NCBI GenBank assembly: GCA_964616645.1
Contig: CAZTUM010000003.1
Location: forward strand, 1 to 35,455
Source of the DNA: an uncultured Muribaculaceae bacterium
GTDB taxonomy: Bacteria; Bacillota_I; Bacilli_A; RF39; UBA660
DNA length: 35,455 nucleotides
Reading direction: 5' to 3'
Numbering within the stretch: position 1 is the stretch's first letter; each line of letters starts with the position of its first letter. The notes beneath the pieces were generated by a model. The model did no database searches. It saw nothing but the letters and a program-made list of their open reading frames with translations, and had not been told where the DNA came from. Shown piece after piece: positions 1 through 35,455 of this stretch. A program made the position numbers and the translations under genes.

Positions 1-1851
1 CCTGTTGTTAGAAAAAATATGAAACAGTGGGTAATTGATATACCTAAATATGCTTCAAGATTATTAGAAGGATTAGATACTATTACTTGGCCAGAATCTA
101 CAAAAGAAATTCAAAAGAATTGGATAGGTAAAAGTATAGGTGCACATATAAAATTTAAAGTAGATAATACTGAATATGAATTTACAGTATATACAACAAG
201 ATGTGATACATTATTTGGAGTTACTTATTGTGTTTTATCACCAGAACATCCACTTGTTGATAAAATAACTATAGATAAGTACAAAGAAGAAATTGAATTA
301 TATAAGAAAGAGTGTGCAACTAAATCTGAATTAGAGCGTACAGATTTAAATAAAAATAAAACAGGTGTATTTACAGGAGCATATGCAATAAATCCTATAA
401 ATAATAAAAAAATACCTATTTGGATAAGTGATTATGTTTTAGTAAGTTATGGTACAGGTGCCATTATGGCGGTGCCTGCACATGATGATAGGGATTATGA
501 ATTTGCACGTAAATTTAATATTGAAATAATTCCAGTAATAGAAGGTGGAGATATAAATAATAGTGCTTATACTGATGATGGGATTCATATTAATTCAGGA
601 TTTTTAAATGGTTTAAATAAAACAGAAGCTATAAACAAAATGATATCTTATTTAGAAGAAAATAATACTGGTTATGAAAAAATAAACTATCGTTTAAGAG
701 AATGGATATTTGCTCGTCAAAGATATTGGGGAGAACCAGTACCAGTAATTCATTTAGAAAATGGAAATACAGTTGCGGTATCAGATAGTGAATTGCCAGT
801 AGTATTACCAATGTTAGATGATTATCAAGCTAAAAATGGGGCTTCTCCGTTAGATAGTGCTACTGCTTGGAAAAATGTATGTGTAGATGGTATTAAGGGT
901 GTTAGAGAAACCGCTACTATGCCAGGAGCCGCGGCTTCATCATGGTATTATTTAAGATATATAGACCCAAATAATGATAATGAAATAGCTAATTATGAGT
1001 TATTAAAGCATTGGATGCCTGTTGATTTGTATGTAGGAGGTCCAGAACATTCAACAGGACACTTATTATATTCAAGAATGTGGTGTAATTACTTATATGA
1101 TATAGGAATATCTCCAGTTAAGGAACCATTTAAGAAATTAGTTCATCAAGGGATGATTTTAGGGGAAAATGGACTTAAAATGGGGAAACGTTTTCCAGAA
1201 TATGTAATTAATCCATCAGATATAGTCTCTTCACATGGAGCAGATTCTTTAAGGTTATATGAAATGTTTATGGGGCCTATTCAAGCAGATAAGCCATGGA
1301 ATAATCAAGGTATTGATGGAGCTAAAAAGTTTATTGATAGAGTATATCGTATATTTGAAACAAACAAAGTAACAGAAGAGGATAATAAAAAATTAGAAAA
1401 GATATATCATCAAACTGTAAAAGGTGTAACAGAAGATTATGAGAATTTAAGTTTTAATACAGCTATATCAAAATTAATGATATTTGTAAACGCGGTATAT
1501 AAAGAAGATAACTTGCCAAGATGTTATGCAGAAGGATTTGTAAAGTTAATTAGTCCTATTTGTCCATTTTTAGGGGAAGAATTATGGCAAATGTTAGGTA
1601 ATGATAATACTATTACATATGAATCTTGGCCAGTATATGATGATAAATTACTAGTAGAAAATAAAACTGTAATCGCAGTTCAAATAAATGGTAAATTAAG
1701 AGATACAATAGAAGTTAATGTAGATTCTGAAGAAGAAATAGTAAAAGATTTAGCATTAAATTCTATTAATATAAAACGTCATCTTGAAAATAGGGAAGTT
1801 ATTAAAATAGTATTAGTACCTAATAGAGTAATAAACATTGTTGTAAAATAA
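1..1851 (+). CDS. leuS: Leucine--tRNA ligase, 3' portion (gene begins upstream of the window)
   Basis: Frame 1 is open from nt 1 (PVVRKN precedes the first Met at 19). Class Ia LeuRS blocks are present: WPESTKEIQKNWIGKS, GTGAIMAVPAHDDRDYEFA, REWIFARQRYWGEP, GGPEHSTGHLLYSRMW, HGADSLRLYEMFMGP. The KMSKS position reads KMGKR (1177-1191). Confidence 0.95.
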   Translation, partial: PVVRKNMKQWVIDIPKYASRLLEGLDTITWPESTKEIQKNWIGKSIGAHIKFKVDNTEYEFTVYTTRCDTLFGVTYCVLSPEHPLVDKITIDKYKEEIELYKKECATKSELERTDLNKNKTGVFTGAYAINPINNKKIPIWISDYVLVSYGTGAIMAVPAHDDRDYEFARKFNIEIIPVIEGGDINNSAYTDDGIHINSGFLNGLNKTEAINKMISYLEENNTGYEKINYRLREWIFARQRYWGEPVPVIHLENGNTVAVSDSELPVVLPMLDDYQAKNGASPLDSATAWKNVCVDGIKGVRETATMPGAAASSWYYLRYIDPNNDNEIANYELLKHWMPVDLYVGGPEHSTGHLLYSRMWCNYLYDIGISPVKEPFKKLVHQGMILGENGLKMGKRFPEYVINPSDIVSSHGADSLRLYEMFMGPIQADKPWNNQGIDGAKKFIDRVYRIFETNKVTEEDNKKLEKIYHQTVKGVTEDYENLSFNTAISKLMIFVNAVYKEDNLPRCYAEGFVKLISPICPFLGEELWQMLGNDNTITYESWPVYDDKLLVENKTVIAVQINGKLRDTIEVNVDSEEEIVKDLALNSINIKRHLENREVIKIVLVPNRVINIVVK

Positions 1852-1907
1852 TATCTCTTTTCTTCTAAATTTTAAAAATATATGCTAAACTAATATTAGG
1901 TGATGAT

Positions 1908-2885
1908 ATGAAGAAATTTATAACTATATTTCTATTAGTAATATTATTAGTAGGATGTAGTAAAAATGAAGAAATAACAAGAAATATATTTGCAATGGAT
2001 ACTTATATTGAAGTAAAATTATATGAAAATAATTCTACTAATAAGGATATATTAGATAATGTTTCAAAGATATATGATGAATATAATAAATTATGTGATA
2101 TGTATAATGAGTATGATGATATAATAAATGTATATTATTTAAATGAGATATTAAAAGATAATGAAGAGATAATAATTGATAGTAAGTTAAGTAATTTAAT
2201 ATCATATAGTATAGAACAGTATTATAATACTAATGGGTATTTTAATCCTGCAATAGGGAATTTAACTCTTATATGGCATAATTATCTTGAAGAAAATAAT
2301 ATACCTAAAGAAGTAGATTTATCTAATTTAGAAAGTACTAATATAGAAGATATTACTATAACGTCTAATACATATAAAAAAAGAGATGGTGTTAAATTAG
2401 ATTTAGGTGGTATATGTAAAGGATATGCTACTCAAACGGTAGGAGAGTACTTAGAAATGTTAGGTATAAAGTCATATTTAATAAATGCAGGAGGTAATGT
2501 TAAAGTAGGAATGCATTATCAAAATGATAAATATATAATAGGTATTCAAAATCCAAATAATACTGATTTGTTAACAAAGGTATATGGAGAAAATATTTCA
2601 GTTGTTACCAGTGGAGATTATCAAAGGTATTATGAAATAGATGGTATTAAATATAATCATATTATTAATCCTAAAACAAAATATCCTTCAAGTAATAATA
2701 AGAGCGTAACAGTAATTACTAATAACTCTAGTTATGGAGATATTATGTCAACATATTTATTTCTATTAGATAAAGAAGATATTTTAGATATAGTAAATAA
2801 TTTATCTGATATAGAAGTAATAGGAGTAGATAAAGATAGTAATATATTTAAATCAGAAGGAATTAGTATCTATGAAGAAGAGTGA
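1908..2885 (+). CDS. apbE: FAD:protein FMN transferase (ApbE/Ftp family) lipoprotein
   Basis: Lipobox LLVGC near the N-terminus. ApbE-like blocks FAMDTYIEV, LDLGGICKGYA, VVTSGDYQRY, HIINPKT. RBS AGGTGATGAT before the ATG. Confidence 0.85.
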   Translation: MKKFITIFLLVILLVGCSKNEEITRNIFAMDTYIEVKLYENNSTNKDILDNVSKIYDEYNKLCDMYNEYDDIINVYYLNEILKDNEEIIIDSKLSNLISYSIEQYYNTNGYFNPAIGNLTLIWHNYLEENNIPKEVDLSNLESTNIEDITITSNTYKKRDGVKLDLGGICKGYATQTVGEYLEMLGIKSYLINAGGNVKVGMHYQNDKYIIGIQNPNNTDLLTKVYGENISVVTSGDYQRYYEIDGIKYNHIINPKTKYPSSNNKSVTVITNNSSYGDIMSTYLFLLDKEDILDIVNNLSDIEVIGVDKDSNIFKSEGISIYEEE

Positions 2886-3231
2886 TTTATATTTAGTAAT
2901 TATAACTATATTAATAAGTATAATCTTGATAATATATCTAAATGTAAATACAACATCAAGTAATGTTGCTTATGTATATTATAATAATAAAGAAATACTT
3001 AGATTAGATTTAAATATTAAAAGTGAATATACTGTAGAGGGCTATATTGATGATGTAGTTATAGAAACAGATATAGGTAAAGTAAGAGTAAAAAAAGAAA
3101 CAAGCCCTAAGCATCTTTGTTCTAAACAAGGTTGGGTAAGTAATGCATATACTCCAATAATATGTCTACCTAATAAAATAGTAATAAAGATAGATAATAA
3201 AGAAAATCAAGTAGATACTGTGGTGAGATAG
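2872..3231 (+). CDS. NusG-domain-II-like membrane-anchored small protein
   Basis: 119 aa with one N-terminal TM helix followed by a small beta-rich domain. The start overlaps the apbE stop by 14 nt. Its size, architecture and position just before a Gx-transporter-like gene fit the NusG_II family, which is often found next to such transporters. Assigned from memory of the family, not by search. Confidence 0.5.
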   Translation: MKKSDLYLVIITILISIILIIYLNVNTTSSNVAYVYYNNKEILRLDLNIKSEYTVEGYIDDVVIETDIGKVRVKKETSPKHLCSKQGWVSNAYTPIICLPNKIVIKIDNKENQVDTVVR

Positions 3232-3741
3232 ATGGATATAAAAAAAATAAGTAGATTAGCGATGTTAATAGCATTATCAGTTGTAATAGGTGTAATAGAG
3301 AGTCATATTATAATATTTAATAACATAATACCAGGATTAAAATTAGGTCTTGCAAATGCTATAATTATTTTAGTATTATATATATATGGCTTTAAAGATG
3401 CATTAACAGTATCTATATTAAGAGTAATATTAGTATCATTATTAATAAATGGATTATTTACTGTACCATTTTATTTCAGTTTATCAGGGGCTATTCTTAG
3501 TATTATTGCTATGGCACTTGTAAAGAAAATTAAAATATTTTCTATAATAGGAGTAAGTGTAATAGGTTCAATTATGCATAGTATTGGTCAAATATTAATA
3601 GGAATAGTAATAATTAATAAGAATATTATATATTATCTTCCATATCTATTAATATTCTCTATAATAACAGGTATTATAATTGGTATAATAAGTAAAAAAT
3701 TAGTTAAAAATATGTCTAATTTATTAAATAATATTGCATAA
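3232..3741 (+). CDS. Gx transporter family (heptaprenyl-diphosphate-synthase-component-I-like) integral membrane protein
   Basis: 169 aa and almost entirely hydrophobic (about 5 TM helices). The ATG directly abuts the previous stop (TAG ATG). GLKLGLANAIIILVLY-type helices are typical of this family. Confidence 0.6.
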   Translation: MDIKKISRLAMLIALSVVIGVIESHIIIFNNIIPGLKLGLANAIIILVLYIYGFKDALTVSILRVILVSLLINGLFTVPFYFSLSGAILSIIAMALVKKIKIFSIIGVSVIGSIMHSIGQILIGIVIINKNIIYYLPYLLIFSIITGIIIGIISKKLVKNMSNLLNNIA

Positions 3742-3789
3742 AAACTAAAAATATAATATAATTACTATATCATAAAAGGAGGATATAAT

Positions 3790-4254
3790 ATGAAGAAAAT
3801 TCTAAGTTTGTTTGTTATAATAACTACATGTTTAATGTTAGTTGGATGTGGAGAAGGAAAATATAAAGAAGGAACTTATGAAGGAAGTGTTGTAGATAGT
3901 TATGGGGGTGCTGATAATATTGCAACTGCGAAAGTTGAAGTAGATACATCTGGTAAAATTAAATCTGTATATTTAGATACAACATATACTAAAGATGGAG
4001 TTTCTACTACTAAAAAGGCTTTAAAAGAAGATTATGGTATGAAGACGGCATCTAAAAATATTGGTAAAATTGATGGTGGAGCAGAATGGTATGAACAAGT
4101 AGAAGCCTTAGAAAAGAAAGTAGTTGAAAATCAAGGAATTGATTTTATAACATTAGATGAAGATGGTAAAACTGATGCGGTATCAGGATGTACGATGAAA
4201 ATTGATGCTCTATATAAAGCATTAGAACAAGCATTAAATGAAGCAAAAAAATAG
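3790..4254 (+). CDS. FMN-binding-domain lipoprotein (likely ApbE substrate)
   Basis: Strong RBS AAAGGAGGA and lipobox MLVGC. The C-terminal DAVSGCT (4174-4194) matches the FMN_bind flavinylation motif D-x-x-S-G-A-T, with Cys in place of Ala. Confidence 0.7.
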   Translation: MKKILSLFVIITTCLMLVGCGEGKYKEGTYEGSVVDSYGGADNIATAKVEVDTSGKIKSVYLDTTYTKDGVSTTKKALKEDYGMKTASKNIGKIDGGAEWYEQVEALEKKVVENQGIDFITLDEDGKTDAVSGCTMKIDALYKALEQALNEAKK

Positions 4255-4282
4255 TAACTATTAAAAAAAAGTAGTTACTTTT
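4253..4282. terminator. Bidirectional hairpin between convergent genes
   Basis: AGTAACTA (4253-4260) pairs perfectly with TAGTTACT (4272-4279). The loop is A-rich and a T-run follows on the + strand. Confidence 0.55.
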
Positions 4283-5405
4283 AATTTGTGTATCTTAAGC
4301 TTTGATTAGATACATTGAATACAATTCCTAGTAAAAACATATATGAAAGTAGGCTTGAACCTCCATAACTAATAAATGGTAGGGTAATACCCATAATAGG
4401 GAGAAGTCCCATAGTCATAGATAAGCTCCATACTTGTTGAAAGACTAACATCGCGGTAATTCCAATAATAGTATATTTATCTGTGCTATCATATACTTTA
4501 TAAGAACAATTAACCAAATTAATATCAAAATAAATAAATAATATTATTAAAATTATAGACCCAATTAAACCATAATTAGAAGAAAAAACTCCATATATAA
4601 AATCAGTTTGTAATTCAGGAAAATAAATAGGGGTATTATTAAATCCATGTCCAGTAATTCCTGCACTACCAATTGCAATAAGAGAATTAGTAAGCTGACT
4701 TCCACTTCCAGAAGACCAATTAATAATTCTATCCATACGATAGAAAAAACTAGTACCAAATATTTTAATAAATAAATCATCATTAATAAAATATATTAAA
4801 AATAGTAAAGAGATAAATAAAACTAATATTCCTCCTGTATAAACAAACCATCTTCTTCTAATACCTCCAACGAAAAGCATTACAATAGTAGTAACTAAAT
4901 AGATTAATACGGCACCAGTATCAGGTTCTATAAAGGTAAGTATTGAAGGAATAAAAACTACTATCATAACTTTAAGAAGAAATTTAAATTCAGTTTCAAT
5001 ACTAGGATTAATATAGGTAGTATTATAATCATTAATCATTTTAGATAAAGTAAGGATAAGTATTACTTTCATAAATTCAGATGGTTGAAGTAAAAATAAA
5101 CCAAAATCAAACCAACATTTAGAATTGTTAACACTTTTACCAAAAAATAATACTAAAACTAATAAAATAATATTAATAATATATAAAATGTAGGCACTAT
5201 TATGTAAAACTTTATTTCCAATAGTCATTATAATATAAGCGAGTCCAAAGCCTAATATATACCAAATTAATTGTTTTAAATATAAATTATGCATATAATC
5301 AGGTAGTAACTTACTTGCACTATATATTGTAGTAACGCTAATTAAGGCAAATAATATAATTGGAATAATTATACTTAATTCAACTTTATACTTAGAAATA
5401 TTCAT
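4281..5405 (-). CDS. SEDS-family protein (FtsW/RodA/SpoVE)
   Basis: 374 aa with about 10 TM helices. SEDS hallmarks: SEFMKV, EPDTGA, and the C-terminal LLPIMGITLPFISYGGSSLL block. Confidence 0.85.
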   Translation of the reverse strand: MNISKYKVELSIIIPIILFALISVTTIYSASKLLPDYMHNLYLKQLIWYILGFGLAYIIMTIGNKVLHNSAYILYIINIILLVLVLFFGKSVNNSKCWFDFGLFLLQPSEFMKVILILTLSKMINDYNTTYINPSIETEFKFLLKVMIVVFIPSILTFIEPDTGAVLIYLVTTIVMLFVGGIRRRWFVYTGGILVLFISLLFLIYFINDDLFIKIFGTSFFYRMDRIINWSSGSGSQLTNSLIAIGSAGITGHGFNNTPIYFPELQTDFIYGVFSSNYGLIGSIILIILFIYFDINLVNCSYKVYDSTDKYTIIGITAMLVFQQVWSLSMTMGLLPIMGITLPFISYGGSSLLSYMFLLGIVFNVSNQSLRYTN

Positions 5406-5462
5406 ATAATATCACCAACTTTCAAATATTATTATACCATGACTAATAAAAAAAATAGATAT

Positions 5463-5498
5463 ATTTAACATATTTTATAAAATTTAACATATTTTATA
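5463..5498 (+). repeat. Two copies of the 17-bp direct repeat ATTTAACATATTTTATA (period 19 bp) upstream of the 5513 gene
   Basis: 5463-5479 and 5482-5498 are identical, ending 14 nt before the ATG and just before the GGAAGGTG RBS. Confidence 0.9.
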
Positions 5499-5512
5499 TT
5501 GGAAGGTGAATT

Positions 5513-5845
5513 ATGAATAAATCAATCCCTAAAATGTATAAAAGTAAACTAGATAAAAATATTAATAATAGTCAACAAGTATATTCTACATTAAATAAAG
5601 AAAATATTACTATAGAAAATAGAAATACTAATAATGAAAAATTAGATAAATTTACTTTAAATCAAAAAATATATAATATATTTAATAGTAATGATTATAT
5701 ATATAAAGCTGATGTAAATATAGTTACAAAAGATGGAATATATAAAAAAAGAGTAGTAGGAAAGACTAGTACTAGTTTAATAACTTTTGATAATGAGTAT
5801 ATAAAAATAGAAGATATTATAGATATTTATCCCATAAAAAAATAG
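5513..5845 (+). CDS. Hypothetical 110-aa Asn/Lys-rich protein
   Basis: ORF with RBS GGAAGGTG 4 nt upstream of the ATG. No family recognised. The N-terminal half is low-complexity. Confidence 0.4.
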   Translation: MNKSIPKMYKSKLDKNINNSQQVYSTLNKENITIENRNTNNEKLDKFTLNQKIYNIFNSNDYIYKADVNIVTKDGIYKKRVVGKTSTSLITFDNEYIKIEDIIDIYPIKK

Positions 5846-5861
5846 CACTTAAGTGTTATTT

Positions 5862-6719
5862 TTATTTATATAGCTCTTTTTTTAATAAATCAATATTATC
5901 ATTCATAATAGTTAGATAATTTTCATTAGAATTAGTAACACCTCCATCAACAGAAAACATATCATTAATTTTAATTAAAGTAGCTTTATTATTTTCAAGT
6001 AATTTTTTAACCGTATCATTAGTATCTTCATCTTTAGTATATATATATTTAATATTACCATTATTAATTAATCTTCTAACATCTTCTATAGTTTTTTGAG
6101 TTAAATTCTCATCTTCTTCAAGAGAAATAACTTTTAAATCATATTTCTCTAAAAATTTAAAAAGATGATTATCTACTACAATTGTATCATAAGAAGAATT
6201 TTTAACCGCGGTCTTAATCTTAGCATCAAGAGATGATAAAGCTAATTTTAAATCTTCATAATTATCATTAACTTCTTTAATTAAATAAGGATTACTAATG
6301 TATTCATTTAGACCATTCTTAAGATTTTGTGCCATCATTAAATAATTATAAGGATTTAACCATAATTCTTCTAAAGAATTAGTAACTTCCATTCCAAGAG
6401 CAACATCAATAATTTTTAGATTCTTATTTTGATTAATCATTTTAACAGCATAATCTCTATCTCTATCAAGACTATTAAAAACAAATAAATCATTACTACT
6501 ATAGTCATTAATTTGTTTTTCAGTAAGATTATAAGTAGTTACATCAACTCCATTAGGATAAATACTACTAATTTCAGCATTATTACCATATAAATAATTA
6601 GTAATATAATTAATAGGATAAATAGTAGTATAAATAACTATATCTTCCATATTATCTCTTTTAAAGCAACCACATAGTGATAAACAAATAATTATCACCA
6701 TAATAAATTTTTTTTTCAT
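5862..6719 (-). CDS. TroA/ZnuA-like metal-ABC substrate-binding lipoprotein homolog (orphan)
   Basis: Lipobox LSLCGC. Cluster-9 SBP-like blocks [40 protein letters not shown]. No permease or ATPase gene is adjacent. Confidence 0.6.
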
Positions 6720-6946
6720 ATTAAATTACCTCTTTTCTTTTTAGGGACAGGGTCATATCCTCCTTTAGTAAAAGGATTACATCTAAGTATTCTATAAATG
6801 CTTAAAATACTTCCTTTAAATGCACCATATTCTATAATAGCTTCTTTAGCATATTGAGAACAAGTAGGGTAGTATTTACAATAACTATGGAATTTCCCTG
6901 GTATTTTTTGATATAAACAAATCAAATATATAAGTATCTTTCTCAT
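6716..6946 (-). CDS. yidD: Membrane protein insertion efficiency factor YidD
   Basis: 76 aa with [15 protein letters not shown] and [14 protein letters not shown], the YidD signature. Its TGA stop overlaps the ATG of the downstream SBP gene (ATGA). Confidence 0.9.
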
Positions 6947-6989
6947 ATAACTATTTTATCAAAAAAATACTTATTTGTCTATAAAATAA

Positions 6990-7028
6990 AAAATATACAT
7001 CAATAAAATAAGTTATGATGTATATTTT
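6990..7028 (-). terminator. Rho-independent terminator after the ClpX-like gene
   Basis: Perfect 13-bp inverted repeat, AAAATATACATCA (6990-7002) with TGATGTATATTTT (7016-7028). On the minus strand it is followed by T-rich sequence. Confidence 0.6.
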
Positions 7029-7039
7029 ATTATATCTAA

Positions 7040-8620
7040 TTACTTTAATATATAATTATTATTATCAGAAATAGTATCTTTAGATAATACTAATTTTTTA
7101 TATTTATTCTTTTCACATTGTACTTGAAATCTTGCTTTACTAGTCATTTTAAATACAATTTCAAATAATGACCTAGCTCCTGTATTTAACTCTAAAGCTT
7201 TCTTTGCAATAGCGTTATAAACATCTTCATCGTTAATCATTTCTACATTGTATAAAGCAAATAATTCTTTAACTAAGAGGATTGGACTATTCACTGAATT
7301 TTTAAGTATATCAATTAGAATATCCATATTCATAGGGTTCATAATTATTTTATTATTACATCTACCAATAAATTCTGGAAGTAAACCAAATTTATTAAAA
7401 TTATCTGTAGAATAAGCGTTAGTAACTTTATTATCATAAGTATTATTAAAGCCAATTAAAGGAGTAGTTTTAACTAAATCTTTTAGTCCAGAAAAAGCTC
7501 TCATTGCTACAAAAGTCATATTAGTAGTATTAATGGTAATATTCTTTTTACCATATGTAAAGGTATACTTACCACCTTCCATAAGTTTAAGTAAAGACTC
7601 TAATACTCCAACAGTGGCAACTTTATCATTAGAATTATTACCCGCTTTTTTATCAATTTCATCAACAACTAATATACCTCTTTCAGCTAAGTATATATCT
7701 TCATTAGCACTAGATAGTAAGTGTATTAGCATATCATCAATAGATTTACCAACATATCCAGCAATAGTATACTGAGTAGCATCTTCTACAACCATTGGAA
7801 TATGTAAATTATTAGATAATAATCTAAATAATTCTGTCTTACCAACACCAGTATCTCCACAGATTAAAATATTCTGTTTAAGTCTTGGATTAGTAATTCT
7901 TTGATTAATGTCTATCGCAGATATAATTTGTTTTACTTGTTCATTTTGTCCTTTTAGAGAAGTAGTAACAATATTATAAATATCATTTACATTAATATCT
8001 GTTTTTTTATCTTTATTAATACTATTATTATATGAATTATCTATTTTAACTAAATCATTTTCATTTGGATTATTATTTTCACATAAAAGTTGGATAATAT
8101 ATTCTCCGACATCTTTAGCTTCACCACATATAGCTTCTCCAATAGCTTTATAAGAAGAACAAGCAAAATCAACAATTTCCATTTCTTTAATATGTCTATT
8201 AATAGTATAGGTATAAAAACTATTTTCCTTAATTCTTTGATAATATAAATATTTATCTATAATATTAAAGTAATTACTTGCTAAATAATTTAAAGCATCA
8301 CTATTATTAAAATAAATATCAATCCCTAAAGCAAGGTCCATGTCTTCTGAAGTCTCAGAGCATCTTTTTAAAGTATCTTTAAGAAATTCAATAGAAAGAG
8401 GAAATCCAAAAACAAATTCATCATCTAAAGAGTCTAAATTATTGGCAAAATTATATTTGCTTAAAACTACTTTATTTTTTTCAGTTTTCTTAACAATCTC
8501 TGGCATTGTTTTAAAAGTTTTTAAATCATTACTGACTTCACCAAACAAGAAAGTATAAGGTTCTAATTTATATTCCTCTTTTAGCTTTTTTCTTTTAAAA
8601 ATAATTGCAATATCTTTCAT
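7040..8620 (-). CDS. ClpX-like AAA+ unfoldase with a non-canonical N-terminal domain
   Basis: From about aa 212 the protein reads like ClpX. It has Walker A GDTGVGKT (7835-7858), pore-1 loop AGYVGKS, Walker B ILVVDEIDK, the ClpP-docking tripeptide IGF (7448-7456) and sensor-2-like GARSL. The first ~205 aa replace the C4 zinc-binding domain and contain no Cys4 pattern. Confidence 0.75.
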   Translation of the reverse strand: MKDIAIIFKRKKLKEEYKLEPYTFLFGEVSNDLKTFKTMPEIVKKTEKNKVVLSKYNFANNLDSLDDEFVFGFPLSIEFLKDTLKRCSETSEDMDLALGIDIYFNNSDALNYLASNYFNIIDKYLYYQRIKENSFYTYTINRHIKEMEIVDFACSSYKAIGEAICGEAKDVGEYIIQLLCENNNPNENDLVKIDNSYNNSINKDKKTDINVNDIYNIVTTSLKGQNEQVKQIISAIDINQRITNPRLKQNILICGDTGVGKTELFRLLSNNLHIPMVVEDATQYTIAGYVGKSIDDMLIHLLSSANEDIYLAERGILVVDEIDKKAGNNSNDKVATVGVLESLLKLMEGGKYTFTYGKKNITINTTNMTFVAMRAFSGLKDLVKTTPLIGFNNTYDNKVTNAYSTDNFNKFGLLPEFIGRCNNKIIMNPMNMDILIDILKNSVNSPILLVKELFALYNVEMINDEDVYNAIAKKALELNTGARSLFEIVFKMTSKARFQVQCEKNKYKKLVLSKDTISDNNNYILK

Positions 8621-8700
8621 AATATATCACCTGTAAGGAATATTATACTTGATAAAATAACTAAATTTGTTATACTTTACATTAATTTAACGGTATTATA

Positions 8701-9330
8701 TTATAATTTTCTGTATAATCCAATGGCTTTTCCTAATACAGTAACATTATTTAAAATAATAGGTAGCATAAAATCGTTTTCAGGTTGTAATCTAAAGTAG
8801 CCATTTTCTTTATAAAAAGTCTTTAATGTAACTTCATTATCATCAGTCATAGCTACAATCTTATCTCCATTTTTAGCAGTATTACATCTTTCTACAATAA
8901 CAATATCTCCATCAAATATTCCAGCATTAATCATACTTTCTCCACTAACTTTCAAAGTAAAAACTTCTTTTTTAGATGGTATTAAATATGCAGGTAATTG
9001 AAAATATTCATTAGGTGTTTCTATTGCTTCAATAGGAGACCCCGCGGTGACTTTACCAAGAAGAGGAACAGAAACAACTTCATCACTTTTATCTAAATAT
9101 TCATTATCTACTAGAATTTCAATAGCTCTATTTTTTGTATTTTCTTTTTTTATATAACCTTTATCTTCAAGATTATTTAAATGAACATATACTGTTGCAG
9201 GAGATTTAAGTCCAATACTAGCTCCGATTTCTCTGATAGAAGGAGGGTATTTGTGTATTGCAACAAATTCTTTAATAAAATTTAAAATTTCTTCTTGTTT
9301 GTTTGTTAAATTATCTTTTTTGTTTTTCAT
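8701..9330 (-). CDS. lexA: LexA repressor
   Basis: Start moved to the internal ATG at 9330, which has RBS AGAGGTGA; the longer track ORF runs into the promoter. Winged-helix N-domain (PPSIREIGASIGLKSPATVYVHL), Ala-Gly cleavage site VTAGSP, Ser nucleophile GESM and Lys in VTLKTF. Confidence 0.92.
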   Translation of the reverse strand: MKNKKDNLTNKQEEILNFIKEFVAIHKYPPSIREIGASIGLKSPATVYVHLNNLEDKGYIKKENTKNRAIEILVDNEYLDKSDEVVSVPLLGKVTAGSPIEAIETPNEYFQLPAYLIPSKKEVFTLKVSGESMINAGIFDGDIVIVERCNTAKNGDKIVAMTDDNEVTLKTFYKENGYFRLQPENDFMLPIILNNVTVLGKAIGLYRKL

Positions 9331-9348
9331 ATTATCACCTCTATTTGA

Positions 9349-9377
9349 AGTATACCATATAATATGTAAAATGTCAA
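9349..9377 (-). promoter_or_regulatory. lexA promoter (TTGACA-17-TATACT on the minus strand)
   Basis: Minus strand reads TTGACA (complement of 9372-9377), a 17-nt spacer, then TATACT (complement of 9349-9354). The -35 overlaps LexA box 1. Confidence 0.6.
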
Positions 9378-9388
9378 ACTTTTGTTCG
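9375..9388. promoter_or_regulatory. LexA operator 1 (Gram-positive Cheo/SOS box)
   Basis: CAAACTTTTGTTCG differs from the consensus CGAAC-N4-GTTCG at one position. Confidence 0.7.
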
Positions 9389-9396
9389 AGAAAATA

Positions 9397-9425
9397 TTGA
9401 CACAAATATTTGTTCGTGTTATTAT
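9397..9425 (+). promoter_or_regulatory. Divergent sigma-A-type promoter (TTGACA-17-TATTAT)
   Basis: TTGACA at 9397-9402, a 17-nt spacer, TATTAT at 9420-9425. It drives the small ORF at 9452 and probably the SDR gene. Confidence 0.6.
9403..9416. promoter_or_regulatory. LexA operator 2 (weaker half-site match) inside the promoter spacer
   Basis: CAAATATTTGTTCG has a perfect GTTCG right arm and a degenerate left arm. It lies between the -35 and -10 of the + strand promoter. Confidence 0.45.
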
Positions 9426-9451
9426 TAAAATACATTGAAGGAGGTATATAT

Positions 9452-9586
9452 ATGAAAAAGAATAAAAATAGTAAAGGAGTTATATTTTTCTACATAATTT
9501 TATTATTATCAACATTTTTTTTATTAAATAATGATGATAAATACAAAGAAAAAGAACAAGAAACTTATTTGGTGTTTCAAAAATAG
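9452..9586 (+). CDS. 44-aa single-pass membrane peptide (not in the ORF track), candidate SOS-induced division inhibitor
   Basis: ATG at 9452 preceded by GAAGGAGG. Translation is MKKNKNSKGVIFFYIILLLSTFFLLNNDDKYKEKEQETYLVFQK, with stop TAG at 9584-9586. It has a basic N-terminus, one TM helix and a charged tail. It is divergent from lexA behind a LexA-boxed promoter. Confidence 0.5.
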   Translation: MKKNKNSKGVIFFYIILLLSTFFLLNNDDKYKEKEQETYLVFQK

Positions 9587-9629
9587 AAATATGTGGTATA
9601 CTATAAATAATAGAAAGAGGATTGATAGT

Positions 9630-10382
9630 ATGAAATGTTTAATAACAGGTGCTTCATCTGGGATAGGAAGAGATATGGCTAATTATATGAAATCTTTAGG
9701 ATATGATTTATTTTTAGTTTCAAAGGATAAGGATAAATTGGATTCTTCATTTAAAGAAGATAATATAACTAAAATACAATTAGATTTATCTAAAGAAGCA
9801 AATTGTTATAAATTATATGAAATGTTAAAAAATGAAAATATTGATATTTTAATAAATAATGCAGGGTTTGGGGATGCAGGGGAATTTATAGAAACAGATA
9901 TAGAAAAAGAATTAAATATGATAGATTTAAATATTAAAGCGTATCATATATTAACTAAATTATTTTTACAAGATTTTGTAAAAAGAGATTATGGTCATAT
10001 ATTAAATGTAGCATCTATAGCGGGATTTATGCCAGGACCTTTCATGGCGACTTATTATGCTACTAAGTCGTATGTTTTAAATTTATCATTAGCAATTAAT
10101 GAGGAATTAAAGCAATCTAAATCTAAAGTTAAAATATCTATATTATGTCCAGGGCCAGTGAAAACTAATTTTAATAAAGTAGCAAATGTAAAATTTAATA
10201 TAGGTCAAATTAGTAGTAAAAAATGTGCAAAATTAGCAATAGAGGGTATGTTTGAAAATAAATTAATAATTATTCCATCGACATCTATGAAAATAAATAG
10301 AGTACTAGTTAAGATACTTCCATTAAATGTAATAACTTACATTAATTCTAAAGTACAAAGAAAAAAGGTATATAAAAAGTAA
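9630..10382 (+). CDS. Short-chain dehydrogenase/reductase (classical SDR)
   Basis: Start set at ATG 9630 (RBS GAAAGAGG). TGASSGIG cofactor motif, NNAG, and the catalytic YxxxK within YYATK. Confidence 0.85.
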   Translation: MKCLITGASSGIGRDMANYMKSLGYDLFLVSKDKDKLDSSFKEDNITKIQLDLSKEANCYKLYEMLKNENIDILINNAGFGDAGEFIETDIEKELNMIDLNIKAYHILTKLFLQDFVKRDYGHILNVASIAGFMPGPFMATYYATKSYVLNLSLAINEELKQSKSKVKISILCPGPVKTNFNKVANVKFNIGQISSKKCAKLAIEGMFENKLIIIPSTSMKINRVLVKILPLNVITYINSKVQRKKVYKK

Positions 10383-10385
10383 GCA

Positions 10386-10417
10386 ATCTAATATATATCA
10401 TTAGATACTTACTTTTT
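10386..10417. terminator. Hairpin between convergent genes
   Basis: ATCTAAT (10386-10392) pairs with ATTAGAT (10400-10406) around a 7-nt loop, followed by ACTTACTTTTT. Confidence 0.4.
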
Positions 10418-10423
10418 ATATAT

Positions 10424-11686
10424 CTATTTAATTTTTCTTGCTTCTAAATAATATCTTTTATCATAGCTATGACCCATAGAGAAAGTTTTTCTAGGTAATG
10501 CACCATCTAAGATAACACTTTTGAATAAGTCTTCTTTTTTCATAGGAGGTAGTAGAATACCTAAATTATTATCATTGTTTGCTAATTGTCTTACAACGTC
10601 ATCTCCATGAATATAATCAATTCTTCCATTAAATTTATCTAAATATTCATCAATAAATATTTGAATAGAACCTACAGCTAAATTTGATTTAGGATTTTCT
10701 ATATAAATAGTTTTATTATACTTCTTACTTACAAATTCCATTTTTTGACCATTACCATCATAGTTAATATTATAATATTTATTTAATTCATCAATAAAAT
10801 TATCAACATCTATATCAAATAATACTCTATGAATAGGTTCAAATTCTAAAGCTTCACTATGAAGATTAACTACTTCTACTAAAGCATATCTTGCTTTATC
10901 TAGGATATTTTTATCTATCTTTTCTTGTTTTAATTTTTCATAACATGCTTTCGCAGTTGCTAAAGAGTGATTTCCATCTCCTACTGCAAATAATAATACT
11001 CCTTTATCCGTAACATTATATTTTTTATTAAAGTTATCAATATTGGCTAAGTTATCTAATTTATTCATAATATCATTAATGATACTTTCATTTAATTTAT
11101 AACCTTTAATATGCCCTCCGTTTTGCATAAGTGGGCAGTCATATACTATATCATTATCACTAACAACTTTATCTAAATTATCAATAATATTCTTATTTTC
11201 ATCATCAATTAATAACATAACATGAGGCAATTCTATTAAAGCATTATCTCTTACTTTCATTCTAGGGGGAATCCTAGAAGTAACGGTTTTTTCAGTAGCT
11301 CTAATCATTGTAGTAGAACCAATATTATAATCATAATCTTCTAAATCAATCATTCCAATAATACCTTTTCTACATTTACCATCTAAAGTTGTTCTTTCAA
11401 TATATAAAAGACTATTTTCTAATGTAGTAAAAACATCATCATTAAGATAATCCATCATTGTAGAGTTAATTAAATTAATTCTCTTATCAACATCTTCACT
11501 TTCTAAATATACTTCAGGTAATATAAGTTTTAAAGTAGATTTATCACTACCTACAAATCTTTCTACATTTTTCCAATAATTAGGTTCAGATGTATATTGG
11601 TCACATGCAACAACACACCATTTTTCCATATCAATATTTTTTGGTATTAAAATATCTGCTCTTTTAAATGTTTTCATAACACTCAT
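10424..11686 (-). CDS. DUF1015-family protein
   Basis: 420 aa. The N-terminal ADILIPKNIDMEKWCVVACDQYTSEP...LILPEVYLE and the later GDGNHSLATAK block resemble Firmicutes DUF1015 proteins as I recall them. Not verified by search. Confidence 0.55.
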   Translation of the reverse strand: MSVMKTFKRADILIPKNIDMEKWCVVACDQYTSEPNYWKNVERFVGSDKSTLKLILPEVYLESEDVDKRINLINSTMMDYLNDDVFTTLENSLLYIERTTLDGKCRKGIIGMIDLEDYDYNIGSTTMIRATEKTVTSRIPPRMKVRDNALIELPHVMLLIDDENKNIIDNLDKVVSDNDIVYDCPLMQNGGHIKGYKLNESIINDIMNKLDNLANIDNFNKKYNVTDKGVLLFAVGDGNHSLATAKACYEKLKQEKIDKNILDKARYALVEVVNLHSEALEFEPIHRVLFDIDVDNFIDELNKYYNINYDGNGQKMEFVSKKYNKTIYIENPKSNLAVGSIQIFIDEYLDKFNGRIDYIHGDDVVRQLANNDNNLGILLPPMKKEDLFKSVILDGALPRKTFSMGHSYDKRYYLEARKIK

Positions 11687-11779
11687 CCTTTCACTTTAAT
11701 TATTTTAACACTAATAGAAATATTTGCAATATTATTTAATAAAAAAATAAAAAAAGTATAAAACATATTCTATAATTAA

Positions 11780-11808
11780 TTGACATATATGAAAATTATA
11801 AGTATAAT
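11780..11808 (+). promoter_or_regulatory. Perfect consensus sigma-A promoter (TTGACA-17-TATAAT)
   Basis: TTGACA at 11780-11785, a 17-nt spacer, TATAAT at 11803-11808, 27 nt upstream of the ATG of the 1017-aa gene. Confidence 0.7.
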
Positions 11809-11835
11809 TAAATTATTAAGTATAGGAGCGATATT

Positions 11836-14800
11836 ATGAAAAATATAAAAATGAAAACTTGGTCTTTGATATTTAGTATTGTTACCGCGGGGATTTTAAT
11901 TTTATCAGGTACATATGCTTTATTTAAATGGACTTCTAGTGGAACAAATGTAGCAATTGATGCTCATTTAGGAGTAGTATATGAAAGAGAACATGAGACT
12001 TTAACTGGGACGTTAAATCCTACTAATAGTAAGGAAGGTGGACTAAGTACTAATATTACATTATGGACTACAACAAAGAAAACAAAAGTATATGGAACGT
12101 TATTCTTTTCTGTTAAAAGTATACCATCACCATTGAATACTAATAGTATGTTAAAATGGGAATTATGGAATGATAATACTAAAATTAGTAGTGGAGATTT
12201 TAATGGCTATGGAGAGGGGGATATAGTAGAACTTTTTAAAGATATAGAATTATCTAATGAAGAAGATATATTTACATTATATGTATGGTTAGATGATGAT
12301 TGTATAACTACAACAGATATAAAAGGTACTTCGATTGAGATAGATGTAGGAGCTTCAGCGGCACAAATACCAACTAGTGAAAGTTCAATTACTGTTGTAA
12401 ATAATTCACCTTCTCAAACTAATTGGGTAAAAAATTATACTTTATTATTAACCGCGACATCAACAGAATACAATATAACTGGATATGCAGTAACAACTTC
12501 TTCAGATACTCCATCAGCATATACGCAAATATCTAATGCAGGATTAACTTATAATTTGTCACATACAGTAGATGCAAATGGTAACTATTTTGTATGGTTT
12601 AGAAATCAAAATAATAAAATAGCTTATGAGGTTGTAGAAGTAAATAAAGTAGATAATATTAAACCTGTATTAAATAGAAATGGGGATTCTTCTGTTGATA
12701 TTGCTAATTCTAATGCTACGATTGTAATACCACTTAAAATAGTTGATACTCAAAGTGGTATTAATATAGATACATTTACTGATGATGATTTAATATTTAA
12801 AGTTGGAACTACTACTATAAGTCCAACTAAAAGTATTACTTATCAAAGTGTGAGTGATGGAGAATATTCATATTTATTAACTTTAAGTAATGTTACTGGG
12901 AATGGTAAATTAAATATAGAAGCTCCTTCTGGAGTAATAAGTGATACTGTAGGTAATACTAATATTTTAACTACAATTGACCCATTTATTGACATAGATA
13001 ATACTCCTCCAGTAGTCTCTTCTATAGAAGCTTCACAATATTCATCTACAATATCTATAAAAGCAACAGCTACAGATAGTTACGGAGTAGTAGATACTTA
13101 TTGGTATAGTATAGATGGGGAAAATTATTATAGTTCAAATAATTCTAATTATACATTTAATAATGTATCTAATGGTAGTTATACTGCTTATGTATATGTA
13201 AAAGATAAAGCGGGTAATACTTCAAATATAAAAGAACAAAGTGTAGTATTTGATAATGTACCACCTACATTAACATCTTTAAAAGTAACAACTTCTTCTG
13301 GTACATATGCATATGGTAGCGTAATTAATATAAGTGCAATATATAGTGAAAATGTTTTTGCAAGTGATGGAAAGGCAATAAATGCAAGTACTGCTCCAAC
13401 ATTATCATTAAAATTTGGAAATGGAACTTCAAAAAATGCTACATTTGTAAGTGTAAGTGATAATACTATAAATTATAAAGTAGTAGTAGATATTATAGAT
13501 TTAGGTGCTTTAACATTATCATCATATCAAGGTATAGTCTATGATCAAGCTTTAAATAGTTTAAATGTTACAGCAACAGAGTTAGGTGGTAATGCAGTTT
13601 CTGCATCTACAAAAGCAAAAATAGGTACAAATTACTATACAACATTAGCATCCGCGATCGCGGTATCAAGTACAACTAAAAGTATTACTATGGTAAATGA
13701 TACAACAGAGTGTGTAACAATACCAAGTACAAATAATATAACGTTAGATTTATATGGTAAGGTAATAACTTGTGATACATCAAATACATCTGCAATAACT
13801 AATAATGGAATACTTAAAGTAGTATCTAGTCAAACAAATGGTGAAATAAATAGTACATATTATGCAATAAATAATCTAGGTAGTTTAATTCTTACAAGTG
13901 GTAAAATTCAATCTACAAATAATGTTGCAGTATATAATAATTCAACAAAAACTCAAGCTAATGGAGTATCATTATATGTAGATGGTGCTACAGTAATTTC
14001 AACTTCTAATAGTGGAATAAATAACGTAACAACAGGTATAGTTACTGTTGCATCAGGAACCGTAAAAGGGGCATTAGGTGGTATATATAATACAACTACT
14101 GGTACTATAAATATTGGTTTATCTACAGATACACTAAGTACTACTAATCCAGCTGTTTATAATACTACTACATCATCATATGGTGTATATATGAATTCAT
14201 CTGGTACATTAAATTTATATAATGGGGCCATATATACTGCAAATACTAGTGTAGGAACAGCATACTTTAAAAATACATCTACTGTAACTGCAAGAAGTGG
14301 TTATCATATTACAACTGCTACAGATACATTAGGAGGAGTAACTTATAAAAAATCATATTTGGTAAGTGGAACAACTCAAATTCAATATAGAAAAGGTACA
14401 AGATACTGTGAATCATATACATGTTCTGGTACAAAGCAATCTTCAGAAACATCATCTTGTGTATATTCTTCTCCAGGAAGTGGTTGGACAAAACAAAGTG
14501 GAAGTTGTGCTTCTAAAACAGTTATATCAGGGACTTGTCAATGTGCAGGGGGGTCTGTAGCTAAGACAGATTGTGAAAAAGCGGGATTTAAAAGTGATAC
14601 CGATTGCTTTATTTGGTGTACAGGAGAAATGGGAGGTTCAACAGGTGAAGGTTGTACATCAACTAAATCTTATGCATATTACTATACTAAAACAATAACT
14701 GAATCTTATGAAAATACTGGTCAATCTAGTTGTAATTCAAGTGAAACTGCTACTTGTGAATCATATGATGTAGATTATGGTTCTTGGGGTACAACAGATT

Positions 14801-14889
14801 ATAGTAGTTATACATATTGTCAAAAAAGGACTTGTAATTTATCTTCTGAAGGTGTAGTAACAACGTGTGGTTCTGCTGGAAGTTGTTAG
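11836..14889 (+). CDS. Giant secreted/cell-surface protein (signal-anchor, Ig-like modules, beta-helix-like Thr/Asn repeats, Cys-rich tail)
   Basis: 1017 aa with RBS TAGGAGCG. The N-terminal hydrophobic segment ends in SGTYALFKW, which resembles the TasA/camelysin SipW-type signal motif GGGT-x-A-x-F. Modules are delimited by DNIKP, DNTPPVV and DNVPPTL. Aa ~590-830 consist of short repeats rich in T/N/G/S, typical of parallel beta-helix adhesins. The last 160 aa (14407-14886) hold 16 Cys. Confidence 0.8.
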   Translation: MKNIKMKTWSLIFSIVTAGILILSGTYALFKWTSSGTNVAIDAHLGVVYEREHETLTGTLNPTNSKEGGLSTNITLWTTTKKTKVYGTLFFSVKSIPSPLNTNSMLKWELWNDNTKISSGDFNGYGEGDIVELFKDIELSNEEDIFTLYVWLDDDCITTTDIKGTSIEIDVGASAAQIPTSESSITVVNNSPSQTNWVKNYTLLLTATSTEYNITGYAVTTSSDTPSAYTQISNAGLTYNLSHTVDANGNYFVWFRNQNNKIAYEVVEVNKVDNIKPVLNRNGDSSVDIANSNATIVIPLKIVDTQSGINIDTFTDDDLIFKVGTTTISPTKSITYQSVSDGEYSYLLTLSNVTGNGKLNIEAPSGVISDTVGNTNILTTIDPFIDIDNTPPVVSSIEASQYSSTISIKATATDSYGVVDTYWYSIDGENYYSSNNSNYTFNNVSNGSYTAYVYVKDKAGNTSNIKEQSVVFDNVPPTLTSLKVTTSSGTYAYGSVINISAIYSENVFASDGKAINASTAPTLSLKFGNGTSKNATFVSVSDNTINYKVVVDIIDLGALTLSSYQGIVYDQALNSLNVTATELGGNAVSASTKAKIGTNYYTTLASAIAVSSTTKSITMVNDTTECVTIPSTNNITLDLYGKVITCDTSNTSAITNNGILKVVSSQTNGEINSTYYAINNLGSLILTSGKIQSTNNVAVYNNSTKTQANGVSLYVDGATVISTSNSGINNVTTGIVTVASGTVKGALGGIYNTTTGTINIGLSTDTLSTTNPAVYNTTTSSYGVYMNSSGTLNLYNGAIYTANTSVGTAYFKNTSTVTARSGYHITTATDTLGGVTYKKSYLVSGTTQIQYRKGTRYCESYTCSGTKQSSETSSCVYSSPGSGWTKQSGSCASKTVISGTCQCAGGSVAKTDCEKAGFKSDTDCFIWCTGEMGGSTGEGCTSTKSYAYYYTKTITESYENTGQSSCNSSETATCESYDVDYGSWGTTDYSSYTYCQKRTCNLSSEGVVTTCGSAGSC
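13652..13663. repeat. Perfect 12-bp GC palindrome CCGCGATCGCGG inside the giant gene
   Basis: Read directly. It encodes S-A-I-A within LASAIAVSS and is the densest GC patch in the window. Confidence 0.95.
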
Positions 14890-14899
14890 GAGGCGTATT

Positions 14900-15625
14900 A
14901 TGAAAAATATATTTAATAAAGATAATTATAAATTACTTTTAATACTTCTAGTGTTGGTAATTGGGGCGATATTAATTATCGTCCTAATGAATACTGATAA
15001 GGATGATGATGGACCTATAACAGATTATAATGATGAAATTGCTAATGTAATACCATCTGAAGTAGAAAAATTATATAGAATAATTACTAATAATACTTGT
15101 AATGTTAATTATGGTTTTGATTTTACAGATACTAATAGTATTAAAGTAGAAGATATGGATGATGAAATAATTTTAACTATTATATTTAATAATTTAAAGG
15201 AGAATAATATTCTTAATTCTAAATTTAGTAAAGAAGAATATATTACTTATGCTTCTAATATATTAGGTACTAATATAGATATACCTAATGATTTTAGTAA
15301 TTTTAATTATGATGGTAATGTTTATAAAATAGAGAATAATAATATTATAAAAGATACTTCAATATGTCAAAATGAAGTTAATTATAAGAGTGTTTTATAT
15401 AGTTATTCATATAACTCTAATGATTTGAGTGTATATGTAAATTATATTATGATAAAAGATAATATAGCATATAACTTAGATGGTAGTATAATTGGTAATT
15501 ATTCTAAGGAAAAAGAAGAGTCTATTATGAATAGCGCTACTAGTTATGTATATAATTTTAAAAAGAATATTAATGGTTATTATTTAACTGAGGTATCTAA
15601 AGCTCTAGTTGAGATTAATAAATAA
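14900..15625 (+). CDS. Membrane-anchored hypothetical protein (241 aa)
   Basis: Start set at ATG 14900. Its RBS TAGGAGG overlaps the stop of the upstream gene. One N-terminal TM helix (LLLILLVLVIGAILIIVLM) followed by an extracytoplasmic domain with no recognisable family. Confidence 0.6.
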   Translation: MKNIFNKDNYKLLLILLVLVIGAILIIVLMNTDKDDDGPITDYNDEIANVIPSEVEKLYRIITNNTCNVNYGFDFTDTNSIKVEDMDDEIILTIIFNNLKENNILNSKFSKEEYITYASNILGTNIDIPNDFSNFNYDGNVYKIENNNIIKDTSICQNEVNYKSVLYSYSYNSNDLSVYVNYIMIKDNIAYNLDGSIIGNYSKEKEESIMNSATSYVYNFKKNINGYYLTEVSKALVEINK

Positions 15626-15663
15626 ATATTAATAAATAGAAATATAATATTATAGGTGATAAG

Positions 15664-16680
15664 ATGAAAAGAATATCATTTATAGTATTTTTTCTTTTAT
15701 TAATAATTACTATATTATATTATTTTACAAATAATAATAATATTAAGACTAATACAACTAGTAGTGAGAATATAGAAGTATATTATCCTTCTTATAATAT
15801 AACAAAATTAGATAATTATATAGATTCATTTGTAGAAGAGATAATTAAATTACATAAACAAGAATATAATGGTGCTAAATTATATTTAGATTATGATATT
15901 GATGTAGATAATAAAAATATACATACAACTTTTTATACATATATAGAAAATGAAAATATATTAAAAACAAATATTACTAAAATAACTTATAATAAAATAA
16001 ATAAAGAAATAATTAAAGATAACGAAATATTGGTTACAAGTAATAATTATGATTTTATAAATAATAGAATAATAGATAAAGATAAAAAATTAGTTGCGTT
16101 AACTTTTGATGATGGACCTAGTTATAATACTATGAAGATAGTAGATATATTAAAAAAATATAATTCTACTGCAACATTTTTTGTAGTGGGTCAAAAAGTA
16201 GATAAATATAAAAATACTATTAAATATTTGAGTGATAATAATATGGAAATAGCAAATCATACATATACTCATAAATTATTATCAAAATTAGATGAGACAA
16301 GTATTTTAAAAGAAATAAAAGATACTCAAGAAGCAATATATAAAATTACTAATACATATCCTACATTATTTAGACCAAGTTATGGTACAGTATCTTCTAA
16401 GTTAAAGAGGATATCACCTATGCCAATTATAATATGGAATTTAGATACACTGGATTGGAAACATCATAATTCTAAGAAAATAGCAAATAAAATACTATCA
16501 AATGTTAGTGATGGTGATATTATTCTAATGCATGATACATATACTGCGAGTAGAAATGCTGTTGAAATAGTAATACCTAAATTAAAGGAACAAGGATATG
16601 AAATAGTTAGTGTTAGTGAATTATTTTATTATAAAAATGTAGTACCTATTAATGGTAAATATTATGGATATATTAAATAA
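15664..16680 (+). CDS. Polysaccharide/peptidoglycan deacetylase (NodB homology domain) with N-terminal TM anchor and an extra domain
   Basis: NodB motifs LTFDDGP, HTYTH and FRPSYG, plus LMHD near the C-terminus. About 140 aa of unassigned sequence lie between the TM anchor and the catalytic domain. Confidence 0.88.
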   Translation: MKRISFIVFFLLLIITILYYFTNNNNIKTNTTSSENIEVYYPSYNITKLDNYIDSFVEEIIKLHKQEYNGAKLYLDYDIDVDNKNIHTTFYTYIENENILKTNITKITYNKINKEIIKDNEILVTSNNYDFINNRIIDKDKKLVALTFDDGPSYNTMKIVDILKKYNSTATFFVVGQKVDKYKNTIKYLSDNNMEIANHTYTHKLLSKLDETSILKEIKDTQEAIYKITNTYPTLFRPSYGTVSSKLKRISPMPIIIWNLDTLDWKHHNSKKIANKILSNVSDGDIILMHDTYTASRNAVEIVIPKLKEQGYEIVSVSELFYYKNVVPINGKYYGYIK

Positions 16681-16699
16681 TATATCTTGAAAAATATAA
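16666..16699 (+). repeat. 34-bp direct repeat, left copy
   Basis: GGATATATTAAATAATATATCTTGAAAAATATAA. It includes the last four codons and the stop (GYIK*) of the deacetylase gene. It is identical to 19766-19799. Confidence 0.97.
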
Positions 16700-16740
16700 C
16701 TTATAATTAACTAAAAAAGAAGCTTATTAGTTTATTATAA

Positions 16741-16785
16741 AAAAATCTTTTAGTTTAATTTTTAATAAATTAAAAAAAGATTTTT
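16741..16785. terminator. Long AT-rich bidirectional hairpin just inside the left end of the insert
   Basis: AAAAATCTTTT (16741-16751) pairs with AAAAGATTTTT (16775-16785). An inner TTTAATTT/AAATTAAA pairing extends the stem. It lies 3' of the minus-strand gene that ends at 16826. Confidence 0.55.
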
Positions 16786-16825
16786 TAAATTATATTAATA
16801 AATAATAATGTGGAATTTTGATTGT

Positions 16826-18058
16826 TTAAAAATTTAATGTTCCAATATAGAAATGATTATTGTTACTTTTTAATAAAATTGTTTTATTATTTAGAACATA
16901 AAAAGTTGGATATATATATTCATCTTTATATTCGCCTATTAATTGTACACTGTAAAATTTATTTTCATTGGGATTATATATGCTCCATTTTTCTAAATTA
17001 TGAAATAACATATTATCATTAAGAAATGGTGTTCTTCCGTAAAGTACATTAGAATCTGTTTCTTGTATTTTATTTGTAATAAAATTATAGTATGTTGTTT
17101 TCCCAGTTTGACTAATTTGTGTGTTGATTTTTCCAATATACAATCCTTTGTTATTTTTTTGAAAACTTGTTATAATCCAATCTTCTTTTAGGTTATTTGA
17201 AAATATAATAGATTCTTCATTATTTTTTAAATCAATTGATAGGATATCTTGTTTATTTTTATAATCTGTAGTACAAATTAACATTTCATTTTCAAAAACT
17301 TGAATTTCAAATATGCTACATAACATTGTCCCACTTTGATTTAGAACATCTCCATTATATTCTTTTAATGTAGTAATTTTTTCATCTTCTATTTGATATA
17401 TATTTAATGTTTGTTTTCTTTCTATTATTATATCATTAATAGATTTAAATTTATCATTTATAGTTACTACATACAATTTATTATTTGTATTTGAATAATG
17501 AAATATAGGAGTAGATATTGGGTCAAGTAATGTCCCTTCTTTTAAAATTTTACCATTATTTAATGTATTTTCAAATTTTATTATTGACCAATTATAACTT
17601 ATATTATCTAAAGGATTTTTAAATATTAATGATGCATATATTGTATTATCTAATATAAAATAGTTTAATATTCTATAATTTGAATCAAAATTGTAAATTT
17701 CAAATTTATCTTGTTCAAAGTCATATTTAAAAATATATTTTGTAACAAATAAATCATTATTGTTTGATGTATCAATTATATCACCGTATATATAATTTTG
17801 ATTTACTTTATTTATGGATACTTCATAAGTGTCTTTTAGGTACTTTTTAAGTTTATTATTTAAGCTGCTATCTGTTAAAGTAATGGTGTATGAAGTAGTG
17901 GAATTTTTTTCTATTTTGCTTTCTATAATATCTGTTTTAGTATTATTGGTTTCTAAATTGTTATTATAAATTTTTGTAAAAAATAATGATATAAGAACAA
18001 ATAATATCAAGAAACACATAAAAAATATGTCTCTTGAATTAAAATTTAATTTTTTCAT
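16826..18058 (-). CDS. Membrane-anchored 410-aa protein with a repetitive beta-rich ectodomain (beta-propeller-like, unassigned)
   Basis: N-terminal TM helix (FFMCFLILFVLISLFF). After it come recurring hydrophobic-strand plus Asn/Asp-turn units such as NNKLYVV, NEMLICTTDY, NKGLYIGKIN, NDNMLFHN, NNKTILLKSNNNHFYIG. The ATG lies 2 nt after the stop of the upstream gene and has no SD of its own, which suggests translational coupling. Confidence 0.7.
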   Translation of the reverse strand: MKKLNFNSRDIFFMCFLILFVLISLFFTKIYNNNLETNNTKTDIIESKIEKNSTTSYTITLTDSSLNNKLKKYLKDTYEVSINKVNQNYIYGDIIDTSNNNDLFVTKYIFKYDFEQDKFEIYNFDSNYRILNYFILDNTIYASLIFKNPLDNISYNWSIIKFENTLNNGKILKEGTLLDPISTPIFHYSNTNNKLYVVTINDKFKSINDIIIERKQTLNIYQIEDEKITTLKEYNGDVLNQSGTMLCSIFEIQVFENEMLICTTDYKNKQDILSIDLKNNEESIIFSNNLKEDWIITSFQKNNKGLYIGKINTQISQTGKTTYYNFITNKIQETDSNVLYGRTPFLNDNMLFHNLEKWSIYNPNENKFYSVQLIGEYKDEYIYPTFYVLNNKTILLKSNNNHFYIGTLNF

Positions 18059-18060
18059 AA

Positions 18061-18840
18061 TTATTGAATAATATATCTATTTGATGAACTAACTGTGTTA
18101 TATACATTAGTTGCTGTATCCATATGTTCTCCTAATACACTTCCATTACCATAACTACCATACCAAGTATCAACATAATATATATAATTAATACCTGTGC
18201 TATCTCCAAATGCTGCAGTATATGTGTATCCATTAACAGTTAAGTAGTGTCCTAACATTGTTCCATTATACATTGCTAAAGAACTTGTATTAGCATGTAA
18301 AATAATTGGTTTGTTTGAACTAATTCTATTTTTTACTAAAGTAGAAAATGTAGATGAAGTGTAATTTGAGCCTAAAACATAACTGTAGTTTTGTGATGTG
18401 TAATTATTAAGTGCATTTTTTATTGCATATACGTATGTTCCATTTGTAGAATTTGTTCCCATATAGCTAGCATATGTTGATTGACTAGATGATGTTCCAT
18501 TTAAATATTGAACTACTTGTTTAACGTTTGCGGGTCCACAATAGTAGCTATTTTCTTGTTGATAATTTGTTATAGATAGTTTTGAGACAAAATATCTTGG
18601 TTGAATTACATTTTTACTTAATGATTCCAATTCATCATCAATTTTTAATAAATATTCATTAGTAAATAATGTCCCATTTGAGCAAGTAATGTCTAAATCA
18701 TTTGGGTCTGTATTTTTTATAATGTAATCATATTCTTCATTGGTATAAATTTCACAGTTATTATTTGTATCTGCTAAAACTGATTTTGAAAATGCGAGTA
18801 CACAAATTATAGAAAATATAAGTAATTTTTTTAAATTCAT
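18061..18840 (-). CDS. Secreted papain-fold cysteine peptidase (C39-like)
   Basis: Start set at ATG 18840, behind the strong RBS AAAGGAGGA. Signal peptide MNLKKLLIFSIICVLAFSKSVLA. Q-x5-C pattern QQENSYYCGPA (oxyanion Gln plus catalytic Cys), followed by GHYLTVNGY (His) and YYVDTW (Asp), spaced as in C39-type peptidases. Confidence 0.65.
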   Translation of the reverse strand: MNLKKLLIFSIICVLAFSKSVLADTNNNCEIYTNEEYDYIIKNTDPNDLDITCSNGTLFTNEYLLKIDDELESLSKNVIQPRYFVSKLSITNYQQENSYYCGPANVKQVVQYLNGTSSSQSTYASYMGTNSTNGTYVYAIKNALNNYTSQNYSYVLGSNYTSSTFSTLVKNRISSNKPIILHANTSSLAMYNGTMLGHYLTVNGYTYTAAFGDSTGINYIYYVDTWYGSYGNGSVLGEHMDTATNVYNTVSSSNRYIIQ

Positions 18841-18950
18841 AAAATTCCTCCTTTTAAAAAGTAAGTACTTACAATTGTAATTATACATTTTATAATAAAA
18901 AAAACTACCCATTATTAGTAGAAAAAACTCTTCTTTTGGTGGAATATATT

Positions 18951-19583
18951 CTATTTGCAAGTAAATTCGTTTTTTTGTTCCATTCCAATTTTATCTGAAT
19001 GGATTATATTAATTAATTCTGAATTTTCAAAGATTATATTTGGAGTTTCTGATATATATGATTTATTTATGTTAAATGTGAATTCATAATTTTCTCCTAT
19101 TTTTAAATCTTTAGATATTGTTTTTGGTAATTTAATTGTGTAGATGCCTTCTACTTGGTATTCTTTAAATGTTACATACAAGTAATTTTCATCATTACTT
19201 GAATTTATATTACTTATATTATAAGTTTTTATTAGTATGCAATCATAGTTGTTAATATTATTATCTTTAGTTTTTTGAGTGATGGTAAAAAATATTATTA
19301 AAATTGTTAGTAAACCAATACTAATTATTATTGGTATTACAATTATTTTCTTTTTTATGTGGTAAATTTTCTTTTTATCTTTTCCATCTAATAATTCTTC
19401 TATTGAAATTTCTAATATTTCACATAATTTTTTTAAAATTGATATATCTGGGATTGAATTTCCACATTCCCATTTGGAAACAGCTTTAAAGCTAACTCCT
19501 ACAAGCTCTCCAAGTGTTTGCTGAGTTAATCCTTTTTCTTTTCTTTTTCTTTTGATATATTCTCCAATTTTTTGATTATTCAT
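18951..19583 (-). CDS. Membrane-anchored XRE-family HTH regulator with a small extracytoplasmic domain
   Basis: Start set at ATG 19583 (RBS GGAGTGA). HTH_3-type LTQQTLGELVGVSFKAVSKWECGNSIPDISILKKLCEILEISIEELL. A TM helix IIVIPIIISIGLLTILIIFF follows, then ~100 aa of beta-rich ectodomain with Cys near each end. Confidence 0.8.
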   Translation of the reverse strand: MNNQKIGEYIKRKRKEKGLTQQTLGELVGVSFKAVSKWECGNSIPDISILKKLCEILEISIEELLDGKDKKKIYHIKKKIIVIPIIISIGLLTILIIFFTITQKTKDNNINNYDCILIKTYNISNINSSNDENYLYVTFKEYQVEGIYTIKLPKTISKDLKIGENYEFTFNINKSYISETPNIIFENSELINIIHSDKIGMEQKNEFTCK

Positions 19584-19765
19584 GTATATCACTCCAATAC
19601 TACAAACTTTTGTTATATATTTATTATACATTATTTTTTTTGATAATATTAAAAAAAATTACGCATATAATATTTTACTGAAATTTGATAAGAATATTGA
19701 AGGTTTATATTTTTACTAAAAAATGGATAATGTTTTAAAAAGATAATTTCTAAGTGTTAAACTTG

Positions 19766-19799
19766 GGATATATTAAATAATATATCTTGAAAAATATAA
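19766..19799 (+). repeat. 34-bp direct repeat, right copy
   Basis: Identical to 16666-16699. The flanking bases differ on both sides (T vs G at -1, C vs T at +35). Confidence 0.97.
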
Positions 19800-19815
19800 T
19801 TATTTATTATATAAT
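19787..19815 (+). promoter_or_regulatory. plsC-operon promoter (TTGAAA-17-TATAAT) straddling the repeat boundary
   Basis: TTGAAA at 19787-19792 lies inside the repeat. TATAAT at 19810-19815 lies outside it, after a 17-nt spacer. Confidence 0.55.
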
Positions 19816-19844
19816 TATAATGTTTAAGAAGTAAGGTGATTCTA

Positions 19845-20408
19845 ATGGGAAACAAATTATATAGATTTGTAAGATTTATAGGTGTACCAATATTTAAAAT
19901 ATTATATAGACCTACTATTATAGGAAGTGATAATATTCCAAGTACTGGTAATGTTGTTTTAGCGGGTAATCATACAAATAATTTAGATTGTGCTTTATTA
20001 ATAACATCAACAAAAAGAACAATACATTTTTTAGCTAAAAATGAACTTCATAAAGGTAAACTAGGATGGTTTTTTACTTCTATGGGGACTATTCCAGTAG
20101 ATAGAAAACATAAAGATAAAATGGCTCTTATAAGTGCTATAGATACTTTAAATAATGGTAATGTAATTGGGATATTTCCAGAAGGGACAACAACTAAAGA
20201 TGGGAATATACTTCCATTTAAAGTAGGGGCGGTAGTTATGGCAAATCGTACAAATTCAAAAATAGTACCATTTAAAATAGAAGGAAAATATCGTATATTT
20301 AGAAAAAGTGTAAAAATAATTTTTGATAAACCATATTATGTAGGTGATGATATAGAAAAAGCTAATAATATTTTAAGAGATAAAATTATTAAACTAAAAG
20401 CAAAATAG
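19845..20408 (+). CDS. plsC: 1-acyl-sn-glycerol-3-phosphate acyltransferase-like (PlsC family)
   Basis: Start set at ATG 19845 (RBS AAGGTGA). HX4D motif NHTNNLD, plus FPEGTT and PFKVGAVVMA blocks. Confidence 0.8.
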   Translation: MGNKLYRFVRFIGVPIFKILYRPTIIGSDNIPSTGNVVLAGNHTNNLDCALLITSTKRTIHFLAKNELHKGKLGWFFTSMGTIPVDRKHKDKMALISAIDTLNNGNVIGIFPEGTTTKDGNILPFKVGAVVMANRTNSKIVPFKIEGKYRIFRKSVKIIFDKPYYVGDDIEKANNILRDKIIKLKAK

Positions 20409-20426
20409 TTAGAAAGAAGTTAATAT

Positions 20427-22187
20427 ATGAAAAATTATTTAAATAAATTATATAATTATATAAGAAGAAGATTTAGTAAAAGAAATTTAGATAATGATGA
20501 TTTAATAAAAGAAAATTTAGAATATCCAGATATTAGTTTGTATGAATTATTAGAACAAACTGCATCTAAGTATCCAAATAATCTTGCTTATGAATATTAT
20601 GGTCATGTTGTAACATATAAAGAATTTATAAAAAAAATTAAAACTGTTGCATCTGCGCTTAAAAAAATAGGTGTACAAAAGGGTGATAGGGTAACTATCT
20701 GTATGCCTAATACACCTAGTGCTATTATGACTTTTTATGCTACTAATATGATAGGGGCTACTGCGAATATGATACATCCATTATCATCTGAAAATGAAAT
20801 ATTATTATATTTACAAATGTCTAAGAGTAAATATTTATTAGTGATAGATGCAAATTATGGAAAAATATGCAATATCATGGATAAAGTAGAGTTAAATCGT
20901 GTTATAGTGAGTATTCCAAATGAGGAAATGACGAATACAAAGAAAGCGTTATATTGGTTTTTTAAAGGGCATAAATCTAAAATTAAACGTCATTCTAATA
21001 CAATGTTATTTAAAGAATTTTATCATTTAGGTAATCCAAATGAGGATAATCTTTTAGTTAAGCAAAAAGGGGCTGATGAAGCTGTAATACTCTATAGTGG
21101 GGGAACAACAGGAGAACCTAAAGGGATACTTTTATCTAATAGAAATTTTAATGCAGAAGCAATAGAATGTAAGGTTATGTGTAAGACTGCTAGAGAGGGG
21201 GATTCTATTTTAGCTATAATGCCAATATTTCATGCATTTGGTTTAGGAATATGTATTCATACTGCATTATATATAGGTATGAAAGTAATATTAATTCCTA
21301 GTTTTAGTGCAAAAAAATTTGGCTCTTTAATAAAAAAATTTCATCCAAATTTTATTGTAGGAGTACCAACGTTATTCGAGGCATTATTAAAAAATAATAA
21401 TCTTAAGAAGAATGATTTATCATGTGTAAGATGTGTTATTTCAGGTGGAGATAATTTATCTTTGGTACAAAAGAAAAATATTGATGAATTTTTAGAAAAG
21501 CATGGTTCAAAAGCAAAAGTAAGGGAAGGATATGGATTAACTGAATGTGTAGGAGCAAGTTGTTTAACTCCATATAATGAATATAAAGAATGTAGTATTG
21601 GGAAACCATTACCAGATATAACTTATAAAATAGTAAAACCAACTACACATGATGAGGTACCACGAGGTGTAGATGGAGAGATTTGTATAAATGGGCCAAC
21701 TGTAATGTTAGGATATTTAGATGATGTTAAAGAGACTGCGAATGTATTAAGATTACATGATGATGGTAAAATTTATTTACATACAGGAGATTTAGGGTGT
21801 ATGGATGAAGATGGATATGTATACTTTAAGCAAAGATTAAAAAGAATGATAGTTTCATCAGGATATAATATATATCCAAGTCATGTTGAAAATATTTTAA
21901 ATTCTCATTATGCAGTATTAACATCTACTGTAATAGGAATAGACCATCCATATAAAGTGCAAGTAGCAAAAGCGTTTATAGTTTTAAAAGAGGGTTATAA
22001 GCCAACATATAGTATAAAAAAGAGTATAAAAGAACACTGTAACAAAAATTTAGCAAAATATTCAATACCATATGAATATGAGTTTAGAGATGAACTGCCT
22101 AAGACTAAGGTAGGTAAAATTGCCTATAAAGAATTAGAAGAAGAACACAAAAATTTAAATGGGGTAAAAGATATAAACGAGGTGTAG
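20427..22187 (+). CDS. AMP-dependent synthetase / long-chain fatty-acid--CoA ligase
   Basis: Adenylate-forming core motifs ILYSGGTTGEPKG, GYGLTE, GDLGCMDEDGYVYFKQRLKRMI and the terminal PKTKVGKI. Confidence 0.88.
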   Translation: MKNYLNKLYNYIRRRFSKRNLDNDDLIKENLEYPDISLYELLEQTASKYPNNLAYEYYGHVVTYKEFIKKIKTVASALKKIGVQKGDRVTICMPNTPSAIMTFYATNMIGATANMIHPLSSENEILLYLQMSKSKYLLVIDANYGKICNIMDKVELNRVIVSIPNEEMTNTKKALYWFFKGHKSKIKRHSNTMLFKEFYHLGNPNEDNLLVKQKGADEAVILYSGGTTGEPKGILLSNRNFNAEAIECKVMCKTAREGDSILAIMPIFHAFGLGICIHTALYIGMKVILIPSFSAKKFGSLIKKFHPNFIVGVPTLFEALLKNNNLKKNDLSCVRCVISGGDNLSLVQKKNIDEFLEKHGSKAKVREGYGLTECVGASCLTPYNEYKECSIGKPLPDITYKIVKPTTHDEVPRGVDGEICINGPTVMLGYLDDVKETANVLRLHDDGKIYLHTGDLGCMDEDGYVYFKQRLKRMIVSSGYNIYPSHVENILNSHYAVLTSTVIGIDHPYKVQVAKAFIVLKEGYKPTYSIKKSIKEHCNKNLAKYSIPYEYEFRDELPKTKVGKIAYKELEEEHKNLNGVKDINEV

Positions 22188-22189
22188 AG

Positions 22190-23602
22190 ATGAAGATAGG
22201 GAAATATTATAAAGAAGAATTTATAAATAATTATAAATTATTTAAAGATAAGAAGACGAGAAAAAGTCAAATACCAAATATATTAACATTATCAAGATTA
22301 TTTTCTCCTGTAATAATTATTCCATTGGTATTATGTAGAGAGTATTTACTTGCTTTAATATTTGTAATAATATTTGCTTTAACAGATCTTTTGGATGGAT
22401 ATATAGCTAGAAAATTTAATTATGTTAGTAAATTGGGAAAAGAAATTGACCCTATATGTGATAAAATATTTCTAGGTAGTTTACTTATTCCACTTATTAT
22501 GAAGTGTCATTTCTTGTTATTAAGTATATTTTTAGAATTAATAATAAGTATTATCTCTATTATAAATAAGATTAAAGGGTATAATACTAAAGTTAATGGG
22601 TTTGGTAAAGTTAAAACAGCATTTATTTATACTTTGATTAGTTATACATATTTATCTTTATTTATAAGTATTAATGATATATTATTTATAATTATATATA
22701 TTATTACTACAATATTACAAATATGTACTATTATTACTTATTTAAAGAGAACTATAATTAAAGAAAAAGAAGATAATATTGTTATAAGTAGTTTTGGTTA
22801 TAAATTAATAAAACCAATATTTAAAATATTATTTAATTCTTATTTTAGACCAAAAGTAATTGGGAAAGAAAATATTCCTGCTGAAGGGGCGTTTATATTA
22901 TGTGGGAATCATACTAATGTTCATGACCAATTTCCTATTATGATGAATACGAAAAGGGTTATTCATTATATTGCTAAAAAAGAGTATTTTGATTCAAAGA
23001 TGGGATTTTTCTTTCGTTTTGTAGGGCAAATACCTGTAGATAGAGAGATAAAGGATGCTAATGCTAAAAATGAAGCGTTGGAGGTATTAAAAAATAATCA
23101 TGCTTTAGGTATATTTCCAGAAGGTACAAGGAATGTTTTAGTATATAAACAAGATGAGGTTAACAAATTATATGAATATGTAAAAGATAAGATTTCTAAA
23201 AACCAATTTATTGATATACTTAAAAATAATCAGACTAAATTATCTCAAATACATCTTTTAGATAAATTAAAAAGTGAAAAAAGAATAACTAATATGGATT
23301 ATTCAGAATATTTACTTGATTTACCAAATAAGTTAAAAACTCTTTTTGAAGAGAATAAAATAACAGAAGAAGAGTATAGAGATTCATATTTATTAGAGTT
23401 TAAATATGGTGCAGTGTCATTAGCAAGTAAAACAAATACTAAAATATTACCATATGCCACATGTGGCACATATGCTCATCATAGTAAAAACTTGCAAGTA
23501 GTAATTGGTACTCCTTTTAAAATAGATGGTTTATCACTTGATTGTGCAAATAAAATGTTAAGAGATAAAATTATAGATATTATTATAGAAAATAGCAAAT
23601 AA
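22190..23602 (+). CDS. Fusion protein: CDP-alcohol phosphatidyltransferase domain plus PlsC-type acyltransferase domain
   Basis: The N-terminal membrane domain carries a perfect D-x2-DG-x2-AR-x8-G-x3-D-x3-D motif (DLLDGYIARKFNYVSKLGKEIDPICD, 22385-22462). The C-terminal domain has HX4D HTNVHD (22910-22927) and FPEGTRN. About 88 aa are inserted before FKYGAVSLA, compared with the upstream stand-alone PlsC. Confidence 0.75.
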   Translation: MKIGKYYKEEFINNYKLFKDKKTRKSQIPNILTLSRLFSPVIIIPLVLCREYLLALIFVIIFALTDLLDGYIARKFNYVSKLGKEIDPICDKIFLGSLLIPLIMKCHFLLLSIFLELIISIISIINKIKGYNTKVNGFGKVKTAFIYTLISYTYLSLFISINDILFIIIYIITTILQICTIITYLKRTIIKEKEDNIVISSFGYKLIKPIFKILFNSYFRPKVIGKENIPAEGAFILCGNHTNVHDQFPIMMNTKRVIHYIAKKEYFDSKMGFFFRFVGQIPVDREIKDANAKNEALEVLKNNHALGIFPEGTRNVLVYKQDEVNKLYEYVKDKISKNQFIDILKNNQTKLSQIHLLDKLKSEKRITNMDYSEYLLDLPNKLKTLFEENKITEEEYRDSYLLEFKYGAVSLASKTNTKILPYATCGTYAHHSKNLQVVIGTPFKIDGLSLDCANKMLRDKIIDIIIENSK

Positions 23603-23617
23603 CTCTTTGCTTTTTTT
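23594..23617 (+). terminator. Rho-independent terminator of the lipid operon
   Basis: AGCAAA (23594-23599) pairs with TTTGCT (23606-23611) around a 6-nt loop, followed by a T-run of seven. The stem spans the stop codon. Confidence 0.6.
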
Positions 23618-23657
23618 ATATATGTATGGTAGAATATAGACTATAGGAGAGTGTAAG

Positions 23658-25589
23658 ATGAGAAAGAAAAATGGCTTTACTTTAATAGAGTTATTAGCAA
23701 CATTACTAATTATTTGTCTTATAACTACTATTGCAGTTATAACAATCAAAGATAATATAGAAAATACAAAGGATAAAGCGCAAAAACTTACTCAAAATGC
23801 TCTTTTTCAAGCTTCAAGTGCTTATGTAGCAGAATATAAAACAAATAGTACAGATTGGTATACAGAGTATACTGAAGAAGATGATGCATATAAAGAAACT
23901 GGTAATGAATATGCTTGTACTACAATTCAAATGTTAATTGATAAGGGATACTTAAAAAATAATATAATAGATGCAAAGACAAATGAAAGAATAAACCATA
24001 ATACTCAAATACAAATAATAAGAAATAAAACTACTAAAGTAATTTTTAAAAAAGTTATAATGTCTAGTCAAGTATGCAAAGAATTAGATAGTGTAATTCC
24101 TAGTGTAACGTTTACTCCAGATGGTAGTAATTTGGTGTATAAACCAACAGTAACAATAACATCAATAACAGGTGAGTCTAATGTTAAATCTATGGCTTAT
24201 TATATAAAAAAAGATAATAATAAATATCAAGAGGTTACTACTACTTCTTATTTAGGGGAAATAACTATAGAAGAAATAGATGGAGAAAGTATTAGAGTAT
24301 GTGCTAATGTAACAAATGGTATTGATGTAAGTAGTGGAGAGGTATGTAGTAATTATTTTAATGTTGATAATACTCCTCCAAAAATAGATAAAATAGAGAA
24401 TGTTAATGGTTCTAATATTGTTAATGTAACAGTAATAGAAAAAAATATTGATAGTTATTGTTTAACAAAAGAAAATAATATTAATAATTGTATATGGGTA
24501 AATATTACTTCTAATATATTTAATATAAATGTAGAAGAAGAGGGAGATTATTATATATATATAAAAGATAAAGTAAATTTAATTAGTAATGATGAAAATA
24601 ATAAAGTAAGTATATCTATAGATAAGGATATACCTTCAGTTATATTTACTCCTAATGGGACTGATATATGGAGTAAAAGTATAGACGTAAAGTTAACCAA
24701 AATTACAGGCACATCGGGAATTAAAAATACAAATTATTATATTAAAAAAGATAATATTAAATATAGGGAAAATACTAGTACAACTACAGATGATGAAATA
24801 ATTACAGTAGATGTAGAAGGTAGTAATATATATGTTTGTGCAGTAGTAGAAAATAAAATAGGTATAACAAGTGGAGAGATATGTAGTAATATATATAAAA
24901 TAGATAATACTCCACCTAAAGTAGAATTATCTTCTTTAAATTTTTCTGGGGAAATACAGATAGATGTAATTGAAGATAATATTGATAGTTATTGTATAAC
25001 AAAAGATAATGATACTGATAATTGTACATGGATAGAAACTTCTGAAAATAATTTTAATACTACTGTTACAGAAGAGGGGACATATAATGCATATGTTAAA
25101 GATAAGGCTAATAATATAGGGACTTCTTCTATAAATATTATACTAGAAAAGACTATAACTGTAGATTGTAGTGTATCTAATACAAATGGTGTTTGTACAA
25201 TATCAGAAAATATAGATGATATAGGAGAAATTAGTAGTATTACTACTTCAAATGGTGTTATAAGCTATAGTTTAAATGAAAAGACTATAACATTAACTTT
25301 TAAACAAGGTATTTATACTCAAGGTACGGCGTTGGAATGTAATTGTACTACTACTGTTACAGAAGAATGTACATGTGGGCAAAGATGTTGTACTCCTCAA
25401 GGGGGAGGGTCAGGAGGCTCTTCATATTGCGAAAGTGGAGGTGGAGGTAGTAGTTGTTTAGTTTGTTATGATGTTTCCTGTGTTTCGGGGTTATGTGATT
25501 ATAATGAGTGTAAAGAGAAAAAAACAACTACTTGTAATACATGCTATACATATCAATATCAAGCTACAATAAAATATAAACCAGAATAG
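23658..25589 (+). CDS. Giant modular type IV pilin-like protein (prepilin-type N-terminal cleavage/methylation signal)
   Basis: MRKKNG/FTLIELLATLLIICLITTIAVI is a canonical class III signal: Gly-1, Phe+1, Glu+5, then a hydrophobic alpha-1 helix. The protein is 643 aa, with a pilin-like head (~aa 30-140), two tandem ~178-aa two-domain units and a Cys/Gly-rich tail (14 Cys in aa 561-629, nt 25338-25544). RBS TAGGAGAG. A -10-like TAGAAT preceded by TGG lies upstream. Confidence 0.8.
   Translation: MRKKNGFTLIELLATLLIICLITTIAVITIKDNIENTKDKAQKLTQNALFQASSAYVAEYKTNSTDWYTEYTEEDDAYKETGNEYACTTIQMLIDKGYLKNNIIDAKTNERINHNTQIQIIRNKTTKVIFKKVIMSSQVCKELDSVIPSVTFTPDGSNLVYKPTVTITSITGESNVKSMAYYIKKDNNKYQEVTTTSYLGEITIEEIDGESIRVCANVTNGIDVSSGEVCSNYFNVDNTPPKIDKIENVNGSNIVNVTVIEKNIDSYCLTKENNINNCIWVNITSNIFNINVEEEGDYYIYIKDKVNLISNDENNKVSISIDKDIPSVIFTPNGTDIWSKSIDVKLTKITGTSGIKNTNYYIKKDNIKYRENTSTTTDDEIITVDVEGSNIYVCAVVENKIGITSGEICSNIYKIDNTPPKVELSSLNFSGEIQIDVIEDNIDSYCITKDNDTDNCTWIETSENNFNTTVTEEGTYNAYVKDKANNIGTSSINIILEKTITVDCSVSNTNGVCTISENIDDIGEISSITTSNGVISYSLNEKTITLTFKQGIYTQGTALECNCTTTVTEECTCGQRCCTPQGGGSGGSSYCESGGGGSSCLVCYDVSCVSGLCDYNECKEKKTTTCNTCYTYQYQATIKYKPE
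24087..25142 (+). repeat. Intragenic tandem duplication (two ~178-aa units) within the pilin-like gene
   Basis: Unit 1 begins DSVIPSVTFTPDGS, unit 2 begins DKDIPSVIFTPNGT. They align throughout: YYIKKDN, VCA.V.N.I...SGE.CSN....DNTPPK, NIDSYC.TK.N...NC.W, EEG.Y..Y.KDK.N. Confidence 0.8.
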
Positions 25590-25602
25590 AAAGAGGGTTA
25601 TT

Positions 25603-25998
25603 ATGAAAAGTAATTCAAAAATTAGTTTATTTGCTATATCTTTTTCGATATTGGCATTATTATCAACAATATGTTTATACTATTTTATGATAAATAAGTA
25701 TAATGCTTTAAATGACAAAATAAATGAATTAAATCAAAATAATTCTTCAAATACACCAGTAAATATATCTTTAGTATTAAATGAATTTGCTAAGAAGTTG
25801 ATTAATGATAAAATAATTACTAAAGATAAAGCTATAAGTAATGAAATTATAATTACTTTTAATGAAATGAAAAATCAATATGGACTTGATGTTAGTTTTG
25901 ATTGTGTAGAAGAAGATACATATATAAAATATATATTTATGGAAGATACAGAACAAGTAAAAGATACTATAATAGGGCAAAATTGTTATGAAAAGTAA
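25603..25998 (+). CDS. Membrane-anchored small protein (131 aa), paralog of the next gene
   Basis: RBS AGAGGG and an N-terminal TM helix. The C-terminal ~70 aa align with the 97-aa lipoprotein (KLIND..IT...AI..E, conserved Cys pair, TII...C). Confidence 0.55.
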   Translation: MKSNSKISLFAISFSILALLSTICLYYFMINKYNALNDKINELNQNNSSNTPVNISLVLNEFAKKLINDKIITKDKAISNEIIITFNEMKNQYGLDVSFDCVEEDTYIKYIFMEDTEQVKDTIIGQNCYEK

Positions 25999-26281
25999 GT
26001 TAATACTAGTAATATTAATTATTATATTAACTGGATGTAATAATGTATTAGATAATGATGATGATATAAATACATATATATATAAATTAATAAATGATTC
26101 AAAAATTACAATACAAGAAGCTATAAATAGTGAAGTTAATTTAACATTAAATGATTTAATAAATAAATATAATTATATTTATACAGGAAATTGTGATAAA
26201 GATAAATCAACGATAAAAATTGTTTTTGATGATACAGGTAAAGTGATACAAACAATAATAGATTTAAGTTGTAATAAATAA
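25988..26281 (+). CDS. Small lipoprotein (97 aa), paralog of the previous gene
   Basis: Lipobox ILTGC. Overlaps the previous gene by 11 nt. Shares the KLINDSKITIQEAINSE ... C ... TIIDLSC pattern with it. Confidence 0.55.
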   Translation: MKSKLILVILIIILTGCNNVLDNDDDINTYIYKLINDSKITIQEAINSEVNLTLNDLINKYNYIYTGNCDKDKSTIKIVFDDTGKVIQTIIDLSCNK

Positions 26282-26297
26282 TTTTAATTAGAATTAA

Positions 26298-26326
26298 TTG
26301 ACAAATTAATATAAAAATATTATGAT
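26298..26326 (+). promoter_or_regulatory. Near-consensus sigma-A promoter (TTGACA-17-TATGAT)
   Basis: TTGACA at 26298-26303, a 17-nt spacer, TATGAT at 26321-26326, upstream of the 26350 gene. Confidence 0.65.
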
Positions 26327-26349
26327 ATAAATAGGTTTGAGGAGGTATT

Positions 26350-26826
26350 ATGAAAAAAATATATAAATTAGGGATTATTATTATATGTCTATTTGTATTT
26401 ACTGGTTGTAATAATAAACAAGAAGAAAAAGAACAAACAGAATTTACTATTGGTGAGACTATTTCTATTAAAAATTTTGATATAACATTCTTAAATTATT
26501 CTATTAGAAAAGCTATAAATACTAATGAAAAACATCAAGATTTAATTTTCTTAGAAGTAAGTTTAAAAAATACTAGTTCACAAAGTCAAAAGTTTAAGAC
26601 TAGTAGTTATAAAGTATATGGACCAGAAAATACAGAGTTAGATATTATATCATCTGCTAAATATACTACATCTGCGAATAATGTAGGTAATATACGTGGT
26701 GGAGGTATTACGAGTGGACATTTAATCTTTGAATATGCAGGATATGGGAAGTATTACTTAGAGTTTTCTAATACTAAAGGTAAAAAAGTAACTTTAATCA
26801 TGGATGTATACGAAGAAGTAGAATAG
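26350..26826 (+). CDS. Lipoprotein with Ig-like DUF4352-type domain (tentative)
   Basis: RBS GAGGAGG and lipobox VFTGC. Its ~130-aa beta-rich domain has the pattern F.I.....I.....L.V...N.S, typical of DUF4352. The family call is tentative. Confidence 0.5.
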   Translation: MKKIYKLGIIIICLFVFTGCNNKQEEKEQTEFTIGETISIKNFDITFLNYSIRKAINTNEKHQDLIFLEVSLKNTSSQSQKFKTSSYKVYGPENTELDIISSAKYTTSANNVGNIRGGGITSGHLIFEYAGYGKYYLEFSNTKGKKVTLIMDVYEEVE

Positions 26827-26868
26827 TAAATCCTAATGGACTTACTATTTTTTTCTAGGAAGGAGTAT

Positions 26869-27558
26869 ATGAATAATAGTTTTAAAAATTTACCTAATGA
26901 AGAAAAGCCACGTGAAAGATTAAAAAAATATGGAAGAGATAATTTGTCTAATGAAGAATTACTTGCAATTGTATTAAAGACAGGTACTCATGATATACCA
27001 GTAGATGAACTGGCTAAAAATCTTTTAGTAGAATTAGGTAGTATTACTAAATTAAAGGATGTTTCACTAGCTAAATTATTAAGTATAAAAGGTATAGGAG
27101 AGGTAAAGGCGTTAACTTTATATGCCATGATTGAACTGGGAAAGAGAATATATAAAAATGTAAATCTTACTAAAAGGTATAAACTTAGTAATCCAGAAGA
27201 TATAATTAATTATTATAATGATACATTAATAGATAAAAAGCAAGAAGAATTTCATGTGTTATATTTAGATAGTAATAATAATATTATTACTACAAAAAGA
27301 TTATTTATAGGTACAATTAATCGTTCGATAGTTCATCCAAGAGAGATATTTAAAGAAGCGTATTTAAATTCTGCTTGTAAAATAGTATGTATTCATAATC
27401 ATCCTACTGGTAATATAACACCTAGTAAAGAGGATATATTTATAACAAGAACTATTGATGAAATAGGGAGAATTCATGATATAAAATTATTAGACCATTT
27501 AATTATTGGGAAAGATAGCTATTTTAGTTTTTATGAGAATAAATATTTAAAAAATTAA
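26869..27558 (+). CDS. radC: RadC-family JAB/MPN-domain protein
   Basis: Start set at ATG 26869 (RBS GGAAGGAG). N-terminal PRERL..G...LS..ELLAI.L.TG, helix-hairpin-helix IKGIGEVKA, and the JAMM motif HNHPTGNITPSKED. Confidence 0.9.
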   Translation: MNNSFKNLPNEEKPRERLKKYGRDNLSNEELLAIVLKTGTHDIPVDELAKNLLVELGSITKLKDVSLAKLLSIKGIGEVKALTLYAMIELGKRIYKNVNLTKRYKLSNPEDIINYYNDTLIDKKQEEFHVLYLDSNNNIITTKRLFIGTINRSIVHPREIFKEAYLNSACKIVCIHNHPTGNITPSKEDIFITRTIDEIGRIHDIKLLDHLIIGKDSYFSFYENKYLKN

Positions 27559-27617
27559 ATAATACTTTTAAAAACAATATTTATGTTATATAATAAAACT
27601 AGGAGGAGGACAAGATT

Positions 27618-28472
27618 ATGAAAAGGAAAAAAAATATGCCATTAAAATATATAATATTAATAATAATACTTATCCTTCTAATTTTACTTTTAATATTTAA
27701 TTATACGTTAAAGGATGACCGTAAATTATCTAAAGTAGAATCTGTATTTAAAGATACTGTAACATGTATAATAAAAGTATTGCGTACTCCTATAGATTAT
27801 ATAGGTGATATTATAAGTGATTTTAAAGAGCTTAAAGATGTTCAAAAGGAAAATCAATTATTAAAAGATTCTTTAGAAAAAGTAGATTATGTTAATACTG
27901 AAAATATTGAATTAAAAAGGCAAATAGAAAAGTTAAAAGAGGAGTTGGATATAGAATATAGTTTAACTGATTATGAGTATTTAAATAGTACAATAATTAG
28001 TCGTAATATTGGATATTGGTATAATACAATTACGATTGATAAAGGAAGTTATAATGGTGTAAAAAAAGATATGCCTGTTGTAAATAAACAAGGTTTGATA
28101 GGAAGAGTAGTAAGTACAACTAATTTTACTTCTGTTGTAAAATTGATAACTACAACGGATACATCAAATAAATTATCAGTATTAGTAACTGATGGGAATT
28201 ATGATTTATATGGTTTATTATATCAATATGATGAGGTTGATAATTTACTTTTGGTTGAGGGGATAAGTAATACGGATAAGGTAAATATAAATGATTTAGT
28301 GTATACAAGTGGGATGGGAGGAATATTTCCAAGTGGAATTATGATAGGTAAGGTAACTTCTATTTCTACGGATTCTTATGGTTTATCAAAAATAATTAAG
28401 GTATCTCCATCTGTAGATTTTTCATCATTAAATTATGTAACTATATTAAAAAGAAAGGATGAATTAAAATGA
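27618..28472 (+). CDS. mreC: Rod shape-determining protein MreC
   Basis: TM anchor, a coiled-coil (ENQLLKDSLEK...LKRQIEKLKEEL), then the beta-barrel region with GLIGRVVS...SVVKLITT and GGIFPSGIMIGKV. Confidence 0.85.
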   Translation: MKRKKNMPLKYIILIIILILLILLLIFNYTLKDDRKLSKVESVFKDTVTCIIKVLRTPIDYIGDIISDFKELKDVQKENQLLKDSLEKVDYVNTENIELKRQIEKLKEELDIEYSLTDYEYLNSTIISRNIGYWYNTITIDKGSYNGVKKDMPVVNKQGLIGRVVSTTNFTSVVKLITTTDTSNKLSVLVTDGNYDLYGLLYQYDEVDNLLLVEGISNTDKVNINDLVYTSGMGGIFPSGIMIGKVTSISTDSYGLSKIIKVSPSVDFSSLNYVTILKRKDELK

Positions 28473-28972
28473 TTTATCCTTTAACTATTATAATTATATC
28501 TTTTATTATAGATGGTATAACTTCATTATATATAAATATAAACTATACATATGTATCAATTTTTTCTACGATATATACACTTATTGCTATTGTTATGGTA
28601 TCTAAATATATTAAAAATGATAAAAAATACTATTTAACATATATTTTAACAGGGTTAGCGTTTGATTTTTCATATACGAATACTTTTATATTAAATATGA
28701 CTGTATTTTTTATCTTAAGTTTAATTATTAAGAAATTATCATATATATTTACAGATAATTTTATTAATAATATTATAATATCATATATAACTATTATTTT
28801 ATATTATATTTTAACAAATATTATACTTGTAGTAGTGGGTTATATTACTTTTAATATTTATTTATTAATAAAAATATTATATAGTAGTATTATTATGAGT
28901 ATTATATATACTATTATAATATATATATTAAATAGTATAAAAGATAAGGTATCAGGTAATAAAATAAGATAA
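28469..28972 (+). CDS. mreD: Rod shape-determining protein MreD (by position and topology)
   Basis: 167-aa polytopic membrane protein. Its start overlaps the mreC stop (ATGA). Sequence conservation is weak, as is usual for MreD. Confidence 0.6.
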   Translation: MIYPLTIIIISFIIDGITSLYININYTYVSIFSTIYTLIAIVMVSKYIKNDKKYYLTYILTGLAFDFSYTNTFILNMTVFFILSLIIKKLSYIFTDNFINNIIISYITIILYYILTNIILVVVGYITFNIYLLIKILYSSIIMSIIYTIIIYILNSIKDKVSGNKIR

Positions 28973-29000
28973 GATATCATATTATTTATTGGTGAATAAT

Positions 29001-29600
29001 ATGGAAATAGATATAAATAGTAAATATTTAAAAAAGAAAAAGGATAATAAAATAGTATCAAAATATTTTAAAGGATTATTATATCGTATTTTAATTAGTA
29101 TGCTTATTTTTTTATCACTTGGTATATTTATTAAATCATCAAATAAAAATAAAGAGATGGTATATGAAAATATATATAATAATAATTTTTTATATACTAA
29201 GGCTTTAAAATATTATGATAAATATTTAAAAGGAGTATATCCTTTTTCTAAATTATTTAATCAAGATACAAGTTTAGTTTTTAGTGAAAAATTAGTATAT
29301 ACTTCTCAAAATAAATATTTAGATGGTGTTAAATTAACCGTTGATACTAATTATTTAGTACCTATATTAGAAGATGGTATAGTTATTTATATTGGAGATA
29401 AACCTAATTATGGAAATACAATTATAATTCAGGGTATAGATGAAATAGAGATATGGTATGCAAATATTAATAATAGTAATGTTTCTTTATATGATTATGT
29501 TACTAAGGGGAGTTTGTTAGGAGAAGTAAATGATAATTATTTATATTTAGTATATAGTCAGAATGGAAAGTATTTAAACTATGAAGAGTTTCTTAAATAA
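29001..29600 (+). CDS. spoIVFA: SpoIVFA-like protein (TM anchor plus degenerate M23/LytM domain)
   Basis: Start set at ATG 29001. It has one TM helix. The C-terminal LytM-like fold (GVKLTVDTN...GIVIYIG...YGNTIIIQG...IWYANI...V..GSLLGEV) lacks the metal-binding His residues. Its position before an M50 protease and rplU matches B. subtilis spoIVFA. Confidence 0.55.
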   Translation: MEIDINSKYLKKKKDNKIVSKYFKGLLYRILISMLIFLSLGIFIKSSNKNKEMVYENIYNNNFLYTKALKYYDKYLKGVYPFSKLFNQDTSLVFSEKLVYTSQNKYLDGVKLTVDTNYLVPILEDGIVIYIGDKPNYGNTIIIQGIDEIEIWYANINNSNVSLYDYVTKGSLLGEVNDNYLYLVYSQNGKYLNYEEFLK

Positions 29601-30360
29601 AATAGAGTTTTCTAATTATTTTTTATTTTTAGCGATATCTTTTGTTTTAGTGGGATATTATAAGAATTTAATAATTTTTACTTCATTAATATTAATTCAT
29701 GAATTAGGGCATGTTCTAATAGCAAAGCTATTTAACTATGAAGTTCAAAAAATTATTATTTATCCATATGGGGGATTAACAAAATTAGATAGTATTATTA
29801 ATAAGAAAATAATTCATGAGTTTTTAATAAGTATATCAGGATTAGTTATGCAGATATTATTTTATTATTTAATTATTTTTATTAATTTAAAATATTATAT
29901 TTTTAATGATTATACTATATATCTTTTAACTGCGTATCATAAAAGTATGTTATTTTTTAATTTATTACCTATAATTCCATTAGATGGTTTTAAAATTATA
30001 AATTGTTTATTAACTAAAATATGTTCTTATAATTTAAGTAATCATATAAGTATATATTTATCTTTAATAACATTAATTATATCTATTTATATAACAAGAA
30101 ATGATTTAAATTATACTTATATAATGACAATATGTATATGTCTTAAGAATATTTATTTATTTTATAAAGAAAGTAGTTATTTATTTAATAGATTTATTTT
30201 AGAGAGATATTTATATTCTTTTAAATTTAAACATACGAAAATAATTAATGATTATCATAATATGTATAAAGAATATAATCATATTATTAAAGATAATGAT
30301 AAATATTTAAAAGAAAAAGACTTTTTATCAAAAATGTTTGACAATCCATATCATTTATGA
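29581..30360 (+). CDS. spoIVFB: Site-2 (M50) intramembrane metalloprotease, SpoIVFB-like
   Basis: HELGH in TM helix 2 and FNLLPIIPLDG (NxxPxxxLDG) later in the protein. It overlaps the preceding gene by 20 nt, and the synteny spoIVFA-spoIVFB-rplU is conserved. Confidence 0.75.
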   Translation: MKSFLNKIEFSNYFLFLAISFVLVGYYKNLIIFTSLILIHELGHVLIAKLFNYEVQKIIIYPYGGLTKLDSIINKKIIHEFLISISGLVMQILFYYLIIFINLKYYIFNDYTIYLLTAYHKSMLFFNLLPIIPLDGFKIINCLLTKICSYNLSNHISIYLSLITLIISIYITRNDLNYTYIMTICICLKNIYLFYKESSYLFNRFILERYLYSFKFKHTKIINDYHNMYKEYNHIIKDNDKYLKEKDFLSKMFDNPYHL

Positions 30361-30378
30361 TAAAATCTTATATGTTTG

Positions 30379-30452
30379 TAAGACCTCTGTTGTTAATTCA
30401 ACCGCGCTAAAAAGGTTATAAGAGTGATATACCACCTTACGGGCGAGTCTTA
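30379..30452 (+). promoter_or_regulatory. Structured 5' leader of the rplU operon (possible L21-leader-type autoregulatory RNA)
   Basis: This is an unusually GC-containing intergenic patch. TAAGACCTC (30379-30387) can pair with GAGTCTTA (30445-30452) with one bulge, enclosing smaller GGTTATA/TATACC pairing. A ribosomal leader is known before rplU in Bacilli. The assignment is not verified. Confidence 0.35.
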
Positions 30453-30474
30453 TTTAAAATTTAAGGAGGTAAAT

Positions 30475-30777
30475 ATGAAAGCAATAATTGAAACTGGTGG
30501 TAAGCAATACTACGTAACAGAAGGAAGTGTTATTTACGTTGAAAAACTAGATATTCCTACTGATGGAGAAGTTATTTTTGACAAGGTACTATTAGTAGAT
30601 GGTACTGCAGGTAATCCTTATGTTGCTTCTGCTAAAGTAACTGGTGTTGTACTAAAACAAGGTAAAAATAAGAAAATTACTATTTTTAAGTATAAACCTA
30701 AGAAAAAATCAACAAGAAGAAAAGTTGGACATAGACAACCATATACTAAAGTTGAAATTAAAACTATTACTAAGTAG
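30475..30777 (+). CDS. rplU: 50S ribosomal protein L21
   Basis: Start set at ATG 30475 (RBS AAGGAGG). [17 protein letters not shown]...[11 protein letters not shown]...[11 protein letters not shown] is canonical L21. Confidence 0.95.
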
Positions 30778-30785
30778 GTTGTGTT

Positions 30786-31100
30786 ATGATTAAAGTAGCT
30801 GTATTAAAAGATAAGGGAGTAATAAAAAGTATTTGTTTAAGAGGACATGCTAACTATGATATATATGGTAAAGATATTGTATGTTCTAGTGTTAGTACGT
30901 TAGTAATTACTTCTATAAATAATATTATAGCGCTTGATGATAAGTCAATAAAATATGATATTAATGTTGATAGCACATATATTGAATTACTTAAAGATAG
31001 CACTGTTGCTAATAGTATTATCAATAATATGATTAATTCTTTAATTGAATTAGAGGATAACTATCCTAAAAACATAAAAGTAACTATGCAAGGAGGGTAA
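30786..31100 (+). CDS. prp: Ribosomal-processing cysteine protease Prp (YsxB family)
   Basis: 104 aa lying between rplU and rpmA. It has GHANYDIYGKDIVCSSVS, which carries the catalytic His and Cys. Confidence 0.85.
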   Translation: MIKVAVLKDKGVIKSICLRGHANYDIYGKDIVCSSVSTLVITSINNIIALDDKSIKYDINVDSTYIELLKDSTVANSIINNMINSLIELEDNYPKNIKVTMQGG

Positions 31101-31103
31101 AGT

Positions 31104-31397
31104 ATGCCAAGTTTTTTAAAGTTAAATATTCAACTATTCGCTCATAAAAAAGGGCAAAGTTCAACTAGTAATGGTAGAGATTCAGAATCAAAAAGATTAG
31201 GAGCTAAAGCTAGTGATGGTGAATATATTACTGGAGGTAGTATTATTTATCGTCAAAGAGGAACTAAGATTCATCCTGGGAATAATGTAAGAAGAGGTAA
31301 AGATGATACTTTATATACTACTATTTCTGGATATGTTAAGTATGAACGTTTAGGTAAAGATAGAAAACAAGTTAGTGTTTATGAAGAGAGAGCTTAA
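31104..31397 (+). CDS. rpmA: 50S ribosomal protein L27 with cleavable N-terminal extension
   Basis: [20 protein letters not shown] carries the Firmicutes Prp cleavage motif. The remainder is canonical L27 ([26 protein letters not shown]). Confidence 0.95.
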
Positions 31398-31407
31398 GCT
31401 CTTTTTT
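31389..31407 (+). terminator. Weak terminator after rpmA
   Basis: AGAGC (31389-31393) pairs with GCTCT (31398-31402) around loop TTAA, followed by TTTTT. The stem is short and includes the stop codon. Confidence 0.35.
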
Positions 31408-31462
31408 GTTGACATAATAATTATCTTTTGGTATTATTATTTTGTTATATAAGAGGTGTAGG

Positions 31463-33670
31463 ATGAAGGTATATATTAAAGGGAATATTAGTAGTATTAT
31501 TTATAGTAATGAGAGTAATGGATATACAGTAGGAATATTTAAAATTAAAGAAACAAATAGTGATATAGAGCAATTAAAGGGTAGTGTTAGTTTTGTAGGT
31601 ATATTTCATGAATTAAGAGAGAAAGTTAATTATATATTTTATGGTAATACTAAAATACATCCTAAATATGGATTTCAATTTGAAGTAGAGGAATATGAGA
31701 TAGTTAAACCTACTAAGAAAGAGGAAATTATAGCTTTTTTATCAAGTGATTTATTTCCAATAGGAGAAAAAACCGCGGAGGCTATATATAAGAAATTAGG
31801 TAATGATACAATTAATTTAATACTTAATAATAAAGATGTTTTAATAGGGATACCTAGATTAAAAGAGGATAAGATTAATAGGATATATGATTTATTAAAA
31901 GATTATCAATATAGTAATACTATTATATTAAAGTTAACTGAATTAGGTTTTACTTTAAAGCAATCATTGTCTATTTATGCAAAGTATAAAAATAGAACTT
32001 TAGATATAATTAATGATAATATATATATGATTATAGATGATATAGATATATCTTTTGGTAATGTTGATGAAATAGCTATAAATATGGGGATATTACCTAA
32101 TGATGAGAGGAGATTATTAGCATTATTGGTATATATTATATCTAACATATGTTTTAGTCTTGGGAGTACTTATGCAATTGAGTCTGAAATTAAGTATGAA
32201 TTAGATAAATATGTAGATGATATTAATTCTGATGAATTAGAATATTTATTTATTAAATTAAATAGATTAGGTAAATTAAAAATAGAAGGAAGTAATTATT
32301 ATCTTTCATCATTTTATAATGCGGAGCATTATATAGCTAAGAGGATATATTATATTAATAATATAGAGAAACAGTATGATACTAAAAAGATATATAAATA
32401 TATAGAGATATTAGAGAAAGAAAATAATATTAAATATGATGAGTTACAAAAGAAAGCTATAGTTAGTGCTATATGTAATAATTTTACTGTAATAACAGGA
32501 GGTCCTGGTACTGGGAAAACTACTATTATAAAATGTATTGTAAGTATTTTAAAAGATGTTTTAAAGGTTAGGGATGAAGATATTGCTTTGTTATCACCTA
32601 CAGGGAGAGCATCTAAAAGAATGAGTGAGGCTGTAAATATGCCTTCTTATACAATACATAGATATTTAAAATGGGATAAGGATAGTAATTCTTTTAGTGT
32701 TAATGAGTTTAATCCTAGTATGGAAAAATATATTATAGTTGATGAGGTTAGTATGGTAGATACTCTTCTTATGGAGAGTTTATTAAAAGGAGTTAAAAAG
32801 GATGTTAAGATTATTTTAGTAGGGGATTATAATCAGTTGCCTAGTGTTAGAGAAGGGCAAGTATTAAAAGATATAATAGATAGTGAGGTAGTTAATGTTA
32901 TTACTTTGAATTCTTTGTATAGGCAGAATGAAAATTCATATATAGTAGAGTTGGCTTATGATATTAAAAATAGATGTGTAGAAGATAGTTTTACTGTTAA
33001 AAAAGATGATTATAATTTTATTGAGATAGATAGTAGTTTGGTTAAAGATACTATAGTTAAATTAGTGAATAAGGCAATAGAAAAGGGTTATAATGATAGT
33101 AGTATACAGATTCTTGCTCCTATGTATAAAGGAGAGAATGGAATAGATATTTTAAATAGTATTTTAAAAGAATTATTTAATCCACCTAGTTATGATAAGA
33201 AAGAAATTAAAGTAGGGGATGTAATATATCGTGTTGGTGATAAAGTATTACAACTTGTAAATGATACAGAGGATAATGTTTATAATGGAGATATTGGTTA
33301 TATAGTAGATATTGTATCTTCTAAATATTCTTTATCTAAAAAAAATGAGATACATATTTCTTTTTATGGGAATACTGTTATATATACACCTTCTAAATTT
33401 ATTAATATTACACATGGATATGCTATTAGTATACATAAATCTCAAGGTAGTGAATTTGATATGGTTATAATGCCTGTTGTAAAATCTTTTAAAAGAATGT
33501 TATATAATAAATTAATATATACAGGTATAACAAGAGCAAAGAAAGTATTATTATTAGTAGGGGATAAGAATAGTTTTATGTATGGAGTTAATAATACTTC
33601 GTTAGATAGTAGAAGAACAACATTAAAAGATTTATTAATTAATATGTATAATAATAAAGATAATGTTTAA
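31463..33670 (+). CDS. recD2: RecD2-type SF1B ATP-dependent DNA helicase
   Basis: Start set at ATG 31463 (RBS AAGAGGTG). N-terminal IKGNISSIIYSNESNGYTVGIFK, Walker A GGPGTGKTT, Walker B IIVDEVSMVD, GDYNQLPSV, and the C-terminal HKSQGSEFD and YTGITRAK motifs. Confidence 0.9.
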   Translation: MKVYIKGNISSIIYSNESNGYTVGIFKIKETNSDIEQLKGSVSFVGIFHELREKVNYIFYGNTKIHPKYGFQFEVEEYEIVKPTKKEEIIAFLSSDLFPIGEKTAEAIYKKLGNDTINLILNNKDVLIGIPRLKEDKINRIYDLLKDYQYSNTIILKLTELGFTLKQSLSIYAKYKNRTLDIINDNIYMIIDDIDISFGNVDEIAINMGILPNDERRLLALLVYIISNICFSLGSTYAIESEIKYELDKYVDDINSDELEYLFIKLNRLGKLKIEGSNYYLSSFYNAEHYIAKRIYYINNIEKQYDTKKIYKYIEILEKENNIKYDELQKKAIVSAICNNFTVITGGPGTGKTTIIKCIVSILKDVLKVRDEDIALLSPTGRASKRMSEAVNMPSYTIHRYLKWDKDSNSFSVNEFNPSMEKYIIVDEVSMVDTLLMESLLKGVKKDVKIILVGDYNQLPSVREGQVLKDIIDSEVVNVITLNSLYRQNENSYIVELAYDIKNRCVEDSFTVKKDDYNFIEIDSSLVKDTIVKLVNKAIEKGYNDSSIQILAPMYKGENGIDILNSILKELFNPPSYDKKEIKVGDVIYRVGDKVLQLVNDTEDNVYNGDIGYIVDIVSSKYSLSKKNEIHISFYGNTVIYTPSKFINITHGYAISIHKSQGSEFDMVIMPVVKSFKRMLYNKLIYTGITRAKKVLLLVGDKNSFMYGVNNTSLDSRRTTLKDLLINMYNNKDNV

Positions 33671-33723
33671 AATAATTAATGGTACAATGTACCCATCTTA
33701 TTTTTCGATAGGAGTGATAAATA

Positions 33724-33870
33724 ATGAAAAAATGTATGTGTTTAGCTCTTACTACTGGTATGGGAATACTTCTTTATACACAAATAAAAAATGGTAATAT
33801 GAAGAAGTTAATTGAGAAGTGTAAAACTAAAGAGTTAGAAGTAGTAAGTGAATTGGAAAATATGATGTAA
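33724..33870 (+). CDS. 48-aa small membrane protein (not in the ORF track)
   Basis: RBS AGGAGTG lies 9 nt upstream. Translation is MKKCMCLALTTGMGILLYTQIKNGNMKKLIEKCKTKELEVVSELENMM. A hairpin terminator follows directly. Confidence 0.4.
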   Translation: MKKCMCLALTTGMGILLYTQIKNGNMKKLIEKCKTKELEVVSELENMM

Positions 33871-33876
33871 TAATAA

Positions 33877-33906
33877 AAGTTCCTATTAAATTAGGAGCTT
33901 TTATTT
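33877..33906 (+). terminator. Rho-independent terminator
   Basis: AAGTTCCTA (33877-33885) pairs with TAGGAGCTT (33892-33900) at 8 of 9 positions around a 6-nt loop, followed by TTATTT. Confidence 0.5.
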
Positions 33907-33961
33907 ATATTAAAACTGGTAATTATATAAAAAATATGTTAAAATAATTTTGGTGATTATA

Positions 33962-34843
33962 ATGGGAAAAGTATATTTTACAAGAGAAATAAATAGTGAT
34001 AGCTTAATTAAAATGTATGAATGTTTAAATGAACCTTTAAAAGGGAATATTGCAGTTAAAATATCAACAGGTGAATTAGGAGGACATAATTATTTAAAAC
34101 CAGCATTAATAAAAGATTTAGTTAGTAAATTAAATGGTACTATTGTTGAATGTAATACTGCATATAAAGGGAAACGTAATACTACTTGTGAACATTTAGA
34201 AGTAATAAAAAAACATGGCTTTTTAGATATTGCTAATGTTGATATAATGGATAGTGAAGGAGAAATATCTCTACCTATTGAAAATGGTAAACACTTAAAG
34301 GAAAATATTGTAGGTAGTCATCTAAAAAACTATAATTCTATGCTTGTTTTATCACATTTTAAAGGACATCAAATGGGAGGATTTGGAGGAGCATTAAAAA
34401 ATATGTCAATAGGAGTAGCATCAAGCAGTGGTAAAGCTAATATACATACATCTGGTAAAACTAAAGAGGTAGATAAATTATGGGATAATTTACCTAATCA
34501 AGATGACTTTTTAGAGTCTATGGTGGAAGCAGATAAAACTGTAATAGACTATATGGATAATATAGTATATATTAATGTTATGAATAATTTATCTATTGAT
34601 TGTGATTGTAGTAGCAATCCAGCTTCACCTTGTATGAAAGATATAGGAATATTATCATCAAAAGACCCAGTTTCTTTAGATAAAGCTTGCTTAGATTTAA
34701 TATATAATTCGTCTGACCAAGGTAAATTTAGTTTTATTGAAAGAGTAGAAAAACAACATGGAGCATATATACTAGAATATGCTGAAGAATTAAATATTGG
34801 TACTAAAGAATATGAATTAATTGATATAGATAATTTAAGTTGA
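33962..34843 (+). CDS. DUF362-domain protein (uncharacterised Fe-S-centre protein family)
   Basis: MGKVYFT start, NIAVKISTGE, LKPALIKDLV, GTIVECNTAY, SHFKGH..GGFGGALKN.SIG and a C-terminal CDC. These resemble DUF362/COG2768 proteins as I recall them. Confidence 0.6.
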   Translation: MGKVYFTREINSDSLIKMYECLNEPLKGNIAVKISTGELGGHNYLKPALIKDLVSKLNGTIVECNTAYKGKRNTTCEHLEVIKKHGFLDIANVDIMDSEGEISLPIENGKHLKENIVGSHLKNYNSMLVLSHFKGHQMGGFGGALKNMSIGVASSSGKANIHTSGKTKEVDKLWDNLPNQDDFLESMVEADKTVIDYMDNIVYINVMNNLSIDCDCSSNPASPCMKDIGILSSKDPVSLDKACLDLIYNSSDQGKFSFIERVEKQHGAYILEYAEELNIGTKEYELIDIDNLS

Positions 34844-34906
34844 TAATCTAAATATTATTAACTTTTTTTATTTATGAAAAAAAACTAAAAAAATATATAA
34901 ATCCTG

Positions 34907-34915
34907 TGCTATAAT
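34907..34915 (+). promoter_or_regulatory. Extended -10 element (TGcTATAAT) upstream of the deaminase gene
   Basis: TG at 34907-34908 and TATAAT at 34910-34915, 24 nt before the ATG. Confidence 0.4.
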
Positions 34916-34939
34916 TGAATGTAGATGAGGAGAAGTATT

Positions 34940-35422
34940 ATGAAAGAGGATATAAATAATTATTATATGGATATTGCATGTTTAGAAAAAGAAAAATCAA
35001 CATGTGTAAGAAGAGGAGTAGGTGCTGTAATAGTTAAAAATAATATGATTATTGGAAGAGGGTATAATCATACTGTTAAAGGAAGTATACCATGTACAGA
35101 AGATACTTGTATTAGGAAAAAAAATAATATTGTAAGTGGTACTAGACAAGAATATTGTATGGCAATACATGCAGAACAATCTGCGATTATAGATGCTTAT
35201 AGAAATGGTTATACTACAGAAAATAGTACTATGTATATAACAGATTCACCTTGTGTTATATGTGCTAGATTGATATGTGAATTTGGTATAACAAAAGTTT
35301 ATTACAAAGATAGTTATCCAGATGAATTGTCTTTTAAAATTTTAAGTAATGCAAGTATTGATACTTACAAGATTGATAATTATAAAGTAAAGAAAAAAAG
35401 TAAAAAGATGGATGTGATATAG
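34940..35422 (+). CDS. comEB: Deoxycytidylate (dCMP) deaminase, ComEB-type
   Basis: Start set at ATG 34940 (RBS GAGGAG). Zinc motifs HAEQSAI and PCVICARLI. The N-terminal YYMDIA...S.C.RR.VGAVIVK is typical of the family. Confidence 0.88.
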   Translation: MKEDINNYYMDIACLEKEKSTCVRRGVGAVIVKNNMIIGRGYNHTVKGSIPCTEDTCIRKKNNIVSGTRQEYCMAIHAEQSAIIDAYRNGYTTENSTMYITDSPCVICARLICEFGITKVYYKDSYPDELSFKILSNASIDTYKIDNYKVKKKSKKMDVI

Positions 35423-35455
35423 TGGAACAAAATATGACAAGGAATTTTAGTATTA

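Follow-up and report, generated by a model that had tools for sequence, protein, structure and literature searches.

Does the short open reading frame (ORF) that faces away from lexA in this DNA encode a protein and, if it does, would that protein belong with the small inhibitors of cell division that are induced in the SOS response? Division inhibitors of the SOS response that are small and anchored in the membrane have so far been described in only a few cultured model bacteria, one species after another. In several Gram-positive bacteria, the gene that is transcribed away from lexA codes for an inhibitor of division (PMC6851548). The DNA analyzed here, from this point on the window, is a stretch of 35,455 bp that makes up contig C3 of a MAG of 0.61 Mb, which is 71% complete and has a G+C content of 25%. 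A literature search for the RF39 lineage, to which the source organism belongs, in combination with the SOS response or lexA gave, among the matches listed, no paper that names RF39. An initial annotation of the window, made from the letters alone, had drawn attention to an unlisted ORF between lexA and an SDR gene, had placed two back-to-back promoters, each with a LexA-box-like site, in this interval, and had likened its position to that of YneA and SosA. The features that bear on this reading are collected in Table 1.

Table 1. Features of the lexA region of the window, ordered by position
Feature	Position	Strand	Remarks
lexA, SOS repressor, 209 aa	8701-9330	-	Pfam LexA_DNA_bind (1.5e-21) and Peptidase_S24 (2.3e-31)
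lexA promoter	9349-9377	-	TTGACA 9377-9372, spacer 17 nt, TATACT 9354-9349; 11/12, TG ahead of the -10; arrangement repeated in aligned relatives
LexA box 1 (predicted)	9375-9388		CGAACAAAAGTTTG, read on the minus strand; overlaps the lexA -35
Peptide-gene promoter	9397-9425	+	TTGACA 9397-9402, spacer 17 nt, TATTAT 9420-9425; 11/12; TG at 9417-9418 (extended -10)
LexA box 2 (predicted)	9403-9416		CAAATATTTGTTCG; takes up 14 nt of the 17-nt spacer in the plus-strand promoter
RBS	9437-9444	+	GAAGGAGG; ATG follows after 7 nt; relatives show strong sites of the GGAGG type here
44-aa single-pass membrane peptide gene	9452-9586	+	Encodes MKKNKNSKGVIFFYIILLLSTFFLLNNDDKYKEKEQETYLVFQK; homologues in 89/110 lexA loci
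Extended -10-like element	9594-9602	+	TGGTATACT, just past the peptide stop; kept in all three same-genus loci, with the downstream gene differing in one; no good -35
SDR gene, 250 aa, ATG 9630	9630-10382	+	Pfam adh_short (8.2e-39); 43 nt after the peptide gene

In addition to its two Pfam domains, LexA shows in its translation, on inspection by eye, the Ala-Gly site of cleavage (VTAGSP) as well as the catalytic pair of Ser (in GESM) and Lys (in TLKTF). A gap of 119 bp separates lexA from the peptide ATG at 9452, and inside it lie two divergent promoters, which a promoter scan ranks as the two top sigma-70-like sites within 8600-10500. Both promoters are found exactly where the initial annotation had set them back to back. 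On the other side of lexA, 80 nt downstream and on the same strand, a gene for a ClpX-like AAA+ protein of 526 aa (Pfam AAA_2) occupies 7040-8620 (minus strand); it is kept after lexA in two same-genus relatives and not in other genera. In other bacteria, ClpXP breaks down the fragments that LexA cleavage leaves, and a ClpX paralogue linked to lexA could have relevance for SOS recovery.

The two boxes, one annotated at the lexA -35 and the other in the spacer of the plus-strand promoter, are the only sites in the 35,455-bp window within two mismatches of CGAACNNNNGTTCG. Their number is not above chance, as 0.85 sites are expected and two matches were reached in 25 of 100 shuffles, and box counts are likewise at chance level genome-wide; the significance of the boxes therefore rests on their position and on their conservation in relatives. 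Outside the gap between lexA and the peptide gene, PWM and mismatch scans of the source genome (71% complete) returned no convincing LexA box, and its three sites with at most one mismatch compare with 0-4 in shuffles. The other exact CGAACN4GTTYG site of the genome, at L032:1229-1242 on contig C18, falls inside a 168-aa ORF that lies between an AAA+ ORF and one for a reverse transcriptase (YMDD motif), a setting that resembles a retroelement or DGR and is mobile-element-like; this site is probably a chance match. The left half-site of box 2 is degenerate in the window, where it reads CAAAT for CGAAC. Each of these two changes is found singly in relatives, the combination is unique to the window, and the nearest relative has AGAACATTTGTTCG at this position. 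Given two mismatches in one half-site, LexA may repress the peptide gene less strongly in this species. Promoter geometry places the predicted transcript start near 9432, about 7 nt beyond the -10, which gives the peptide mRNA a predicted leader of about 20 nt; the upstream in-frame TTG at 9410 therefore precedes the predicted transcript start.

Conservation of the ORF was assessed in lexA loci collected from 29 relatives by genome search and from 80 further species by related-locus search. These relatives are MAGs of uncultured gut Bacilli, Tenericutes or Mollicutes from humans, goats, rabbits and chickens, and include Candidatus Scybalousia and Candidatus Pelethosoma, the latter filed by NCBI under Mycoplasmatota incertae sedis. 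With a profile built from 18 first-pass peptides, 89 of the 110 loci turn out to have a homologue on the strand that runs away from lexA. With starts set by the RBS, homologues range from 43 to 58 aa, most commonly 46-48; L010, L014, L104 and L129, where the automatic start choice was off, were left out of the statistics by a length filter. Between close pairs, which are not independent of one another, substitutions at codon positions 1, 2 and 3 number 110, 94 and 253, and lengths differ by multiples of three without exception. To illustrate, the window and its nearest relative differ by 7, 5 and 17 substitutions at the three codon positions, with 14 synonymous and 11 non-synonymous codon changes. 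On this comparative evidence the ORF at 9452-9586 is a real, conserved and uncalled gene, and the peptide sequence itself is under purifying selection.

The family extends beyond the loci collected here, as an exhaustive profile search against 1.84 billion cluster representatives returned 315 proteins at an E-value threshold of 0.001. Among the best 150 of these 315 representatives, all are 40-81 aa long, the longer ones carrying N-terminal extensions from early start calls, and no long or multidomain relatives occur among them. Named matches read only 'hypothetical protein [Bacilli bacterium]'. A set of 15 billion called proteins does not contain the exact peptide, so the description of the peptide as unlisted holds. 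No family match was obtained for the window peptide in Pfam, or for 59 members searched against the 18,950 models of NCBIfam. When the profile was run against 301 genomes of the class, matches were confined to the bacterial family of the window, and by this measure the peptide family is restricted to one bacterial family. Three borderline matches outside that family were rejected, as they fall inside large ORFs.

The peptide consists of a K-rich segment (residues 1-8), a predicted TM helix (residues ~9-26) and a polar tail (residues 27-44) that ends in YLVFQK, as the initial annotation had described in outline. The same plan recurs among 73 non-redundant members, where the N-terminus is net positive in 63, a hydrophobic core of ~17 residues starts at residue 8-10, and the tail comprises 18-30 residues of mixed charge. 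The tail often closes on an alternating hydrophobic motif followed by N or Q and then K, as in YLVFQK, IVMNAK and IAVNLK; the best-conserved stretch is the juxtamembrane K-G-x-I-x-F-Y. AlphaFold2, supplied with a 59-sequence alignment, predicts a helix from residue 7 to 27, with a mean pLDDT of 92 for residues 11-20 and low confidence in the tail. By the positive-inside rule, the one guide to orientation used here, the N-terminus is probably cytoplasmic and the polar tail of ~20 residues outside. The peptide had been annotated as lacking a LysM domain, which agrees with the lack of a Pfam match and with a tail that, at ~19 residues, is too short to hold one.

The promoter region is conserved along with the peptide. 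Anchored on box 2, the family consensus is ATTGACA-CGAACAAaTGTTcG-TGaTAtaAT, also written TTGACA-CGAACAAATGTTCG-TGnTATAAT, and that of the peptide promoter is ATTGACACGAACAAaTGTTcGTGaTAtaAT. In the relatives, the LexA box constitutes the promoter spacer between a consensus -35 and an extended -10, and in almost every locus its start lies 41-54 nt ahead of the peptide ATG. Farther upstream, at 69-90 nt, 43 non-redundant relatives have a second box that overlaps the lexA -35, and the sense promoter scores at least 10/12 in 66 of 73 relative loci. Conservation of the ORF and of both boxes, which had been named as the check to make, is thus strongly positive. Since the promoter of the organism's own recA is cut by a contig end, the operator was checked on recA of relatives instead. 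Of the 16 relatives with both a bona fide lexA and sufficient upstream sequence, 15 show a box ~100 nt before the RecA domain, and none of the five class relatives without lexA does. In the relatives, a palindromic box of the Bacillus-type (Cheo) LexA operator, CGAACN4GTTCG, is therefore found at both lexA and recA and co-occurs with the lexA gene. Promoter consensus, box position and co-occurrence at recA support the conserved motif as the predicted LexA operator of the lineage. In one member of another family of the same class (L025), the gene divergent from lexA is Cas9-like (MENYTIGLDLGVSSVGWSIF...) and starts ~350 nt from the lexA start; the intergenic region between them holds the LexA box CAAACATTTGTTCG.

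The gene downstream of the peptide gene is always co-directional, at a median gap of ~50 nt, and its identity varies while the peptide is kept. Among 65 relatives, the downstream ORF encodes a transketolase in 23, PolA (5'-3' exonuclease) in 17, a SirA-like protein in eight and an SDR in two; an SDR gene occupies this place in the window and its nearest relative only. On this distribution the SDR gene is a genus-specific neighbour and no conserved part of the unit. It had been suggested that the SDR gene, at a distance of 43 nt, may ride on the same SOS transcript; the distance is correct. The element TGGTATACT is likely a candidate extended -10 promoter whose -35 region would lie in the last peptide codons, and its conservation in the genus despite a changed downstream gene suggests that the SDR gene probably has its own promoter. 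No terminator was identified in the gap between the two genes, where the fold of 9560-9650 is no better than that of shuffled sequences (z = -1.33), so that SOS read-through into the SDR gene is possible. A terminator-like hairpin follows the peptide gene in just 13 of 73 loci.

The recurrence of transketolase and SirA-like genes downstream of the peptide in relatives recalls the yne region of B. subtilis. Given the B. subtilis gene order lexA-yneA-yneB-ynzC-tkt-sirA(yneE), the peptide occupies the yneA slot of a conserved neighbourhood, which reinforces the positional likeness first drawn by the initial annotation. The SirA-like gene is exemplified by L004:742-1170 (minus strand; PF10747, E 2.5e-8, above cut-off), ~57 nt downstream of the mini-peptide gene, with equivalents in L066, L081, L082, L084, L085, L094 and L103, for a total of eight relatives. 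The ~1-Mb genomes with a SirA-like gene are unlikely to be those of spore formers, and the SirA-like protein may be an SOS-linked inhibitor of replication initiation that stands beside a division inhibitor. In L019, the mini-peptide gene is followed after ~64 nt by an ORF for a DivIVA/GpsB-domain protein (PF05103, E 4.5e-12), a cell-division factor.

How does the peptide compare with known SOS membrane proteins? SosA of Staphylococcus aureus is a protein of 77 aa whose function, CtpA-dependent turnover and topology have been shown by experiment (PMC6851548). Like the peptide, it is divergent from lexA and LexA-controlled (a prediction in our case), has an N-terminal TM segment and a C-terminal part outside the cell (again predicted here), and lacks LysM. 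The N-in, C-out topology predicted for the peptide is the one shown for SosA. Both also diverge quickly, with 25-60% identity among staphylococcal SosA sequences and a similar range here. The peptide is shorter (44 aa, 43-58 aa across the family) and its ectodomain measures ~20 residues, as opposed to ~45 in SosA; no sequence similarity between the two was detected, the family profile having been run on the sample of 301 genomes of the class. YneA of B. subtilis and Listeria (~105 aa; NF010723) shares with the peptide the slot divergent from lexA, LexA boxes in the common intergenic region and a single N-terminal TM helix. Unlike the peptide, it has a LysM domain, and it is more than twice the size. 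The YneA model NF010723 gave, for one of 59 members in an NCBIfam hmmscan, a match at E 0.068, far below cut-off. The TM helix of YneA docks on TM7 of FtsW, and the same target has been predicted for other SOS membrane inhibitors (PMC13396833, 2026). In B. subtilis, the TM helix of YneA alone reaches the division site without inhibiting, and binding of LysM to peptidoglycan is required (PMC13396833).

Closer to the peptide in size are products from more distant bacteria, among them SidA of Caulobacter, which is mentioned in the SosA study (PMC6851548). The peptide and SidA are both LexA-regulated (predicted here) miniature membrane peptides without a folded domain. SidA of Caulobacter crescentus is a bare TM peptide of 29 aa that blocks late division through the FtsW/FtsI/FtsN group. 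It differs in being alphaproteobacterial, unrelated in sequence, not divergent from lexA and devoid of a ~20-residue extracytoplasmic tail, and the SidA model NF033228 matched none of the 59 members at E <= 0.1 in NCBIfam. The peptide had been called shorter than any of its counterparts, which is true of YneA and SosA, with the caveat that SidA is smaller. TisB and DinQ of E. coli are also small and hydrophobic and have LexA-repressed promoters, as predicted for the peptide. These two are almost entirely transmembrane (29 and 27 aa, respectively). Each is paired with an antisense RNA antitoxin and has a leader that is long and structured, whereas the peptide has a predicted leader of ~20 nt and a conserved tail predicted to be external.

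We therefore weighed several explanations of the locus against one another. Analogy with YneA, SosA and SidA makes it reasonably probable, in our estimation, that the peptide is an SOS-induced, LexA-repressed, membrane-anchored inhibitor of late division. A LexA-controlled TM product of ~45 aa without a recognizable domain could instead be a membrane toxin or persistence peptide in the manner of TisB and DinQ, which would depolarize or disturb the membrane as a whole and halt growth, without specificity for the divisome; the lack of the peptidoglycan-binding module that YneA requires to inhibit division would fit such a role. Against this, only 10 of 73 loci show an antisense promoter of at least 10/12, at scattered positions, as compared to 66 of 73 for the sense promoter; the predicted 5' UTR of ~20 nt with its exposed, strong RBS is unlike those of type I toxin mRNAs; and a conserved, predicted external tail of ~20 residues with a C-terminal motif, in a fixed yneA-like slot, points to a specific partner. 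We give a toxin of this kind a small, though appreciable, chance. A type I toxin-antitoxin system proper, of the TisB/IstR or DinQ/AgrB type, was rejected, as the 73 loci have no conserved antisense promoter and the predicted leader is short.

The C-terminal tail could also be the active part on its own, if the basic N-region and hydrophobic core formed a cleavable signal sequence and the last ~20 residues were released as a signal or effector. The motif that recurs at the extreme C-terminus is in keeping with this, as is a weak match of one of the 59 members to a Phr N-terminal model (E 0.0046), a result no better than chance with 59 queries and 18,950 models. The hydrophobic stretch, at ~17-20 residues, has the length of a TM segment, AlphaFold2 predicts one long helix (7-27), and alignments inspected by eye reveal no consistent small-x-small cleavage motif after the core; an exported peptide is accordingly a reading to which we attach very little probability. 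Some other specific role, such as the modulation of a transporter, a protease or competence, or a function of the locus as promoter donor for the downstream gene, would suit the co-directional gene found at a median of ~50 nt, the scarcity of terminator-like hairpins (13 of 73 loci) and the 17 loci where that gene is polA, a plausible SOS gene. A donor of this sort is hard to reconcile with a downstream gene that changes identity while the peptide stays and with purifying selection on the peptide sequence, and the -10-like element after the stop in the genus suggests separate promoters; we regard this family of explanations as unlikely. Lastly, a short ORF next to an autoregulated lexA, in a genome of 25% G+C and with a peptide absent from called-protein collections, might be a chance open frame in AT-rich DNA. 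Homologues in 89 of 110 loci, the codon-position bias, in-frame length changes, a strong RBS, a consensus promoter and the 315 cluster representatives among 1.84 billion proteins effectively refute this.

For the favoured reading, that of a late-division inhibitor, we infer LexA binding, damage induction, topology, divisome target and turnover route of the peptide in the following manner. In unstressed cells LexA would sit on box 1 and box 2 and, from its place on box 2 between the two elements (-35 and -10) of the peptide promoter, would keep RNA polymerase out. Once DNA is damaged, self-cleavage of LexA stimulated by RecA would free both promoters, the short and strongly ribosome-bound mRNA would be translated, and the peptide would enter the membrane. 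There it would most likely delay cytokinesis by way of the late divisome, that is, the FtsW/PBP septal wall synthase, and an extracytoplasmic protease may clear it during recovery, with the retained S41 CtpA-type protease as candidate. Bacteria of this lineage have a cell wall. The source genome, which is incomplete, has two SEDS FtsW/RodA genes, one in the window and one on contig C33, and SEDS genes occur in 23 of 26 relatives; the S41 CtpA-type protease is represented by a single gene in the source genome and is likewise present in 23 of 26 relatives. Both are widespread, so their presence is permissive, and an S41 protease is required for turnover of the SosA type, by way of the C-terminus, without being specific to it. 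One SEDS-family (FtsW/RodA/SpoVE) gene, at 4281-5405 (minus strand), lies 4 kb from the peptide gene and encodes a candidate target; its closeness is probably a coincidence.

Because the TM helix of YneA alone is not inhibitory and needs LysM, a peptide without a wall-binding domain would need a different inhibitory step, which the ectodomain of ~20 residues would have to supply. One tentative version, which we consider more doubtful than not, is that these peptides of 44-48 residues arrest septal peptidoglycan synthesis by combining a TM helix that docks on FtsW with a ~20-residue ectodomain, whose strand-like C-terminal motif (hydrophobic-x-hydrophobic-x-N/Q-K) would clamp or plug the FtsW-PBP complex, and that they replaced the LysM-bearing YneA in a lexA-X-tkt-sirA slot. 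If this is true, the peptide would be the smallest Gram-positive effector of a DNA-damage checkpoint and a minimal peptide inhibitor of a SEDS polymerase, and the lexA-X-tkt-sirA slot would have been conserved while its occupant turned over. Were the peptide to block the FtsW-type septal synthase with no peptidoglycan-binding domain, it would stand as a pared-down natural inhibitor of an essential polymerase of the cell wall and a useful counterpart to YneA, which depends on LysM.

The concept of a division inhibitor divergent from lexA is already known; the locus probably encodes a miniature version, for which no sequence similarity to the others was detected. This family is unannotated and compact, with its 315 cluster representatives, and gene callers miss it. 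As SOS-induced division inhibitors, its members would give the uncultured, very abundant, small-genome gut Bacilli a DNA-damage checkpoint.

Follow-up and report, generated by a model that had tools for sequence, protein, structure and literature searches.

A three-gene operon between perfect 34-bp direct repeats at a deacetylase–plsC junction, very probably a recent insertion

The window analysed here, a 35,455-nucleotide stretch of contig CAZTUM010000003.1, contains three adjacent genes that are the only minus-strand open reading frames of at least 100 aa within 11836-35422, much as an earlier sequence-only reading had described them. They lie between two identical 34-bp sequences, which that reading took for an attL/attR pair left by integration of a small circular cassette. 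The locus raises two questions: whether the three genes were inserted and, if so, what process produced the repeats that flank them.

A direct repeat spanning a gene end and a promoter

The plus strand of the window carries the sequence GGATATATTAAATAATATATCTTGAAAAATATAA twice, at 16666-16699 and at 19766-19799, with 34/34 identity and a spacing of 3100 bp. The features of the junction are:

15664..16680, plus strand: intact polysaccharide (peptidoglycan-type) deacetylase, the left neighbour (Pfam Polysacc_deac_1, 9.5e-35; NCBIfam PdaB/PgdA-like)
16666..16699, plus strand: left repeat copy, an exact match, orthologous to the single site at L066 6997-7030
16667..16686, and again 19767-19786, no strand: 9-2-9 near-perfect palindrome GATATATTA-AA-TAATATATC within each repeat copy
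16700..19765, minus strand: unique inserted segment of 3,066 bp, one operon opposed to its neighbours, missing at the orthologous site in L002, L066-68 and L128
19766..19799, plus strand: right repeat copy, an exact match, which gives the -35 hexamer of the plsC promoter
19848..20408, plus strand: intact plsC-type acyltransferase, the right neighbour (Pfam Acyltransferase, 2.9e-26)

As a null for direct matches, we used 2000 random pairs of 530-bp segments lying about 3.3 kb apart in the same window. The longest exact direct match in these pairs was mostly 9-12 bp, and at most 28 bp in pairs not sampling the 34-mer; about 0.35% of pairs held a repeat of at least 20 bp. When mismatches were tolerated, the 34-mer scored 34 against a null maximum of 16, and none of 100 shuffled sequences yielded two matches to GGATATATTAAATAATATATCTTGAAAAATATAA. 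A 49-nt extension of the repeat at 88% identity was rejected as AT-rich noise; identity ends at both edges. The earlier claim of perfect repeats 3100 bp apart with an abrupt loss of identity is thus borne out by exact matching and by the null tests. Nor is the 34-mer dispersed: the window has no third copy at up to 3 mismatches, 1.58 Mb of related loci gave no other match when up to 6 mismatches were allowed, and viral contigs gave none.

Folded as single-stranded DNA, the 34-mer forms a hairpin of -3.7 kcal/mol (z = -3.5), which 0 of 200 shuffles equalled, and 8 of the 10 pairs of its palindrome are retained in L066. Palindromes of this type are not enriched across the window (12 observed, 10.6 expected).

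Starting at codon 335 of the deacetylase and in frame with it, the left copy encodes G-Y-I-K-stop; after these last four codons and the stop come a 6-nt gap, TTGAAA and 7 further nt. The right copy contributes TTGAAA to a sigma-70-like, promoter-like site at 19787-19815 (TTGAAA, 17 nt, TATAAT; 11/12), and the same TTGAAA-N17-TATAAT arrangement stands 5' of plsC in two related species (L066 and L002). The sequence-only reading had assigned the left copy to the end of the deacetylase and the right copy to the plsC -35, and both assignments agree with these results. plsC opens a lipid operon (plsC, acyl-CoA ligase, CDP-alcohol transferase/acyltransferase) whose gene order is the same in L002, L066 and L128. 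Because just 6 bp separate the deacetylase stop codon from the plsC -35, duplication of this segment restores a gene end on the left and a promoter on the right, rendering the insertion harmless.

Empty sites in relatives and the inserted operon

Uninterrupted junctions, in which the deacetylase is directly followed by plsC, are present in three related species (L002, L066-68 and L128), which answers the earlier proposal to look for empty sites. The seamless junction that had been predicted upon removal of one copy and the insert is orthologous to the real junctions of these three relatives. In L066, the closest relative with synteny, a single site matches each of the two window copies at 28/34 positions; when the window is compared with L066 by blastn, the left block ends at 16696 (L066 7027) and the right block begins at 19766 (L066 6997). 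Since one native L066 site maps onto both copies, the repeat is a duplicated native target sequence. This target is weakly conserved across species, with little similarity in L002. We conclude with high confidence that the locus reflects an evolutionarily recent event that happened once: a non-autonomous segment of 3,066 bp, a complete operon of the clade's own with its promoter region and a terminator-like hairpin, went into the 64 bp that separate the deacetylase gene from the plsC promoter, with duplication of 34 bp of host sequence.

The repeat copies differ from each other at 0/34 positions and from L066 at 6/34. Had the duplication happened as early as the species split, the copies should by now differ at about 6-8 positions, and the probability of finding none would be below 0.003. 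Assuming neutrality and no gene conversion, the insertion would date to within about the last third to half of the L066 divergence time (95% bound).

The cargo is one cell-envelope operon, comprising an XRE regulator, a secreted C39-like peptidase and a membrane-anchored beta-propeller:

18951..19583, minus strand: gene 1, membrane-anchored XRE-type HTH regulator, 210 aa (Pfam HTH_3, 2.4e-14)
18061..18840, minus strand: gene 2, secreted papain-fold cysteine peptidase (Peptidase_C39_2), 259 aa (Pfam PF13529, 8.6e-13)
16826..18058, minus strand: gene 3 (ORF410), N-terminal TM helix and all-beta propeller, 410 aa (AF2, Foldseek)
19623..19652, minus strand: predicted promoter-like site of the cassette operon, TTAATA-18-TATAAT (consensus scan, 10/12)
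16740..16786, no strand: AT-rich inverted repeat with a 12-bp stem, AAAAAATCTTTT / AAAAGATTTTTT (read from sequence; partly in the inverted-repeat list)

In gene 1 the HTH occupies residues 1-70 and is followed by one TM helix, near 86-108 in the translation, and by about 100 aa of extracytoplasmic tail; the XRE regulator gene adjoins the C39 gene in other loci too. Gene 2 begins with a signal-like helix, and its residues Q95, C101 and H198 are invariant across 19 homologs. The Foldseek neighbours of its AF2 model (pLDDT 86) are papain-fold proteins including an endolysin catalytic domain, PeiR and the ComA peptidase domain, and there are weak endolysin PHROG matches. Gene 3, which would be 397 aa if a later start codon is used, has no match in Pfam, NCBIfam, PHROG or PADLOC; its AF2 model (pLDDT 85) resembles WD40-like propellers in Foldseek at a TM of about 0.45-0.5. 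The AT-rich inverted repeat lies 40 nt beyond the stop of ORF410 and is a candidate terminator for both directions; a terminator scan that needs G+C pairs made no call there. The closest operon copy (L054) is only 79% identical in nucleotides, and the promoter-like site falls within the stretch, extending to 19658, that still aligns to it at about 79%.

The insert is no recognisable mobile element. No terminal inverted repeats were found at its ends, no recombinase, transposase or tRNA within the 35-kb window, and no phage link of the insert. The two absences on which the sequence-only reading had remarked, of terminal inverted repeats and of a mobility gene on board, therefore stand, the latter extending to the rest of the window. 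The comparison of composition that it had suggested shows the GC, GC3 and codon usage of the insert to match the host.

Target-site duplication or attachment sites

We tentatively and only slightly favour the view that the 34-bp repeat is a target-site duplication created on insertion. Two single-strand breaks 34 nt apart would have opened the target, one of them 1 nt outside the foot of an AT-rich hairpin or cruciform; the operon DNA would then have been joined into the opened target and both single-stranded gaps filled. The activity would have come from trans and not from the insert, perhaps from a DDE transposase of the structure-directed kind typified by IS1182 or IS1634, which is represented in this clade and can produce duplications of 20 bp and more, or, alternatively, from host break repair capturing a free DNA fragment. 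One IS of the same clade, which has DUF772/DDE ORFs and terminal inverted repeats, has a palindromic terminator duplicated over 22 bp at its two ends, and this demonstrates that these bacteria possess chemistry of this kind; another IS in the clade has a flanking duplication of about 13 bp. The duplications of IS1549 and IS1634 span 8-514 bp (PMC2266710), and IS1182-family elements can duplicate entire palindromic targets (PMC5678879); together with the 22-bp case, these make too strong the earlier assertion that transposase target duplications fall far short of 34 bp.

The cassette resembles IS1182 (IS1272) and IS1634/IS1549 insertions, a type that occurs in low-GC Bacilli and Mollicutes, in having a target-derived duplication of tens of bp across an AT-rich palindrome or hairpin. 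Those elements, however, carry a transposase gene and terminal inverted repeats, and the cassette has neither. To our knowledge, every DDE transposase requires terminal inverted repeats, and we know of no 34-bp duplication around non-IS DNA; both points argue against a target-site duplication. Only the left edge of the repeat lies at the hairpin foot; the right edge overshoots the hairpin by 13 nt and falls 5 nt within another palindrome, so a model in which the whole stem-loop was duplicated fits only half of the structure.

Attachment sites are a live rival that we consider possible but less probable, neither the sole nor clearly the best reading. The 34-mers would then be attL and attR, formed when a circular cassette with an identical 34-bp core integrated at the deacetylase 3' end by conservative site-specific recombination; the tyrosine recombinase would be encoded elsewhere in the genome, and the cassette would be cis-mobilisable, like a CIME or pseudo-SCC, and re-excisable in trans. 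Direct repeats of 15-60 bp at gene 3' ends are, by prior frequency, most often tyrosine-recombinase att sites, and the repeat length, the position, the restored gene end and the abrupt loss of identity are those of a classic tyrosine-recombinase island. The inverted repeat of the core can also be read as 7-6-7, tyrosine integrases occur in the clade, and the graph of a second assembly (see below) fits a circle plus an empty site. Against these points, the insert contains no decayed mobility genes, being a clean operon with non-coding ends of only 126 and 182 bp, and its cargo is a clade-wide chromosomal operon of host-like composition. Weak conservation of the target between species would be unusual for a dedicated att site, no integrase-bearing element occupies the deacetylase/plsC site in L002, L066-68 or L128, and the palindrome is statistically unremarkable in AT-rich DNA.

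The operon is conserved over low-GC gut Bacilli at 8 or more different chromosomal positions, and the other positions have neither a shared flanking core nor, with one exception, flanking repeats; the L058 operon is not bracketed jointly with its nearby integrase. The exception, L070-72, has an exact 21-bp flanking repeat that is unrelated in sequence, AT-only, does not fold and comes without an empty-site control, and this repeat may be due to chance. Of the integration originally proposed, the genuine insertion stands, whereas the att identity of the repeats does not follow, given that the 34-mer is native sequence and no core recurs at the other positions.

Recombinase-less pseudo-SCC cassettes of staphylococci share the cargo-only, repeat-flanked and trans-movable layout of the locus. 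So do CIMEs of Streptococcus ICE/IME families, which are small, have lost integration and transfer genes yet retain attL and attR, carry their repeats over the 3' end of an intact gene and are movable solely in trans (PMC5704250). The repeats of both are proven att sites with known integrases and conserved targets (fda, rlmH, tRNA), and both usually adjoin or derive from intact elements, often with remnants, whereas the cassette described here has no cognate integrase in the 35-kb window, no remnant, no sister element and a weakly conserved target. An IMEX integrated at dif by host XerCD likewise has no recombinase aboard and is flanked by two copies of a site, about 28-34 bp long, that contains an inverted repeat. 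The cassette site differs in covering a gene end and a promoter and not the replication terminus, because cumulative GC skew climbs monotonically across it. In an informal comparison, the 34-mer bore no resemblance to what we take to be the dif consensus.

Campbell integration, assembly and ancestral presence

We regard as improbable a Campbell-type, RecA-dependent single crossover with a non-replicating circle that already bore the 34-mer, such as a conspecific excision product taken up by transformation. Such integration yields a homologous segment, the insert and a second homologous segment, and the perfectly identical repeats have exactly this insertion-duplication topology; the 34-mer also matches its own species' sequence and not that of a relative. 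The donor circle would, however, have to carry the host 34-mer, which requires an earlier copy of the same structure and leaves its origin unexplained, and no second strain of the species has been recorded. Homology is normally much longer in these events, and 34 bp at best just reaches the length that RecA needs for efficient homologous recombination.

It is very unlikely that the chromosome is empty and that the 3.1-kb segment is a separate circle sharing the 34-mer that was threaded into the contig. The species was found in one sequencing run only, SRR10277277, for which we used a second assembly (Logan, k=31). Three Logan unitigs match the window exactly (15620-16695, 16670-19795 and 19770-28900), each halting exactly 30 nt (k-1) inside the repeat, which is the expected signature of a true 34-bp repeat linking four arms; the middle one (L069) runs unbranched from repeat to repeat. 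At k=31 an integrated cassette and a circle with an empty site give the same graph, with four arms at one 34-bp node. No replication gene lies on the segment, however, so a circle could only be a minor by-product of excision from an integrated copy, and a circle with the exact chromosomal 34-mer would itself imply recombination there. Reads are longer than 34 bp, as is the final k in common metagenome assemblers, and the 35-kb contig is therefore probably read-supported.

Least probable of all is an ancestral arrangement from which the relatives lost the cassette: although deletion between the 34-bp repeats gives precisely their seamless junction, three independent precise losses (L002, L066 and L128) would be required, old copies should differ at about 6-8 positions where 0 are observed, and the operon is located elsewhere in other species. 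The present copies could themselves recombine later and delete the cassette seamlessly, which would make the insertion reversible in principle.

The duplicated sequence and the junction in related species

The window contains two exact copies of the 34-mer GGATATATTAAATAATATATCTTGAAAAATATAA (16666-16699 and 19766-19799), both on the plus strand and 3100 bp apart, and no third copy at up to three mismatches. Given the window's G+C content of ~24%, we checked the chance level of this repeat directly. Shuffled sequence never yielded two matches to the 34-mer, and in 2000 random pairs of 530-bp segments placed as far apart as the flanks of the insert, exact direct matches normally reached a maximum of 9-12 bp, never exceeding 28 bp in pairs that did not sample the 34-mer itself. 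In a mismatch-tolerant test the 34-mer pair scored 34, against a null maximum of 16. The two identical copies described in the sequence-only reading are therefore exact, restricted to two occurrences and far above the null. That reading also raised the prospect of a common dispersed repeat, which is rejected: a search of the window, 1.58 Mb of related loci (at up to six substitutions) and IMG/VR viral contigs recovered only the orthologous single site in the related loci and no match in the viral contigs.

Empty sites of the kind expected for an insertion were found in three related species, in which the deacetylase gene (15664-16680 in the window) is followed directly by plsC (19848-20408 in the window) with no insert.

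Related loci with an empty deacetylase-plsC junction (amino acid identity to the window)
L002, a Bacilli MAG: deacetylase 61%, ligase 76%
L066-L068, the closest syntenic species: deacetylase 65%, ligase 83%
L128: deacetylase 58%

Synteny with the window extends over ~16 kb in L066-L068, and L128 no longer shows it upstream. In a blastn comparison with L066, the left block stops at window position 16696 (L066 7027) and the right block begins at window position 19766 (L066 6997); as the blocks overlap, the single L066 site aligns to both window copies. A five-way junction alignment gave the same picture, the left window junction matching the relatives until the end of the repeat and the right junction matching them from the start of the repeat onward. 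The orthologous L066 site, GGACATATTAATTAATACATCTTGAAAAATAATT, is identical to the 34-mer at 28 of 34 positions. As one native site corresponds to both copies and dispersed copies are absent, the duplicated 34 bp is the host's own gene end and promoter rather than a dispersed repeat or an imported motif. The reading of the 3,066-bp segment between the repeats (16700-19765) as an insertion is strongly supported by the three empty junctions.

The two copies have no differences from one another, while the L066 site differs from them at 6/34 positions. Had the duplication arisen as early as the species split, ~6-8 differences between copies would be expected; the absence of any indicates an event younger than the L066 split, which would fall within roughly the last third to half of the L066 divergence, assuming neutrality and no gene conversion.

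The inserted operon and its other genomic contexts

The insert contains three co-oriented genes, which are, as first noted from the sequence, the sole minus-strand genes between 11836 and 35422.

Features of the insert
16740-16786: AT-rich hairpin with a 12-bp stem, 40 nt past the last stop codon of the operon
16826-18058, minus strand: gene 3, predicted N-terminal membrane helix followed by a beta-propeller (pLDDT 85)
18061-18840, minus strand: gene 2, signal-bearing C39-like peptidase (Peptidase_C39_2, 8.6e-13)
18951-19583, minus strand: gene 1, XRE-type HTH regulator (Pfam HTH_3, 2.4e-14)
19623-19652: predicted promoter-like site of the operon

The gene 1 protein has one transmembrane helix and an outside tail of ~100 residues. 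In gene 2, residues Q95, C101 and H198 are invariant across 19 homologs, and the AlphaFold model has a papain fold (pLDDT 86) whose nearest solved structures include an endolysin catalytic domain and the pseudomurein endoisopeptidase PeiR, together with a phytochelatin-synthase-like enzyme and ComA/PCAT peptidase domains. Gene 3 returned no family match. A prophage or phage satellite found no support, as the C39 family had no match in IMG/VR and the PHROG matches of the insert were confined to a generic HTH and a weak endolysin domain; nor did an anti-phage defence island, for which the PADLOC result was limited to a generic HTH resemblance in gene 1, with genes 2 and 3 unmatched. When the composition of the insert was compared with that of the host, GC, GC3 and codon usage fell within the host range and tetranucleotide distance ranked only 4th among 65 segments, and a foreign composition is thus rejected.

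Four same-strand copies of GATAA(T/G) (19642, 19687, 19726 and 19742, plus strand) lie within 110 bp in the non-coding right end of the insert, upstream of the HTH gene, forming the densest cluster in the window except for one near 24.9 kb. They are candidate operator (or arm-type) sites, and in other contexts the HTH gene is not preceded by a conserved copy of the motif.

Human-gut metagenomes contain many homologs of the peptidase (55-84% identity) and of the propeller (44-73%), which nearly always occur in the same two- or three-gene unit. The chromosomal position of this unit varies among loci, with several positions in addition to those listed here.

Positions of the operon in other loci
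L054: adjoining a PspC/LiaF-like operon
L058: between large helicase and Fic genes
L070: between PAP2 and PBP2B-MraY-FtsW
L073: adjoining FtsEX

The neighbours are repeatedly cell-envelope genes (PspC-LiaF-like, PAP2 with PBP2B-MraY-FtsW, FtsEX and the deacetylase/PlsC pair), which hints at an envelope-related role. The operon is of interest in its own right as a widespread, uncharacterised envelope module of low-GC gut Bacilli.

The closest copy, in L054, shares 79% nucleotide identity with the insert, and this homology is limited to 16826-19658, comprising the genes and ~75 bp of promoter. The non-coding ends of the insert gave only low-complexity alignments to other operon copies. Element termini common to the copies are rejected, given that homology stops at 16826 and 19658. 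At the amino acid level the HTH, peptidase and propeller proteins are 72%, 84% and 69% identical to those of the closest relative, and the flanking housekeeping genes are 53-83% identical to those of the closest syntenic species. As the two divergences are about equal, the operon looks like a long-standing member of the lineage gene pool that has changed position, rather than one recently acquired from any sampled organism.

We then examined flanking repeats in 15 distinct operon contexts. They rose above the null only in the window (34 bp) and in L070-72 (21 bp); in the other 13 of 15 contexts they stayed at chance level (scores of 10-13 against null maxima of 12-19), and systematic flanking repeats as a property of the operon are therefore rejected. 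In L070-72 the exact 21-mer TTTATTATATTTTAAAATTAA occurs in two copies 3221 bp apart around the three-gene operon (L070 6910-6930 and 10131-10151, likewise in L071 and L072), each copy lying in a spacer, 30-50 bp ahead of the start of a flanking gene. This 21-mer is AT-only, does not fold and is unrelated in sequence to the 34-mer. PAP2 adjoining PBP2B without the operon, the empty-site control for L070, was not found among the compared loci, and the 21-mer as a second independent target duplication is suggestive only. Because flanking repeats were confined to the window and L070-72 and are unrelated in sequence, no conserved att core travels with the operon. A 20-mer in L120 was rejected as a third case, being two similar RBS/leader sequences. 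In L058, no repeats bracket the operon together with an integrase 4.7 kb away, and the operon as cargo of an integrase island is rejected on that ground. Downstream of the operon in L058-L065 (~15000-18800) there is a strain-variable, integrase-associated island in which Fic genes are followed by a KAP NTPase or, alternatively, two unknown ORFs, and these by a tyrosine integrase that is 93% identical between island variants; no repeats connect the island with the operon.

Possible routes of insertion

The absence of any mobility or replication gene aboard, first reported from the sequence alone, is borne out for both the insert and the rest of the window, in which we detected no recombinase, transposase, integrase or replication gene; the search covered the 35 kb of the genome that make up the window. 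The same applies to terminal inverted repeats: no pair joins the two ends of the insert, and the best candidate (I19) is 75% complementary and has one arm in the native flank. No tRNA, tmRNA or Rfam element was found as a target. The insert is not a self-mobile element, and we would class it among known insertion phenomena as an unusual variant, with a long target-derived duplication around operon-sized DNA that lacks element features.

The 34-mer contains a 9-2-9 palindrome with significant DNA folding (z = -3.5); the left edge of the duplication lies 1 nt from the foot of this hairpin and the right edge 13 nt past it. Palindromes with arms of at least 9 bp are not enriched in the window (12 observed, 10.6 expected), and little weight can accordingly be placed on this one as the sign of a recombinase core. 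A second AT palindrome, TATAATTAT-N7-ATAATTATA at 19795-19819, spans the right edge of the right repeat and the -10 element of the plsC promoter, such that the native spacer holds two adjoining hairpin-prone elements.

Two readings are close, and we tentatively place a target-site-type duplication made at insertion ahead of att-site integration in trans. Under the former, which we regard as plausible while falling short of an outright preference, the native site would have been opened by breaks 34 nt apart, operon DNA would have been joined into the opened target, and filling of the gaps would have left the 34-bp duplication. In its favor, the duplicated sequence is native and the target poorly conserved between species, the insert is a clean operon without element remnants, the 34-mer forms a hairpin close to the left edge, L070-72 may offer a second case with an unrelated duplicated sequence, and strain insertion polymorphisms in the clade (L106/L108 and L080/L058) provide direct evidence. 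Against it stand the lack of inverted ends or a transposase, the right edge lying well beyond the hairpin and the ordinary frequency of such palindromes.

Long or structured target duplications are known among DDE insertion sequences: IS1549 and IS1634 produce duplications of 8-514 bp with no accepted model (PMC2266710), and for IS1272 (IS1182 family) a structure-directed model has been put forward whereby a cruciform is attacked at its feet and its stem-loop becomes duplicated as a whole (PMC5678879). The window resembles these elements in its target-derived direct duplication, to both copies of which the single L066 site aligns. Unlike them, the insert encodes an HTH regulator, a C39-like peptidase and a beta-propeller with no transposase gene, and has no terminal inverted repeats. 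With regard to a palindromic target, the 34-mer does form a hairpin, although the duplication runs 13 nt past it, and the L070 21-mer does not fold.

Both strain polymorphisms involve recognizable insertion sequences. In L106 (2717-4304), a 1.59-kb IS with split DUF772 and DDE_Tnp_1 ORFs ends in inverted repeats (CAGAGTGTTGACAAA... / ...TTTGTCTACACTCTG). The 22-bp target duplication on either side of it, GAATTGAATTTAAATCAATTCT, is a palindrome resembling a terminator (DNA fold z = -2.8); the empty site is at ~4318-4340 of L108. In L080 (9514-11193), a 1.68-kb IS carrying a 334-aa ORF without a Pfam match has perfect inverted ends of ~30 bp (GGTAAAGTGAAAAGTTAAATTCCACTTTCC) and a flanking duplication of ~12-13 bp (TTAATAATAAAAA), with the empty site at ~13501-13513 of L058.

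The alternative, in line with the interpretation first offered for this locus, is that the repeats are attL and attR, left by integration in trans of a cassette without its own recombinase, comparable to a CIME (PMC5704250) or a pseudo-SCC element. We consider this possible and somewhat less likely than a target duplication. Repeats of 15-60 bp over a gene 3' end most often, and by a wide margin, come from such sites, the inverted repeat in the 34-mer can be read as 7-6-7, and integrases are present in the clade. As in CIMEs and pseudo-SCC elements, the direct repeats lie at the end of an intact target gene, covering the last four codons and the stop of the deacetylase. Unlike those elements, however, the insert retains no mobility remnants, and the site is empty in L002, L066-68 and L128 and bears no sister elements; no integrase occurs at the deacetylase/plsC junction among the compared loci, although few close relatives were sampled. 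The operon copies moreover lack a common core, the target is not conserved and the cargo is atypical. A dif/Xer site (IMEX) is rejected on GC skew and position, as there is no GC-skew inflection at the site, where cumulative skew rises throughout, and it lies over the end of a coding region and a promoter.

One may postulate, with considerable reservation, a more general scenario in which these very AT-rich gut Bacilli relocate or import ordinary operons by an undescribed route independent of terminal inverted repeats, which would insert at AT-rich hairpin-prone spacers and duplicate 20-35 bp of target, whether through an IS1182-/IS1634-like structure-directed transposase or another host enzyme capturing non-IS DNA; in that case the 34 bp in the window and the 21 bp in L070-72 would be independent traces of the route, two in number. 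Campbell-type homologous integration of a circle, also named in the sequence-only reading, appears unlikely and would leave the origin unexplained.

An assembly ambiguity, in which an empty site and a separate 3.1-kb circle were threaded into one contig, was considered using a second assembly. Exact-protein look-ups placed the organism in one public run only, SRR10277277, on which we found no literature; no same-species strains with an empty site exist in the collections, the next deacetylase being 65% identical. Logan unitigs of this run (k=31) match the window exactly.

Logan unitigs of SRR10277277
L001: window 15620-16695
L069: 3126 bp, window 16670-19795
L127: window 19770-28900

The ends of these unitigs each lie exactly 30 nt (k-1) into the repeat, as is produced in a de Bruijn graph by a 34-bp sequence joining two incoming and two outgoing arms. 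The ends of the insert are thereby confirmed to abut the 34-mer. L069 does not branch from repeat to repeat, making a second identical operon copy elsewhere in the genome, as would arise from duplicative template switching, unlikely. At k=31 an integrated cassette gives the same graph as an empty site plus a free 3.1-kb circle, and the graph is thus compatible with the latter; the segment nevertheless has no replication function, and reads or k-mers exceeding 34 nt probably underlie the 35-kb contig, leaving this explanation very improbable. Least probable of all is an ancestral cassette with three precise losses in the relatives.

Consequences for the neighbouring genes

Only 6 bp separate the deacetylase stop from the plsC -35, and the whole deacetylase-plsC spacer measures 64-75 bp in the relatives. 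The roles first assigned to the two copies held up. The left copy reads in frame from deacetylase codon 335 and encodes G-Y-I-K-stop, and the right copy provides TTGAAA, with TATAAT 17 nt downstream, in an 11/12 promoter-like site at 19787-19815. After insertion the deacetylase is therefore complete on the left and the TTGAAA-N17-TATAAT promoter complete on the right, the 34-bp duplication having preserved both. The left copy is followed in the insert by no properly spaced -10, and its -35 thus probably does not fire into the operon. If recombination or slippage took place between the copies, the result would be the exact ancestral junction.

If the repeat is a target-site duplication around DNA without element ends, an activity in this clade would be able to insert any operon-sized DNA into compact spacers, copying sufficient flanking sequence for both neighbours to remain functional. 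This would be an inexpensive way of changing gene order and gaining genes, outside the standard catalogue of mobile-element mechanisms. If att sites were instead used in trans, the insert would represent a very small, clean recombinase-less integrative cassette from an uncultured gut lineage. The locus is a tidy natural experiment under either reading.

Two tandem acyl-CoA ligase paralogs follow plsC in L002 (1754-5262) and L128 (4588-8084), compared with one in the window and L066. The window additionally encodes a 643-aa protein (23658-25589) that has a prepilin-type methylation motif (PF07963) at its N terminus and contains internal repeats ~534 bp apart (24432-24578 / 24966-25112 at 75% identity, and also 24184/24721), and a related 1017-aa Ig-like, Cys-rich protein (11836-14889); both are conserved in L066 yet fast-evolving (53% and 63% amino acid identity, respectively).

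Follow-up and report, generated by a model that had tools for sequence, protein, structure and literature searches.

A Peptidase-Propeller Cassette with a Membrane-Tethered XRE Regulator in an Uncultured Low-GC Gut Bacterium

Results

Composition of the Locus

An ORF check of the window (the whole 35,455-nt stretch of DNA analyzed here) finds three minus-strand ORFs exactly where the initial annotation had placed them (18951-19583, 18061-18840, and 16826-18058). Together they probably specify, judging from sequence, a membrane-tethered DNA-binding regulator with a conserved putative operator, a secreted cysteine protease, and a membrane-anchored beta-propeller partner. The locus contains the following features:

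16666..16699, plus strand: left copy of a perfect 34-nt direct repeat (repeat family D2), with the last five codons (four sense codons and the stop) of a polysaccharide deacetylase gene
16826..18058, minus strand: gene 3, single-pass membrane protein of 410 aa with a predicted extracytoplasmic beta-propeller, new family (AF2 model)
18061..18840, minus strand: gene 2, predicted pre-pro cysteine peptidase of 259 aa, Pfam Peptidase_C39_2 (PF13529)
18586..18771, minus strand: putative pro-region of gene 2, an acidic N-terminal extension (residues 24-85) with two conserved Cys, called from charge and a conserved motif
18772..18840, minus strand: predicted Sec-type signal peptide of gene 2 (residues 1-23), with a hydrophobic segment at 3-25 after MNLKK, ending in SVLA before DT
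18845..18853, minus strand: strong RBS of gene 2, AAGGAGGAA, within which GGAGGAA is invariant in alignment A6
18861..18872, minus strand: perfect 12-bp palindrome GTAAGTACTTAC, putative operator of the gene 1 HTH by position and conservation
18880..18885, minus strand: -10-like TATAAT, putative gene 2-gene 3 promoter (TAnAAT conserved in alignment A6)
18897..18927, minus strand: hairpin (T)TCTAC-N9-GGGTAG followed by T8, directly after the gene 1 stop, conserved in five lineages
18951..19583, minus strand: gene 1, membrane-tethered XRE-family regulator of 210 aa (HTH, one TM helix, ectodomain), an ORF with an HTH_3 match and a single TM segment
18954..19277, minus strand: gene 1 ectodomain, residues 103-210 (~108 aa), modeled by AF2 as a small OB-like beta-barrel, new family
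19281..19349, minus strand: gene 1 TM helix, residues ~79-101, preceded by a Lys-rich stretch (Kyte-Doolittle)
19377..19565, minus strand: cytoplasmic Cro/C1-type HTH of gene 1, residues ~7-69 (Pfam HTH_3/HTH_19/HTH_31; PDB sequence matches over residues 1-70)
19766..19799, plus strand: right copy of the 34-nt direct repeat (family D2), upstream of a PlsC-type acyltransferase gene

The domain assignments made earlier for the three proteins are borne out by HTH_3 in gene 1, Peptidase_C39_2 in gene 2, and a modeled all-beta ectodomain in gene 3. Purifying selection acts on each of the three genes (overall dN/dS 0.12-0.42): the ratio is 0.12-0.14 in gene 2, 0.18-0.28 in gene 1, and 0.28-0.42 in gene 3.

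The Tethered Regulator

The Pfam HTH_3 match in gene 1 covers residues 10-64 (E=2.4e-14), and the nearest solved relatives of this domain by PDB sequence comparison are the P22 C2 repressor and SinR. A Kyte-Doolittle scan reveals a single hydrophobic segment (~76-105, mean hydropathy 3.15); because KKKIYHIKKK precedes it, the N-terminus is predicted to lie inside. A longer alternative ORF could start from the ATG at 19631, but homologs begin at the ATG at 19583.

The ectodomain model (pLDDT 89.1, pTM 0.80) gives only weak structural matches, all to the generic OB-fold. A PDB sequence search with the ectodomain returned no match, and its family is without Pfam, PDB, PADLOC, or PHROG relatives. 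In this family of 96 clusters, most proteins stand alone behind a TM anchor, measure ~150 aa, and lack an HTH; one member, P0054, is a natural in-frame HTH deletion that retains the TM segment and ectodomain. The ectodomain thus belongs to an independent OB-like family, often encoded beside the peptidase-propeller pair.

The Exported Peptidase and Its Propeller Partner

Gene 2, which has homologs in 37 clusters, matches Peptidase_C39_2 well above the cut-off (E=8.6e-13, 49.5 bits vs 24). The catalytic signature proposed in the initial annotation holds in an alignment of 29 family members, in which Q95, C101, and H198 are invariant, as is H182, and D225 is conserved or, in a few members, replaced by N. 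The signal peptide cleavage site was inferred from sequence. The ~62-aa extension that follows is acidic (pI 4.05, net charge -9) and precedes a mildly basic catalytic part (pI 8.5), a contrast that would be expected of a pro-region. Its motif, C..Y..EEY.YI.KNTDP.DLDL.CSNGT, is found in the close subfamily and is missing from distant members. Gene 2 also shows weak similarity to two endolysin PHROGs near the catalytic Cys (E 3e-6 over 70 residues). It has no match to PF03412, the classical C39 family, and contains no cell-wall-binding or targeting domain and no polymorphic-toxin architecture.

Gene 3 is confidently modeled (AF2, pLDDT 85.6) as an N-terminal TM helix (residues 8-37) followed by an all-beta ectodomain of ~28 strands folded as a beta-propeller. 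Foldseek retrieves only generic WD40/DDB1-type propellers (TM ~0.45), and no match was found in Pfam, NCBIfam, PADLOC, PHROG, or PDB. The family comprises 65 clusters among 1.84 billion representatives, and none of its homologs was found in 2.9 million viral contigs. The gene 3 ATG lies 2 nt past the gene 2 stop and has no Shine-Dalgarno sequence. Throughout the triad clade this gap is 0-5 nt, again with no Shine-Dalgarno sequence before gene 3, and gene 2 has AGGAGG; the pattern supports the translational coupling of gene 3 to gene 2 suggested in the initial annotation.

Regulatory DNA between Genes 1 and 2

The 110-nt gap between genes 1 and 2 had been credited with its own -10-like element and a strong RBS, and it contains both TATAAT and a perfect AGGAGG; a generic promoter scan is uninformative at the A+T content of the window. 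Within the hairpin past the gene 1 stop, CTAC and GTAG are invariant across five divergent lineages and are paired by RNAalifold, with little covariation, and locus L036 carries a similar motif without the T-run. Terminator, attenuator, and protein-binding site are all candidate roles for this element.

The palindrome sits between the -10 box and the gene 2 RBS, and exact TAAGTACTTA occurs once in the window, at this site. An equivalent lies 31-40 nt upstream of the peptidase ATG in 5/5 lineages with an HTH-ectodomain regulator, including L001, where it reads ATAAGTACTTAT and the outer pair covaries. None of the three HTH-less loci (L011, L013, and L015) has it, and all exact TAAGTACTTA copies in 460 kb (fetched loci and window) occur at the position upstream of gene 2. 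By its placement and conservation, the palindrome is probably the operator of gene 1. It was not found upstream of gene 1 itself, and it is absent from L036, whose HTH is related, so it could also be the site of another factor or act at the RNA level.

Distribution and Variant Arrangements

Loci with the same three genes in the same order are found between unrelated flanks in the window and at L001/17/25/26, L005-7, L008-10/18/27, and L021-22. The gene 1 orthologs that head the triad elsewhere are 41-68% identical, and DNA homology between contexts ends at the CDS boundaries. The co-occurrence anticipated in the initial annotation therefore extends to at least five lineages with differing flanks. 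The proposed three-gene system is, however, not a fixed triad, as its regulator varies. The invariant core is the peptidase-propeller pair, which is present in eight lineages, one of them within a conjugative element, and which outside the triad loci is adjacent in L011, L013, and L036 (26-47% identity). In L011 and L015 it is accompanied by a stand-alone ectodomain protein with no HTH, in L036 by a tethered XRE regulator bearing a different ectodomain, and in L013, inside the conjugative element, by neither a regulator nor an ectodomain partner.

Stand-alone ectodomain genes beside the pair occur in three arrangements: convergent in L011, upstream in L015, and as an extra copy in L021. The ectodomain gene is also found directly downstream of ECF sigma/anti-sigma pairs, without the peptidase-propeller pair (L019, L037), and alone (L028, L030-34). 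Because it occurs without the pair, the ectodomain may serve more generally in sensing or shielding and not specifically as a partner of the peptidase.

Near-identical strains differ in whether they carry the pair (L029 vs L034), and decayed copies exist: L026 has a frameshift in gene 1 and a nonsense mutation in gene 3 with the peptidase intact, and L015 has a propeller fragment. The L013 copy lies between VirB4/T4CP conjugation genes, the L001 neighborhood is island-like (SF1 helicase/DUF2726, Fic, integrase), the L036 neighborhood includes Abi_2, and RT-Cas1/Cas2 adjoin the ectodomain gene in L019/L020. Other copies occur amid ordinary cell-wall and lipid genes. In the window, the perfect 34-nt direct repeat brackets the cassette. 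The earlier description of the cassette as a mobile insert is thus supported in part, by the changes of context and this one repeat, but the window encodes no integrase or transposase; an empty site was searched for and not found.

Comparison with Known Systems

Transmembrane transcription regulators such as ToxR/TcpP, CadC, and BcrR offer the closest anatomical parallel to gene 1. Transmembrane one-component regulators are a recognized, widespread class in which one polypeptide links a DNA-binding domain in the cytoplasm to a sensor on the outside through a TM helix, the arrangement also seen in gene 1, and acts from the membrane on an adjacent promoter (PMC10269533). Gene 1 differs in that its DNA-binding domain is of the Cro/C1 XRE type instead of an OmpR-type winged helix, its putative sensor belongs to a new family of OB-like barrels, members of which also occur without a DNA-binding domain, and the genes putatively regulated encode a secreted peptidase and a propeller.

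Gene 2 exceeds the gathering threshold of Peptidase_C39_2 and keeps its Gln/Cys/His/Asp signature. This family is best known for phage endolysin catalytic domains and uncharacterized secreted "C39-like" proteins, and in the literature it appears mostly in endolysin catalogues. Unlike the endolysin domains, gene 2 stands alone, with a signal peptide, an acidic Cys-containing pro-region, and no cell-wall-binding domain; it is chromosomal, not phage-borne, and is obligatorily paired with a membrane propeller. C39 domains of the ComA/LagD type share the papain-like clan and the conserved Gln before the catalytic Cys, but they are cytoplasmic, fused to ABC transporters, and cut double-glycine leaders, whereas gene 2 is predicted to be exported, is unfused, and has no leader-peptide gene. 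Tox-PL-C39 (Zhang et al. 2012, PMC3482391) is also a C39-related papain-fold peptidase; it is used in extracellular conflict, including in Firmicutes, with Sec-dependent export possible, and occurs as C-terminal domains of large RHS or other-repeat toxins, with no immunity protein identified. Gene 2, by contrast, is a small single-domain pro-enzyme with a fixed propeller neighbor.

The proposed logic of the cassette resembles that of staphopain/staphostatin, SpeB/Spi, SleB/YpeB, and LapG/LapD, in which an exported and potentially harmful peptidase or hydrolase is encoded beside a cognate protein that restrains, stabilizes, or localizes it. Membrane anchoring is a trait that gene 3 has in common with LapD and YpeB, and the small beta-barrel of the ectodomain has its counterpart in the staphostatins, although these are cytoplasmic. 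No kinship of sequence or fold to these pairs was detected, and the top structural matches of gene 3 and the ectodomain included no staphostatin, YpeB, or LapD. To our knowledge, beta-propellers and tethered XRE regulators are absent from all of these systems. A small OB-like barrel behind an N-terminal TM anchor is also the plan of DUF2500 proteins (PF10694; E. coli YhhM type; PDB 3q6c). The sequence echo is confined to 5/61 ectodomain members, all below family thresholds (best E 0.001), and 3q6c matches the ectodomain with a TM score of 0.61 normalized to the target; DUF2500 is without known function, so the resemblance explains nothing.

Discussion

Proposed Function

The reading that we favor, with a probability of roughly 0.4, is that the cassette is an accessory, horizontally exchanged cell-envelope module consisting of a two-protein extracytoplasmic core and, in this clade, a dedicated membrane-tethered regulator. 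Gene 1 would reside in the membrane with its HTH in the cytoplasm, where a dimer would bind GTAAGTACTTAC. Because the palindrome lies between the -10 box and the RBS, gene 1 most likely represses the gene 2-gene 3 transcript, which the hairpin and T-run would insulate from transcription of gene 1. The OB-like ectodomain would receive an extracytoplasmic cue, most likely the peptidase, the propeller, or their product, as the ectodomain family travels with pairs even without a DNA-binding domain. Binding or cleavage of the ectodomain may then relieve or reinforce repression, providing feedback control. The peptidase would be exported by Sec as a zymogen and, once matured, act as a papain-fold cysteine peptidase on an envelope substrate, either in the producer or in neighboring cells; the peptide stems of peptidoglycan and surface proteins are the candidates. 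Gene 3, translated by coupling, would be its obligate membrane-anchored partner, either holding the peptidase in place on the surface of the producer or keeping it in check there, whether as anchor, gatekeeper, or protector.

Alternative Explanations

Interbacterial antagonism, the effector-and-protector logic of the initial annotation, overlaps with this model, the sole difference being that the target is named as other cells, and is a tentative alternative. Gene 2 would be a Sec-secreted toxin, bacteriolytic or degrading surface proteins, with gene 3 and/or the OB ectodomain protein as outward-facing immunity and the tethered regulator tuning expression, possibly by sensing incoming peptidase. 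The patchy, strain-variable distribution, decayed copies, and carriage on a conjugative element are consistent with such a role. The gene order, an effector and then, tightly coupled to it, an extracytoplasmic membrane protein, is the one usual for effector-immunity pairs; orphan ectodomain genes without the peptidase (L028, L030-34, L019) and tandem copies in L021 are hallmarks of immunity genes, and the partner evolves faster than the enzyme (dN/dS). C39_2 is, moreover, a recurrent endolysin catalytic domain, and Tox-PL-C39 domains are catalogued in Sec- and T6SS-delivered toxins of Firmicutes and Bacteroidetes (PMC3482391). However, a 370-aa propeller is big for an immunity protein, the peptidase lacks the targeting domain and architecture of a polymorphic toxin, genes 2 and 3 have no PADLOC match, and Imm43 matches among ectodomain family members are sub-threshold. 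The L026 locus, with its intact peptidase and interrupted gene 3, would be suicidal if gene 3 were the sole immunity against a self-acting toxin. An anti-phage or surface-exclusion function, in which the peptidase-propeller pair alters a surface receptor, causes its shedding, or cuts the receptor-binding proteins of phages while the regulator senses envelope attack, would fit an accessory and mobile cassette with several copies in island-like settings among defense-type genes (L001, L036, L019/L020). We consider it improbable given the same lack of PADLOC matches, the absence of propeller homologs from the viral contigs, and the copies among housekeeping cell-wall and lipid genes; we also know of no defense system of this composition that acts wholly outside the membrane.

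On the other logic raised in the initial annotation, a protease that frees the regulator, gene 2 would be a site-1 protease that clips the gene 1 ectodomain, after which an intramembrane protease frees the HTH, with the propeller as adaptor or gate in a cascade of the anti-sigma or TcpP type. The ectodomain and peptidase would share a compartment and in this clade are invariably encoded together, and the peptidase-propeller pair of L036 has another, unrelated tethered XRE regulator beside it. The stand-alone ectodomain genes that follow ECF sigma/anti-sigma pairs in an operon-like position sit next to typical targets of regulated proteolysis. The window also carries a gene for an M50-family intramembrane protease (29581-30360), but it adjoins rplU in what we take, by B. 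subtilis gene order, to be a conserved spoIVFA/B-like position and is probably dedicated to sporulation. This logic is weakened because the pair and ectodomain occur where no DNA-binding domain is attached: the L011 and L015 proteins have no cytoplasmic domain to free, and L013 has no regulator. An operator that lies past the -10 box but before the RBS points to a repressor, whose action release from the membrane would not obviously lift, and the circuit would control only its own protease, with no other output evident. We therefore regard regulator release as unlikely. Two conventional explanations are very improbable. Gene 2 shares a clan with the C39 peptidases that remove double-glycine leaders from bacteriocin or pheromone precursors. 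That role is largely refuted: the protein is predicted to be secreted and stands alone instead of forming the cytoplasmic N-terminus of an ABC exporter, it lacks PF03412, the non-coding stretches of the cassette contain no small ORF that carries a GG motif, and no ABC exporter is conserved beside the cassette at the compared loci. RodZ has a comparable build, with an XRE-type HTH at the N-terminus, a single TM helix, and a small beta domain at the C-terminus, and the initial annotation had raised the possibility that gene 1 is the RodZ of this genome; its neighbors would then be unrelated. This too is largely refuted: a profile search of gene 1 gave no HTH_25 or DUF4115 match, the gene is accessory, strain-variable, and sometimes frameshifted, and its ectodomain family is mostly HTH-less.

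The three-part combination is real, conserved, and undescribed; like the initial annotation, our literature and database comparisons found no described system of this composition. Its setting is uncultured low-GC gut bacteria, with horizontal movement. There its most likely role is an accessory one, in the envelope or in antagonism, with a tethered repressor that would control an exported pro-peptidase and its membrane partner.

Genomic context of the cassette

The window (35.5 kb, ~24% G+C) is ordinary chromosome, encoding LeuRS, ApbE, FtsW/RodA, ZnuA, LexA, and RecD2, a lipid block (PlsC, acyl-CoA ligase, and CDP-alcohol transferase), RadC-MreC, and an M23/M50 pair ahead of ribosomal protein L21. 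No gene for a tRNA, an integrase, or a transposase was found in its 35.5 kb. Genes 1-3 lie on the minus strand, while nearly all surrounding genes lie on the plus strand.

Features of the cassette and its flanks
15664-16680: polysaccharide deacetylase gene, cassette flank
16666-16699 and 19766-19799: 34-nt perfect direct repeat, GGATATATTAAATAATATATCTTGAAAAATATAA
16826-18058, minus: gene 3, 410 aa, N-terminal transmembrane (TM) helix followed by ~28 beta-strands
18061-18840, minus: gene 2, 259 aa, Sec-type signal peptide, putative pro-region, and single catalytic domain
18951-19583, minus: gene 1, 210 aa, Cro/C1 helix-turn-helix (HTH), one TM segment, and 108-aa C-terminal domain
19836-20408: PlsC-type acyltransferase gene, cassette flank

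The two copies of the 34-nt repeat enclose exactly the three genes, the left one holding the last codons and stop of the deacetylase gene. From this repeat alone we infer that 3.1 kb was inserted into a short spacer between genes, an event of which the repeat would be the signature. When the flanking deacetylase was used to look for an empty site, the sole result was a 1-kb contig that stops at the repeat. This 1076-nt Logan contig (L035), the only other one with the exact deacetylase protein of the window, ends 15 nt past the gene, inside the 34-nt repeat; the repeat probably caused an assembly break there, so that assemblies from short reads will often break at the cassette. No convincing direct repeats flank the other cassette copies, the long flanking repeat being confined to the window copy; a 21-nt AT-rich repeat around one of them (L005) may be due to chance. 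The 34-nt repeat far exceeds the usual length of a target-site duplication, and no recombinase is encoded nearby. The cassette may have arrived by att-like recombination in trans or by homology-facilitated illegitimate recombination. It does not qualify as an autonomous mobile element (IS, transposon, or integrative element): transposase and integrase are absent from both cassette and window, and homology between the copies does not extend past the coding sequences.

Several other genes of the window deserve mention. Just upstream of the deacetylase gene are a gene for a 1017-aa predicted surface protein (11836-14889), with a signal/anchor segment, weak Ig-like matches, and a Cys/Gly/Ser/Thr-rich C-terminus, and an overlapping gene for a 252-aa TM protein (14867-15625) with no family match. 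The 643-aa protein encoded at 23658-25589 has a single domain match, a prepilin-type N-methylation motif (PF07963) at its N-terminus, and is unusually long for a pseudopilin. The order RadC, MreC, small ORF, M23-domain protein, M50 protease, and ribosomal protein L21 at 26836-30777 resembles radC-mreBCD-minCD-spoIVFA/B-rplU of B. subtilis; together with the presence of Spo0A in L008, another cassette-bearing locus, this spoIVFA/B-like order suggests a spore-forming ancestor for these gut Bacilli of very low GC content.

Conservation and variants of the module

The initial annotation had proposed that genes 1-3 form a three-gene system. Homolog neighborhoods were fetched and scanned with component HMMs, and the order HTH-ectodomain, peptidase, propeller was recovered in five lineages (protein identity down to 41%, 55%, and 35%), each with different flanking genes.

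Flanking genes in the five lineages
Window lineage: deacetylase / PlsC
L001 type: helicase / Fic, integrase nearby
L005 type: PAP2 / PBP2-MraY-FtsW
L008 type: FtsEX / YitT
L021 type: LysM protein / AP endonuclease

Between these contexts DNA similarity runs only from the gene 1 ATG to the gene 3 stop, and the co-occurrence of the three genes elsewhere, on which the initial annotation had staked its proposal, speaks for a real module. More distant loci depart from this arrangement.

Variant arrangements
L011 type: propeller (27% identical, E 5e-21) then peptidase, with a convergent gene for a 149-aa TM-anchored, HTH-less ectodomain protein (E 3e-14)
L013 type: peptidase then propeller, between the VirB4/M23 and T4CP genes of a conjugative element; ectodomain gene absent
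L015 type: ectodomain protein, propeller fragment, and peptidase minus its signal peptide; a decaying copy
L021 type: additional stand-alone ectodomain gene between gene 1 and peptidase
L036: tethered XRE regulator with a different 250-aa ectodomain, secreted 233-aa protein, peptidase, and propeller

The grouping stands as initially annotated, and its interpretation is supported in part: the peptidase-propeller pair, not the triad, is the invariant core, the ectodomain belongs to an independent family, and a candidate operator (see below) is added to the picture. In L036, secreted or lipoprotein-like genes (that for the 233-aa protein and one for 221 aa), an Amidase_3 cell-wall hydrolase, and Abi_2 lie right around the pair (1439-2140 and 4341-6288), hinting at a larger envelope or conflict island.

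Ectodomain genes also occur without the pair. In L019/20 and L037 they directly follow ECF sigma/anti-sigma genes, and in L028 and L030-34 an unrelated secreted protein fills the peptidase-propeller slot of the near-identical L029. L029 (6328-8368) and L034 (6304-7187) are 99.6% identical to the end of the ectodomain gene and then carry the pair and a secreted 202-aa protein, respectively; after the slot, both continue with PadR and FtsW-like genes, in which identity is down to ~72%. The site is a replaceable slot beside a conserved ABC transporter. In L026, from a strain of the L001 lineage, comparison with L025 reveals a 1-nt deletion in the HTH region of gene 1 and a G-to-A stop in gene 3, with the peptidase intact; these mutations, at 5699 and 8092, represent decay in progress or, at the first site, a sequencing error.

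Genes 2 and 3 belong to tiny families of almost wholly metagenomic origin, with 37 and 15 clusters, respectively, in a 5.8-billion-protein index. An exhaustive HMMER scan of 1.84 billion representatives yielded 65 gene 3 clusters at 50% identity, all of 350-415 aa and with the same architecture. A collection of 185,579 genomes yielded only two species representatives, one an uncultured 'Bacilli bacterium' MAG and the other a short, maybe misbinned contig in a Muribaculaceae MAG; no gene 3 relative was found in viral contigs. All three genes are under purifying selection, with gene 2 the most constrained (dN/dS 0.12-0.14) and gene 3 the least (0.28-0.42). No description of this gene combination was found in the searchable literature.

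The predicted peptidase

Gene 2 matches Peptidase_C39_2 (PF13529, clan CA) with 49.5 bits against a cut-off of 24, over profile positions 2-143 of 143. The signal peptide is followed by an acidic 62-aa segment (pI 4.05) with two conserved Cys, and the Peptidase_C39_2 part has a pI of 8.5. In an alignment of 29 family members Q95, C101, H182, and H198 are invariant, while position 225 is Asp, or Asn in four; these residues follow the papain order and are consistent with a papain-type arrangement, making gene 2 a predicted peptidase. A QPRY motif is conserved as well. NCBIfam, PADLOC, and PHROGs scans of gene 2 gave only weak endolysin matches, and no significant relative was found by PDB sequence/profile search, the best match being 'P210' (E 0.034). 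No characterized stand-alone secreted C39_2 enzyme was found in the searchable literature.

Classical C39 leader peptidases (PF03412) are N-terminal cytoplasmic domains of ABC exporters and are encoded adjacent to a gene for a double-glycine leader peptide. In contrast, gene 2 has no PF03412 match and no ABC fusion, bears a signal peptide for export, and is not accompanied by a leader-peptide gene; no small ORF with a double-glycine motif was found in the cassette and no conserved ABC exporter adjoins it in the neighborhoods compared. Tox-PL-C39 polymorphic toxins are large proteins that begin with trafficking and repeat domains and end in the peptidase (PMC3482391). Gene 2, with its 259 aa, signal peptide, pro-region, and one catalytic domain, is unlike this architecture as well.

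The propeller

Gene 3 and 46 divergent relatives have no match in Pfam, NCBIfam, PADLOC, PHROG, or PDB profile searches, which also means no sequence-profile match to a known propeller family (WD40, PD40/TolB, DUF5050, and others). Its AF2 model (pLDDT 85.6) adopts a beta-propeller fold, for which the strand count would indicate seven blades. Foldseek returned 401 PDB matches at E<=0.001, and the best 50 of the 401 are almost all beta-propellers of the WD40/DDB1 type; among the matches listed, TM-scores to such generic propellers are 0.43-0.49, so that gene 3 is a predicted propeller by fold only. It lacks a Shine-Dalgarno sequence, and throughout the triad clade only 0-5 nt separate its start from the stop of gene 2, which supports its translational coupling to gene 2.

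The putative tethered regulator and its ectodomain family

The HTH of gene 1 (residues 7-69) matches HTH_3 (PF01381; E=2.4e-14, 53.6 bits against a Pfam cut-off of 23, residues 10-64), and its closest solved relatives in the PDB are the P22 C2 repressor and SinR. In the NCBIfam, PADLOC, and PHROGs scans, gene 1 likewise matches by this generic HTH only. A Lys-rich stretch precedes the single hydrophobic segment (76-105), and by the positive-inside rule the HTH is probably on the cytoplasmic side. Transmembrane transcription regulators (TTRs) are single polypeptides in which a cytoplasmic DNA-binding domain is joined to one or more TM helices (PMC10269533); gene 1 conforms to this structural definition, with a sensor family that is new. 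TTRs also bind and regulate a target promoter from the membrane, for which the palindrome at the gene 2 promoter, restricted to HTH-bearing lineages (see below), would be the candidate site.

The initial annotation had left room for gene 1 to be the RodZ ortholog of the genome, which we reject: HTH_25 and DUF4115 are unmatched at E<=1, and the C-terminal domain belongs to another, mostly HTH-less family. Nor does it behave as a core, single-copy gene at a fixed position, as expected of RodZ; it is accessory, occurring in at least five unrelated neighborhoods, frameshifted in L026, and deprived of its HTH in the homolog P0054, a natural in-frame loss in which TM segment and ectodomain are kept.

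The ectodomain is modeled as a small OB-like beta-barrel (pLDDT 89, pTM 0.80). Foldseek against PDB and BFVD gave no significant structural relative (best E ~0.004-0.01, all generic OB folds), and no significant relative was found by PDB sequence/profile search. DUF2500 is the only echo in both sequence and structure; it is sub-threshold in Pfam, as are DUF928, Imm43, and YxzE, and we did not count any of these as evidence. No function for DUF2500/YhhM was found in the searchable literature. A profile search with the ectodomain only returned 96 clusters, mostly stand-alone TM-anchored proteins of ~150 aa. P0136, at first sight a Sigma70_r2-ectodomain fusion and a third signaling architecture, was rejected as a deletion chimera without a TM segment.

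In L019 (3801-6450), L020, and L037 (4463-6537), stand-alone ectodomain genes lie directly 3' of ECF sigma/anti-sigma pairs (DUF4179-like or zf-HC2) in an operon-like arrangement, which suggests that the OB-like domain also serves as an accessory of anti-sigma signaling. An RT-Cas1 fusion and Cas2 are encoded ~0.8-1 kb 3' of the orphan ectodomain gene in L019 (7254-9406) and L020 (7491-9576), with an uncalled gap between.

A candidate operator between gene 1 and gene 2

The 110 nt that separate gene 1 from gene 2 are conserved far above expectation for proteins this divergent (alignment A6). They contain four elements in order.

Elements of the gene 1-gene 2 spacer
18897-18927, minus: CTAC-N9-GTAG hairpin followed by T8, right after the gene 1 stop
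Next: TAnAAT -10 box
18861-18872: 12-bp perfect palindrome, GTAAGTACTTAC
Next: AGGAGG, then the gene 2 ATG

The exact sequence TAAGTACTTA occurs once in the window, and all exact copies of the palindrome in 460 kb of fetched loci plus the window lie 31-40 nt 5' of a peptidase start. It is present, with at most one mismatch, in all five HTH-ectodomain lineages, and in L001 its symmetry is preserved through a double change (ATAAGTACTTAT). The palindrome is absent from the HTH-less loci L011, L013, and L015 and from L036, which has a different tethered regulator. This distribution is the pattern expected of an operator for the gene 1 HTH, and we regard the palindrome as a putative one; its overlap with the likely transcription start points to repression.

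The upstream TTCTAC...GGGTAG motif, with two direct copies of TTCTAC and one inverted, is invariant in the five lineages and may work as a terminator or attenuator or offer a second site for protein binding; a similar inverted motif without a T-run occurs in L036 (~2190-2215). We do not claim a riboregulator in this spacer, as the hairpin has almost no covariation and the intergenic RNA energy is weak (-5.3 kcal/mol). A consensus promoter scan at 22% G+C was uninformative (39 sites found, 38 expected), and a 'terminator' from the consensus scan falls inside the TM coding region of gene 3 and is probably due to chance.

Proposed function and alternatives

We propose, with a probability of roughly 40% for the mechanism as a whole, that the cassette specifies an exported peptidase and its propeller partner under the control of a tethered repressor. 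The gene 1 protein would bind the palindrome and repress the peptidase-propeller operon, while its OB-like ectodomain would take up a signal in the compartment of the peptidase and propeller; because members of the ectodomain family occur with the pair even where they have no DNA-binding domain, the peptidase, the propeller, or a product of the two is the probable signal. The peptidase would leave the cell as a zymogen and then act on an envelope substrate, with the co-translated propeller as its membrane-anchored partner. Staphopain/staphostatin, SleB/YpeB, and LapG/LapD, each a protease or hydrolase with a cognate restraining or localizing partner, are the nearest functional analogies; no homology of the cassette proteins to any of them was detected.

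A specialization of this mechanism, possible although we hold it only tentatively, is antagonism, in which the peptidase kills or strips neighbors and the propeller and/or ectodomain protein shields the producer. Layout, distribution, and evolutionary rates appear compatible with a toxin-immunity pair, as the distribution is patchy and strain-variable and extends to a conjugative element, ectodomain genes occur as orphans and duplicates, and the partner evolves fast; moreover, endolysins use C39_2 domains and a Tox-PL-C39 toxin class exists. However, the partner is large, the peptidase is missing a targeting domain, and in L026 it outlives the loss of gene 3. More speculatively, and in our view doubtfully, the ectodomain family could be a dedicated extracytoplasmic binder of the peptidase (an inhibitor, immunity protein, or decoy substrate) that became fused to a Cro/C1 HTH in the clade of the window, such that a tethered repressor on the operator of a secreted protease directly reads whether that protease is occupied or cleaved; this one-polypeptide 'protease sensor' feedback loop would drive a new bacteriolysin/propeller-immunity system moving between gut Bacilli.

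The second idea of the initial annotation, that the peptidase releases the tethered gene 1 protein, for which it would act as a site-1 protease, is unlikely, and is weakened by the coexistence of pair and ectodomain in loci with no regulator to release. Still less probable is an anti-phage surface function, at which the genomic context hints; PADLOC has no matches for genes 2 and 3 and matches gene 1 only via its generic HTH. Classical C39 leader processing and a RodZ role both fail on the defining features discussed above and can be given hardly any weight.

The preferred reading, a tethered XRE repressor with a 12-bp operator, is defined in sequence and so makes the module directly testable in a heterologous host. 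The module is real, conserved, mobile, and uncharacterized, comprising a predicted regulated exported hydrolase and a membrane partner and drawing on two unannotated families; it is compact (3.1 kb) and under selection, and the families defined by two of its proteins are unannotated and lack any structural or functional relative. The three proteins would do their work on the surface of uncultured human-gut Bacilli of very low GC content, in which envelope biology and competition are almost unexplored. If the peptidase is bacteriolytic, it would provide a new lysin scaffold together with a new class of outward-facing immunity protein, and if the ectodomain senses the peptidase, it would represent a new input logic for transmembrane one-component regulators.

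Follow-up and report, generated by a model that had tools for sequence, protein, structure and literature searches.

The locus analysed here raises the question of what purpose is served by a 643-aa protein that starts as a type IV prepilin does, continues into Ig-like domains and a Cys-rich end, and is encoded by a gene standing alone among housekeeping genes. In the reading that we favor, as a reasonably probable one, the product of the gene is a minor type IV pilin of modular build, made by an uncultured gut bacterium of Bacilli type with about 24% G+C, and this pilin acts as an adhesin displayed on a filament. The coordinates of the features in the window, which is the whole stretch of 35,455 nucleotides that was analyzed, are collected in Table 1.

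Based on profile searches, the N-terminus of the 643-aa protein exceeds the cutoffs of both PF07963 N_methyl (26.8 bits, cutoff 21.2) and TIGR02532 (26.2 bits, cutoff 16.3), which bears out the prepilin N-terminus, MRKKNG/FTLIELL followed by a hydrophobic helix, that an earlier note had read from the letters alone. N_methyl is the only family that Pfam recognizes in the protein. The class III leader is basic, six residues long and ends in Gly-1, with Phe+1 behind it, and the mature N-terminus is FTLIELLATLLIICLITTIAVITI. The protein thus has two sequence marks of a type IV pilin, the leader and, over about 20 residues, a hydrophobic alpha1N helix that carries Glu+5. Residues 1-142 are homologous to complete pilins of 124-145 aa, which stop just past the second Cys of the head. 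The AF2 model of the head (pLDDT 88.4) shows a helix at residues 9-60 (52 residues) and four strands in a pilin-like arrangement; the best Foldseek match in the PDB is full-length PAK pilin, which is not significant (E 0.27, TM 0.38). A profile of the head matches the solved type IV pilins Geobacter PilA-N (3.6e-10) and Streptococcus sanguinis PilE1 (2.5e-6), and these matches run through the alpha1 helix. Across the family the head carries the signature EYxCTTIxxLINKGYLK...IKIxRNxxTKV...C, and Thr8 and Glu11 (which is Glu+5) are invariant in an alignment of 43 heads. Its class III signal, the homology of its head to ordinary pilins and its grafted Ig-like modules show it to be the modular type IV pilin-like protein that had been proposed, and it fits the modular pilin of Raynaud et al. 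2021, that is, a pilin module joined to non-pilus domains.

The stalk behind the head is an internal repeat. Residues ~143-308 and 322-486 share 49% identity over 166 aa (E 4e-51), and AF2 resolves four beta-sandwiches (pLDDT 80-93), each with one Cys pair, in agreement with the duplicated two-domain units noted before; the relative P0020 has a single A-B unit only. A Foldseek search with the predicted stalk, a step suggested by the earlier note, matched chains of tandem Ig/FN3-like domains such as GhpA, SiiE and fibronectin. Ig-like modules of this stalk are also found in proteins of 1,000-2,300 aa that are not pilins. The C-terminal module consists of a beta-domain made of residues 498-556 and a terminal strand at residues 630-643, and the Cys/Gly-rich C-terminus seen earlier is its insert at residues 557-629 (nt 25326-25544), in which 14 Cys and 11 Gly were counted among 73 residues. 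AF2 places strands at residues 498-555 and 630-640, and residues 552-630 fall below pLDDT 50. Because the insert is modeled at this very low confidence, we infer an "adhesive knob" from position, constraint and analogy. The terminal strand, Y.Y..TI.Y, is common to the pilin and its closest relatives. The protein ends in CYTYQYQATIKYKPE, with neither an LPXTG motif nor a terminal hydrophobic segment, which sets it apart from sortase-dependent proteins.

Table 1. Positions in the window of the pilin gene, its domains, its 5' signals and related features of neighboring genes
Feature	Position (nt)	Strand	Remarks
Terminator-like hairpin AGCAAA/TTTGCT with T7 run	23594-23617	+	fold -8.6 kcal/mol, z -2.8
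Extended -10-like element TGGTAGAAT	23627-23635	+	pattern TGnTAnAAT; read directly from the sequence
RBS TAGGAGAG	23644-23651	+	6 nt 5' of ATG; identical in L002
643-aa modular prepilin gene	23658-25589	+	whole ORF including stop codon, ATG start
Class III signal and alpha1N helix	23658-23771	+	leader MRKKNG 23658-23675; helix with Phe+1 and Glu+5 23676-23771
Globular pilin head, residues 39-142	23772-24083	+	rest of alpha1, 4-stranded antiparallel sheet, invariant Cys87/Cys140
Stalk, residues 143-497 (~360)	24084-25148	+	two tandem A-B pairs of Ig-like beta-sandwiches
Stalk domain A1	24084-24371	+	
Stalk domain B1	24372-24620	+	
Stalk domain A2	24621-24908	+	
Stalk domain B2	24909-25148	+	
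C-terminal module	25149-25586	+	small beta-domain broken by Cys/Gly-rich insert
Partner ORF 1, 131 aa	25603-25998	+	N-terminal TM anchor and ~70-aa extracytoplasmic domain with 2 Cys
Partner ORF 2, 97-aa lipoprotein	25988-26281	+	lipobox LTGC; overlaps 131-aa ORF
B-type Ig-like module of 1017-aa surface protein (ORF 11836-14889), residues 388-471	12997-13248	+	

The open reading frame itself is as described in the earlier note, and so are the 5' signals: the hairpin folds, and hairpin, extended -10-like element and RBS are all kept in two loci from other samples, L002, which holds an orthologue with 53% identity, and L026, which holds a variant with 94% identity. The upstream gene encodes a CDP-alcohol phosphatidyltransferase/acyltransferase, and the hairpin overlaps its stop codon; the hairpin is too weak in G+C to be picked up by a generic terminator scan. 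The -10-like element reads TGATAAAAT in L002 and TGATAGAAT in L026, and no convincing -35 element lies upstream of it. Promoter-like sites are no commoner in this AT-rich region than in shuffles; hence it is by conservation that the extended -10 is called.

The gene had been given a transcription unit of its own, but the unit does not consist of the pilin alone: two small ORFs, probably co-transcribed with the pilin, come after it, and no terminator follows. The 131-aa ORF begins 13 nt past the pilin stop codon with an RBS of its own, belongs to no Pfam family, and has homologues directly 3' of the pilin gene in L002 (133 aa, 42% identity), L017 (123 aa) and L026. The 97-aa ORF is its paralogue (37% identity over 70 aa, E 5e-9) and shares 59% identity with a 111-aa ORF of L002. 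Degenerate pilin heads were considered for these ORFs and rejected (HHalign probability 20%), and Pfam has no family for either. Similarly, the large relatives of the pilin gene are regularly trailed by one to three small N-terminally anchored ORFs, drawn from at least two unrelated sequence families.

The pilin had also been said to share modules with a giant neighboring protein, and this holds for one of its module types. An HMM of the B-type module, which has the motif DNTPP...KDKAxN, finds the 1017-aa neighbor by hmmsearch with an i-E of 4e-8 and 19.7 bits, while none of 200 shuffles exceeded 5.3 bits, and weak Pfam matches to Big_13, Big_3_2 and Y_Y_Y coincide with this copy. The neighbor has a second copy, a weaker one, at residues 205-266 (nt 12448-12633). 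The sharing does not extend to the A-type module or to the Cys-rich tails, between which no similarity was found, and homology of the tails was therefore discarded. The N-terminus of the neighbor bears a resemblance to a SipW-type signal; it has no match to TIGR04088, and such an assignment was dropped, while the relative P0108, which has the same N-terminal motif, reaches 17.3 bits where the cutoff is 19.

In the 35-kb window, Pfam and NCBIfam detected no assembly ATPase, platform protein or prepilin peptidase, and a six-frame motif scan detected no second prepilin N-terminus, so that the pilin gene is an orphan there, as had been claimed. Within 10 kb on either side of the large relatives (about 10 independent loci) no machinery was found, and none was found at the six loci of a metagenome scan; tblastn with T2SSE and T2SSF seeds from locus L008 gave no match in the window or at any other locus. 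Pilin genes scattered away from their machinery are normal for type IV filaments (PMC10191384). An origin of the locus from a prophage or mobile element was rejected, as syntenic housekeeping genes flank it in an orthologous contig.

The head belongs to a family with about 120 or more representatives after clustering, on which our literature search found no publication. Its sequences have 19-33% GC, and several come from gut metagenomes. Some members are ordinary pilins of 124-145 aa, most have 450-1300 aa, and the longest has 1,307 aa. At 50% clustering, at least 81 representatives reach 450 aa; their Ig-like stalks vary, and 57 of the 81 have Cys-rich tails. The motif GFT is kept in 114 of 120 members, and Gly-1, Phe+1 and Glu+5 are nearly invariant over about 120 divergent sequences, while the heads are otherwise only 30-40% identical. 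At all loci inspected the genes lie alone among housekeeping genes, apart from assembly-gene operons, and some loci hold tandem pairs of large genes. The small head-only members come mostly from contigs of just 0.5-4 kb; one of them is annotated by NCBI as a prepilin-type protein and is present on 668 contigs. The only informative case among them, in L008, lies 1 kb beyond a Tad-type cluster, with yebC and a small ORF in between and lepA directly after, an adjacency that is suggestive only, and its organism is not close to the lineage of the window (LepA 71% identical). Scanning a genome collection with the whole protein gave no match; six close heads used as queries found four loci, of which the closest, in a Hadza MAG labeled "uncultured Bacilli bacterium", is syntenic with the window.

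In the reading that we favor, the alpha1N helix would insert the 643-aa protein into the membrane, where a prepilin peptidase encoded elsewhere would cut the leader and methylate Phe1. The head would then polymerize through alpha1N into a type IV filament of Com or T4P type, the machinery and major pilin of which would also be encoded elsewhere. Because of its bulk, the pilin would probably be sparse along the filament or take a place at or near its tip. With a length of roughly 15-20 nm, the rigid Ig stalk would keep the Cys-rich terminal module off the filament as the ligand-binding, adhesive end, and the two small partners may help in folding, in disulfide or metal loading, or in presentation. 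Glu+5 serves subunit docking in filaments (PMC10191384), and its near invariance argues for assembly and not just for anchoring. Against this reading speak the machinery that was not found in the 35 kb or within 10 kb of the large relatives, the non-significant Foldseek result for the head, and ComG and GspH scores far below cutoff, which assign the filament to no type.

A different arrangement, which we regard as a serious but distinctly less probable alternative, would make the protein a surface adhesin with a pilin signal that stays outside any filament. Its alpha1N would be a permanent membrane anchor, the class III signal being processed or merely inserted; the Ig stalk would span the wall and hold the Cys-rich module at the cell surface, and the co-encoded small membrane proteins would be dedicated partners, in a use resembling a bindosome or a pseudopilus stub. 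The large members lie among housekeeping genes with no assembly genes close by at every locus inspected, which fits this arrangement, but true minor pilins are also typically orphan. The small anchored ORFs that regularly trail them, the loci with two large genes in tandem, and a passenger of ~500 residues that would be difficult to fit into the body of a filament point the same way, as does the use of the B-type module by a neighbor with a different N-terminal signal, which marks such modules as generic parts for surface display. However, a simple anchor needs neither Glu+5 nor Phe+1, yet both are nearly invariant; the same head also stands alone as small pilins without a passenger, and the characterized modular pilins PilB, PilC and CofB are filament subunits (PMC8179133, PMC10191384). 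Extended to the giant Cys-tailed modular pilins as a group, the proposal is that they and their dedicated small anchored partners form a filament-independent display system and that they are not classical pilus subunits, the head being an anchor or short stub, the stalk a wall-spanning spacer and the Cys-rich tip the ligand binder; it is unlikely in our estimate.

It is improbable that the N-terminus is only a pilin look-alike, that is, an uncleaved Sec signal-anchor left as a relic in a lineage that lost its machinery. No machinery was found in the accessible sequence, and organisms of this sort may have reduced genomes (RF39, PMC12306168), but other uncultured gut lineages with reduced genomes are reported to have retained competence genes and pili of type IV or Tad type (PMC12306168, PMC11680825), and one member of the head family lies 1 kb from a Tad-type cluster. 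Moreover, a relic motif would decay, whereas 114 of 120 representatives retain GFT...E, and close variants show no nonsynonymous change in alpha1N (0 against P0001).

The pilin gene has full-length collinear orthologues in other samples and is under purifying selection. Against the 94% variant, dN/dS is ~0.19; by region, it is lowest in the C-terminal module (0.06) and 0.33-0.44 in the stalk, all of these figures resting on few substitutions (86 in the whole gene). The pilin is 53% identical to its more distant orthologue compared with 80-99% for its neighbors, and such faster divergence is expected for an exposed surface protein. A chance ORF or decaying pseudogene in AT-rich DNA, for which nothing but the low G+C of 24% could be cited, is refuted by 643 codons with an RBS, the orthologues of 94% and 53% identity, this dN/dS and the confident AF2 domain structure.

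Among the closest known systems are the modular minor pilins PilB (vWA) and PilC (lectin) of S. sanguinis. Like the window pilin, they belong to a monoderm, start with a class III signal and a short pilin module, carry bulky C-terminal non-pilin modules for adhesion and are expected at the tip or at low abundance (PMC8179133, PMC10191384). In contrast, sequence similarity to them is limited to the alpha1 helix, the passenger is four Ig-like domains and a Cys-rich module and not a single vWA or lectin domain, the gene stands alone among housekeeping genes where pilB and pilC lie in the pil locus with their machinery, and there is a conserved small membrane-protein partner. Modular pilins are widespread (>1,200 proteins, 264 architectures, multi-domain cases up to 860 aa; PMC8179133). 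The multi-domain ones, such as the 860-residue protein of Candidatus Falkowbacteria with 12 repeats, have the same IPR012902/PF07963 start followed by extra domains, but the window pilin has another head family and other modules, and its head family is confined to sequences of 19-33% GC and has Cys-rich C-termini. The expectation of a larger and differently built example than those known did not hold, as described cases reach 860 aa and the same head occurs on proteins of up to 1,307 aa. Similar to the window pilin, the type IVb tip minor pilins CofB and TcpB have a pilin module followed by linker-borne beta-rich domains, and they serve as initiator and adaptor at the tip of the filament (PMC8179133, PMC10191384); they are diderm T4b proteins encoded in an operon, and no homology to them was detected.

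ComGC, ComGD, ComGE and ComGF of Bacilli share the short leader and G/FTLxE motif, and PMC7212644 describes the Com pilus as the commonest type IV filament among monoderms. The window pilin is 4-5 times larger than these pilins and lies outside a comG operon, with no comGA or comGB nearby; its scores of 15-24 bits against the Com pilin equivalogs (ComGC 23.9, ComGE 23.3, ComGD 17.1) are far below cutoffs of 49-80. The T2SS pseudopilin families give 24.4 bits for GspH (cutoff 80) and 16.1 for GspG (cutoff 88.85), in alignments of the N-terminal helix only. Flp/Tad pilins are marked by G/XXXXEY, a very small mature protein and a tad locus; in the window pilin the motif is G/FTLIELL, in which Leu takes the place of Tyr at +6, the length is 643 aa, and the window has no tad gene. 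The AF2 stalk superposes on the tandem beta-sandwiches of Salmonella SiiE and Aureispira GhpA (Foldseek E 1e-10 to 3e-8), a structural likeness only, at 10-16% identity, to proteins that use other routes of secretion and anchoring and have no pilin head. Finally, the pilin-like proteins of TANB77, encoded in a Tad cluster and reported to activate dendritic cells in a TLR4-dependent manner (Kim et al. 2024, PMC11680825), are also surface proteins of an uncultured gut clade; they have 143-236 aa, were annotated by topology and are likened here by description only, while the window pilin has the classical GFTLIE prepilin motif, with no machinery next to its gene.

The window pilin is thus a further member of the already described class of modular pilins and no new kind of system. 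It widens the catalogue to modules that domain databases miss, as Raynaud et al. 2021 anticipated in predicting many further modular pilins with modules lacking a database signature (PMC8179133). If the filament-independent reading were true, the case would be more notable, since a bacterial class III signal would serve surface display without a pilus. The TANB77 pilin-like proteins are also reported to influence the response to immunotherapy (PMC11680825), and together with their dendritic-cell effects this makes the exposed pilins of uncultured commensals of practical interest. For low-GC gut bacteria that are uncultured and known only from metagenomes, the family supplies a concrete candidate for an adhesin through which they may attach to host, mucus or partner cells; it evolves fast, is subject to purifying selection and has a strongly constrained Cys-rich tip.

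The N-terminus of the window pilin, MRKKNG/FTLIELLATLLIICLITTIAVITI, is a prepilin cleavage/methylation motif that scores above the curated thresholds of both PF07963 (26.8 bits; cutoff 21.2) and TIGR02532 (26.2 bits; cutoff 16.3), and a six-frame scan of the 35,455-base window (24% G+C) found no second occurrence. Residues ~143-308 and 322-486 repeat each other with 49% identity over 166 aa (E 4e-51), and Cys and Gly abound in the C-terminal part, where residues 557-629 include 14 and 11 of them, respectively. Every other extracytoplasmic domain contains exactly one Cys pair (87/140, 215/230, 268/278, 394/409, 446/456, and 504/513). The prepilin, its duplicated units, and its Cys/Gly-rich terminus, as described in the earlier note, are thus confirmed.

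Based on the AF2 model of the full-length protein (pLDDT 73.5), an N-terminal helix and a small alpha/beta head are followed by four beta-sandwiches (residues 149-494, pLDDT 80-93) and a fifth small beta-domain (498-555) closed by the final strand (630-640); the Cys-rich insert is unmodelled (pLDDT <50). Foldseek against the PDB returned tandem Ig/FN3 chains, namely the grappling-hook protein GhpA (E 1.4e-10), SiiE, and fibronectin. For the head alone, a model derived from 43 family heads is confident (pLDDT 88.4) and shows a pilin-like topology, with a helix at 9-60 and strands at 68-74, 77-89, 117-123, and 129-135; its best Foldseek match to solved pilins, full-length PAK pilin, is non-significant (E 0.27, TM 0.38). 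The head sequence profile matches solved type IV pilins via alpha1 only (Geobacter PilA-N, 3.6e-10; PilA 8tj2, 3.6e-7; S. sanguinis PilE1, 2.5e-6), and such alpha1-only similarity is usual among pilins.

A word-indexed search recovered a 94% variant, a 53% orthologue, and a few distant large N_methyl proteins, and an exhaustive search of 1.84 billion representatives (E<=1e-3) recovered 550 proteins. Among the best 150 of these 550 matches, about 120 share the whole head, with the signature EYxCTTIxxLINKGYLK...IKIxRNxxTKV...C; 114 of the 120 carry GFT at the cleavage site, 81 are at least 450 aa long (maximum 1,307 aa), and 19 are shorter than 200 aa. Thr8, Glu11 (+5), Glu59, Cys87, and Gly97 are invariant across the 43-sequence head alignment. 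Among the 19 members shorter than 200 aa are complete pilins of 124-145 aa, including P0040, P0052, P0069, P0087, P0088, P0120, P0123, P0139, and P0160, which end just past the second conserved Cys. The 166-aa P0033 does not count as a small pilin: a frameshift or assembly error has cut a large member in two, and P0033 is its 5' portion; the ORF after it continues into the Ig-like and Cys-rich parts. At least 8 Cys lie within the last 130 residues in 57 of the 81 large members, where the median Cys content is 7.7% vs 2.2% mid-protein. In the next-closest relative, P0020, the Ig-like stalk is a single A-B unit and the Cys-rich insert is longer, which shows that stalk length and tip differ between family members. 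The Ig-like modules are not confined to this head: they are found behind other pilin heads and in non-pilin proteins of 1,000-2,300 aa as well. Every recovered family locus has a G+C of 19-33%, and among named genomes a Hadza MAG, 'uncultured Bacilli bacterium', is the closest.

Compared with the Hadza locus, the proteins next to the window pilin show 78-99% identity (RadC 82, MreC 81, AMP-binding enzyme 83, DUF4352 78, L21 91, L27 99), the 1017-aa surface protein 65%, and the pilin 53%, with the pilin divergence even along the protein. Comparison with the 94% variant gives dN/dS values of 0.19 over the entire pilin gene and, by region, 0.19 for the head, 0.33-0.44 for the stalk, and 0.06 for the C-terminal module, all on small counts; the leader and alpha1N carry zero nonsynonymous changes. 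The upstream gene gives 0.13. The pilin gene is clearly functional despite the small substitution counts, and constraint on it is strongest in alpha1N and the tip.

The earlier note assigned the pilin its own transcription unit. The 5' boundary is plausible because the hairpin, TGnTAnAAT element, and RBS are all kept at the orthologous locus L002, although its pilin is only 53% identical, and are 54/55 identical in the 94% variant; a generic promoter scan is uninformative in this AT-rich DNA. The unit, however, extends past the pilin and probably takes in two small anchored partner ORFs of 131 and 97 aa. The first begins 13 nt past the pilin stop codon with its own RBS, the second overlaps the first, and no terminator-like structure was found 3' of the second. 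The two partners are paralogues (37% identity over 70 aa) that match no Pfam family and are unrelated to the pilin head; against the 94% variant, their dN/dS is about 1.1, on 12 substitutions only. Homologues lie directly 3' of the pilin gene in L002, L017, and L026, and that of L017 is kept though the gene upstream of the pilin differs from the window's. This unannotated family of ~100-130 aa, membrane-anchored or lipoprotein, has a ~70-aa two-Cys domain and always stands directly downstream of the window pilin's subfamily.

Features of the window and of loci around relatives
Feature	Location	Strand	Remarks
1017-aa surface protein	window 11836-14889	+	Ig-like modules, ~160-aa Cys-rich C-terminus
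252-aa TM-anchored protein	window 14867-15625		directly after 1017-aa protein gene
HTH/C39-like/anchored trio	window 16826-19631	-	
Hairpin + T-run	window 23594-23617		-8.6 kcal/mol, z -2.8
TGnTAnAAT element	window 23627-23635		conserved in L002
RBS	window 23644-23651		conserved in L002
Modular prepilin ORF	window 23658-25589	+	643 aa
Partner-type ORFs	window 25603-25998, 25988-26281; L002 11949-12675; L017 2830-3201; L026 2808-3203		
Promoter-like site	window 26298-26326		good; own site of DUF4352 lipoprotein gene, next after 97-aa ORF
radC	window 26836-27558; L004 9263-9943		
dCMP deaminase	window 34925-35422		
Split large member (P0033)	L006 281-2001		
Tad-type cluster	L008 4375-10432		
445-aa multi-TM protein	L014 1446-2783		
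Thioredoxin, then 408-aa protein	L018 8425-9905		just upstream of pilin gene
Pilin gene (P0022)	L018 10001-11926		
Second 'STYALF' protein	L018 14163-14642		close to large pilin
Second-lineage gene order	L020 1446-6610		example

In agreement with the earlier note, Pfam and NCBIfam annotation of the window (ORF 9531-10382 excepted) revealed no assembly ATPase, platform protein, or A24 peptidase. The annotated genes are LeuRS, ApbE, NusG-II domain protein, heptaprenyl diphosphate synthase component I-like, RodA/FtsW, ZnuA, ClpX-like AAA protein, LexA, DUF1015, the 1017-aa surface protein, polysaccharide deacetylase, C39-like peptidase, HTH regulator, acyltransferases, AMP-binding enzyme, CDP-alcohol phosphatidyltransferase, the pilin, three small anchored proteins, RadC, MreC, MreD, M23 and M50 peptidases, L21, Prp, L27, RecD2, and dCMP deaminase. 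The deaminase scores 92 bits against the ComEB equivalog (cutoff 219) and also matches an anti-phage dCTP deaminase model; neither comEA nor comEC adjoins it in the window or L002, and the deaminase therefore does not point to a competence locus. The minus-strand trio, missing from L002, encodes a 226-aa XRE-type HTH regulator with a C-terminal TM and extracellular part, a 299-aa secreted C39-like peptidase domain protein, and a 410-aa unannotated anchored protein. The N-terminus of the 1017-aa protein, '...ILILSGTYALFKWTS', resembles SipW/TasA-type signals; TIGR04088 does not match it and gives 17.3 bits (cutoff 19) for P0108, a relative with the same motif. Its syntenic L002 copy is only 65% identical, so this protein is fast-evolving like the pilin.

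Elsewhere, the orthologue occupies the same syntenic slot on contigs of 149 and 281 kb, P0009 adjoins radC amid housekeeping genes, and P0022 lies among lipid-metabolism and housekeeping genes, with a secreted thioredoxin-fold/CcdA-like protein immediately upstream. A second lineage (L005, L011, L020, L022, L023, and L025; 22-25% GC) keeps one gene order: ftsK precedes one or two large prepilins of 560-620 aa, behind each of which stand 1-3 small ORFs (126-171 aa) with an N-terminal anchor, and a purine nucleoside phosphorylase gene and two M16 peptidases come next. These small ORFs have no Pfam match and form a separate family from the window partners. Gene order is smpB, small head-only pilin, membrane protein, and gyrB/parE in L014, and Tad-type cluster, yebC, 63-aa ORF, 143-aa head-family pilin, and lepA in L008. 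With tblastn seeds, T2SSE/T2SSF homologues were found in no locus except L008, nor in the window. Both large and small head-only members are orphans, and orphan status is therefore a family-wide trait.

Several of these loci have further features. The L008 cluster comprises two TadE-like proteins, TadZ/CpaE, a TadA/CpaF ATPase, TadB, and TadC, with no obvious Flp pilin, and the arrangement with the pilin recalls the TANB77 pilus cluster (PMC11680825). The cluster of this GFTLIE-type pilin has NCBI CDE96182.1 among its members and was found on 668 contigs. Directly after P0040 in L014, a multi-TM protein with a soluble C-terminal part resembles, by eye, GT-C/oligosaccharyltransferase-like membrane proteins, so pilin glycosylation is a possibility. 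The 408-aa L018 protein has a signal peptide, a CPHC thioredoxin-like domain, and a multi-TM CcdA/DsbD-like part; together with the thioredoxin, it may provide dedicated disulfide handling for the Cys-rich P0022, and no equivalent pair was recognised in the window. radC lies beside large pilins of two divergent subfamilies, after the pilin and three small genes in the window (radC-mreC-mreD) and directly upstream of the pilin in L004, perhaps only because a conserved gene block has a permissive slot next to it.

Collectively, the window pilin is best explained as a modular minor type IV pilin, in which an Ig stalk and a Cys-rich terminal module, the latter probably being the binding end, would be mounted on an assembly-competent head with a cleavable class III signal. 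In the chief alternative, the pilin signal would anchor a wall-spanning adhesin that works with the small partners and stays outside any filament at all times. Both the partner genes and the orphan pattern seen across the family keep this reading in play, whereas the stand-alone small pilins and the conserved Glu5 (residue 11) speak against it. Glu5 is thought to dock a subunit under the one above, and the capping subunit alone is without it (PMC10191384); its invariance thus argues for assembly of the window pilin and suggests that this protein is not the very cap. Moreover, an orphan pilin is not anomalous, because model species have their T4aP genes scattered, and system-specific minor pilins, which are spread along the filaments, are not needed for assembly (PMC10191384). 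Raynaud et al. expected many further modular pilins with unrecognised modules (PMC8179133), and the window pilin fits this expectation. The earlier note's modular type IV pilin was therefore right in kind and overstated in distinctiveness: the protein is an unannotated member, in fact of a sizeable family, within a known class. It would be more notable if the family acts without a filament, or if the Cys-rich tip is a new type of ligand-binding module.
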